Shown here: piece after piece, positions 1 through 64,000 of the stretch
Numbering within the stretch: position 1 is the stretch's first letter
How the letters are laid out: each line of letters begins with the position of its first letter
Assembly: GCF_964204865.1 (NCBI RefSeq)
Contig: NC_135254.1
Coordinates: 11,470,001 to 11,534,000, forward strand
From: Styela clava
Lineage: Eukaryota
Length of the DNA stretch: 64,000 nucleotides
Reading direction: 5' to 3'
Program-made: the position numbers and the translations under genes
Notes under the pieces: model-generated
What the model was told of the DNA's origin: nothing
The model's database searches: none
What the model saw: only the letters and a program-made list of their open reading frames with translations

Positions 1-3000
1 TCTTGTTCAAAATTCTTCTTATTGATCGAATTAAAATTTCCCAGGAACCTCCTTGGTTGCTGGCTGTTGGAGTATTGAAATACCAGCGGATTTCTTGTTT
101 TTTGAAGAATCCATCTAATTTGGTATGATCGAGCTTATGCATTTCTTCTCGTAATATTCGTTCTGCTCCAACAAAATTAGTTCCATTGTCACTGTGCAAT
201 TCAAAAGGTTTTGATCTTCTTGCCATAAACCTCCTAAGAGCATTTATGAAAGCATCAGTGGATAAATCTTCTGCCAGTTCAATATGTACAGCTCTTGTTG
301 TGAGGCATGTAAATATGCAGCCATATCTTTTGATTTCACTTCTCCCACGTTTGATCAAATATGGGCCGAAGAAGTCGATTCCTGTTGAATAGAATGGTGG
401 TTGACCAACCTTTAGACGAGCAGATGGCAGTTCAGCCATTAACTGTTCTCCTTGTCGTGTGTTAGCTTTTCTGCAGGTCACACATTTATTTAATTCATGC
501 CGAATTGTTGCTCTCGGTCTTGTGATCCAGTATTTTTCACGAATAACATTCCAAGTATGAGAAACACTTGAATGTCCAACTTTCTTGTGATAGAAGTCAA
601 TGATTAATCTGGTTAAGTGGTGATCATTTGGTAAAATGATGGGATGTCGCATTTCGAATGAAATAGGAGCTTTATCCAACCTCCCCCCAATCCGTAGAAT
701 TCCATCAGTTATAATTGGATCTAGTTTTGCAATTGACTTTGTATGCTCAGCTTTCTTCATCTCGTGACGAGCCTTCCTGTCACCAATTTCACTTTTGTCT
801 GATAAATTATCAATGACAGATTTGTAATTCTGCTGCTGAACATATTTCACAAGTGCTTGCTCTGCGTATTGCATTTCTTCCACAGTTATATTTCTTGTGG
901 TAACAGAATTGTGGTTACGAAGGAAACTTTTATAGCGTAACACCCATGCAGTGGCAATCTTGAGCCTTTGTAAATCAGAAAAGCTTTTAATGAAGTTGTC
1001 AATTGTGTCAATATCCGAAGCAATAATTGTTGCCACTTTCTTTCTTTCAATTGGCTGAAATTCATCAGGCAGGTCCGTTTTATCTTCAGAATTTCTTGGC
1101 CAACTATCTTCGGTCTTCCATAAAAATTCAGGTGCAAGCAGCCAACGACTTTTATTGATGAGAGTTTTCAATGATAAGCCTCGTGATGCGTCATCAGCCG
1201 GATTGATTTTTGAAGGCACTTGTCGCCATTGAGACGGCTTTGACTGTCGATGAATCTTGGCCAATCTATTTGCAACGAAGGTACGAAAACGTTTTCTTGG
1301 ATTACATATGCTTTGACGCACTGCACTCGAATCAGTCCAAAATACGGACTCACAATCGGAATAATTCAACTTTAATCGTAGCCACTTATCTGCCTTTACA
1401 GCTAGCACAGCAGCAACAAGTTCTAGTCTAGGAATGCTTTCAGCCCTCGGAGGAGCCACCTTTGCTTTACCACATAAAAATGAGCAGTGTATTTGATTAT
1501 TTTCATCGACCAGCCTCAAATACGAAACTACACCATAACCGAAGCTAGAAGCATCTGAAAAATGGTGTATCTCACAATGTTTGATATTTCCAAATTCTTG
1601 TGGCTTGAAACATCTTGGAATCGAAATATATTCAAGATCAGTGAGCTGTTTGAACCAAGTGTCCCAGTCTTTAATATTGTCTTCTGTAATTACTTCATCC
1701 CAGCCGAAACCTTTTTCGATGATTTCTTGTTGCAACATTTTTGCTACCAGAATCACGGGAGCGAGCATTCCCAGGGGATCAAATAGTGAATTAACTGCAG
1801 ATAAAATTGTCCTTCTTGTATATGTCTTCAACTTAGGTACAGTTGAACGAAATTGAAAAGCATCGGCATCTACATTCCAGAAAACTCCAAGAACACGCTC
1901 TTTTCGAGGTTCATGCAAATCCAACTCTTTCACAGATTTGGTATGTTCAGATTCTGGGATATTGGCCATCACAGTGGAACTATTTGAAATCCACTTCGTT
2001 AGATTGAAACCTCCCTTCTTCATCAAATTACAAAGTTGTGTTTTTGTGTTTATTGCATCTTCATCACTATCAGAAGATGTAAGACAGTCATCTACATAAA
2101 ATCCATTTTCAATAATCTCACAAATTCTTTTATCAAATTCATGACCAAATCGTTTTCCGGTTTCCTTCAAGCAGAATGAAGCAATGCAAGGTGAACTGCA
2201 AGCTCCAAATATATGACGTTCCATGAAATATAATTCTGCCTTCTTTAAAATATCACCATTTGGCCACCAAAGAAATCGCAGAGCATTGCAATCTTCTTTC
2301 TTAACTTTAATTTGATGAAACATAGCTTCAATATCAGCAACTAAAGCTATGCGTCCCTTACGAAATTGAGTCAACACACCAATAAGGCTTGACACCAAGT
2401 CTGGTCCAGGCATGAGAGTGTCATTAAGAGAAACACCTTTATAAATTGCAGCACAATCAAATACGATACGCACTTTCGGTTTGTTTGCGGTACACACCGG
2501 GTGGTGGCACAAATACCAAACAGGACCTGCAGGGATATCTTCTTCTTGCGAAAGCTTTTTCGCAAAACCTTTTGTAATATATTCCTGCATTTTTTCTGTG
2601 TATTTCTCTCTCAAATCATCATTTTTAGACAAACGTTTATGGAGATACTCCAATCTGCGTTCAGCCAATGCACGACTTCCGCTCGGCAGCTGTGTCCCAG
2701 GACGCCAAGGTAAAGGTATTGTGGAATGACCATCGAAATGCTCTACAGAGCTCTTCAGAAAATTTAGAACATGTCTATCTTCTTTCGAGGTTGGAAATGT
2801 CAAATCTCCAATCTCATCTTCAAAATCAGTGTACCATGTTCTTCTTATCTCTTCTTCGAGTAACATATCAGACTTCACAAAGTTGACATGAATCTTGTGC
2901 GTTGATGGCATATTCACCGATGGTCCAATAATCGACCATCCCAATGGAGACTTTTGTGCAAATGGCTGCTTCTTGTTTCCAGTTCGAACTTCCAACACAT

Positions 3001-5497
3001 GATGTGCATATGGACAATCAGTTCCAATAAGCAGAGAAACATTTTTATTTTTAATTTTACGTAGATTAAGTTCTTGCAGATGAGGAAGTAGCTTGAGTTC
3101 TTCTTCAGATGGAATAGGATTTGGTTGAACTGGAATCTTGTCAATAGACATCACATTTTCAATGAATATTTCTTCTGCATCGTCAATTGATGCAACAGTG
3201 AGATTTACAACAACACCATCATGCATGACTGGTCGTTGTCCTAATGTGTTGATTTCAACAGTTCTTTGTTTTCCAGTCAAACCAAGTTCTTCAATTAAGC
3301 TTGTTTCACAAAAAGTTGTGTCGGACCCAATATCGACCAGAGCATATGTTTCCACTTCAACGTTATTTGCTCGAATCCTGACAGGCAAAATATTTCTGTA
3401 AGTATACATGGAGCTCTTGCATGCATTTGAATTAGCTTGAACTGCAGTAGTCACATTCTTCTGAATTGAGCTTTGTTTGTCATCATTCTTTTTGAAGTTT
3501 GCATTTTCTTCATTTTCTAATTTCTTTGTATTTAAATGCAACAAAGTATGATGTCTTCGTCCACACCCTTTAACAGAGCATGTATATTGTGACTTGCAGT
3601 CCTTTACCAAGTGACCTCCACGTAGACAATTGAAGCAGAAACCAATTTCTTTCAGGAATTTTACTCGTTCTTCAATCGATTTAGAATTAAACTTTTCACA
3701 TTTTGACAAAAGGTGGGAAAAGGAACAACACTTACATTTTAAAATAGCAGGACTCTGGACATGAGAAGTTGCTTTGACATCCTCAGTTTTCACAGTATAA
3801 GTTGTAGACTTTCGTGTTGATTGCCGTTTTTGTTGTGGCTTATCTTCACGTCTTCTGATGTTCAATGATTTCGCAGTATTTGAACCTGCAATATCAGCTT
3901 CCTCTTCAATGAAATCAGCCAAGTCCCATATCTGAGCCTTTTTACCAGTATTATTTTTGATCTTCACAGCTTTCCTTTCCCATCCTTTCTGTGAGCTGTA
4001 TGGTAGCTTACTGGCAAAATCGATAATACGATCAGATGTATTCATTTCTCCAAGGCTATCAAGCTTACCGAGCACAAGAACACATTTTCTCATTAAAAGA
4101 GCATAGTCTTGCAGTGCTGCATGATCATCTGGTTTTATATTCGAACAACGATGCAACTGTTCTTTAAAAGCTTCAGTTACAACATCTGAATCTCCAAATT
4201 TCTTATGAAGAATATCTTTAGCCTTGGCATAACCCACTTCTGGTTCAAATATAGAACAGTGTTGTATGAGCGATTTCGCTTTTCCTTTGCATTGATGCAG
4301 TAAGAAAGCTAATTTCAAGGCATCTGTGGGTGCTTTAGCATCAATATTAGTTTCAAAATTTTTCTTGAAAATATAGTAGTCAATAGGATTACCAGAAAAT
4401 GTCAAATATTCCAACTTTGGAGCATGCATGGCTTCACCAAAAGCTCTGGCTATACTCTGAGCAAATTTATCAGTGTCAGTGACCAAAGGTTTAGATATAT
4501 TATGTTCATTATTTGAATCTGTGTTCAGTGCAAAATCAGCGGACTGTTGGGAAAATCCAGAATTCACGCTGTCATCATTGCTTGAAGACACCACATCTTG
4601 TTTAGGTGAAACAGCAGGTTTAGTTGTAGCGATAGGAGATGATTGACTTACCACCTGTTGATTAGTAACGTTTCTCTCAGGTTGTTGTTCGTGTTCTACA
4701 GTCCGCGAAGTTACTACAGCTGTAGCTTCCTTTTGAACACCAGATCTGATGAATATATCTGATGAAGACCGAGAACTTCCAGCATCATCAACCACAGACA
4801 AATTCTCCCAAACAGCAGCCTCTGCTTCTGCTTCTTGCAAATCAAATTTTGCTTCCAATATTTGATTTTCATGTTCAATTTTGCGTTTTTCATCTTCAAT
4901 TCTCTGCTTTGCTTCTGTTCTTTGCAATGCAATTCGAGCTCTTTCACGCTTAACTTGTGCCTTGGCCATATGTACAGACCCTTTGCTGCATATTGATGTC
5001 TTGCTACTCGCATAAGAGCGTTTACTTCGTATGCTACCAGACAAGGACACGACTTCACTTTCCGCTCTTTCTCTTCTGGAATCGGGAAGTTCAGAATCTT
5101 TGCATTGATTTGAACTCCACGTTTTGGGGTTTTGTAAATGTGTGAATTCACGTACTCGAGCAAAAAGGTTGTCAATGTCTTTATTCACATTCCAAAGTTC
5201 ATTTTCGAATTTCAATCTTATTTCATCATTGGGTGCAGCTGATATACTCTCAGAGTACATTTCCACAAGTTTGGCAAAAGGATCATCAATACTTGACATA
5301 ACAGAATTTAGCACATGCAAATCCTGATCAGCAATTGCTTTTTCAGCCATGAAATATAAATGTTCTAATGTTGTACGTTGTTTTTTGACATCAGCCAGTG
5401 ATGGCATCTTCTGACAAGCGGCTGTTGTATAGTTAGCCAGTTGCCTCAAAGCCAGTTTTCTGGGTGAGTAATCTTCATCACTCGAACTCAAGTTCAT
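1..5497 (-). mobile_element. BEL/Pao LTR retrotransposon gag-pol polyprotein ORF (runs off the left window edge)
   Basis: Minus-strand translation from ATG 5497 (MNLSSSDEDYSPRK...) gives three Gag zinc knuckles (CKCCSFSHLLSKC, CFNCLRGGHLVKDC, CSVKGCGRRHHTLLH), protease ALVDIGSDTTF, RT GFYVDDCL, RNase H HHFSDASSFGYG and integrase PPFYSTGIDFFGP/HSDNGTNFVGA. Domain order is PR-RT-RH-IN. The start, RT and integrase motifs I checked share one frame. Confidence 0.95.
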
Positions 5498-5912
5498 GAT
5501 TTCGTTTCGAAAACTTATTATGTAACACCTTTTCTATGTATCCTGGCCAATACAGGTGTCGCATAAGGGGGTGACTGAAATATCTGGCTGTTCTTTGGTT
5601 CTTGAAAAACTATTCGAAAACGCGCAACTCTCAGTGTGTCCTCCAATGCCACAAATATCAAATGTTGTACAATGAAATTTGATATATTGAATTAAATCCA
5701 GTAAAACAGTTCACAATGTTGAATGAGGTTAAAGAGGTGTAGCGTACTAATAACAGAATGATGCAATGTCTGAATGTGTATGGTGATGTGTAGCGTAGCG
5801 GTTTTCTGAATTTAAATGAAAATATTCAAATACAGACCACAGAAAATAACAATAATGCATTAAAGCACTTGCAAACTTAATCATTAAACAATGTGACATT
5901 GTCTAGCTCTAC

Positions 5913-6371
5913 TGACAGTCTGACAGTATTTAATTAACATGAAATACTATATACTATTTAAATACCAATTAATTATTATTATTTGGAATATTATTTGAAC
6001 TAATAACAAGAATTCTTATCATAAACAACAAATACTAAAACTTACCGAAACGTTTTAAGCCAGGCGATAACAAATATTCAGAAATAACTTCAATTTCAGT
6101 TCAGGATTCAGAGAATCAATCAATCAAATTACAGTCTATTTATAACTTATATAATATTCTACAATAAAAGTTACAGCAGTTATATGTTCCAATAACATAA
6201 GCCTTGGGTATGGGCAATTATTATCCCTACAACCGGACGTTAAACGTAACTAATTTAACACATAAAAAGCAATCTATGCGAATATTAAGCAACGACTGCC
6301 GTCAAACACGGCAGCGAGTCACGTGAGAGCGAGGCAAGATTAGACTTGTCCAGCGAGAGTCGATTGCAACA
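5913..6371 (-). repeat. Candidate 5' LTR of the BEL/Pao element
   Basis: On the minus strand it begins TGTTGCAATCG and ends ...ATTAAATACTGTCAGACTGTCA (TG..CA termini, ATTAAA near the end). The partner LTR is outside the window, so the boundaries are unconfirmed. No canonical TGG-type PBS follows. Confidence 0.35.
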
Positions 6372-6615
6372 TATGTGGACAGCTGGAATTTTCCATTTGT
6401 CGTTTCACTTTAGGGAAATCCCCATTGATAGAAGATAATGCCAATTTTCGAACTTACAATTTGAATAGATTCACTAAGGAGCTAACTTAGAAAAGCCCAT
6501 TTGCTTCACGACAAGACATCTTGCAATAATTAAACCTCACGAAATTCAAATGCCTAGCACGATGCACCAACCGCCGAGTCCATCAAATTTTGCCATTACA
6601 CAATTCTCAATGAAT

Positions 6616-6963
6616 GCGCGGCGGAGTGGCTCAACGGGCTAAGCGTTAGGAATACGCTCGCCACCGCACCTCTAATTACTCTGCATGGGTTCGCAGGTTC
6701 GAATCCCATGCAGGGATGGTTATGTGCGAGAGGATTGCTGGACTCCTCGCCGTCGTTGGGTGGTTCACGTAACCGCTGGTCGGTTACGGCTTCCTCCACC
6801 ACCAAGTCCATGCTTCCGAAAACAAACGATACAGTAAAACTAATCCCATACCCGACTTGGAATGGTAACCGGACGAGAGGCCGTGGTTCGCCATATGGAT
6901 AAGCCGTCTTATCGGCTTTCCTCTCCCCCGGGATAAATATTGTAAATCCTATCCCTATCCCTA
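6616..6963 (+). mobile_element. tRNA-derived SINE, full-length copy
   Basis: Pol III A box TGGCTCAACGGG, B box GGTTCGAATCC, (CCTAT)-type tail. Near-identical copies at 37127 and 45254. Confidence 0.9.
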
Positions 6964-7536
6964 ATATTATTAAAGTGTTTCTAGTCAAATCTATTCAAAA
7001 TCAATATATTGTATTAAAATATTCAAGCAGCTACCATCATAAAATGCATGACAACAAAATTTGTTCTGGTCTATTGAGGTCTGTCTTTTGATTACTCCAA
7101 CTAAACCGAAAAATTCCAAATGTGAAGGACAATCAACGCCATCACGCTTGGATGAAAAGAAATAAAATGTTTCTGCGCTGGGTTTTTTTTCTATTATTAC
7201 GTCATGCTTAAACTTGCAGCTGGTTCAGCCATTATTACGAAACAAGAATCGGAGACGCTGTAGCGCATCGTGGGGGTCACAGGTTAGGTACTTAATCGGA
7301 TGAAATTGTAAAAGAAGGTCATTATACGGTAATAGCGCAAGAATGCGGCAGGTGAACGACGCTCTGCCCTCGGTATAATAACTGTATCCCGTTTTTGACG
7401 ATACAATGATACGATTACCGGTATACTATTACTATAACTTATAGCAGTAGCCTACAACTTTCTATTACCGTATATACTTGTTTTAAGATAACATATAGGC
7501 TACACCTATCTGCAGTTTCATCATTAGTACAGCAAT

Positions 7537-9245
7537 ATGAATTCAGTGCCTAAAGACTATGGATATGTACTCCTCGCAGCAACAGCTAGTTGGGGAACAT
7601 GCATGTGGATGGCAAAGAATGTGGCAGATGGAAGAAAAAAGTATGGAGTTCCTGTAAGTCCAATCTATGATTTTTGGAACAGGCAACAGGGGGAAATAGA
7701 CTGGGAACTTTATTAACTTCACAACCAGCAGACCGAACCACGGAACCAGTACTGCAGTAAATTTGATGTGAATTTAAAGTTAGGATCAGGGGCCAGTACT
7801 AATTCCAGATTCTAGACTTTTTTAAAGCTGGAATCAAGGCAAAATCTTTGCAGTAGTTCTGTAGTTGATTCATGAAAAAAATAGTGATTTAAAACTCTGT
7901 TAATCCTGTAATCCTAATAAGGTGTCCCAATCAATATTCACATTTACTAGTAAAACTATGGCTTGAAAAATTTCCTGATGTGCTAGAAATATTTATGATG
8001 AAGTTTGCTGCTTAAAATCAACTTCCATACTTTTAATAAGATGTTATCATTTAAATTTCAAAACTCTTCCCCCCAAAAAATACCATGGACTGTACCAGAC
8101 CAGGTAGCCATTATCTTAACATCTTTATATACATTAAAATGAATGCATGGAATTTTAAAACGAATTTCCACTAAAAATAGCAATCTTGATCTGATAGTCT
8201 TGTGCAGGAAGAATAAATTGTTATACCGTAGGTACAGATTTCAGGGTTCTCTAGATTAGAAATAGGGAATTTTCAAGTTTCATTAGTAATGGCTTGTTCT
8301 AATTGATGATTCATATAGGTATATTCATATGTAATGCATTTTCAGTACCCAAGGATGTATAGCGATACTGAAGATACCTTCAACTGCATTCAGAGAGCCC
8401 ACCAAAATACTCTTGAATTTTATCCGAGTTTCTTGTTCTTTCTTTCTACTGCTGGATTAGAAAGGCCAGTAAGTTGACTTCTTTTTTGTCATGTCTTTTC
8501 TTTGAATTGTATTTACTGGCACCTTCTACTTTGTAGTTTGAAGCTACCATCCAGCATTATTGACAACTATCAAATAACAGAAGGGTGTAAAAAGACAAAT
8601 CAAATGAAAATATAGATAAACAACCTTTTGTATGGCGAGGCTGTAAAAAATGTATTGCTTGTAGTTGTAATTGTAGATTCATATCTCAATATAACAAATA
8701 TTACCCCTTTCAATATATATATAGCTTTCAAGAGGGTGTATGAGAGTTCTAATCTGTAGTCCAATAAAAACGACCACATTTTTCTGTTTGGTTAGTTCTG
8801 CACATTCCCTCATCAACACTGTAATCTTAAAAATGTGATTCACGATTTTCAAGTGTGATCCTATTCCTCATGCCCAAATTTGTTGGTGGTAGAGGCTTAA
8901 AGCGGTTAGTAGGTTGAACCCCACTAGCCTCATGTTCAACTAGTCACCCGGGTTATAGTAAATAGTATGAACATAGAAAAAATATTCCTCCCAAAATTAG
9001 CACCATACACATTGAAATGAAAGACCTCTGGTTTGTGGTTCATCTACTCAACTTATATTGTTTACATACAGAGATTTGCAGCATCCTGTGGCCTTTTGTG
9101 GTGCTTGGGGCGCATTGTTTATGCTAAAGGATACTATTCAGGAAAACCAGAGAAGCGTAATTATGGTGGTTTTGGAAATATTGGATACCTAGGACTCATC
9201 GGGTGCACAGTAGCCCTTGCTGCAAAGAAATTGGAACTTTATTAA
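7537..9245 (+). CDS. MGST3: Microsomal glutathione S-transferase 3 (MAPEG family), 3 coding exons 7537-7653, 8346-8468, 9072-9245, 137 aa
   Basis: Spliced protein [13 protein letters not shown]...KKYGVP|YPRMYSD...[13 protein letters not shown]...|RFAA...[17 protein letters not shown]. It carries the MGST3 signature and GT-AG phase-0 introns. Confidence 0.93.
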
Positions 9246-10851
9246 TATAATTTCTGGCTAAATTTATGCAAATACTTAATGAGGATTGCACTAATTCATT
9301 TATTTTAATCTTTTTTCTAAAAATTTCATATACCGGTATGCCTTTTATTGTGATCATGATAATGTAATGTTGTAATGTAATCATGGTTTTCCTATTGTTA
9401 TCAAAATACTTCTATGTATTGTACTCTTTGTAATAGTTGGGAATTTTGTCACAGTTATGGGAAGCAAACTTCAAAGCGAGGTGCACACAGAGGTAGATAT
9501 AGCTGGGTCCGCTTTAAATTCAATGGATATGACACCAGATGAAATTAGCAAGTTATATCATTGGCAAATTGAAGTTGTATATGTTCTCTCCTGCTTGAGT
9601 GCTTGAGAACATAAATTAGATTTTGGGTTGAATAGTTGCGATTTTATGGTATGTGTATAAGAGTACACGCGATGAGAAAGTCTGGGACCCGAATAAACTC
9701 AAAGCAGTTTCGTCAGCGTTCCGTTGCAGTGGCAAATATATACTATATCATTCAGAAAGGCATGTGTAACTGTTTCAATATTCAGAGCAGACGAACATCG
9801 TAGTCAAAGTAAATAACCATGGCGACAAGAGTAAATATAAACGGTAATCATTCACGAATATGTAGCTCAGATACACCCAAAATTCACATGCTATTTTTGC
9901 GTAATAGTCTGTTTCCAAATTATATATTACGCCTTGACATTCCCTTTTACTTGATAACTTTATGTGGTCCTCTATCCTTTTATGACTCGAGCACAAACGA
10001 CTTTAAACGCAAACACGATACTTTGGCATGATTTACGGTTATATATGATTCTGACCCGCCGGGCAGCTCAGCACGCTCGACCCTCGCTTGGTGATTTGAA
10101 ACTATGTTTGCACAAAGGTCGCCTTGGGAAAGCATAGGGATTTATGGCAACTTCGAAATCGATTCCGTTCATTCCAAATGTCGGTAAGATTAAGTTATGA
10201 ATACTGTACAAAACTTGTACCAACAACCGTCGTTCTTCATCGTTGTCGTGGCGGCGCAAGTGCTTGTTGGGCTTTTTGTCAGTTTTATTATTGTCCCATC
10301 CTGTAAAATGGCGCACTGGGGCACTAGCTCTCTGGTTTTAAGACACATCTTGATGCTGTATTTAATATAGGAGCTATGCGCACAAGAGAACAATTGATTC
10401 TGCACATTACACTTTATCGTCTCTCAACAAATCTACCTGCGGGTGCTCCATGGCGGCAATGGAGTTTACCTGCAGTGTTTATTTCACGAAAGCCCAGATA
10501 TGATAACTGACAAAACGTGACGAATTGAAATGAGATCTCAAAGGGTTTCCACATACAGTGTTTGAGAATGAGGACGTGGACACCAAATACAACTACATGT
10601 ATAATAAACATTCAAAATCGTAAATTTATTTCGACAAAATGAATATGCATGGCGGATGGCAACAAACAGTTGGCGTGTTAAAAAGAATTGGAAGGTTAGA
10701 TGCGGCATCAAACGTTTATTTGGCGGACTTATATATGTTTAGAATAGTTATAAATGGGATATCGTTCTTGCCGAACTTTTATATAATGGCATCAATGTTT
10801 TGTTGTATTGTTATTAGTGCGGCCTAGTTAGGCTACATGATTTGCCTAAAG

Positions 10852-11165
10852 CAGGGGTGGGCAACCCCTGGCACGCGTGCCAAACTTGGTATGCGAGCCC
10901 ATTTATTCAGCACGCGAGCGAGGCCCCGGAAACGAGATCATTCCTCTTCAAACTCTGAATTATCTGATGAAACTCCGTGTTCGTTCATTCATTGTTTGTA
11001 AACAATCGGCTATTTATTTCAACTATTTTCGTCCTTTCATGGTTGCAAAGAAATATATTATGACGTAACATCTCTCGACAATATCGGTCGGCACGCGGAA
11101 GAATTTCAATGTCAATACCTTTAGCTGATTTTGGCACGCAAACCGAAAAAGGTTGCCCACCCCTG
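10852..11165. mobile_element. Non-autonomous hAT (Charlie-type) MITE
   Basis: TIRs CAGGGGTGGGCAACC / GGTTGCCCACCCCTG. 8-bp TSD GCCTAAAG / GCCTGAAG. Confidence 0.85.
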
Positions 11166-11834
11166 GCCTGAAGCCACCATTCGTGATAGACCACTTGCGT
11201 TTCTTGTTGTAAATGATGCTGTTGTTGGAACAAAAATTGCTTTCAACTTCAGTTGCTAAACCGATTACTTTGACATTTTTTCGTTAGATATGAATGTATT
11301 TTCCTGGAATCCTTTCCTTCATATTTCCCCCCTTGGATCCAAGGTTCCCTCTAAGCTGCGCAACTGAGCAATTGCGCAGTACGACCAGAACATTTGCGCA
11401 GTAAAATCTCTTTCTCGCGCAGTTGCAACATCTCGTTTTTGGAGCGTGGCTCATATTTTATTGTGGCTCATATGTCATTTTATTAACGCTTAACTTAAAT
11501 GCTCATTCTATGTTTCACGCGAATTTTGATGACCACTGGTCATTGTGATGTCACACACGTGTCTGTCGCGCTCAAGTTTCTTGATTTCTGTATGCCAGCG
11601 CCAAAGCGGTCAGCTGAGTAAGTGTCACATTTTGAAATTTTCATCGTGCGCTCTGAATTTCGTGTTGTCGACCCCGCCAAATCTTTCTGGTTATTATCCG
11701 TAGTGAAGTTAACACATATGAAGATAGAATTTTAATAGGTATTAAATGAGCCCACTGTTTGTTACAGAAAATTTGCTTGAATCCCGAGATTGGGACACAT
11801 GAGCTTATACTGACTGATACCGAATGATTATATA

Positions 11835-12133
11835 ACTAGAATTCGGTTGGAAATCGAAGACTTATCGATCGAAGGTTAGGGGATCCCCCAAAACAGTGGT
11901 CTTACTCCATAGTGACACCGTGTGTCCCATCACTAATTAATTAATAACTCGCTAATTATACGACATAATCCATCCAAAATCAATAGGCTTCTGATACGAG
12001 CTAAAATGAATGCACATGCAATTTGGAGCAGATTGAACCTCGCTTTCGTGAGATATCGCGTGCATCTAACACACAGACATACAGGCAGACAAATACCTAT
12101 CAACATACTTACCGATCAAGATCGATAAGTAAT
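11835..12133 (-). mobile_element. DINE-1/HINE-like (Helentron-associated) element nested in the hAT element
   Basis: Sub-TIR CTTATCGATC/GATCGATAAG, terminal inverted repeat and (GTCT/CAGA)-type microsatellite. Homologous copies at 38158 and 40908. Confidence 0.7.
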
Positions 12134-12137
12134 AAGT

Positions 12138-12329
12138 GGTGACCGTGCATTTGAACCCACGTACATTTGAACCCACGGGTTCAATCTATATTCGGGTGCT
12201 AAAACCCATGGGTTAGGGTTAGTATGGGTTCAACTATCCGAAAAACAAAAAAAAATTCCATGGGTGCAATAGCATACAGGTGCAATTGTCATGGGTTCAA
12301 CTGTACGTGGGTTCAAATGTAATGGAACC
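12138..12329. mobile_element. GG-terminated MITE with 9-bp TSD (Merlin/MULE-like)
   Basis: Inverted ends containing repeated TTGAACCCA/TGGGTTCAA, TSD GTAATAAGT on both sides, internal GGGTTAGGGTTAG. Confidence 0.75.
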
Positions 12330-13935
12330 GTAATAAGTATGTTTCACCAGAAATTACTGAAAAGAGTGTTAAGCATTTTAACCAAAACCAATATACTAGT
12401 GTTCTTTATCTGGCGTGTGAGTAAAATGTATATTCAAGGAAACAAGACTAAAAATTATGATACTGGTATGAATAAGCTAAAAAAACAAAATGCTAAACTT
12501 TGCGAAATTTATTGCTATTCCGCGTCAAGGAGTGTGATATTCTGCAAAGTTTGTCGGAAAGTGGCTTCTGATAGTGATTTGAAAAAGGCAAATCGTGGGT
12601 GGGAATGGGAAGTTGACTCTAAAACGCCGTTTAAATCATACACGCACATTAACGCACTAGATGCATTAACTTAGAAACGAAACGTGGGTACAAGAGAAGG
12701 TTGTTCGAACTTTTTCACCACAATACCGACCGCTGAAGAAAGTGAAGTTTGGAAAACCCCGTCAAGAAAAATAAAGCCTCACATAGATAGTGTTCTACCA
12801 CGTGTTAAGCCGAATTCATCAATATTGTCCCGCAAAGTAATAAATAATCGTATGTCGAAATACATTGAATTGCCACATGCATGGCGAAGCAAAATTTACG
12901 GCTTTAAATTTTTGAAGAGCATAGCCAAGGAGGAAATAATGCAGAGCATAAGACAAGCAAAATTTTATACCCTATTTTGATGGAGGCAATGATATTTTAA
13001 CAACAAAAATGTTGAGATTATACATTATGTACAGGAGAAGCCATTTGAGTTAAACGTGTGGTTTGTCCGCATTCCGATAATATATGATATGCTACTATTG
13101 TAACTTTTCATAAAGTTTGCAAATAATTCAGGATTCTGCTCAGCCTTAAAATAATCGTGCTCAGTAAAACAACATTTTCGCAGTGTGAAATTTTATTAGA
13201 GGGAACACTGCTTGGATCTCTGGAACCCGCTGTCTACCCCCAATTTCAATGATCACGTTACCATCGCCACATAGATTTCCCAATCGATTTTGGCGAGAAA
13301 GTGTTACAATCACCGTTCAGATACTATCTGGCAGCGGAAGTCTGGTGCCTTCAAAAATTTGACGTGACAAAACAATTTGATGGTCGAATTGAGAAAATTC
13401 AGTGAACATTTGGAAAAAATACTTGTTCTATACACTCTAATTTTAACAAAACTTCAAGATTTGTTCAATTGAAGTGCAAACTGATGAATAAATATGTTGT
13501 TGCTTTTGCTCGATAACAGATTTGAAATCGGAATATTTGTCACCAATATTTACTCATCAAATGCGAAAATCAGTAAAATCATTTCCTTTGACTGGCAATA
13601 TTGTTTTGCAGTTGACGTCAATATTACTGCAATCCAAGCTAGCTAAATCAGGCTATTCTGAATTACGGTGTTTATGGTGCAAATTAGAGTACGGTAAGTA
13701 AAGCTTGTTCATGCAGAAATCATATATGACAAAGCAGCAGCATCGCTGGCCATAGAAAATATTGTTATATTATTTTTACTTTACTACCAAATTGTATTAC
13801 ATTCAAACCCAAGTAATGATTTCAAACCTTTTTTAACGTAAGTTGAATACAAATTTAGCAATCTCTTACAAAATCAGTAACTCCAAATTTAGCCGGCTTG
13901 TTAGTACGATCGTACATAGATCGTGGAAACACATC

Positions 13936-14784
13936 ATGTCATATTCCGGAAGGTCTGTTAAATGCGTGGTAATGGGCGACCATGCATCTGGGCAGGCAAG
14001 CTTAGTCTACAAATTCGCTGAAGGAACGTTTCCAATTGACACTCAAATGACTTTACGGCACTACAAAGTTGACATGATGAAGAGCGGTAGAGTCTACTCC
14101 ATGGAACTTTACCCAATACACGAAGAACTTGATGAATGGCTTCGCGCTCTGAGTTATCCAGAAACTCACGTTGTCTTGATTTGCTTCGATGTTAATTCAC
14201 AACAGAGCTATCTCGATGCCAAAACAAAGTGGGTTGAAGAAGTCAAAAAGTATTGTCCTGGAGTTCCTTTCCTATTGGTTGGCACAAAAATTGATTTGAG
14301 AGATGAAGTAACCTACGATCAGGTGAGCGACCGATATATAAATGTACCACGGATGTCATCATTAATCCACTCAGAACAGCCAATGCCTATCATTAATTTG
14401 GTTCATTTAATCAAACTATAAACGTCTATAATTCCCAACCTAGTCCCCTTAAACTTTTTTTCTAAAATATATTTGGGAACCCCGGCCTATTATAAATGTT
14501 CAATCCTTCAATTTAAAAAAAGTTAGTTGTTCATATTATTTTATTTAATCCTTCAGGTAAAAATCGACAGTGCACGACCGATTTTTCGTGCTCAAGGACT
14601 CAAGACCGCAAGTGTTATTGGGGCAGTAACTTACGTTGAAACTTCGGCTCTACGTGGTACAGGAGTGCAAAATGCGTTTAGAATAGCATTAAACGCTGCA
14701 GTGGGAGACGAAAAAAGAACTCGAGGTATATTTGGACCTCCGTTTGGAGCGACTTCCAAAGGCTTCACATGTCCGTTTCTTTAG
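13936..14784 (+). CDS. Highly divergent Rho/Rac-family small GTPase-like protein (probable pseudo-GTPase), exons 13936-14322 and 14557-14784, 204 aa
   Basis: VKCVVMGD, LRALSYPETHVVLICF, KWVEEVKKYCPGVPFLLVGTKIDLRD, YVETSAL and C-terminal CAAX CPFL. Phase-0 intron with GTGAGC...TTCAG. Confidence 0.85.
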
Positions 14785-16600
14785 AGATTTAAGTTAAATA
14801 CAGGGTGGTCGCTCGGAAAGCAGAAAATTTGAAGGTCAGATCACGAATAAAATGCGTGCTTGCTCATTTGTTTTTCGAAACGTTTCCATTTCTTTCAGGT
14901 TCTAGGTTGCACTGCCATAAAGGTGTACGGACAAAATTTTGAGCATCTATAAGTGTAATATAGCATATGCATTTAAAAATTTTGTAAAAGTTATTCTTTG
15001 AAAAAAATAAATAACAGTTTTACAAATTTTCTGTTTCTCTAGTGACCACGCTGTATAATCCTCCCATATGCTAAAAACCAATGCAAAAGGAATGATCCTG
15101 ACTACAAATCTGATCGCATTTTCAATTCCCAGAATACTTAAGATTAGGTAGGCATGTGACCGACCTTTCACCCCCTGTCTTTTTACAATGACACTTCACG
15201 TTTCTCTCGGCCGAATTTTCTGCACTCTCTGTTTGTGGTAACGTTGGAATGTGAGTATCGACCAAATACGCTATCGATACATCTATCTAATCATACGTGA
15301 CTGTTATGTTAGTATTTCGTGATCTATGAAAAATTCTTGTTTACATTAAATATTTTTGTTTATGTATCAATAGGCTGTCTTGAGATTCCACATAACCCTC
15401 CTAAGTCCTTGCATATACTTTATGGGCGACTGAATGTCTTATACTGGGTCATTCTCGTTAACTGTGAGCATATACATCAAAGCATCGTGTCAGTGTAAAT
15501 GGCAAAGGAAAGCATTATGTGGCATTTGAAAGACCTTTGGATGAATTTAAATGTTAGCCTGAATGTAACGCATTGTTAGCTTACATTATCCAGGAATTCA
15601 ATTGATCATTTGATTGGCATATACATAAATCCAAATAAACGTATTACATATTATCCCCTCGTTTAAACTTCCAAATATTACCAATCCAGAACAAAATCTT
15701 CATAATACAATCAATTTTACGCAATTTAAGTTTTACAACAGACAAATATCGCCTCACGAGATCCCTATCTCATAAATTTTTCATGCAAAAGATTTTTAAT
15801 ACTCTCTTCTTACCACATGGAATAGAAAATAAAGGAATGCTCAGAGTAGCGATTGTTTACACTAAACATCTAACGAGGAAGGGGTGGTACATTTGTATAA
15901 ACAGTAAAATTTCTGTAAATGGTTATCTTTGTCACCCGAAAGGCGCTTTGGAAAGGAAAGAACCAGATTGATGACTCGGTTTGTGAAAAAATATGAGCGA
16001 ATGAAAGTCACATTTTTCTCGTGCGATCTGCTTGTTTATGTTTATCATAAACACGCCGTTCATTATTCATCAGGGAAATACATACTACACTGTAAAAAAA
16101 TTCAGAACCCTCGCCAAAATTCACTATCATTCTGAACCACAACTTCAATTTAATAAATCGGGAATTGTCAAGCCAAGTTTATAATACCGAGTGATATTAT
16201 AAGAACAATTCATTTCCAAGGACACTAGCTGTATACATATGTATTCCAAATTTCGTAAGTCAGGCTTTATTTTTTCACCCATCTTATTGTTATCAAAGTA
16301 TAATAAATTGTATCAAAATTCAACAATATTATGGCCAAAAACACGAATCGATTTGAAATATCATTAAAAGGGACAGGGCGAAAAGATTTATATAGGATTT
16401 ACTTTGAAACGCGATTTCGTCGACAGATTTTACTTCATTAAACTTGGAAACCTCCTAAAAATAACATCCACCATTGGCGGCGGCATTTGCCCATACAAGA
16501 ATCTTATAAACGTTCTTTCTTGCATCAAGAATTCGTGCCTAATGCTGGAATATAATTCATTGATGCGAACTTAGCTATAACGTGTTTCGACAAATGCGAT

Positions 16601-19600
16601 TCAGTCGTGTAAATAATATCCCTGGAAAGTCGATATCATGGCTGTCTTATGCCCTCGAATTGTGCAAGTTCGTAACTTGGTGACATCGACTATATCATTT
16701 TTCGACAATCTCGTGACCAAGGTAGCAAAAAGCGTAACGCCATTGTTGTCCCGGACACCCGTGACGTCATATCCTTCGTACAAGTTTGTGCTTTCACCGA
16801 CTGCTGACGTCGTTTTGGACAAATTCTGACCGTTAACCCGTAGACTTATAGCGCAAGTTGAATCAGTAGAAGAATCGACATAGAGAATATCTTGAGCAGT
16901 TGCGAGGTTTTTGTTAGGCGTCATAACAACCCCGACGTGGAATACGTACAATCCTTCCAAAGTACACGTAAATTTACCACTTTTCTGATCGTACGCAGAA
17001 CCTTCATTTAGCATGATTGCGTCAAATACCACCCTCGGAGTTTCGTCGTTTTTGTAAATTTCAATTGCTGTGTTACTCGATAGAAAAGCAGAGAATGTTG
17101 GTAAGATTTCTGAAATAGAAATCGCAGATTGACTCTTAGTTAGGAATAAAGATGAAAATGCGGCCCAAATCATCATTTGAATAGCCTCTACCATAAAGAG
17201 CCATTGTAATTGAATGGTACATTCTTCGTATGAAAAAAAAAATATGAAAATAATGTTCGATTACAATTACGAAGCATTTTCATCATTATATAGAGTAATG
17301 ATGGCGCATTAGGACATATTTTCAGATTAGTACTCGTGGAATTTGTATAGAAAAAAAAATCGCGATTGATATTCTCAACTATCGACTCATTATGATTTTT
17401 GAGAAGGCTCGTAGATGAAAACGGATAAGTGAGGCAATTGCAACATAAATAATGTACAAAATAAATTCCTATCTTTGCGATTTCTTTATCTGTTTACCTA
17501 ATAACTAAAATAAAAAACTTTTATCGTCATACGAACCTTTTTGCTTGTTACTGACTTCTAGTAAATTTTCAATCAAAGCAAATCTTGGATGCATTTGTTG
17601 TCTTAAAAAATCCTGTGACTTTTTATATTCAACTTGAACGTCTTCCAGTCGTTTGATTCTTGCCATGCAATGTCGAACTTGTGAATTGAGATTTGACATC
17701 GATAAATCTTTGTCAAACAGCGCCAATGGATCGTTCCTGTAAATGACAAATTATACAAGGAGTCCTATATCACTTTGAGTATTTACCAAAAAACTGAAAC
17801 ACGGGCTATGTTGAGAGGAAAGTACTTTTCGTTGATCATGAAGCGGAAATTTATTTGATAAAATATTAGCTCTCACAAAATGTCTGTCAAAGATTCATTG
17901 TCAATAGTTACCTGGGTCGATTGAACATAAGAGCAGTTATATTTTTACTGTTACGTTCACAAAGTTTTTAGGTTTGGCAATGGATGCCTAATTTATCACA
18001 CACTCTTCGTTGGGATTCAGTTGATCGGCGAGGGAGTGAAGAATCGGGACGACATGCAATTTCAACTTAGTGAGGTCAGCAAGCACTCTACAATCAGGTT
18101 ATAACGTGAATGACCATCACAAACTGCTAGTTGTTCCCGGGGTCTGGACAATTATATATACGTGCTTTACAATTAGACATAAACAAAGCCGCTCGTAGCA
18201 TATGGAATTCCACGTTTTCGCATCATGATATCAAACAATGTATCCAAACTTTACTTAGGTTAGGTGGAGTGGATTCTCGCACAGAACTAATGTAGAATAA
18301 CTTACCTTAAAGTCTTAGATGGCTGAATTGGGACGCTCAAGTTTTTCTGAACAGTAACGAGATTGGCCTGCTTCACACCACTATTGGAAACCACCGCTTC
18401 CATTGCTTGGTATGGTGGAGGGGATTCTACTGAATTTGTATTCTGGGAGCCACGAAACGAGATACTCTTCACAGGCTCATCATTCACAATGACCTCAAAA
18501 TATATAGGAGAATGAAATTATTTATGTTTTTCTATATTATATACCGAAATTCGACAATTATGCCATGCTTAAATTAGATCAATTTTGTATATAAATTAAA
18601 ACTAATAGACGTCAGAGATATTATTACCACTGATATTAGTATAAAATAGTGTTAAGATGTATATATTTGGGGATAAGCTATTTCACGCAAGGTTTAAATT
18701 GGATTGAAAAAATGATGTTTTTTAACCTTCGGACAGCTCAAATCCCTGACCATTTTATGGGTATTTTTAAACCTATTTTTTTTGTCAACCATTAAGCCCT
18801 AAATCTTAACTCATGGCTTTTTGAAAGCGTCTGCTAGAGTTCTATTCAGCAATATATCTTTAAAACACACTCATCGAAAAAAATTTTTTGCAAAAAAATT
18901 TCAAAAATTTCTAAAAAAAAATTGAACTTTGAAATATTCTGTGTACAGTAGAGGGTTAATAATTAATTCCTAATTAATTAATTTTTTCTTCAACGTTTTC
19001 GTCAAGTGTTTCCTAACATAACAATACCAAAACGACTATTATAGCATAAATGGTTATTACTCTGAAATTCACAATTGTATTTACAGTATTGTCAAGTTCA
19101 AGGTCAAATTACCGATATTGATGACGTCACAGCTCTTATTATTACTGCACAGACCACCCCCAATGCAAAAAAATTAAATTTTTTCGACGGAAATGCGCGT
19201 AGAACGACGTAAACAATCCCATACGCACATTTACGCGGTAAAATTACCATTAATTTTACGTTTTTTTTACATACAAAAAATCTCCATACCTCTGCCAACT
19301 ATGGAGCAGTCGAAATCATATTTATCAAAACAACACAGCGCCAGGGATGGTCAGGGATAGTTAGTATGACTGAAAATACATGCTAAAACAATAATAAGTC
19401 GTTATAAAGAAGTATTTCCTGTCTGAGCTGAGTCGACATTTTCAGACGTCTGACAGGCAATTTTGAAATCCACGCTATTTATACGATTCGCACTTTGCGT
19501 CACGGCTGGAAGGTTTTATCGCTTCTCTCATACCAGGGCATTACGTCAATAAACAGCTAAGAGCGATAGTAACAGTAGGTTACCATGAGCTAGCCTTAAT

Positions 19601-22144
19601 AGCGCTGGAAAGCCCATATGGGCTTACCGGCTGTGGGAGGGTTAATATCGGACCAAACTTTGCAACTAAGAAAATACAGCATGTCACTGCAAAGAGAGCT
19701 ATTTTGCGTATCGTAGCATATCGTAAATTTCGTGGGAAAAAGATTGTTGTTTTGTAGAATTCGGAAAATTGTTCTGTTGATAGTTGAACTAACCTTGCCA
19801 AAAGATACATCACTCATAAATGTATTATTAAAATTTTCCCGAATTCCCATTTTCCACTTTAGCCATAATATTTCTGAACGAAGCTCCCTGCATTCTCGTA
19901 ATCTGTTGTAGTTCTCAATGCCTTTAAAAAGAAAAAATATTGAGAATTATAAATTGTAAAGCAAAGTATAATTGCATATCCAGACTTAGTTATGCAGATT
20001 TAGATTTTCAATATAACACAAGGAAACATGGCCGTGTATTCACTTATAAAACGGGGAACATACAATGTCATCGCACATGATTTGGAATCAAGAAACAACG
20101 CAACCATTTGATATCGCTGTGTGTAGAATGGGAATCTTTGCCATCTTTGTAATAAAAATTGTATACGATTTTCGTGCCTACAACATGAGATAAATATAAA
20201 ATCAAATATTAATAAGCATTAGTTAGTAAGTTGAAGCATTGTATTCGTTCATTTCATGGCCTCTAAGCAAGACTTAGACAAGCAAATATCGGAATATTCA
20301 AAACTGATGGTGAAGAATGCTAGTTGATTAGTCCGATTCACTTCAGCGTTCGGTGGGCGGCATTACCTAAATTTATATTATAAAACAAGATTATATTTCA
20401 AAGTAGTTTTGAAATGATTAGCAAAGCATTGACTTGGCATTATTCATAATTGAAGGCTTTTGAAGACTCGTATTTCTAGGAGATTTATTTACGCACGGTT
20501 TTGATAGATTCTCAAACTCTAGATGATATTCCTCAACCGGAGCAAATCAAAGAAAGAACTCAATTGATTGCAAAAACTAAAAACATTGGGTATATGAGTT
20601 CACTAGAAAATACGTTATTAGTGCAGTGATTCTCCTTGGTTAGTTCATGCTAAGAAAAGTTTATGATGGCCACAATTAAAGTACGCGTATTCTTTCTGTC
20701 TGCTCACAATTAAATTATGCGGAAAGCTCGCTCGTGATCGAATTGAGATGACTAAAATAAAATAAATATTACGATTAAAAATAATTCTTTATTTTATCTT
20801 ATCGTATCATTCAGTTGGTTAAAGCAAAATTGCTATCTCAGGAAATCCGCAGTGCGGTTTTTATGATTTTAGTTTTAAGAATATATTTTCTAAGGTTTTT
20901 CTAGTTGTTTTTGACTTTATGTGATATATAAAGGGCAAATCAATCGACAATCCCACAGAGCCTCATCGTCTGTTGCTAGTTGACAAATAAGTCGTTTTAA
21001 TTTTTACGGTCCACTAAGCTAGTCAACTGAGGATAAAATTAATGTCAGAAATTTGTTCCGGACAAGATGTACAAAATAAGTTGATCGATGTAACACTATG
21101 TAAAAATTCAAGGAAATTTTACTTAATTTATAAAGCAACTTGTACTAGAAAAAATCACTCAATGACGAAATTATTCAATAGTAAGATTATGTAAAATTGT
21201 CGTCGAAAGAGATCATATTTTTGTAAGTCTTTTAATTCACCTTCACGCGTTTTCAATGCCAAACTTAAATGACTATCCAATAGTACAAAAATCGATGAAC
21301 CTTTCTGTGACATACCGGCGTATCTATATATTTACATTTCAAACACTCTAAGTATGAATTAGCTCTTCACGAAACGAACTTCGTCCTCAGGGAACAGCTT
21401 TCCCGTTCCCGATTTGGGAGCGATTGTTCATGTCAAAATGAGCCGTCTATTATGTCTATTTGGGAGACTCTTTAGACTTATTTTTACAATATAAGAATTT
21501 TTCAGAAAACAGTGATGTTTGTTAAAAGTAAGAAACAACGTGGCCACGCCGTAAAAGTGATACCCCGATATAAACTCTAAAAAAATTTTAAAATACAAAT
21601 AAAAAGTGAATTTTAAATTTTGTGAGTTTTCATTGGTGTCAAATTTCGGTGAACCATCATGAAATGAAAATCCAATTTAGCACGACAAACCCCTTCCGCC
21701 GTGCTGGATTGTTTCATTTCGTGTTCAGGTGAAAATTTTTCAATACTGTTGTATAAACATTAAAGTTTATGAATCAGATTATTATAGTTCAGTCAAGTCG
21801 AATTCCTCTTGATTTTGCAATCGGTTCGATTAATGTTCGAATTTGAATCGCATGTTTATATATCTTCACATCGACCTTTGTACATTTTAATTGAACAAAA
21901 AGTAGGTAATCGATGGTTACTGCTTTAGTGAAGCATTATTCATTAGTTCCTGTAACTTACCTAAATGAATTACAACACAGGTTGTTAAAATTCCCGAAGT
22001 GACACAAAATACGAGTACACAGTTGATAAAACGAAGATGCCTTTTCGGGGCTCGTTTTATCTCAGAAATAAGTCCGTTCCGACCCGGAAAAGTCTTTTCG
22101 TTATCCTGCTTTATGCCGCCATCCACCTCGGTGTCGCTCTTCAT
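16601..22144 (-). CDS. Type II membrane / coiled-coil / globular C1q-domain protein; predicted exons 22144-21961, 19921-19794, 18493-18306, 17736-17537, 17109-16601 (~402 aa)
   Basis: The last exon encodes a gC1q domain (FSAFL...VVFDAIMLNEGSAYDQKSGKFTCTLEGLYVF...LSKNDIVDV...STFQGYYL). Four upstream exons join in consistent phases (1,0,2,1) with GT-AG ends. Exon 1 encodes a hydrophobic segment (FINCVLVFCVTSGILTTCVVIHL) preceded by basic residues. The C1q domain is secure; the exon-4 donor is the least certain. Confidence 0.75.
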
Positions 22145-23456
22145 GTTTCAATCAGTTGTTATGCTGTTTTTGAAGTAATGGAGAAATAGGATATTTCATC
22201 TACAAGCTCTGAAATTTTAACAAAGTAGATAAGATATGGACATATCAAAAACTCTATCTTAAATTTTGTTTATTTTGCCGCCCGACACAAGTTGGAAACT
22301 GTTGCTATAACGACTATGGCTATTTTGTAATGTATATGTATATTCTCAATTACCGGCGCCGTTTAGGCCCACTCATGAGCGTGGCTAGCCAAAATACAGT
22401 ATAAACAATTCGAAGATAACATTTCAATTATGATTTAAACGATGAGTATTCAGAATTTATCATGAAGTAATTTTTCTGTTTTGTAATTTTGTAATTCAAT
22501 CTACTCTTTTGTAAAAGGGTAAGTATCTCTGAATCTACGTACAATCAAGCCCTACTCATTCTACTAATATTTTTTCAGTTCTTCAAGATGCAAGTTGATA
22601 CTATACTGTCCGCTTATTTATGCATACTACCCTGGCTAAGTGCGCATAAAACAATAGAATAGAGTAATAGACCATGACCTCTCACACATGCCACCGTGTT
22701 TGTCATTGGCAATATTGAGTGCGTGCGATTCATTTTAGGATAAATACAACTCAAATCTATTTCTACCAATCCACTCAACCTAAAATTGAATACTTATACG
22801 TGAAGTATTGCGAAACCGCCAACGTCGTGAAGACTTCATATCGAAATATGGGGATTCGAGTCTAACATTATTCATTATTTATTACGCTGGCCAGATACAG
22901 AATACAAATTAGTATACTCTTTTCATTTTTGCAAATCACATTCTTTATTATCTCGATGCACATTAAAATGAATATATTAGGTTGCGACATTAGTTCTTCA
23001 TAGTACTCGAGTGTCTGATTCTTCTTTTACATCGTCTTTCGCTATTTCTTCCAGCTTTACCACGAGAGTAACGACACTTGGCACAATCCCGTACACAAAA
23101 CGAAAGTTTTTCCTAATGCATTATATCTCGTAGGAATTCTCTCTTATCCATAATTTCCCGATCTTGGCATTTGGTCAAATCCCTTCACTGCAAAACTAAA
23201 ATGGAAATAATTTCCTAATGTCCTAAAAATATTTTTGTAGCCTCACTGATTGCAAATTTGTGAACTAATGGGGTGCGTATCATTTTCAACATATTTATGA
23301 TAGTCAAATAATGTTAATCAATTGTGTTTTTAGGATATTGAGGCATTACCAAATGCTACAAAATCGTTTTATGCTGCTAGTGCGTTCTCAGCACCCACTA
23401 AATGATTGCACAATTAATAACAAAATATTCACTCACTGGGTAATGTACCTTTAGCA

Positions 23457-23632
23457 CTATGGTTCCCAACCTTTCAGTACTCATGGCGCCCTGTTCACCA
23501 TTTTGCTCAAATAATTCATGTATATACATAAGGAAGCGAAAACACCCTGTAAACGGATTTAACCTTCTCGGGTAATGAAAATAGGAAGAACGGGGAGCTC
23601 TCTTATAACGAGCCGTCAGTTGGGAACCGCTG
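23457..23632. mobile_element. Degenerate hAT MITE
   Basis: Ends CTATGGTTCCCAACC / GTTGGGAACCGCTG. TSD poorly preserved. Confidence 0.5.
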
Positions 23633-26600
23633 TTTAAGTAAGAACTCGTACGGGTATAAGATTTGTATAATAAATTAAGAAATATTCCACTACTCTTATA
23701 GGTTGTTAATATTTGTGCATGCCGGATCGCGAATTTGATTGGTTATGACTCAAAGCTCACATCTCACATTATTAACTAATTATTATTAAATGATTTAGTG
23801 CACTTTCTCCGAACTTTTTCTATTTTTGATTTGTTGTAAAATAGAGTCTCAAATACAATCCAGAAAAATAAAATGACGCAGGTATCAGTAAAGATAATTG
23901 AATAAATATGTACCTGGATTTATTTGTCTTGTAATTCAATATTTATGGTTTAATACGCATTGCATGGCATTTATTTGATGGCACTATTTGAAGCAAAATT
24001 AGACCACTGGTATACAAAGCTTGTTCGAGGAAGATTACATTTTCGAAGTTTGACATCAAGTATCGTATAACAGTGAATGGCAACCTTGACGAAATTATCA
24101 TACAACATCTAGACATAATATGTCCGCGGTTCGAACTAATCCGCCATTTGAAACACCTGACAATATTTCAACCTAAAATATGCATGCGACCACAAAAACT
24201 GAATATGGCATTTAGCCCAAATCATATCTCGACATGACGTATTTCGTGTTTTTAAGTTGTTTTCGAACGCAAAAGTCAGATAGGGGGGGTGCTTATATGT
24301 TAAAAGTTGCCCAGTAAATCTTTTCCAATATTTTCAGAAAGGAAGCTTGAGAAAAAGCCAGTCAGAAAAGCCTTCAGACAGCATTTAGATGTGCCACAGT
24401 AACCCATGTGGTGTGTTGTTTTGTCCTTAATTTCACCATAGTACGCTTTTTATTCACATAAACTCTCGATAAAAATACAATATTTTTAGCAGTGAACGAA
24501 ACAGCATGCAATTTACATGAAGGCGTCTCGCCGTGGCTTGTATCGAGATCGAATGCCAATACTACGCTTGTGCGTTCGAATTTGTATCCGAAATCCTAAG
24601 AATACATCATCAATAATATATTGAAAGAGATTAATATGCGCAAACAGTAGGAATTCCCGAATTCTACGACACTTTAAAAGCTATGTCAATAAACATGTTG
24701 GATAGCGTGCGGTCATACATTTCTCCTCGGCATGTTCATGCGGTTTGAACATCTTGAAAATGTAGGATTTATTTTAAATGTATGAATTAACGAAGGTGAG
24801 CGGCTAGATTGCTGAGAACATACCAATTTTTGTTTATTTGCTTGAATTGAAAACATAGTAATAAGAATCACAGGTCGTTCATAAACTAATGTTAATGTAA
24901 AGCATCTAATTTTGAACCCAAATTATCACTTGAAATTTAGACAACGAGAATTGATGAAAAATAACCAATCGCAAACAGCGAATTTCTCATAATATTTCGG
25001 CACTTGGACTTACCCGAGTGTAAAACTTATAAACTGTTAAATCTTGCGTAATAAGTAATCGTCTTAATTTATCGCGGTAAATGTGTTCTGCCACTTAGGA
25101 AACTACCAATTATGCATATTGAATGTGGTTGAAAGAGTATGTTGTTATCACCTGAACAGTCTTCTTTTGAACAATTATAAATCTCCCGAATTGAGATGTT
25201 TATTAAAACACGACAAGAAACAAGGCAGCTTCAACAAACCGCAAAACGCCACATGAATTATTAAGCATAGATGTCAACTTTGTGATTTTTAGTTCTACGG
25301 GTAAATACAGTATAAATTGTGTCATGTCGGCCAGGTATGATTTTACGTTTATTCTATAAAATTGTTGACGTCGTTTTATTTAATCAGTTCCGGTTTTAAG
25401 TTCTGTCTGAGTATATTGTCGATCAAATCAGTGGGCGTATGAATATAAATAATACATGAAAAGAAAATAAGTGCATTGTGCGATTCAGGTGATCTTTTTT
25501 GGAATAATAGCGGTGTATACGGCAATTAATCCCCCACGTCATCAGTGCCAGATTAGGGCATGGCCTGCGTAACGAATTCTTCAACTTTCCACTTATAAGA
25601 TACGTACCGTCGCACACACATCTGTAATCGCCCGATAAATATGTACGAGTACATCTGTCCGCAAAATTCACAATGCTGATTGATGGTCGGAGATATTTCG
25701 TTTAAAACAGACTTTGTATTGAATGCACGCTGCTTTGTTGGACACGTAGTGGACATAATGATCGTTTTGTTGTTCCTGTTCTTTGACACGTTTTGAAGAA
25801 ATCGCTTTTCTCTTTGATTACTGGGCCAATTGCTTTGTGAAATTTTCAGTGGTTAAAGATGGAATTTTCCTCCAGAAGGCTATTACTTTTATTTCTTTGC
25901 TATGACGTCATCAAAATTATGTGGCGATACGTGTTTCTCTTGTTGCTGTAATATATATTTAGGACTTCACACACGATATGGCGACTTGCGGGAGAGATCA
26001 CTTTCTGGTAACCAAGGTTGATAATATATTCCCCCGTGAATGGATAAAAATATCCACGGCTGCAAATGTACTTGGAAGCGAACCTTCATAGGTGCAGATG
26101 GCCACGAGTGCATATGTACGTTAGTGAAAATGTCCCGTGTACAAATATTCATGGGTGTATTTTCGGATTCGGGGCGAAATCATCCATGGGTGCAAACATC
26201 TATTAGTCTAAAAGTTCGTGGTCATTTTCACAGCCTGATGATATTCGAATGGATTCGAGTGGACATTTCAAAGTACTTATTTTAGTACCCGATAACAGCA
26301 TTTGATATGATTTTTATTTGTGATGTGTTAGAAGAGGTACGCTACGTAGTCTTGTAGTAAAATCTGCAGTTTGTTTCCTCGCGTTACAATATTTCTGATG
26401 GTAGTCAACGTACCCTTATTTCATAAGTCTTCTTTAAGGGCCCAGTACTGCAGTTTTTGTTCCAATGCTCCCTAACGGTGTCAATCGTACCGTTCTTATC
26501 CACGATCTCATTGAAGCAAACACTTGTCCAAAAAATGGTTCATAAACATTTTCGAAAATGCTGACAGTTTTGGCTGACTGAATAAAGTGTGACTTCCTCA

Positions 26601-26820
26601 TAATCAAAATGTTTAATTACCAATTCTATTCATGCATACGTTTGGAACCGTATCGTGAATCAGAAGTTCGGGTGATTAATAACGTCGAACCAGGACATTA
26701 CACAGTCATGAAGCCATAACGTCACTATTTCCTCTCGCTAGTCATATTGCGCACGATCTAATTTTACTACGTTAGTAACAATTTTTATCAGTTGCGCTGA
26801 AAGCTTGAGGGACGACGCAA

Positions 26821-27390
26821 ATGCAAAAGATCAAGTGTGTTGCAGTTGGTGATGGAGGCGTGGGAAAAACTTGTTTGTTTTGGACATACGCAATGAAAGA
26901 ATTTCCGCAATCTATACCGACAATACAGGACCACGCATTATGCATTTCAAGAGATAATAGTATATATAATTTAGGACTTTTCGATGCCGCTGGAGAAACG
27001 GAAGATAAACTGAGACCGCTAATGTATCCAGGTACGGACGTAGCGTTGGTCTGTTTTTCAGTGGTATCGCCACAAAGTTTTGAAAGTGCCAAGTCAAAAT
27101 GGATACCAGAAATTTTACAGCATTGTCCCGATGCCCCATTCATTCTGGTTGGTACAAAATCGGATCTGCGAGATGATATTGCAACACTGGAAAAATTATC
27201 AAGTGTGAATGAAACTCCTGTAACCGTAGAACAAGGACAAGACACAGCTCAAACACTTGGAGCAGCTGACTATGTGGAATGTTCAGCACAGACATTGTTA
27301 GGCGTAGAAGACACCATAAATCACGCTGTAGACGCTGTTTTGCTGAACTTCAGTGCAAAATCGAAACGGACAAAATGTTCTATTTCATAG
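26821..27390 (+). CDS. Intronless Rac/Cdc42-like small GTPase, 189 aa
   Basis: G1 GDGGVGKT, G3 DAAG, LRPLMYPGTDVALVCFSVVSP, G4 TKSD, G5 CSA, polybasic tail and CAAX CSIS. Confidence 0.92.
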   Translation: MQKIKCVAVGDGGVGKTCLFWTYAMKEFPQSIPTIQDHALCISRDNSIYNLGLFDAAGETEDKLRPLMYPGTDVALVCFSVVSPQSFESAKSKWIPEILQHCPDAPFILVGTKSDLRDDIATLEKLSSVNETPVTVEQGQDTAQTLGAADYVECSAQTLLGVEDTINHAVDAVLLNFSAKSKRTKCSIS

Positions 27391-27926
27391 ATTTCGATTA
27401 CAATAGTTTTTTATTTTTATTTTACATGGAATTAAAGCGATATTTTTTCAAATTAGAATATCATCATTGGTGACAGGCAAGTTGAAGCTTCGCTCAAAAA
27501 TAACAGATAATTTTTATCTGAGCATCAGTATTTTAGGTACCGGTACGGATTTGTTTTATCCCGTTTGAATTCGATAAGCTATTTAGGAATAGCTGTTTAG
27601 AACACATTCATTTACAAAATATGTTAGAATACCGTGAATATGGAGAGCTGCAATAAATTGTATGGAGATCACATCTGGTAAACAATAAGCTGACATAGCG
27701 AAATGCGAGAAACAATGGCAAAATGCTATGCATATATTTGCTTCAGTCATTTTCTGTTCACTACATTAGCGAAGCCATCTGCATAAAACCATATGTTGGA
27801 GCATCGATTAGTTAGAATATACCGATAGATACCCACTCCACGAAATAAAAATGGCACATATAGCTTCACGACAACGCGGGTTTTCCCAGCCGGGCAAGAA
27901 TTCCTCCCAATGATATATATATATAT

Positions 27927-29554
27927 CGTCACACTAATAAACGAATTGCGTAAGTCATTTTTAGCAGTTTGGAGAAAAACGTAAAAAACTTCCCAATGAA
28001 ATTGTTATGCCATTGAGAGTCAATAATTTGCCATGGTTCAATTTTTTGATCGTAGCCGGATTTAAGTTAATTTGTATGACGCAGTTAAGTGACGTCATAA
28101 TGGCGCACTGTGACTTAGGCAGAAATGTGTCTATGACTTGGGGACATACGCAATTTTGCAACTTTAGTATATCGTCACGCTGATAACCGAATTGCGTAAG
28201 TCATTTTTAGCAGTTTTGAGAAAAACGTAAAAAACTTCCTAATAATTTTGCTATGCCATTGAGAGTCAATAATTTGCCATAGTTCAATTTTTTTGATCGT
28301 AGCCGGATTTAAGTTAATTTGTATGAGGCAGTCATGTGACGTCATAATGGTGCACTCTGACTTAGAGGCTATGGCTATGACTAGGGGACATACGCAATTT
28401 TGCAACTTGACTATATGTAGGCTACCAGTCCTGAAAACCAAACAATCCAAAAACGAATGTAATTCTCAGTATATACGATGTCAAATCCCCAAAATAGCTA
28501 ATCTGTTTCAATTACATTATTTTTTATTCTTAAAAATATATATTTCATCAATATAACACGCTCTGCACATCCACCGAATAAGACTAAAGTTAAATATAAA
28601 GAATAAAACAGCAATGTACCCTTATATAAAAGCCAACCAAGGTGAATTAGACTCAGACAGTGAATATCACAAGTGCACGCCTTCCTATACTGTAGTATGA
28701 ATTGAAATTTATAAGCTAAGCTAGAATTTGAGATGCAAAAACTCGAAAATCCTTCGCCGAGGTTATTTTGCTTTTGTCACAATAGTTCTGCGTAACAATG
28801 ATAATTCATTATGACGAAATAATTAAACAAATTTGCATATTATACAAAATCTCTATTTTTATGGGTTTCGGAATTTTTAAAATAAAATCTGAGTTAACAG
28901 ACACCTATTTTATGAAAAACTCAAAACCGCCAAAAATGACTTACGCAATTCGGTTATTAGCGTGACGATATGCACCAGTCCGGAAAACAAAACATTCCAA
29001 AAACGAAAGTAATTTTCAGTATCTACAATGTCTAATCCCAAAAATAGCTAATCAGTTTCAATTACATTATTTTTATGTTTAAGAATATATATTTCAATAA
29101 TATAACACGTTCTGCACACCCACCGAAATAAGACTAAGATTAAATATAAAGCGTAAAACAGCAATGCACCCAATATAAAAGCCAACCAAGGTGAATTGGA
29201 CTCGGACAGTGATATCATAAGTGCACGCCTTCCTATACTGTAGTATAAATTTAAATTAATACGCGCTAAGCTAGAATCCGAGATGCAAAAACTTGAAAAT
29301 ACTTAGCGGAGGTTATTTTGCCTCTGTGACGTCACAATAGCCAAGCGGTAACGCTGATAATTCATTATGACGAAACAATTGCATAAAAGTGCATGTCATA
29401 CTAAATCTCCATTTTCATGGATTTCGGAATTCCTAAAATAAAATCTGAGTTAACAGACAGTTGCGCAGCATTACATAAATATTAAATACCGATTTTATAA
29501 AAAAAACTCAAAATCGCTAAAAATGACTTACGCAATTCGGTTATTAGCGTGACG
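27927..29554. mobile_element. ~830-bp TIR MITE (outer copy), ATAT target duplication, possibly Sola1-like
   Basis: Long TIRs CGTCAC(A/G)CT(A/G)ATAA(A/C)CGAATTGCGTAAGTCATTTT and the reverse complement at the right end, flanked by ATAT. Confidence 0.8.
28173..28967. mobile_element. Second copy of the same MITE inserted inside the first
   Basis: Same TIRs, ATAT on both sides (28169-28172, 28968-28971). Produces a left-left-right-right arrangement. Confidence 0.8.
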
Positions 29555-29673
29555 ATATACAATTTAATTGTTTCAGGGTGGGATTTTTCAATTTGTAGTA
29601 TTACTCTTATTCTCTACTTATTTTTTGTGCTTCTGATACATATTATAAACGCGAGTCGAATTGCAAAACAAAT

Positions 29674-29963
29674 GGCTCGGCGGTGTGGCGCATCGCGACC
29701 CGGCTTGGTTCGCTTTCCGTGGGTAATAATTATGTGCGAGAGGATAGCTGGATTCCTTTCCGTCTTGGGGTGGTTCACGTAACCGCTGCTCGGTTAATAC
29801 TTCCTTCACCATAAAGTCTATGCATCTGAAAACAAAATAACTGGCTAACTAATCCCATACTCGACATGGACTGGTAACCGGACGAAAGGTTGTGATTCAT
29901 CATATATATAATTAAGCCGTCCTAACGGATATCCGCTCCCCTGGGATAATTATGTAAATCCTA
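29674..29963 (+). mobile_element. tRNA-derived SINE, diverged copy
   Basis: TATGTGCGAGAGGAT...GGTGGTTCACGTAACCGCT...CTAATCCCATAC...ATGTAAATCC matches the 6616 copy. Confidence 0.85.
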
Positions 29964-30230
29964 AGCAGGGTTTTTATAAATAGCGTGGAAGGAATGAAGA
30001 GTTTCAAAATAGGCCAAAGGAGGGCATCAGAACGTTGGGAACATAGATAACGGTAGTTTGGCCCAGCCGTGTTCTCCACGTACCAGCGTTTTCCTGTGCG
30101 TCAGTATTTTTATCAAATAAGACTTCGGCAAACAAAACCATTTTTAGCATCACGAACTTTGTCCGACTTAATGAGAGAAATCAAGTAATGTCTTTGAATA
30201 GCTGGCAAATGGCAGGTTGCTTTGACACAT

Positions 30231-30520
30231 CGTGCTCAGCGTTAACAACACGCTCGCCACTCTGCGTGGGTTCGCATCCCATGCGGGGATGGTTATGTGC
30301 GCGAGTATTGCTGAACTCTTCGCCGCCGTAGGGTGGTTCACGCCACCGCTGGGCGGTTACGGATTACTCCACCATCAAGGCCATGCTCCCGAAAACAAAA
30401 ACTTAACTAATCCCATATCCGACATGGAATGGTAACAGGACGAGAGGCCGTGCTTAGCCATATGGTTAAGCCGTCTTATCGGCTTTCCTCTCCCCGGGGA
30501 TAAATAATGAAAATCCTATC
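30231..30520 (+). mobile_element. tRNA-derived SINE, diverged copy
   Basis: Body and AATCCTATC tail match the 6616 copy. Confidence 0.85.
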
Positions 30521-30671
30521 TTAATCACATAACAAAAACGACAGTTTTTTTTATTTATTTATTTGAAATTAATTATTAAATAAAATAAAAAGCATATATC
30601 AGAAAGAAATCACCATCACGATATAATCAAAACAGTTTGCATTGACAAAACCACGTTTACAATAGATTCAG

Positions 30672-33600
30672 TTATTTCACCATTCCATTGTGTATGGAAA
30701 AGGCTAAGAAGCATATCAGTGAAACTCCTATGCAAATTTTTATTTTACTTCTTCGACCATAAATTATTTTTGGTCGACCAACTTCCATACCAGGAGTAAT
30801 TAGATCCGATTGTAGAGTGTTTTTCCTTATTTTTTCCGTTTCCATCTTCACACATTTCAAAGACTTGCAGAGATCGTACATACTTTGAGTCATGTCTTCA
30901 AGCTTAAAACAAAACAGGTATTCAAATTCAAGGCAATGTGATTATTAATAAAGCATACCAGCACTGAGTGTGACATTGCTCTGTGAAAAGTATCTTAAAA
31001 AAAAATTGAACGCTCAAATCTTGAAACAACCATAACCAGGTTTAAGTACATGTATATTCTCACATTTTGAATAGGCTGAATGATAGACACCAGACTGTAG
31101 ATTTATAATAAGACGACAGTGCTTGATTGAGCCATCATGCTGATTCTCCTCTATCTTTTTGGGATATGTATCAAAGCCTAGCCCAGTAACAGAAGTATAT
31201 GGAACTGTATTACCTTATTGCTGAAACTTTGTAGAGGAGGTTCATCATATGTCATATTAGATTGAGGGTAGAAAGCATCAGGATACATTTCAATATGATG
31301 TCGAATATATCTAGAAATGATTATAAAAGTATTATTGACTAAATATGCACAAGCGTTGTATTTGTAAAGAATTCCGAAAGTCATTTGAAAATTGTTTTCG
31401 GACAAATGTTAGCACATACTTTTTGCTACTTACTCATAGCGAGCATTCAAAGCCTAGAAAATGCATCTGTTTTAACGGTACTTTGTTTGTCAAGCATATA
31501 GCCAAACGGACTTTCCACCAGTACTATTTCTGCCTTTAATTGAAAACTTGCAACATTGCTCCAAGAAAACTTTCATAAAAGCATTCAATAAAATGCCACA
31601 TATACAGAAAATCGGAAATTATTTGAATTTCATCAAAACCAAATTGTGTCAATGGAATATTTACATTGTATGGTTTCCTCCACCCACCATCAAGTCTATG
31701 CATCTGAAACAAATGACTGGCTAACTGACCTCGCCATGGACTGGTAACAGGACAATAGGCCGTGGTAAGTCATATGATTAACCGGGGCTCCCGAAGTATG
31801 CGAACCAAGATGGCGGACATCAGAATGTAATATGTGTACTAGGTTAGGGTTAGGCCATAATTTTAGGTATAAATACTACGGGAGGCTCTTGGCTAGTCTT
31901 CGAACTGATAATAGGACTAAAATAAGGAAAATTAGAAAAAAATTATGGCCTTACCCTAACCTGTTACGTTCCGATGTCCGCCATCTTGGTTCGCATACTT
32001 CGGGAGCACCGATTAACCTTATCGTCTTTCACCTGTCCCAACAAGGTCAAATGATATCTTATCTAGAGCTCGGCCGATATATCGGACCGATATTGCGTGT
32101 TTGTCGATATATCACATCGGCCGTAAACCGCCGATATATATCGGCCATACTCGGCAACCGCGGGCTGGGTGCTGCAACGGCTCTCGCCCCTGGTAACTGG
32201 TTTCCCAATATTTCTCTCGCTTTCATTTTGCGTTATAAAGGTGTCTCTCCTAATTCCCGGTGTCTTATGATTAGCCATTTCATGCATGGTCATAACTGAA
32301 TAATTATTATCTGGAGTAACAATGACGTTTTATAAAGTGACGTTTTTGAGAGAGTATACAATGAGAAAAAGGCAACATTAAACGGTGGTTCTATAAATAG
32401 TATCGATTGGAAGTTGGTGAGTTTGTAATCACAGAAACTTGGTACAGGTAGCTGAAAGCAATAATATCAGTTCCAAATTTGTGACCTCCCCAATTTCAAT
32501 TTTGATTTTCTGGGGTAACAGTTTTATCTATATTGATGGTTGTTTATCATTTTGCTGAGAATTACAGAAAAAAACTTAATCCATTATTATTGACTAAAAA
32601 AGGTATTGAGAGTCTTTGGAAACAAAGTTATTAAAAATTTCACATGTAACGGGCTAACGGCACATATGCTATCACAATATCGAAGGAATTTATCTTTATC
32701 ACGATTCACTTTAAAATATATCAATTTATAATTTTTCAATATCCTCAACATATGCCCATAGTTATATTTGAAAACGTCAGATTAACAATTCTTTTTCCTG
32801 GAAATAGCTAGACTGATATTGAAGTAGCAGGAAAAGTCACAGAATAACATTTGTTCAAGCATTAACTGGAGGTTAAATAAAAGTCTTACTGCCATGATAA
32901 TATATATCAAAATGAAACTACAGACTCACGAGGTGCATCATAAAAGCGCGGCTCAAAGTCAAAATATCATTTATATTAATAGCGGTATCGTTTATCGGCC
33001 ACTAGTTATCCGATATATCGATATCGGCATCAAAAATGGATATCGGTCAAGCTCTAATCCTATCCTCATCTTACTTACTTCAAGCAGCTTGAAATGTAGG
33101 CTACTTGTTCAGATGCACCACTGATTAAAGATACCATATTATCGAATGTCAATGCTGTATTTGTATAATCAGGAAGATCTGACGTGCTTGTATGTTTTTC
33201 GTGACATTCACGAATCTGTAACAAAGAGGCATCTTTTAGAGATAATTCACTATATAAACTTAAAACCAACAGTGTATTCATGGTTTGGTTTTGGTATATT
33301 AATGTGTCTCCAAAGCCCAGTATTTATTGGCGAGTTTTCTATTGAAAATCTTTTTGGACTTAATCTGTAACAGGAGTAACAGGTTTTCAAGCAATGCGAC
33401 AACTGCGTGCAATGCTTTAGAAACCTCACAATTTCAATTAGGAGTAAACCAACATAAGTTTGACTAATAAAGTTAAAGAGCACTTTAGAGTAAGCGTTTA
33501 TTTCAACATCAAATCAACTTGGGAAACAAAAAGTCAGATTTCCATATGGGACAAAAGCAACATAAGCCATAAACATACCGCACTCAAAATTCTTTTTCTG

Positions 33601-35767
33601 GTCCCGTATGCAGGTATTCCTATTGTTTCCAACTCTTCCATAGTTAAGCATAATAACTGCTTAAAAGTAACATCTTGTTCCTGTAATAGATATAAAAAAT
33701 ATTACGTTACAATTACAGACTACAGTAACAAGCAGAAAAATAAGTGAAATTAATTACATTCGAATGGCTTGTGTGAGATATTTTGGTAATTCATATTGTT
33801 ATTCTGAGGTCCGGAAACATTGGACTGGACGACCCAATTTTCATACTTCGACCAGACCAGTAAATACAAAAATTAAAATTTCAGACAACATTAATTACAC
33901 TCACTTTAAAAATTGGTATAAGTCTTGCCAGATCCAGTCCAAGCAGAAACAGTTCAAGTTGACCATATCTGGAAAATATCACAAGAAAATAAGTTCTAGA
34001 CTTTTACACTGCACGAATCTTGGCCAATAGGTCGTGGTCAAAATTTTTTTCAAAGTTTTTATGATAAGTCTGGACTTCTTTATAAGGCCAAAGTGAGGTT
34101 TACTGGGTAATTGAAGACAGAAACAGAAAGGTAATAATATTAAAGTGTCCACTGTCCATAGCTCCTGACAAGCCAAGCCAACTTCCATTAAAAATTCCAA
34201 AATACGGTATCTTGAATGTTCTGCCACAAATATCCTCTATCAAGATGCTATTATTGCTGACAATGTAAGTTTAAAAGTTCAACTTGTTGGGTGGTCTTCC
34301 GTTTATATTAATAAATTTGAAAAATTCTGTCCCTATACACTGATCATGTCTAGGCTGATCATGTGAGTTGACTCACTGTCAACTATTAGGCTGATTTGAG
34401 TACTAATTTGCACACATCAAAACACAAGTAAATGTTCAAGCAAGTACATTCAGCTTTTCAGTTGGGTAGTCACCAAAGGTGCAATTCAGCCTTATCCAAA
34501 GCCACTCATGGTTTGTTCAATGAAAATAGTGAATGAAAAGCGCTACCCACAAAATCGTTCAAAAATATTAAATAACATAAACCTACGTTTCATATGCCTG
34601 ATCTTCCATTTTTTCACGAACAACCATAGCAGGTAGAATGCTGACAAGTTCTTCCTCTTCATCTTCAGCTACGAGTGTTTCTGCTACTTTGCCCTTCATC
34701 ACATCACAGTTTTCTGTCTTTGAAATAGGTTGTTCAAGAAATCCAGATTCTTTTTCTACCAAGTCTACACCTGCCAGAACTATATTTCGCTTTATTTCAT
34801 CATCGGCCACGTTGTCTAGAGTCGTATCAGATATCTCAACTGGATTTTTATTGCCAGCATTGAAAGTGGAAATTTCCAGAACATCATTCTGAGGACGAAG
34901 AGACGGCTGAAAAATATTTTCAGCCGTTGCTTCCATGCAATCCTCAGACAAATCAGCAGATTCATGTATTGGACTAATTTCTTCACTGATTTTATTACAC
35001 ATAGAAGACTTAGTAGTAATATATTCCTTCACACTCTCTGGCCACATTGCATAGCTATTACATGCAGAGTCCAGTGTTATTCCCAAATCCAAAAATAATT
35101 TCAAAATATCCAGGTGTCCATACACAGCTGCCCAGTCTGCAGCAGACCATCCTTTTTCATCTTTCGTAAAAAGACTTTTCTGGTCAGTTATATGCTTGAG
35201 AAAAACCTGTACAACATTAGACAAACCACCACGGGCAGCGTACATCAAAGGCGTCCTTCCCTTCGAATCTGTAGAAGTTTCGTCAGCCCCCTCACCCAGC
35301 AAAAGTTCAACAATATTCTCGAGTCTATCATTTTTCTGTCTTATGTTGGATTTGCAAGCAGTATGCAGCGCAGTGACCCCTTCCCTATTGCTCAAGTTCA
35401 CATTAGCATTATTGTCGATCAAAAAACGAACTATTTCAACTTGCGCAAAGTATGAAGCATACATCAATGCATTCCAATCTGAACTTAGAAATACATCAAT
35501 GTCAGTTTGGTCTTGCGATAAAAGACTTACAGCCTTTAAATCACCGACTGTTACAGCAGTTTGTAAGTCATTTAAAGCCAATGTGTGGGGACCAGTTTTA
35601 TGCTTCTGAGCACAAAACGGAATACTATTCCCAGGACTTGGAGAGGATATCTGGTAGTGTTTTTCAGGAGCGTTCTGAAACTTTGAATTATCACCATCCC
35701 CAAATTCAAATAAATCGTCATCATCAGAATCGAAATCACTGTCACCTGCAGGAACATACCGATACAT
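30672..35767 (-). CDS. ASZ1: ASZ1/GASZ (ankyrin repeats, SAM domain, C-terminal membrane anchor); predicted exons 35767-34587, 33968-33905, 33680-33579, 33215-33079, 31310-31214, 30902-30672 (~603 aa)
   Basis: Acidic N-terminus (PAGDSDFDSDDDD), ankyrin repeats (WNALMYAS, VTALHTAC, RTPLMYAARGG, WSAADWAAVYGH), SAM-like YGQLELFLLGLDL...EQDVTFKQLLCLTMEELETIGI...RKRILSAI, and hydrophobic tail ICIGVSLICFLAFSI. Exon phases are consistent. Confidence 0.85.
31670..32063 (+). mobile_element. SINE 3' fragment in an ASZ1 intron, interrupted by a MITE and, in its tail, by a hAT element
   Basis: TTCCTCCACCCACCATCAAGTCTATGCATCTGAAAC...GGACTGGTAACAGGAC matches the SINE. The tail resumes as ATCCTATCC at 33057. 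Confidence 0.7.
31784..32010. mobile_element. Near-palindromic GG-terminated MITE
   Basis: Long TIRs GG(G/T)GCTCCCGAAGTATGCGAACCAAGATGGCGGACATC and 8-bp TSD GATTAACC. Confidence 0.88.
32064..33056. mobile_element. Non-autonomous hAT (Ac-like, TAG termini)
   Basis: Ends TAGAGCTCGGCCG / CGGTCAAGCTCTA, subterminal ATCGG/CCGAT repeats, TSD ATCTTATC / ATCCTATC. Confidence 0.82.
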
Positions 35768-36823
35768 GTTTCTGCAGTGTGCAAAATAAAGCAAGATCTT
35801 AAAATCTAGAAATGACAGACTGGTTTGATTGCTGTTGCAATTATATGTAGTCTATATATGCAATATTTCTAAAAATTGAAAAACTGAATTGATTCATTGG
35901 GTAAAAAAAATAAATACAGTAATTGGTAAGTAATCAAACCCTTCCAGCCCTTCAAATTCGGTGGTATTTGCAATTAAACAATTGTACAACTAAATTGCAC
36001 AAAAAATACATCCAAGTAACAAGGAATAACCAAGATGCAGCGATCCTGCATCCAGTATAGTATTGAAAAAGATACTGGTATCTGTAATAAATCACCCGAT
36101 GAGTATAACAGGTATTGATTGTAAATGAATAACATCTGAAAATAGTAGGGGGAACAGTAGGAGATGACAAAAAGTTGGGTTCCAGTTTAAAAATGGTGAT
36201 TTTATGGTACTAATGAGTAATGACTGAATGAGATGTTGCATCATGAGATGTCGCACAGCTCAGCAGCTATATCTGTGTCAAAGCTAACTTGAGTACTGCA
36301 ATGTAGATTATTCAAATGTTGAATATTTAATAAATATATAATAAACATTGGAAGCAAAGTTGTTTCCATAGGAATATATTACTTAGTAGTATACGTACTT
36401 ACGTACTAGTATTAGCCATGTTGATTCCAAGAAAACAATTAATTTCAGCATATCTGTCTATTACTGTATTATAGGTTCGTATACATTTATTATTATTTGC
36501 GAGTCCATTTGGCATGATGTAAAATTCGTGATTGTTTACCGTTAATTGTTAGTATAAGTATATTTTAATTTACCCACAAAAAATTTAATTTACACAAAAC
36601 ACAAATAATAAACACACAGTAGGTTGAGAAAATCGAGGAAACTAGCAAAACCTTTATAAAGGTTTAATACATGTAAATATACATGCGCCAGTTTACCCAC
36701 ATTCAACACACAAACATAAATTCAAAATAAAAAAGACAAAGACACGGACTGGTACCGTATTGTTCGGTCGTCAAACTTCAGAATTTGTGTAACATAAACA
36801 CTCGGTGGGTGCCAATTAATAAA

Positions 36824-36937
36824 GGCTGACGGACAACTCCACCGTAGAAAATGCCAAAAGACGGACAACTCACCAGGCCTCTAGGTAGTCGAGTTGTCTC
36901 TGGTGAGTTGTCCGTGTAGTCGAGTTGTCCGCCTCCC
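36824..36937. mobile_element. Tiny GG-terminated MITE upstream of ASZ1
   Basis: Repeated CGGACAACTC versus GAGTTGTCCG in inverted orientation, 8-bp TSD TTAATAAA. Confidence 0.7.
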
Positions 36938-37126
36938 TTAATAAATACACTTTGATTGTTATGAAACTGCCACCAATAAACAGTGCCGGTAAGTTCTAAC
37001 ATCACAAACCGGTATGTTAGTCGTTGTCACAAACTAACTGATTGTAGATTACATGCACCTTTCAGCTTTCGCGAACACGCCAAAACCAATTACCAACTAA
37101 ATGGACCGCTGTGAAGCTAGTCGTAG

Positions 37127-37497
37127 GCGCGGTGGTGTGGCTCATCGTGATAAGCGTTAGGAATACGCTCGCCACCGCACCTCTAATTACTCTGCGTGGG
37201 TTCGCAGGTTCGAATGACATGCGGGATGGTTATGTGCGAGAGAATTGCTGGACTCCTCGCCGCCGTAGCCCGTAGGGTGGTTCACGTAACCGCTGGTCGG
37301 TTACGACTTGCTCCACCGTCAAGTCCATGCCTCCTAAAAACAAGTAACTAACTAATGGACATGAAATGGTAACCGGACGAGAGGCCGTGGTTCGCCATAT
37401 GAATAAGCCGTCTTATCAGCTTTCCTCTCCCCGGGATGAAAATGTAAATCCTATCCTGTGTCCTGTCCAACGACTAACATACCGTCCTGTCCTATCC
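37127..37497 (+). mobile_element. tRNA-derived SINE, full-length copy
   Basis: GCGCGGTGGTGTGGCTCATCG...GGTTCGAAT...; (TCCTR)n tail. Confidence 0.9.
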
Positions 37498-38157
37498 TAG
37501 TAGAATTTGACCTTTGTGTGCGGGGAAGCAAAAAAGTTAAAATTCTTGCCAGAATTGTAGGCGTGTCATAATTTACTCCTGAAAAAATGTAGACATGTAA
37601 AATTGACATAACAAAAAAGAAAGATATTTATCAAATAAAACTAAAATTCACAAAGCAAAAGCATGATTTGCTTGGTAAAATAAGCATAACAAATAGATTG
37701 CAACTAATTTTTTTTCTTTATAAATATCCCATGTTGAATATGCCCCTTTTCATCAAAATTACGTGAAAGGAAAAAGTGGTAATTTTTCAATTTTCAAATA
37801 TTAATGGAAAGAGGCACCCGGTTTTATAATTTCTTAACAAGGTGTAATATATAAAGGTTATCACACACACTGAACCTAAAACTACTCGAACTTAGAAAAG
37901 GGAGTACTTCCCTGTTGAAGATACCCCCATTCATCAAAATTAAGTGAAACGAGCCTCGTGCGGCCATAAGAAAGAAATATGTAGTGGCAGAGTAGAAGTA
38001 CGTCAGCAACATAAAAAAATGTAAAATATGCTCCGCAGTCAAAAAATATAAATAACATAAACTGGCTTACTACGCGTTTCATGCCATCATTTTGATCCAA
38101 TAGAATCCCGGTTTTGATTAAACTAAACTCCCAGAAAGATAAAAATAATCATTGAGT

Positions 38158-38360
38158 TATTACTTATCGATTTTAATCGATAAGTATGTTGATAGGTATT
38201 TGTCTGTTTGTCTGTCTGTTAGATGCACGCGATATTTCACGAAAGCGAGATTGAATCTGCTCCAGATTTTGCATGTACATTTATCATATGTCAGACCAGG
38301 AGCCTATTGATTTTGGATAAATTATATCGTATAATTAGCGAGTTATTAACTAATTAGTGT
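38158..38360 (+). mobile_element. DINE-1/HINE-like element, truncated at the LINE junction
   Basis: Reverse complement of the 11835-12133 copy: CTTATCGATTTTAATCGATAAG hairpin followed by (TGTC)n. Confidence 0.7.
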
Positions 38361-39797
38361 TTTATCGCCAATTCTATCCTCTCTTTTTAATCAAAGTTTT
38401 ACAGATCATGTGTATCCAGATATACTGAAAATAGCTAAGGTGATACCGCTTCATAAGAAAGGGTCTAAGCATGATCCGAATAATTATAGGCCTAGCTCCC
38501 TGCTATCACAAATTGCCAAGATTTATGAAAAATTTTTATATCATCGTCTCAAATATTATTTCGATAAACATGGAACTTTGAGCCTTTCCCAGTTTGGTTT
38601 CCGAAACAACTATCCAACTGAGCTAGCCATAGCGCGGCTCAAAGAACTGATAATAGAAAATAAGGCCAATAACAAGATCACATGTGCCATCTTTTTGGAT
38701 CTTGCGAAAGCTTTTGATACTGTTAACCACCAAATTTTACTAGTTAAATTATATCATTATGGCATTCGAGGAAAGGCATATCATCTTATTGCATCATATT
38801 TAAGTGGCCGCAAACAATATGTCCAATATGGGGATTGTATCTCTGAAATGGGCCTTATTGAATGTGGGGTCCCCCAGGGTTTCACGATTGGCCCGCTGTT
38901 ATTTCTATGCTACATAAACGATCTACCTTTGGCATCTACTTTTTAATCGATATTATTTGCCGATGATACTTCTCTGCTAAAATCAGCATCCTGTGGTTTA
39001 GAACTCCAAACTGTGGTGAATCATGAACCCCAGAAGGTCGATAATTGGCTTAAAGCGAACAAATTATCCCTAAATTATTCTAAAACTAAATTCATGTTGT
39101 TCTGTGATAAAAAGCATGCTATTTCCACATTTAGAGTTGGCATTGGCAGCAACATTATAGAACAAACAAAATCCATTAAATATTTGGGAATTACAATTGA
39201 TGACGAACTGAGTTGGAAGCCACATATTGCCGAGTTATCCAAGAAATTATCGCAAACTCTTGGAATATTTTACAGGTTGATGCATATTTTGAAATCTAAA
39301 ACATCTAAATTAGTATATTTTAGTCTATTTCACTCACGTCTGCAATATGGTCTGCTAAGTTCGGGCTCAGCATCAAGGTCTTTCTTACAGCCAGTACATG
39401 TTTTGCAAAATAAAGTTTTACGATGTATGGCATTTGCAGAGGAAGTTTGTGTAACTAATTTGCAGCTCTACTACCAGTATGAATTCCTACAGCTGTCTGA
39501 TATGCATACGCTAGAAATAGCAAAGTTCATGCATCGGTATGAAAATGACCTTGTTCCTCCTGTTTTTAAACATTATTTCACCCCATTAAAAAAGTGCATA
39601 ATCACTGCACCAGGTCCCAAAGAAACAAGGTTTTCTTTACTCCACAAGTGTCCACTGAGGTGGACAAAACATCTTTGAAATATATGGGTGTACAGGTCTG
39701 GGGCAATGCTCCACCTGAAACTAAAAAAAGTTCTGTGCATGTTTTCAGTGAGAAACTGAAAAAATATTTCCTACTGAAATATTCTAACTTGTCCTAA
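38361..39797 (+). mobile_element. 5'-truncated, decayed CR1/L2-group non-LTR retrotransposon (RT ORF2)
   Basis: NNYRPSSLL, QFGFR, FLDLAKAFDTVNH, GVPQG, LFADDT, KYLGITID. In-frame stop at 38944-38946 and a frameshift near 39594. Confidence 0.93.
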
Positions 39798-40149
39798 TAT
39801 CTGTTAATTAATATGCCTTTATAACTATGTTGAAAACTGCATTATATAAATTACTACATTAATATAAATTTAACTGTTTCATATAAATACTGCACACTGA
39901 GGGTCATAGCCTTTTTTTCCAACTCATGTATGTATAAAATAGAATTGCTGTCCTCTTCTCTTTCATTGGCATCAATTTGATGATTACTATGTTCGACTTT
40001 AAAAGCAGTTGTTATTGATATTTCTATCTTTTGAATTATTGCTAAACATGTGATAATATGATTGGCTCATTGTTATTTTTTTATTTCTCCATGTAATTGA
40101 GTATAAAATCTTGCTCCCTTGATCCATATAGTACTGTCTGATATACTGT

Positions 40150-40860
40150 AATTACCTTTTTTATGTCATTAAAAGTTATTGTGGTATTACTGATGAACTG
40201 CATAGTTATTGCATATTTAATTGTGGATCATATATTAATATTCTAGTTCCAAGTATGCATAAATACTTATAAATGATAGTAGCCCATTTGTTAATTAATT
40301 TAATAACCTTTATATATTGTGAAAAGGTGATTAACTGCAATAATATCAACTGTGGATCATATATTAACTACTATTCTATTTCTCAAGTATGTATTAATAC
40401 CCAAGAATGTTGGTAGCCACTTTTAATTCAATAACCTTTTTATATTGTTAAAAATCATTTTGTAAAAAGTGATGAACTGTTTTATTAATTGCATATTTAA
40501 TTGTAGATCAAGTATCAACATTTCATTTCTCAAGTATGTATCAATACTTATGAATGTCGGTAGCCAATATACAGTATTCAGTGATTGTCACTGTCTCTTT
40601 TCATTCTTGGTTTCATTTCATAAATTATCTTTATAAGCTACTATATTGTTAGAATTTATTGTGTAATGAGTGATGAAATGTATATTTACATTAATATTCA
40701 AGTCCATTTCAAATAATGACCTCCTTATATTGTAAAACCCTCTATGTAGCAAGTGAGATGTATATTTAATTGTGAATCATATAATAATATTCCAGTTCCT
40801 TTTTGAATATGTATAGATACTTATGAATATTGGTAGCAACTATACAATATTCAGTGATCA
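40150..40860. repeat. Degenerate AT-rich tandem repeat, 4-5 units of ~130-150 bp
   Basis: Recurring TAACCTTT..TATATTGT..GTGATGAACTG..TATTTAATTGTGGATCATAT..CAAGTATG..AATACTTATGAATG.TGGTAGCC at about 40150, 40303, 40431, 40640 (partial) and 40715. Confidence 0.7.
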
Positions 40861-40907
40861 ATACAATTTTTTTCCCTGTATTCTTCTCGTGAACTAATTA
40901 AGGTGTC

Positions 40908-41183
40908 AAACGAGAATATCGGTCGGAGACCAAAGACTTATCGATCAAAACTGCGGTTTCGATTCATGACTCTATAGTGACACCGTGTGTCCAAACACCA
41001 ATTAATTAATAGCTCCCTAATTATACAACATAACTCGACCAAAATCAATAGCCATCTGGTCCGTGATATGATGAACGCACATGCAGAATTGGGTGGAGAT
41101 TAAACCCCGCTTTCTTGAGATATCGCTTGCATCTAACAGACAGACAAACAGACAAAGATCGATAAACAAGATCAACAAGTAAT
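40908..41183 (-). mobile_element. DINE-1/HINE-like element
   Basis: Homologous to the 11835-12133 copy: GACTTATCGATC sub-TIR next to a GGTC-GGA-GACC stem-loop, and (CAGA)n. Confidence 0.7.
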
Positions 41184-41392
41184 GATATTTTTACATCATG
41201 CACATTTACTGAATCTGTGATAATATTATTTTTCGTCCATTTTTATTTTGATCCCGGCCTGTGTCCAATAACAAAAATTATGCTTTTTTCCTCCTTGACG
41301 ACTGACTCCGGTTTGGCTTCTGTTGTGTTCTGTTCTGTTGTTGCCCACTGGTTGTTTCTATTTCAGTGTTTCAGTTTTTTCACTTGTTTTCC

Positions 41393-41920
41393 TCACTGTG
41401 TTGCTGACTTCTCTGGTTTACTTTCTCCTTGGGTTCGCCTGCCGCTGGCTCCTCTGGGCTCTCCTGTCCTCTGGCTCCTATTTTCTCCTGCCCATCACTT
41501 TCCTCTGGCTGGCTCCTTCTGAGCACTGTGTTGCTGACTTCTCTGGTTTACTTTCTCCTTGGGTTCATCTGCCGCTGGCTCCTCTGGGCTCTCCTGCCCA
41601 TCACTGGTTTCACTTTCCTTGGTTCGCCTGCTGCTGGCTCCTCTGGGGTTCTCCTGTCCTCTGGCTCCTATTTTCTCCTCGATCTTGCTTTCCTTGGACT
41701 GCTGCTGGCTCCTCTGGGCACTGCTGCCCATCACTGGTTTCACTTTCCTCGGTTTGCCTGCTGCTGGCTCCTCTGACTTCTCTGGTTTACTTTCCTTGGT
41801 TCGCCTGCTGCTGGCTCCTTTGGGCACTGCTGCCTATGACGGGTTTCACTTTCCTTGGTTCGCCTGCTGCTGGCTCCTTTGGGCTCTCCTGTCCTCTGGC
41901 TCCTATTTTCTCCTCGATCA
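41393..41920. repeat. GC-rich, pyrimidine-skewed modular minisatellite
   Basis: Shuffled modules GCCTGCTGCTGGCTCCTCTGGG, CTCCTGTCCTCTGGCTCCTATTTTCTCCT, GCCCATCACTGGTTTCACTTTCC and CTGACTTCTCTGGTTTACTTTC. Confidence 0.85.
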
Positions 41921-44900
41921 CCTTCCCGTCTGTTGGTTCATCCACAGCTCGGTCTACCCTGCGGGGTTCGAACCCTTACTGATACCTGGCCTGATGTTTG
42001 ACTATGTCTGTACGCTTCCCCTGCGCCACGGCTACTGACGAGTACCGGGCGGATCAGAATCTTACTTAATTAACATCGTCACGCATGACAGCCGACGACG
42101 AGGTTAATTAACCCAAGAAATACATTATACTCATACTGCGTTGTTTCGCAGTAGGTGTAATCATGCCTAGATGATGCTCTGCTTTAACTCTTGGATGTGT
42201 GAATATTTGAGAAAATAGTAGGCTATGATTTATCGTTTTCAATCGTTGTTCATTTTAGATTACTTATTTTCGAAAAAAATGCGTAATTATGCAATCATCG
42301 GCGATAAGATGTGTAAGTCAAGTTAACGAATTAATCCGCAATCCAAATTTCTGACTGTCAGTGGAGGAATAACGGTTCATTAATTGTATCCTTTCTATCT
42401 TTTGTGCTAACTGACCGATTTTGCTCTGGTTTACTGTTTTAAAATTTATAACACATCTCTTTTCATGTTAAATTTGCTTTGCGAGCTGTACTCGCAAATA
42501 ACCTGTTATATAGAATAAATAAGACACCAAGTCCGAAATGAACATTTTGTGGGAGACGTGTCGAAACTGTGTTACATTTATTTTATTTCTTTGAATTTGC
42601 AGAACAATTTTGGAATGTGGCTGACCGTTGAATATGATTGAAGCGTGATTTGACACACATATATATAGGGGGCATCGGTCGTGTTATTCTGTGCGTTATC
42701 ACCGTATCGATATAAACATCGCCAGACTTTTTTCGTCTTTACCATATATTTTTTTTGGTTATCGCTGATACTGATAAATACGAATTTGTAATTATTATTG
42801 ATTGCAAATCAGTAAGGCGTATTTCTTTCCCTCCATTCCTGACTCAATCACTTTTATTAAACAAATCACAGCGCATTGAAAAGAAAATTAGAATTTATTA
42901 ACAATAATTTACAACGAGGTAGGGGTAAGATTTAACCGACGGCTATCGCTAACAGGTTAAAACGATAAATGTAAGAATTTTTCGTTTTCTTTTTGCGCCT
43001 ATCATATTTTTCAATTTCTAATTTTGCATAAAGCGCGCCCATACCGTTTTTTGTAAGTTTAGAATTGTCGAACCAGATAAGTACGACTGGTAAATATTGT
43101 ATTCTAAGGAAATTTTACGAGATATAGGGGACTGGGAGAAATATTATTTTGACCACGTAGAAATGCCAATATTGCCAATTTTTCTAAGTGGGTAGTATCA
43201 GTGTTTTATTCCAAAGCTGAGTTACGTGAATACTCAACACTGATTATTCAAAAGATTACTAATTTGCGGAGTTTTTAATTATTATTATTATTTAATACGA
43301 AAGTAACACGGACACGATATAAAATCGAAAGCATAAAAAAGTCAAATATCATCTTTATAAATATCGCATTCCGGGGTGAGTAATACTGTTCGCTTAAAAT
43401 TGGGACCTCAATTTACAAACTGTGATACAAGTCCTACATAAAAGATAAAAAACCAGCATAAAATTAATTTGTGTGCACTCCTTAATAATTGTCTCTGACA
43501 TCGTCGCCGATGTGAAACCAATTTTCTGTCCAAAAAATAAAAACCAAACTACGATATCCGCCGTTGCATGAGAATTAATATTTACTAGAGAATAAAAAGT
43601 GCTTCAATATAGTTTATCAGCATTAATTGGGATGTCAAGCCGCCGAAAGGATCGCGGTTACAAAAATATTTACTGCGGCCTTGGATTATGACAAAATTAA
43701 AAAATAAAAAACGCCGCATTGTTACGATATTTTCAGTCTTCAGTCAAATTCCGAAAAATTAAAAATTTGTCACGGCGATCGTTTCGCCGGCCGGCATTCC
43801 AATCGCGGTTGTTTGAAATGACAATACTCATTATTCAGTGTTGAGTTTGTTGAAAATATTCGAATATTTCGACTAAATAAATATTTGCCCACAACTAATC
43901 ACGGCGCATGTTAATAATAATCATTGAATGCCGATTAAAAATCAACTTGTTTGACATTAAATTCCAAGTAATAGTTTCACATTTAATGCATTCGATCGGC
44001 GCTACATGCGAGTGTGTTTTTGTACTTAAATATGAAAGATTTTGACGCTACTGACATCCGCAAGTTATACTTCTCTCCCAAATTAATTTTCACGACTTCT
44101 AATGTTTTATTTTTAAATGCGGGTACCGCTGACCACGGATTAATTAATGGTCGATATTTAAAATTAGGACTTGCAAAATATTCACTATAAACCGCCAGGT
44201 AAAGAACGGCGGGCTACATGTAACTTTGGAATTTAGCTGTGATCGACGCATTTTTTTCAGCTTATTAATCGCCTTACGTCGCCGTGAATTGACCCCCTCC
44301 CCGGTTGGAAAAATCTTGGCTGCGCCCATGTCGGTATTTATCCGATATCAACCCGGCTATATTCCGGCACTGATAAACCATGTCATAATTTGTCACCCAT
44401 GTCATCAATAACCAAAAATGTCGTGCGTGCTATTACCAGAAAGCCTATGTTGCTGAATGAAAGTGCGACACACGGTTTTACTCAGGTATCTTTATCTGGC
44501 CCTCCTGTATTAAAGGTTGCACACGCTTAGTTTAAACTACTTAAATCGCTGTACCGGAAAGTGCTTTGCAGCCTAGTAAGTATGAAATGTTCCGCCGCAG
44601 CACTTTTTTAAACTATGGTAGTTTCTGCAAACGTGTTGTTGCGCAAGTATCCACCACAAATAAATGAAATGTAGTGTTCAGTAATCGTCATACACAGTGC
44701 TGTGGAAATTTCAAGAAATACGACAATAGTTATATTTAAATTGCGCATGGTTAGATAGAGCAAGTTAGGTTAGATCGATCCAGTATTAGTTATCGAAATG
44801 AATTCGGAAAGCAGAAGAAAACAGTTCTTCATATGCATTTCGTCCAGATATTTATATATATATATATATATATTTCGTTTCCCTCATAAACAGTTGCCGG

Positions 44901-45253
44901 GATTATTCGCTCCTTAAAAAAAAACGACTTTTTCAGTGAGACTCTTCTGTGGCGTTTAATATTCAATCCATGGTAATTACCTTAATTGTGTCTAACGTAA
45001 CTCGCGTGGCGACATTTAAATACATTACTACTTTAAAAAAAATGTAATATGTGGACATAAACACATGAGATAAACTGTCTAACTGTCTAAGGTATCTTTG
45101 CAATCTCGTTAATTTGTTATCGCCATTAGGAATCCGTATTTTTGCCATTTTGCGAATTAGAGAAATCTATACTTGTAACACCGATCCGTTCAATCGCAAT
45201 GCTGCCACTCGGATTATTTTTAAGATATACCCGTCATATTCTCGAATGCATCA

Positions 45254-45582
45254 CTCAACGGGCTAAGCGTTAGGAGTACGCTCACCACCGCACCTCTAAT
45301 TACTCTGCGTGGGTTCGCAGGTTCGAATCCCATGCAGGGATGGTTATGTGCGAGAGGATTGCTGGACTCCTCGCCGTCGTTGGGTGGTTCACGTAACCGC
45401 TGGTCGGTTACGGCTTCCTCCACCACCAAGTCCATGCTTCCGAAAACAAAACAATACAGTATAACTAATCCCATACCCGACTTGGAATGGTAACCGGACG
45501 AGAGGCTGTGGTTCGCCATATGGATAAGCCGTCGTATTGGCTTTCCTCTCCCCCGGGATAAATATGTATATCCTATCCTATC
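45254..45582 (+). mobile_element. tRNA-derived SINE, slightly 5'-truncated
   Basis: Nearly identical to the 6616 copy, with a TCCTATCCTATC tail. Confidence 0.9.
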
Positions 45583-46039
45583 AAATAGTTTTATAATTAA
45601 AGTTTTATAATTAAATGCAAAAAATAGCTCTAAAAGGGGAATGGGATAGGACGACTTTATTACATGGTAAACCTTGGCTTTTGGTGTGGGTCTAGTTCAT
45701 GTTTTTATTCTTTTGTTTTACAATCATTTTGAAGCCCAATTTGAGAATGATTTCTATGACAATATATAACAAAACGACAAAAAGGGCTAGTGTTGGCAAC
45801 CATGCCTAAAAATCTGTCTAGGCGAAAAAATGTGGAGCCCTCTGCGTCTGAATCATGGGGAATATACTGATTATAATCCGTTTGTATTTATCTCCAATCT
45901 TAAAGTTTTTAGTAAGGTTACAATGTACGAATAAATATAACTGTAACTAATAACTGTTTTTTTTAACATATATTCAAAGTATATTCATCGTCTCCAAAAA
46001 TCATAAAAATTGGTAATACGACCACTGACTCACCAAACT

Positions 46040-46226
46040 CTTTGCACCGCTATAACGGTAATTTTCAAAACGGCTGTGCAGGGTTCGCGCTGTCAACAGG
46101 CGGTGCAACGCGTAAACTGCAGAAACTATGCGGCTTATTTGAATCGACGGCGAATCGTTACCGTATTCAGTCGTTATAATTTTTGCTTCAGCTAGACTAG
46201 TTAGTTCTATGTCACAAAATGTGAGT
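46040..46226 (+). promoter_or_regulatory. Putative promoter and first exon upstream of KCNAB/CEP350
   Basis: CpG-rich patch, then ATG TCA CAA AAT followed by consensus donor GTGAGT (46221), with three TACCGGTA palindromes just downstream. Confidence 0.45.
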
Positions 46227-46858
46227 TATGGATATAGACATAGTTTAGAATAACTGGAACTGTAAACTGGTATGTAGACAGGCATTTAAATACGGTACCG
46301 GTAAAGATATAGGTCTGTAGGTGTTGCATAATATTCAGAATATTACAGTATTGGTACCGGTATACTACTGTCATTGCTGCATTAAACCGTGAATATATTA
46401 AACTACAGAACTAAGTTACATATAACCCATATACCGGTATACAGATTTAGTGTTTCTGTCTGTCTGTGTTTACAGGTTTACTGAGTTTAAAAGTTTTTAG
46501 AATTGATTTTAGGTCATGGATTTGCTGACTTTGGTCATCAAATTTTTTTATTTTGTGGCATACAAAAAATTTGAAAAATCATTCTACTCATATTACAAAA
46601 CAATGTTATTATAGTATTAATAAATCATTCCTGCATTTATTCTACAAACTTATTGTTAACAATATGCCTGTTTTTTAGAGTAACGGAGATTAAATTAGCA
46701 AAGAACTTTCACATTTCAGTAGCGCACAGTTCCCTGATTCCAAGATGTCTCGACATTTGGTTCAATATGACAAACACTCAATTTGTAACAAAAATGAGGG
46801 TGCCTGGTGTACATTTTTCATATTTTCTTTTCAATCCGTTCATTAGTCACATAGAAAA

Positions 46859-47824
46859 ATGCTATATAGAAATCTTGGAAAATCTGGCTTGAAAGTTTCA
46901 GTCATAGGTTTGGGGACATGGGCGACTTTTGGAGGTCAAATTAATGAAGATCTTGCAACACAAATTGCAACAGTTGCATATGAGAATGGTGTGAATGTAT
47001 TTGACACAGCTGAAGTATATGCAGGTGGAAAAGCAGAGATTGTTCTTGGCAATATTTTGAAGAAAAAGAGATGGCGTCGTTCGAGTTATATTATCATGAC
47101 AAAAATTTATTGGGGTGGAACAGCTCCCACGGAAGTTGGATTATCACGAAAACATATAATTGAAGGACTTAATAGTTCTTTGCAAAGGCTTCAATTGGAT
47201 TATGTTGATGTCGTATTCGCTAATCAATTTGACGATGCTACACCAGTTGAAGAAGTTGTTCGTACGTTTACATTCTTAGTTAATCAAGGAAAAGCAATGT
47301 ATTGGGGCACGTCAAGGTGGTCTTCGACACAAATTATGGAGGCTCATTCAATTGCAAAAGAATTCAATCTTATACCACCAGTTGTTGAACAATCAGAATA
47401 TCATTTCTTTCAACGAGAAAAAGTTGAGTGGGAATTGCCCTATTTATATGACAAGAAAAACATGGGAATAATGACGTGGTCTCCACTTGCTTCTGGAATA
47501 ATAACAGGAAAATATAGTGATTCAATACCATCGCAGTCAAGAGCAAATTGGAGGGGATTTTCTTGGTTAAAAGATAAAATAATCAGTGATGAAGGTCGGC
47601 GACAACAAGCGAAACTTGTTGAAGCAAGAATTGTATCAGATCGTCTTGGATGTACACTTGCACAATTAGCTATTGCTTGGTGTTTACGTCTTGCTATGAA
47701 CAGCTCTGTATTAATTGGAGTATCAACCATAGAACAAATTTATGAGAATCTTAATGCAATCAAAATTCTCCCATTAATCACTGATGAAATATCTAACGAA
47801 TTGGACAAGATTCTTTTAAAATAA
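46859..47824 (+). CDS. KCNAB: Voltage-gated K+ channel beta subunit (AKR6 aldo-keto reductase fold), whole domain in one exon
   Basis: [84 protein letters not shown] Asp/Tyr/Lys/Asn residues are present. Confidence 0.96.
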
Positions 47825-49213
47825 ATCTGCTTATTTGCCCTTGTTCAGATATGGGCATTCAATACCTCAGATGTTCTTTGCGTCGGGACTTTTAAAAACC
47901 CTATTTTTGATGGTGTGAGGTAGTAAGTGAAATGAATGATGATCATGCATTACATATGATTTGATCTGAACTTTTATTGACTATATTTAGAGTGACATAA
48001 ATGTGATTAGATAACATATAGAATTGTTTCTTGCCACATTCTTCTTTATAGTCAACTCTAGTTTAAGTCAGTGTAAGGGTCTGATATAAAATTATTCAAA
48101 AATTGCATGAACAGGAAATGAAAACAATACCAGAAAATATAGAAATCAACCATTCATTGCTGTGACAGTAAGCGGTAAAAATTGATAGTATGAGATTCAA
48201 TATTTGCTTTTAGACTGTTCATTTTATCATAAAATCCGTATATTCGAAAGTAGCACTGTTATTATTGTTTTTGATCTGTAAGATATGAACAAAATTTGGT
48301 GAAATATTCAGTCAGCGTCAGTTATTTGAGCAAATATTACCGTTTTCAAATAGATGAAATCTTTTTTTGTGTTTTCTAATGTTCCATTGTCCCAATACAG
48401 TCAAATAGAAAAAATGTTGTCAAACAATGGATAAAGTAAATATCAAAATTTTATGGCCTGTTGTCACAAAATTTACGAGCTCCCACAAACTTCTTTAAAT
48501 TCATAGTAAGAGCAAAATGAGACAATTACCAAATTTTATCATGATTAATTGTAATTTTAACATCAGAGCATTTTTTGCATAATTCACTAAATTTACTCCT
48601 GAAATTTAAATTACTTTTGTGTAGTTATTCAACTGATAGATCTAACGGCACTCTTAAATAAACATGTTTTGAAATGGCATAATAAAACCATTTAAATCCA
48701 TTGTGTCATTGTGAGAAGAAAGCGAATAAAATTGCCTTACTATGACGAATTGAATACAGACAATGTGAAATGTATTAGGGTTTTGAGGAAAGCATTTTTC
48801 TCAACAACTACTAGATCAAATCAAATTCAAATTTTCAGTCATTGAAGAGGGAGTATGCCACTAAATATCTGCTTTTTTTAAATTTTCTCGAGAGCCCTAT
48901 GAAGTCCAATAATCATTTTCTTGGTTCTTTCAATTCATTTTACACCGTTATGTAGTATTTGGTACAAGTTTTTTTAACAATAGGCTGGAATTTTACTAAC
49001 ATATTAGTCATGTGAGCTTCGTGGCCACACAATTGAACATTGCTCTTTCGACTATATTTGTATATACCGTACATAGGCTATGCATATTTATATCGAATTT
49101 TGTGATAAAAAATTTATTTTTTGTAGAAAAACTACCATTTAATTACTCGTAAGTAATTATGTAAAATATTTTTAATGTTGTGACAACTGACAAGTGTAAT
49201 ATTCACATAGGAG

Positions 49214-52200
49214 ATGCTTGCAGATAAGAAGTATTCGGATCACAACGTTTTTCTTTATACCACAGATCAATCGGAGTATTTGAAACCTTGCTTGAAAACA
49301 TCAAGTAGAGTTAAGTCAATGGTGAGCTATGGAGTGGAATTTATTTTATATATATTTTATTAACATGATTATTCAAGGTTCTTATCTCTTATGTACAAGT
49401 GAGGTATTGGTTGAACACATGGCCTGTGGGCTAAATGCGGACCACAAAAAAAATTATGTGGCCCCCAGAGAAGTGCCAAACGAGTTTTGGATTTGACTCA
49501 ATCTGGTACTTGCGAGTAATTCCAATCCCTTTGCATTGAAAACCTATATACCTATATCTGAGTCCAATTTATTATCTGCGCCTATCTATTTGTAACTGGC
49601 CCTATATTAAAGGTTGCACGCCCTTGGGTTAGAGCGTTGGATTTAACTATGTTGCACAACTCTTAAATCTTGGGTTTGAATCCCATGCCTACCACCTACC
49701 CAGTGTGCTATAAACTGAACAGGAAATGACAAATGTGGAAAATTCCAGTTTTTTTTAAAAATACAGTAGCCTTCACTTATCATTGGCTGCTTGTACAAAG
49801 TAAAATCGTTGTATTTATGAAATGATTTTTTCATTTTTCAGCAAGCTTCAAGTAGTTTGAGGCAGCCACCATTGAAAGGTCAAAAATGCAGAATAGTTAC
49901 ACCAAACAAAAGTGTGGGCCATTCAGTTGCGTCGTATGAACCATTCATTCAATATCATGAAGCATATGATCCATTTCAGACTTCTGGAAAAGGTATCCTT
50001 TATTATATTTATAACAAAACACTGATTTTAGGCTTATAATAACAATATAATATTAATAATATTAATACCAAAGCATAACAATTTTTGCATATGTCAATCC
50101 TAACCTGCACCTGACTGCGTTATTCAAAAATTACATCACAGTGATGTAATAAAGCCCTTCAAACTATACGAACTGTCATCCAAGACGAGTAGACGATCAC
50201 CTGAAATCGAGCAAGTTATTCTCTCATTTTCTCTTCGCAACGATCAAGATATGAGAGAGATCGCTATATAGTTACCGGTAGTTCAAAATATCAATCAGCT
50301 CTTGATTAACAATTTTACAATAAACAGGTGAGAATTATGCTGACAACAACAGTTCATCTCTCCTGGAGAGACATATTGCACAAGCTACTGTTTTAAATGA
50401 TACATCTGCATTAAAGACCCAAACACATAAGAGCAAGAAAATTTCTGAAGTTAAGACTGCTGGTATCTCGACAACTGTTGTTCATTTGGATCCAACGGAG
50501 GTTTCGAAAATTATAATTTTTTTTCAATTTTTGCATCAGCATAATATTGTGACAAGTTTTGTGAGCTGATACTCTCCTTTAAGCAGCACAATATCCATCC
50601 ATTTGTTTCTGCTTTTTTTTAATCTATACTGACACAGAACAACTTGTGTTGTTCCAATATAATTATGATTTATAAAATCACATTGGGATGTTTTTTTTTC
50701 CTGAGTCTCTTTATAAAAATTTATGAATACCGCTATCCATAATTCAATTAAAATATATTTTACTCAGTTGAAGATGCTTTTCTTTGTCTAAGCTCAGTTT
50801 TTTCAAAATATTTGCTTAATAGGATACTTTGTATAGCGGCCATTGTTTGAAATTTAGACTGTTTAAAGTTGGTAACTCAATAATATTCAAAATTAAGGTA
50901 AAGGATGTAAACCTGAGGAAGATTTATTTTTCAGCTTATTCTTAAGATCTCATTGCTGATAACAACCTTTAAAAAATGCGCTAACAGCTAAACTATTGAT
51001 GTATACAATATTGGGCTACTACGTTTTTTTAGCAAAATTTCAATTTTATTTTATCTAATAATATTAGGTATACAAGCATTTACAAAGAGAAGATGCTAGA
51101 AAACTGGACAATCCGATTTCCAATTCTGGTAAGATTCTAGCATTGATTAGTACCGACTGTAAATGTCACTCGGAATTAGGTTGGTTTGAAATGAAAAAGT
51201 GTGCAATACTCTTAGTTGCTGTACAGACTCAGGTGCACCACTGTATTGGTAGTAACTTATCGATAATAATACCTGGTAATAACTTTTTATAGTCTTCAAT
51301 AACATCAATCAATCTTACTTTCAGATTTCTGACATTTATCACATAACATTTATTACACTGATTCATGTGTAAATGGAATAAACTTTATTTACTATCAAGT
51401 GTCTTTAGACTCTTTACTCATATAGAATTATTTATGCATATTAGCACTGTAATGATTTGTAGGCTACTTGAAATACCAAATTTTTCAGTTGCAAGTTTAG
51501 GTCTCTTTTAAATTAAGACATGCTTTTATGTTTTACCTATTAAGATCTTCAGTTTAGCGCAGTGGTCAGCAAACTTTATGTCCCTTGGGCCAAATATGCA
51601 AATTATGCATGTGGCCACATTAATTTTCGTCCATGCACAATTGCTACATTAAACTTCAAATTGTGAAGCACCCGCAAACTCCTATTTCAGTGTTAATTAC
51701 AGCTAATGGGTAGGCACGTTTGGTGAGTGGATAACAAACAAATTACATGTGCTTTCGCTTACGCTAATTACTACAAAACAAACATCAGACCACAACCATT
51801 GACATGACAAACATCCATGTGCAAATAATAATAAATTTATGAGCATTTTTTGTTTTTATGAATTGAGAGTAAAGTTTTTCGAGGGTTACAAAATATGTTC
51901 TGTGGACCGTAGTTAGCAGATCGCTAGTTTAGCGTGTGTGTGGGATTTATTACCTCAGCTAGTGTCTGATCATATCAAATTGAACTGTTTCAAATCTTAG
52001 TTTTCTGTAGTTCCAGTAACACTTTCTGACCTTTTAGTAGTCGGCGTAATATTATTCAGTGACCAGTCTCCTTCCCTCCTTGCTTTGAACAAATTTGTGT
52101 AAAATATAAAACCGTTACTCTTAATTTTATTTCTTCTTTCGTCTTAATTTATATGTCTGTTTTAAGGTTTTGGACAGCCTTTTTCTACTAAGTTTCTAAC

Positions 52201-55200
52201 TTCACCTGATGCACCATATAAGAGAATTGATCTCGTCAAACAAAGAAAAAAAATGGAACAAAATTCAATGGCACTGTTGCGACTGAAAGAAAAAATTCAA
52301 AGACAGAAACAAAGGTTGGTTAAATGATGGTTGGTATTAAAAAAGATTTTACTTTGTGTGAATGTTTGAAACTCATACTTTAAAAGCCTGTATAAATTAT
52401 GCTTTATTTATTAAAAAGCATAATGTAATTGCTGGAAAGTGCAAAGGATACAAATATTCGGAACATTTACTACTAACTACTTGTACTAAGACACAATGTG
52501 AACATGATTACCTTTACTTAAATTTTTTTTTATTTTTTTTCAATTGATTGTGTCTTATCCATTTGATAGTCAAACTAAAAATAGAAGCTTACTATCATTT
52601 AATTTCATCAAAGTTGAAAATAGTAGACAATTATAACATTAATAATAACATAACATGTGCTGTCTGTTGGGCAAATTTGGAATTCTTATCAATTTTTTTT
52701 AGGAATTTTGTATGATAGTTATTTATTCAGTTGTGATTATTTCTGTAATCAATTGTCATCCAGTGTTTGATTATTGCAATAATATTCTTGCTTCAAATTT
52801 TAGATCTCCTTCCGTAGATGGTTCTCGAAAAGCAGAAGGTTTCAGTCCTACTAATCAAGTTTTTTTGAGGCCTAGTACAGAAAGAAATCATGATAATCAT
52901 ATTATACGGAAGACTGCGGTTGGACCTGTTGCTCCTAAATACAAGGTACCCGTATATTTGATTCCTCATTTTCTTTCATGGCCTTTTGTTAGCATGAGCT
53001 TATGTATATTATAATCACAGAATATTTATGGTGATGTAAGTATAGGATTGTGTTACCTCTGTCTATGTTTTATATATTCAATTCGCCAGTCAAAGGAATT
53101 TAATTTAATACTGGAACTGGTTACATCAGCCAGTCATCAAATTTGTTCATTTATTCGCACATAAGAGTGATTACAATTTTATGCGTGTTATTCTGAAAGG
53201 CTTAATTTGTTCTTAAAATCATCAAGTTTGGCAATGTGAAGTATTATCAGACACATCCAAATATTTATATTTTGCATATAAATTTTTCTGTACAACACAC
53301 AACTACATGACTAGAAAATTTTTATGAAATACTTTTTTGTAGCTCTGGAAGTTACAATATCCTGATTTTTTTCAAATTGTTTTTAGGGATTCAGCACTAC
53401 AGAAACAAGGATTCAGACTCCTGATGGTAAAGTATGGAAAGGTGGAGACGCAGCTGCAGTCAGATCTTATCATCCAATGAAAAAGCCTAAAGGTATTGTT
53501 AAATTTGTGCTTTACAGTAGGTCTGTTTAGTCTGCCAAAATTCACAATCGATTCCAGGATAACAAATTTTGACTCCAGCTTCTAACTATAAGAAAGTAGA
53601 ATATTGTTCTTCTTCAAGTTGTTTGCATTGTCCTTATTCTGTTCACTTGTTTATATCTATTTCAATTTTGTTGCAGCTGTGTCCTCTTTATTTGAAAGTA
53701 AACAAGCCAGTAAAGTTCATGCAGCATCCAATTCTAGAAAAAATAGAAGTAAAAGCGCGAATCCTATAAGAAAAACTGGTGAGCTCTTTTCATTTATTTT
53801 GACTATCGTTCTAGTAGTATATTTGTTAACACATTTCTAACTTTTTCTATGCTCTTGCTCAGGTAAAGTAAGACTCGATCATCCCACTCATAAGAAAAGT
53901 ATGATCACTCCATCTTCTTGGAGAGAAGGTAGAAGAGTTGCAGAATCTATTCTTGGACCTCCTCCAAAACAACCAAAAAGGATTGTAGCAACAGACGTAA
54001 CAAAATCTGATCAGAACAAAGAGTTACCATCTAAACCTGACCCACTGTTATCTGCAAAACCCAATCAAGGTATTGGTTATAATATGATTTCTGATTGAAG
54101 TTTGGCAGTTGCTGTATATTATCCTCGCATATAGACTGACCATCTGAAAACGCCTTCAAAACACACAAGCAGTCTTGTTTATGACAACCAATCACAGACT
54201 CTTATCACTGTCATAGCTTACCAACGCGTGTGTGTGGTTGCTCGAATCCTGAGAACTTCGTTCGCATGGTTCGAGTTGTAGCTGTTGGAAGTTATTATTA
54301 AGTTATCCTGATGTCATTTCGATATAGTATGATCAAAGTTATGCGCATATAAGCTGAATTTTTAGTGTGACCAGAGCAATGTGTGTATAAGACGAATCTT
54401 TAATGCTGTCAAAGTTATGTCGACTAGAGATGTACCGATGTATCGGTATCGGGTATCGGTATCGGCAATATCGGCCATTTTTTCGGTATCGGCCATGTAT
54501 CGGTATCGGTTAGATTAAGGCCGATATTACCGATATATTTACCTTTTTGATATGGTCCAGAATGTTTTAAAAGATAAGTTGGAATACTACTTTTTGATTT
54601 ATTTTTGTCTGGAGAGATCGTGAGCTATGAGCCATACATGTCCCCACCCCTGCGAGAGAATAGGATTCACGTGTTTTTAGCTATTTATCAGCTAAACTAG
54701 CTCAACTAATTTGGCTATTTTCACTGTCAAATTTTTATATTGACATTTTTAATATTACATAGTTTTTATGAAGAAATATATCAACACAGCACATAACAAA
54801 AAGCAACTAGGCGCCCAGTTTTAAATCATACAGTGGAATTGGGGTCCTTCCTTATTAACGGCACATGGACTTTTGGCACGGGTATAAATTCTGACTGTTT
54901 GTCGTCAAGTACGAGTGTCATTTAGTCCGTCGACATCGATAAACTAAATTCCGACAGAATTATCCCACTACACAGGTATTAATTTTAATTCTGCTTAACT
55001 ACACGATTTCTTTATAGATATATTGACTTGACCGCCTAGCCCTAGACTGTCTCAAAATATATGATAGCAATTGTAAAATATTATAAAATAGTGAAGTAAA
55101 AAAACATCCTCAACGGTTATCGGTGGGCCTTCTTGGTGTTGATTGATATTCTTTCATGTTGGCTTTGACTTATTGCGTCGACGATTACGATTAGCCACTA

Positions 55201-58200
55201 AATTAAATATTTGTAAAATGCTTTTAATTTGAACGTAGGACGGCGGCGCTAGAATGTGTGGGTGATATTCGATATTCTTTTAAACACGAATAACGATATT
55301 CGAAGCTCGCGATATTAACATTAAATTCAAATTGGAGATCCCGGCTTATGAGTTTTCTAATTGAACACCGAGATTACTAGCGTTGCTGTACAATGTATCT
55401 TAATCAGTTACAGCATATGGATACCAAACATTAATTTCATATTATGTGATATATATATATTTTTTTTCGATCTGAAATAATGTGTACTATGAACAACGCT
55501 TAAAGACCATTGTTTTAACCCGTCTTCCCTACACAGCATACCTAATTAAGTAATAATTACATAGTATCGGTATCGGAATATCGGTAATATCGGCCTTTTT
55601 GTAGTATCGGCGTATCGGTATCGGTATCGGCGTTTTTAGCTGGTATCGGATCGGTATCGGTATCGGCGACAAAAGTGGTATCGGTACATCTCTAATGTCG
55701 ACGCCTTAGTTTGGCAACTTTTTTTCTGATTTTTTAACTTAGCTTAAATGCAGATATACGGTACTTTGCAGTATATCTAACATACCATTATGTAAAATTC
55801 ATAAAATTTTAATTTTCAGGATTTCGATGGTCTTCTTTATTATATTCTTGCATCGTAGAGTATTAAAAATCTACAATACGAATCCCATGCTCTTTATTTG
55901 CTCCACCCAAGGTGTGATTCCTATATCATTTTGCCAACAAATGTCAAAAAATGTTCTGATATTTAGATCATAAACTTTTTATATTCGATTTACTTAAGAC
56001 ACATTTATTGATTAAATATTCCCCAAATATATGAATGTATGTGACATTTATTATTACATTTGAGATTGATAACAAATGTATAATAGTTCATGTATAAAAT
56101 TGTATAAAAAAATTACGCAGGACATATTCTCAATATGTATCAAGAATTTAGATCAAACAACGGACAGGTAGTTCAAACTTTTCAAACAACAATAAACACA
56201 ATGTAATAAAAACTTCCATTCACTATTGGCTTTGGCATATCTGTTTATTCCAACTACAATAATCCTTAATAGACTTACAGACAGATGAATAATTCTGCTT
56301 AAAACTATGATGATAAGCAATGTTTTCAATTGTGCTGTGAAACTTGCGGATTTTGAATAAAAAAGATCTGTCAAATAATAGATCAAAATTCTGACAGACA
56401 GGATATGGTTTCTATTTGAGTTGTAAATTATATCGATGTTCCATTTTAAAAAGACTTATAAACCCAGGTATTTATTTTCAATAACCTTTGGTGATATTTT
56501 GTAATAAAAGGTTAAAGAAAAGTTTATGAACCAATGTGTTTTAGAAGTTCTACTTTTGAAATTTTTTCTCTATTTGGGAATTTTCCTATTGATCTACTTA
56601 TTACCTATCACGATGGTGTTTTCTATTTTTATTACTACTGTTCCTTTACCGGCTCATGTTGACTAACATGCAATTTTTTTTATACAGCATTTTCTTGCCT
56701 TCACCCTGTACAAGGCTCTGTGTAAGCAGTCATTATTATGTATAAAGCTTCTTTTCTGGAGTAGGCTACTGGAATCTTTTTTCTTTAAATATAACCAACC
56801 CAATGAACTGGGGGCTTAGAGTTTGAACTAGAGATACTCACTCAAAATGCAATGCTGAAGTAGTTAGTTTCAGCGCTTTCAACTATTAGGCCACAGGTTC
56901 TCAACAGGTAGGCCGTGGACCATTGCTGGAACACAGAAATATTTTTAAGTGGGCCACAAATCTATTAAAAATTGATTGACACATTGAGGTATTAATAAAT
57001 TAGTTGAATTTTATTGTATTAGAAATGAATGACGATGCTGTTTTTTGCTACTAAATGGTAGTTTTTATTTGAATTATTAAAGTTGGAAGTGCCTATAATT
57101 TTTGAGAAGAATTTTTTGTTTTTGTTGTAGTTTTTCCCTTGCATGAAAAAGTTATTGAGCCACAGAATTTTTTTGTACAACGAACGTGGGCCACAAGATA
57201 AAAAAGGTTGAAAACTACTCTGCAAGCATTTCATGGTTTAGGTGTAGGTCTTGACAATCCAGTGATTTATGACTAAACTACTTGTTACCTGATTGTTTGC
57301 TTTTCATAATCCAACCTATTTTTCTTTCAGAAAAATTGTCAACGATTGCTCGTGGAGTGTTGAATGATCTTGGTCTTGGTTCGGAAGATGAAGCTGACAA
57401 TAAAAAATTTGATTTGAGCAGAAGACAAAGGGAAGCAGACAGATCAAGAAGACCAAAGAAACATCAACCAACAAAAGGTAAAAATTGAAAATTTTGAAAC
57501 ATTTGTTATAATAGTTCATCTGTGATGTCCAAACAAATCGAATATTCAAATCCATTCTGAATTAATCATAATCAAATATGATATAAGAAATAATTTAAAA
57601 TAGTTTAACAATATAACATTTCAAGGTTTTAACGATTGAAGCCTCACAGTACTTTCAAACACCTTTCTTATATTTCTGAAAACTAAAAAAAAAATTAGGG
57701 AGCCAACCAACAAATTCACTTCTATCAATCTTTCCATGCTTACTGCATATCCAAATTCAATCTCATTGCATATTTTCCACATTTTCTCTGTTGAACATGA
57801 CTCACTAGATTAGACTACATTCAATATTCCATATTTGAAAATAATATTTTAGAATGTATCCACGAATAGTAGTTTCTGGTTTCCATTCATGGCTTTGATT
57901 GTAACTCACTTTAGTATTTGATTCTTTAGTATTTGAGATATTTGAAGAGTGATACTTTTTTGGTATTATTACAAATAAAAAATTATTTTATGCAAACTGA
58001 ACTTGAAATTATCTAAAAGCAATTTTTTTTAGAATTCACACATTTCTTGTATTATTCAGCACTGTGCATTGAAATCTTTCCTCATAATTTAAGCCCATTT
58101 CGATTATTGTTAACCTAAATTAATTGCAAGACATGGAATAAATTACAGAGAAATTTTATTATAACGTTCATTGTTTTCTTTTAGTTTCAGGTGATTCCAA

Positions 58201-61200
58201 GATTAAAATGGAAAAAACTAGACATTATGATCAAAGTGAGGTAAGTGGAGTTATTATGTTTTTATACTGTCTTTACGAAATTGCTGGTTTTTATAATTCA
58301 TTGGCATATATTCATATGGCAGTTGGCACAATACTTTTTTATATTTGACTTTTGCTATCATTGCAGCAGTCATCCCACTTCTTGTTCATGTATATGAAAA
58401 TCACTTTCTTGTTAATGCCAAAATTTTTGTTTTGCAGGTGCAACAATATATTGCAAAACAGAAAGCAGATCGCAAAAGAAAACAAAGTCAAGAAAGGAAA
58501 GCAAACAAAGATGCCTATGAAAAGAAACAAAAGCAATTGGATGAATTGTATCGGAAGCAAAAGGAAGCTGCATCTGCTAAGAGGAAACTAATGGCTTCTG
58601 GAGGTAATTTGTTTGATATTAATTTTAGTGAATAAAATATGACGTGATGGAAAGATTGAATGGCAAACCATAAACATTGTCTAAGGTGGTGGTTAGGTAA
58701 CAACAGCCAAGGGCCTTGTGCAGTATGTAAAGAGATAGTTACTCATTGCGCCATATACTTTTCTCGGTTAGGTGCTTTGAAATATTTTTGTAATGTTTGA
58801 CACTATTTCTGCTGGGTGTTATATGAAAAAGAGAATTGATTGTTGTCTTGTTGGATTTTTAACATTTTGTAATAAAATAATGCAAGCTTACATGAAATAA
58901 ATCGACACTATAAAATGTTTGAATTTGCTGCCATTTTAAAGTTGGGTTATATTGGCAAATTAAGTAACAAGTGTTTATTGGAGGGCGACCATTTTCTACT
59001 GTGATCAGAAGTTAAGTAAATCTCTGATTACCAGGCATCCGAGGCTCAAAAAACTTTTTTTTATATTAAAATATTCTCAATTATTCCCTAAATCCCAAAT
59101 TCGATATATTGGACATTCCAAGGTATAATAAAATCATATCAACAGTTTATTTTTTAGTTCCCTTTGAAATATCTATTCCACATTTAATAATACCTTTCAT
59201 GTTTTTTTGCTCTGCTCTGAAAACAGATATTCTTGATTTGGTTAGATAATATGGTATATTAAATTTGTCCAACAACAGGACTTAAATTTTCGGATGCAAA
59301 ATGTTTTTTTGCAGGTCAACTATCAAAACAACAATCAACACATGAACACGTTGCTGGTGATTGGGTTGTCAAAGAAGATGACAGTGACAAAGAAAACGAA
59401 GAAAATGAACAGAATGTACAAGGGTATCATAAAATTTAGCTATTACATGAGATTTTTCACTCTGAGCAAGACTCTTTATTTAAAGAATATTTATTAATTT
59501 TTTAGGATTTTTATTTATAATTAAGTTAGCTATTATTCAGAATCAGATGATCAAAATTATGCAATGATATTCAGAGCAGTATTCTGGCATCTGGCAGTGA
59601 CATCCAGGGGTTGTTACTCAAATCTCAATAAAATTAACCATGAATACCAGTGTTCAACAAATTGTTGATCAGAGTTAATTTTCATTTTTGCATTACTGGT
59701 AGCTTAGTCTGTTGATTTGATCTGGCAATTTCAATAATACTATACCATCGTTAACATTTATTGAACCTCTTATTTCAGACAATCTAAGTTTGACGAAAGA
59801 ATGTCAGCACTTATGGAAAAACTCGATCAATATCGACCAAGTACAACACAATCTACAAACTCATACAAAGTACCAAATAAAGAACCTGATAAACATTTCG
59901 AATACAATAACATTCCAAATTCCAATATGCCTAGTTCATCTAACACAGCTTCGGAATTTATGCAAAAACTCGACCAATATTTAAGAGATGATGTACCTGT
60001 TCCAATGTCACTTGGAACCAAATCGCGTTCGTTTGAAAACGCTCATCGTGAACCGGAAGTTCATGCCAACCTTACTATTGAAGATTTAGATACTCAGTTT
60101 TCTGGAAAAGGTACAAATGAAGTTGAAATTACCGATCCTCCTGACAATTTTGTTCCAAGATTACATGATCAAGGTATATTATATTGAATTGAAAAGCTCT
60201 TTTGCAAAATTGAATTATAAACTCCGAATTATCTGACACTTGTTTGGCAATAATAACTGTGACAATTTTTTGTGCAAAAAAGATCTTTTATTAAATGATT
60301 TGCTTTGTACCAGTGCTCTTCTGAGGTTTATAACGAAAAAATATCAGTTTTTGGTATTTTGTAATTGTCATTCTAGGAGATACCTAGATACTGTAATAAT
60401 ATCTCTACCCTTGATTTCTATACCGGAGTGTAGGATATTATCAGAATAAAAATCGTTGTTTCAGAGTACTGCGTTTACTTCACGAATCAGAAAACGTTAT
60501 ACATGTTATACACTGGGGGCAGGCCAGAGTGATATTGCTTCATAAAATCTTTTGTAAATGAGTGCTCGATTTTTCAATCATGATTGATTTAGATTATTTC
60601 ATTAATTGCCTCCCTTCAGGAGTATGCTTACTGAAAAGTTTACTTCATATTAGCCAGAAAAAATTTAATGTTGTTATTGGGATATTTTTTCAACTACCCG
60701 TTTGATGTCACAGAATCCTATTTACACTTTTTTACTAAATTAAAAAATGTGCCAATCTAAATTCTAAATAACATTTTGTTCAACCCTTTATCCCTTCCTG
60801 GACTTGTTAAATGACTTCCATACTTTGTGAGGGATACTGAAAACTAAATTTTTTTTTCAGGTTTAAAACAGAGATTACGCTGTGAAAAAATAGCAGCTTT
60901 AAAAGCAAAAGCTGAGTCACTTCAGGAAAGGATAAATGTGGAATCGAAACGATTAGTGGAACAACCTTTTGTGCCGGTGAAAACAAGTCTTCAAGATGTT
61001 GATGCCATATTAAGAAGATCTCCTCGTTATCCCTCTATACCTCCTACAAATGCATGGTCACCAGAAAGAATGTAGGCTTTTTTAAAAGTTTATTCTTTAA
61101 ATAATCAATAATGAATATTTTTATGGTATGAAAACAGTAAGATCTTCCGTATTTGTCAAGTTTTGATCGCACTTTTCACAAGACATTGAAACAACTCCGA

Positions 61201-63808
61201 TAGATTTGTGGACTATAAAAGATATCAGTTTGCATGCCACACCATGTTAAAGAGATCTCTAAAATCGGAAATCATGTTTTTTGAATAATTACATTACGCA
61301 ATGCTAAAATTATTAAAAAAGCACCTTATATTATGGTTGTGATGTTTATCTGTGCATGTTCATGTGAGCTTTTCGCTCATTTTTGATATCATTGTGGGCA
61401 TCGTTTCACTTGTGGCTACGCTTTCTAAAATTGGGGGGTCCTCACTCTAAATCAGTTTGACCCACTAGAACAGTGGTTCTCAAAAGCAGCGCCCCCTTTT
61501 CAGAATTTGTCAGGTCTCGCGCCCCACCTCAAAAATAACTAGCTTAATAAAATAAGCTACAAATAACAGATAGTAAGGCGAAATTATGTTTTTTTTTTCA
61601 AAAAGCATGTTGAAAATATGTGTACATAATAAAGAAATGTATATATCCAAACCAAGGCAGGCAAGATCAAATCTAAGAAATATTTTTATTTTCAATCAGC
61701 TTCACGGCTCCTCAAAAAATTGTTTATGCTCCCCCACCGTTTGAGAGCCACTGCTTTAGAAGCTCCATTTGAAATGCACATCAAGAATTCTCTTATTGGT
61801 GCTACACCTTTCAATACTTTATTTCAGTGGTTCCAGTTCTATTCCAGTCAGCAGCATCCATATTGGAGTTGATGTTCCTGACAGTCCATTTCGTAAAGAA
61901 CATTTTCAAGAAGTAGAGCTTCCGGGTGTATCTGATCTTCATAGGCATGTTGATTCTGTGCAAAAACAGAAATCTGAAAATGAAGCAACATTGTTTAAAA
62001 TTAATTCAGAATTTAGAAGCAAAAGTCCAATAAGGTAACATTCCTGTAAATTGAAGTTTCATACATTTTTTATTTTATTTTCTCATCATATTAAGAGTAT
62101 CAAAAATTGAGATTGATTTTCTTGAATTTTCAATTTTTCGATTTTGATTATTTTATTTTGTGTAAGAAAGGACAATGGCTTTGGGCCTAATATATTGATA
62201 GAACTATATTTTTTCAGTTAACAGATATATTCTATTCTCTTTGCGATCTAACTACTATATCCAGGGTATACAAATTGTAAGACAATAATTCGGTAATACA
62301 GATCTTCCTGATGCCCCATTACTTCTCATCTAGTCCAGTTTTATTTTACAAGATATTTGGACATGCTTAACAAATGTTATCAATTTTTAGTTCTTTTCCT
62401 GATGAATGGAGGTTAACAACTGAAGGATTGCGAAATGATCGACCGCTGTCACCTTCAGCTGATCAGGAAGAACAGATAGCCAGCAGCAGTCAAAGTATGC
62501 ACTATGCAGTATATTGCAGTTCCATATAAATCATCTTGACGATGTGAAAATGCTGTATGGTTTACAAAGCAATTGAGCTGAATCTCTGATAACATGAAAT
62601 TATTAAGTTTCAAATATTTTTTTACAAAATATTTGATCCTTTTTGGACGATCATACTGCTAAGGAGCTGACTTGATTCAAGAATAAAGTTAAATGTCTAG
62701 AATGTAACATGTTGTATATTTCTCAAAAATTGATGAGCTATGAGGGTCTAACAGCTTGATTCACTTTTTCAGGTTCTTCCAGATCTTCAAAAAGTGATTT
62801 ATCCCAAGAACGTAACACTCCTCTAAAGCTACGTTCTGTGGAAGAAATTCTGAAAGAAATGAAAAGTAAAGAATATGCAGTATCTGATCCTCAACCACTT
62901 CCATTTGAAGAAAAAGAAATTCAATCGAATATTTTCGGATCAACTTCAAGAAAAAATGAACATGACTTGTTAACAGGTGGGCAAGTCAATTTGTGAAAAA
63001 GCGTGAATGTATATCAAGATTTGATTATTTTAGGCATACTTGTAAAGCTATAGAATTCATGCGTTTGTGAAAAAGAATGAATTCTATAGCTTTACAGGGA
63101 TGTTTAAAATAATCAAATCATGATGATGATATACATCAGTTATATTTAGCATATCATCTAATGCAATAATTTGAATATTTTTATCTGGAAAAAAGGTGTG
63201 CTCACTTACCAGTGTCGTCTAATAACCAGGCTTAGATGACTTGGCTATTCCTTTTCTATTTTTCATATTTATTTGGGAATCCATTGTTTTAGCTCTATCT
63301 ACATTTTGCCAATTTTTGAAAATTGTGCGACAGTGTGGCTTTTTAGCTGATGAATTTTTGCGAACGAACGTCATATTTTCATGATGGTAGTCCAGTCGCA
63401 AGTGATCATGTGTATGACAACCATCATTTTGAGTTTTAATCTCGGCTCATGTTTTGAGGATGGTACGAGGATGATATGGTTTATTCTTATTTACGCTTTC
63501 ATGTCTATGATAAATATTTTGCACAGATCTTTTACACTTATTGGAGTAACATAACACATTAAATCATTTATTCTTAGATTTGAAAAGTTCTATCTTCCCT
63601 AAATCACCAACAACACCAGTTTCTCCTGTGAATAAAGATCAACCACCCTGGGAACGAACAGGAGGAGATAAATACAGTGTTGTTAATCTGTTTACAAGTA
63701 AATATCTCAAAGCTTTGAAGAGTAGTAACAAGGAAAAGAACAAAGATAAAGAAAGCAACGTTAGAGCTAAAGAAAGTGTACAATCTGTACCAGATACCTC
63801 TATGAAAA
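49214..63808 (+). CDS. CEP350: CEP350-like centrosomal protein, 5' part; 19 predicted exons starting at 49211, 49842, 50328, 51068, 52167, 52804, 53387, 53677, 53863, 57331, 58185/58191, 58438, 59315, 59779, 60861, 61828, 62391, 62773, 63578; continues past the window
   Basis: The spliced frame contains blocks I recognise from CEP350: RKTAVGPVAPKYK|GFSTTETRIQTPDGKVW, TPSSWREGRRVAESILGPPP, RGVLNDLGL, RHYDQSE|VQQYIAKQKADRKRKQ...ELYRKQKEA, SDKEN, KIAALKAKAESLQERINVESKRL. Intron phases are consistent. Confidence 0.88.
51560..51926. mobile_element. hAT MITE in a CEP350 intron
   Basis: CAGTGGTCAGCAAACT / AGTTAGCAGATCGCTA with perfect 8-bp TSD GTTTAGCG. Confidence 0.78.
54425..55694. mobile_element. 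Non-autonomous hAT (Ac-like) in a CEP350 intron
   Basis: TIRs TAGAGATGTACCGAT / ATCGGTACATCTCTA, perfect TSD ATGTCGAC, subterminal (TATCGG)n arrays. Confidence 0.92.
56892..57220. mobile_element. Degenerate hAT MITE
   Basis: CACAGGTTCTCAAC...GGCCGTGGACC and GTGGGCCAC...AAAAAGGTTGAAAACTACT. TSD unclear. Confidence 0.5.
61471..61753. mobile_element. hAT (Charlie-type) MITE
   Basis: CAGTGGTTCTCAAA / TTTGAGAGCCACTG, TSD CACTAGAA / CTTTAGAA. Confidence 0.75.
63004..63138 (+). repeat. Long inverted repeat (hairpin) in a CEP350 intron
   Basis: Arms 63013-63060 and 63077-63124, including a perfect 20-bp pair TGTAAAGCTATAGAATTCAT / ATGAATTCTATAGCTTTACA and a 16-nt loop. Confidence 0.85.
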
Positions 63809-64000
63809 GTGAGTGATTTATTGTGGTGTTTTGTGGGCATATCGCTCATAGAAATTCGAAAATCTGCTTTACCGGACATGTGTATTGAATGCTGCAGAAG
63901 TTATTGTAGGATCGATTTTCGTGCACAGTACTGTATTCTTTCTGTTTGAAACCCACAACTGGTTCAAGGCAATTTTTTGGGTATTTCATTGAATTCACTC

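Follow-up and report, generated by a model that had tools for sequence, protein, structure and literature searches.

The window, by which is meant the whole stretch of 64,000 nucleotides of the Styela clava genome that was analysed (contig NC_135254.1, positions 11,470,001 to 11,534,000), encodes two small Rho-type proteins on its plus strand. The first, hereafter pseudo-Rho, is a two-exon gene, while the second, a neighbour 12 kb downstream on the same strand, is 36–37% identical to it. The features of the pair are listed below, where motif positions follow Cdc42 numbering; residues of pseudo-Rho in its own numbering are marked as such in the text (own T39 equals Cdc42 T35).

13886..13892, plus strand: pyrimidine-rich AG ahead of the pseudo-Rho ATG; contigs of two RNA-type studies start at 13892 and 13894
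13936..14322, plus strand: pseudo-Rho exon 1 (residues 1–129, beta1 to G4); Pfam Ras E 6.6e-20; overlapped by contigs of the probable RNA runs X1–X5
13975..13998, plus strand: degenerate P-loop (G1) GDHASGQA, with G12>H, K16>Q and T17>A
14029..14064, plus strand: switch I region; equivalents of F28, P29, T35 and Y40 kept, Y32, P34 and V36 changed
14113..14124, plus strand: G3 position, PIHE replacing DTAG, with D57>P, G60>E and Q61>E
14284..14295, plus strand: intact G4 TKID, followed by LR
14323..14556, plus strand: intron of 234 nt, GT..AG, phase 0, within the Rho insert; skipped in X1 and X2 contigs
14557..14784, plus strand: pseudo-Rho exon 2 (residues 130–204 and stop), with the end of the insert, G5, helix 5, a disordered tail and CaaX
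14644..14652, plus strand: intact G5 SAL
14770..14781, plus strand: CaaX-like CPFL, predicted geranylgeranylation; Pro and Phe at the middle positions are atypical
26821..27390, plus strand: intronless tandem Rho paralogue of 189 amino acids ending in CSIS; GKT, T35 and DAAG kept, Q61>E

The window also holds a C1q-domain protein in a single frame with a hydrophobic N-terminus (16601–17260, minus strand; Pfam C1q E 1e-12), a frame for an ankyrin-repeat protein with an acidic N-terminus (34586–35851, minus strand) and an unbroken aldo-keto reductase frame (46847–47821, plus strand), which we take to resemble a potassium-channel beta subunit. Mobile elements are represented by a Pao/BEL-type retrotransposon polyprotein frame of 1844 codons, open to the window edge (2–5533, minus strand), and by LINE-type reverse transcriptase sequence at 38350–39675 (plus strand), whose frame is broken by a stop near 38944. 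A low-complexity, skewed repeat stretch occupies 41166–42035, where both strands carry long frames.

Structure and transcripts of the pseudo-Rho gene

The reading frame runs from the ATG at 13936 to the GT donor at 14323 and, past the AG acceptor ending at 14556, to the stop codon at 14782–14784, giving 129 + 75 codons and a product of 204 amino acids. The intact frame and intron are thus as the original prediction had described them, and the spliced product is identical, letter for letter, to RefSeq XP_039270395.2, labelled ‘cdc42 homolog’ from the ascidian Styela clava. Versions.1 and.2 of this entry differ solely in M56V and L144I, with both frames intact, and the locus is single copy in the S. 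clava genome at the DNA level. The Pfam profile PF00071 (Ras) matches pseudo-Rho with 92 bits against a cut-off of 21.6, and among solved structures its sequence is closest to TC10 and Cdc42.

An intron at this position is absent from the ten other Rho genes modelled in the genome, the exon ends of which are approximate. The proposed splice junction is borne out by contigs of runs X1 and X2, which skip exactly the 234 nt between GT and AG and which come from one study of probable RNA, the type being guessed. Contigs of X3 (a second study), X4 and X5 span part of exon 1 only, and those of X7 and X8 contain the intron. The G1 and G3 codons are free of listed variants in every spanning contig (X1–X5, X7 and X8; changes near contig ends are unlisted), and the motif losses are therefore common to the samples and not an assembly error.

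Like pseudo-Rho, the neighbour has a pyrimidine-rich AG tens of bases before its ATG (about 26780–26791, plus strand). The two AGs are possible acceptors for a spliced leader (trans-splicing) or for a 5′ UTR intron, which is a weak hint, as the contigs cannot show the transcript start. Right after the pseudo-Rho stop, a repeat-like sequence (14797–15074) overlaps the 3′ UTR and is covered by many high-depth partial contigs in each of four runs.

Nucleotide-site motifs and predicted fold

The original prediction held that G1 reads GDHASGQA in place of GxxxxGK[S/T], that PIHE replaces the DxxG of G3, and that G4 (TKID), G5 (SAL) and the C-terminal CPFL are intact, all of which is confirmed at the coordinates listed above. 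The comparison set comprises 262 full domains from 268 unique proteins, or 260 without pseudo-Rho and its neighbour. In these 260 domains, which were picked by similarity to pseudo-Rho and are mostly Cdc42-like rather than a census of the Rho family, position 16 is occupied by lysine in 258, by arginine in one, by threonine in one and by glutamine in none. Nine other domains are devoid of S/T17 and all of them retain K16, the joint loss of both being found in 0/260, and pseudo-Rho alone among the domains compared has lost K16, T17, D57 and G60 together. Rnd and RhoH keep GK[S/T]. Judging by sequence, P-loop degeneration as such is not rare; partly degenerate P-loops recur in protist or unnamed Rho-like proteins (P0088, P0094, P0098, P0107 and P0112), and the aligned ones keep the lysine.

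Outside these positions the loss is less complete than had been claimed. Switch I, described as rewritten, does carry changes at Y32, P34 and V36 and is one residue short around F37/D38, but own residues F32, P33, T39 and Y43 align unforced to Cdc42 F28, P29, T35 (the G2 threonine) and Y40. In the same way, the claimed loss of phosphate-binding and switch motifs stands for K16, T17, D57 and G60, but not for the G2 threonine or for the two P-loop glycines (G10 and G15), which survive along with the loop length. Switch II is likewise one residue shorter, with R66>W and a change at A59, and keeps the equivalents of L67, R68 and L70. Among the canonical Rho switch features, G1 and G3 are lost, while the G2 threonine, G4 and G5 are present. 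New histidine or arginine residues stand in the phosphate-site loops (own H16, R41, H42 and H62).

The guanine pocket, said to be kept, is indeed kept at all of the seven contact residues, which we take from Rho structures to be F28, K116, D118, L119, S158, A159 and L160, in comparison with 1/5 ligands of phosphate and Mg (p 0.01, post hoc). These contacts are retained at a far higher rate than variable sites (p 9e-5), though not at a higher one than the conserved core (p 0.17), and their retention may be structural in origin.

The claim that the Rho fold is preserved agrees with structure prediction, in which a model from a 97-sequence alignment of mostly canonical GTPases, which leans it toward a canonical fold, reached pLDDT 87 and pTM 0.82, with a tail disordered after about residue 184. 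Its top Foldseek matches are Rac1, Rac3, Cdc42, TC10 and RhoA, with rmsd mostly of 1.5–2.2 Å. The Rho insert helix is predicted at residues 127–133 between beta5 and alpha4, one residue shorter and at lower confidence. A single-sequence model was poor (pLDDT 35).

Descent, age and constraint

In both pseudo-Rho and the neighbour, ten residues separate the end of beta3 from the RxLxY motif, a spacing found in 0/197 other pattern-matching proteins (266 examined), of which 191 have eleven. Trees built on approximate joins of tblastn segments as paralogue models, with the RhoBTB gene omitted and no Rnd/RhoH rows, join the two genes with SH-aLRT 92 and UFBoot 93 (mixture model), subject to a long-branch warning, pseudo-Rho being the longest branch in every tree (2.2–6.4 changes per column). 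Pseudo-Rho is placed within the Cdc42/RhoJQ/RhoUV group (SH-aLRT 92–93), and moves beside RhoJ/Q when the neighbour is removed; by AU tests, groupings with RhoJ/Q (p-AU 0.27) or RhoA/F (0.13) are not rejected, whereas those with Rac (0.019) or the C13 gene (0.04) are. As the switch II deletion and the tandem position are shared, sisterhood is the likeliest arrangement, and the two are probably tandem sister genes, in which case the loss of phosphate binding would fall on pseudo-Rho's own branch. By descent pseudo-Rho is a member of the Rho family, and by its motifs, with G1 and G3 lost, it is not a canonical switching GTPase. The neighbour, with glutamate at position 61 and shortened switches, is possibly a hydrolysis-impaired Rho.

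The genome keeps a canonical Cdc42, three Rac, two RhoA, RhoJ/Q, RhoU/V and RhoF-like genes (names from similarity and trees), which would leave the pseudo-Rho copy free to diverge. The Cdc42 gene (L059) has two alternative last exons matching the Cdc42 C-terminus (5479–5553 and 6795–6878), as in alternatively spliced isoforms. A retrocopy origin was considered and not adopted, since the genome holds many long Ras-family frames without breaks, so that intron loss is not diagnostic of it.

A search for orthologues with exon 1 as query returned, among 5.8 billion proteins, the S. clava protein itself and three distant Rho proteins only, and residues 1–75 retrieved the own protein only. A profile of pseudo-Rho and the neighbour found both genes, followed by mostly Cdc42-labelled or unnamed Rho proteins of 35–44% identity (best 120 of 2230 matches), while a library of 50% representatives contained no full-length match above about 44% identity (best 150 of 10656). 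Metagenome contigs yielded no pseudo-Rho orthologue, and the ESM Atlas gave generic Cdc42/Rac clusters only. These searches do not show absence, as a fast-evolving orthologue could rank below the listed matches and few tunicate proteomes are possibly covered. The Ciona RCL (Rac and Cdc42-like) genes are reportedly tunicate-specific, fast-evolving Rho paralogues, and no RCL sequence turned up among the matches listed. Pseudo-Rho is so far a single-species gene of S. clava, which limits its reach.

Fourfold-site identity of pseudo-Rho is 8/35 with the neighbour and 12/37 with the Cdc42 of the same genome, which is near chance, and the gene is therefore old. With Cdc42 as reference, it has kept 39/55 family-conserved positions outside the P-loop and switches, 10/27 inside them and 21/90 variable positions (core versus variable, p 2e-8; core versus switches, Fisher p 0.004; switches versus variable, p 0.21). 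In simulations of neutral decay to 40% identity, 1 and 2 of 2000 runs preserved an open frame, and none of 2000 did so when indels were included. Ten coding variants, five nonsynonymous and five synonymous, give a pN/pS of 0.29–0.39 that is not significant (p 0.05–0.12), several of them resting on a single contig at depth below 5 and all on few individuals. As the saturation and simulation tests span the whole branch, they do not date the motif loss, and a recent relaxation of constraint is possible, no orthologue having been found.

A young or long-dead pseudogene is ruled out by the saturated fourfold sites, core-biased conservation, open frame and spliced contigs; the original prediction had named lack of expression and a dN/dS near 1 as signs of a young one, and spliced contigs, old age and core constraint were found instead. 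The evidence supports pseudo-Rho as an old, maintained and spliced gene with loss concentrated in its phosphate and switch motifs.

Probable role among non-switching Rho proteins

We place at about one in two the reading of pseudo-Rho as an old, expressed Cdc42-group duplicate that has lost its Mg–phosphate ligands, retains a predicted Rho fold and works, instead of switching between GTP and GDP, as an adaptor of fixed shape with a prenyl anchor. A Cdc42-group gene would have given rise to a diverged tandem pair on this chromosome, of which the neighbour kept the GTP motifs and pseudo-Rho lost the coordination of Mg and phosphate. Mg is coordinated by both G1 and G2, which also hold the beta- and the gamma-phosphate, respectively, and the guanine base is bound by G4/G5 (PMC6767298). 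Loss of K16, T17, D57 and G60 therefore predicts no Mg-GTP loading, no hydrolysis and no switch movement. The kept base pocket would probably hold GDP or GMP loosely, without Mg, and so stabilise the fold. CPFL would provide membrane anchorage, and partners unlike those of Cdc42 could bind there through the rewritten switch surface or a different face. A fixed-conformation membrane adaptor, the output of which would be set by expression and turnover, is the likeliest role on these sequence grounds. The broader claim of a maintained non-switching membrane protein is supported in part, by an intact, spliced gene with a constrained core and lost G1 and G3, but not in its version as a GEF trap, which is discussed below.

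Pseudo-Rho is predicted to be prenylatable, as CPFL fits the CaaX rule for geranylgeranylation; its tail contains only 4 K/R in the last 30 residues. A plant GGTase-I took CVFL as a substrate and showed no selectivity at a1 (PMC3017772); Pro at a1 lies outside that panel. A more specific and tentative proposal is that pseudo-Rho, as a prenylated stand-alone protein devoid of Mg and of the P-loop lysine, binds GDP or GMP through the base pocket and the new His/Arg residues in an Mg-independent manner. If true, this would be a state outside the three pseudoGTPase classes as exemplified.

The pocket may instead be empty, pseudo-Rho being a class i pseudo-GTPase and pure scaffold in which structural demands account for the retention of G4, G5 and F28, a reading that we consider doubtful. 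It would agree with the joint loss of K16, T17, D57 and G60 and with guanine-contact retention no higher than that of the core. The Cdc42 mutants F28L and D118N fold, however, so that folding does not depend on these side chains. Moreover, the class i examples consulted lose the base pocket as well, all five G motifs being degraded in p190RhoGAP pG1 (PMC5593906) and G4/G5 displaced in AAGAB (PMC12490416), and because pseudo-Rho keeps both motifs, a loosely held GDP or GMP is favoured over an empty pocket. A rewired GTP binder of class ii or iii, in which P-loop amides, own T39 and the new His/Arg residues replace Lys16 and Mg in a constitutively loaded or slow-cycling protein, appears improbable. 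The equivalents of G10, G15, T35 and F28 are kept, own H16, R41, H42 and H62 place new basic residues in the phosphate-site loops, and migrated residues are known in pseudoenzymes (PMC10211241). Against this, even K16R makes Rac1 deficient in GTP loading (PMC13236570), and pseudo-Rho has Pro at D57 and Glu at G60.

The remaining two readings concern what the gene is kept for, if at all. A decaying duplicate, that is, a fast-evolving RCL-type gene which lost its GTP motifs fairly recently and is weakly constrained and transcribed at a low level, is unlikely: many separate P-loop and switch changes and a deletion have accumulated without a stop or frameshift, the core and base pocket have stayed, splice sites and CaaX are intact and pN/pS is below 1, although not significantly. 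The lack of a found orthologue, the longest branch in every tree and five amino-acid variants among few individuals would all suit such decay. It is very unlikely that pseudo-Rho serves as a trap or decoy, two of the roles raised in the original prediction, either sequestering Rho GEFs or GDI in the dominant-negative manner of a T17N mutant or drawing off bacterial Rho-modifying enzymes. T17 is lost, L67, R68, L70 and Y40 equivalents are kept, and a low nucleotide affinity would favour the GEF-bound state. Such traps need intact switches, however, and in pseudo-Rho the residues Y32, V36, A59, G60, R66 and K16 have been replaced, each switch has been shortened, and the conserved P-loop and switch positions survive no more often than variable ones (10/27 against 21/90, p 0.21). 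GEFs engage switch I/II and use the P-loop Lys, a switch II Glu and Ala59 (PMC6767298), and the RhoGDI arm binds the switch region (PMC8305018); a T17N-like trap is unlikely because these GEF- and GDI-binding surfaces are rewritten.

By the sequence definition in PMC5593906, pseudo-Rho is a pseudoGTPase, with G1 and G3 lost and the fold predicted. It shares with Cdc42 and RhoJ–RhoQ (TC10) about 40% identity, the predicted fold with its insert helix, G4, G5 and CaaX, but differs from them in the absence of K16, T17, D57, G60 and Q61 and in the shortening of switch I and II by one residue each, and canonical Cdc42 and RhoJ/Q genes exist separately in the genome. Rnd1–3 and RhoH, the class ii pseudoGTPases, are non-cycling and expression-controlled (PMC5593906, PMC13236570), remaining GTP-loaded and without hydrolysis through changes at G12 and G3 (PMC13236570). 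Pseudo-Rho resembles them as a stand-alone small Rho protein predicted not to cycle, but it has lost the binding ligands K16/T17 and lacks a P-loop able to keep GTP loaded. With pG1, pG2 and AAGAB it shares a GTPase fold without working G1/G3 and an expected adaptor role; those, however, are domains inside larger proteins, whereas pseudo-Rho is a whole small Rho with G4, G5, F28, T35 and the CaaX motif intact. The Entamoeba pseudoRab EhRabX10, a lineage-specific protein with non-conserved G motifs identified in silico (PMC8514894), is a protist member of the Rab family with four motifs changed, in contrast to pseudo-Rho, which is an ascidian Rho. Among the titles and abstract openings surveyed, none dealt with this gene or with a Rho lacking the P-loop lysine, and a degenerate tunicate Rho may have been mentioned before.

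Pseudo-Rho illustrates how a pseudoenzyme can go unnoticed under a ‘cdc42 homolog’ label. The guanine half of its nucleotide site is retained and the phosphate/Mg half lost, in a long-maintained protein that is a small Rho from end to end. In the reviews consulted, by contrast, non-cycling Rho proteins (Rnd and RhoH) stay GTP-loaded, and pseudoGTPases that bind no nucleotide are without the base pocket as well. Whether a nucleotide can serve a small GTPase as a structural ligand in the absence of switching could be tested on pseudo-Rho, for which the GTP-competent neighbour, its probable tandem sister, is a natural, built-in control.
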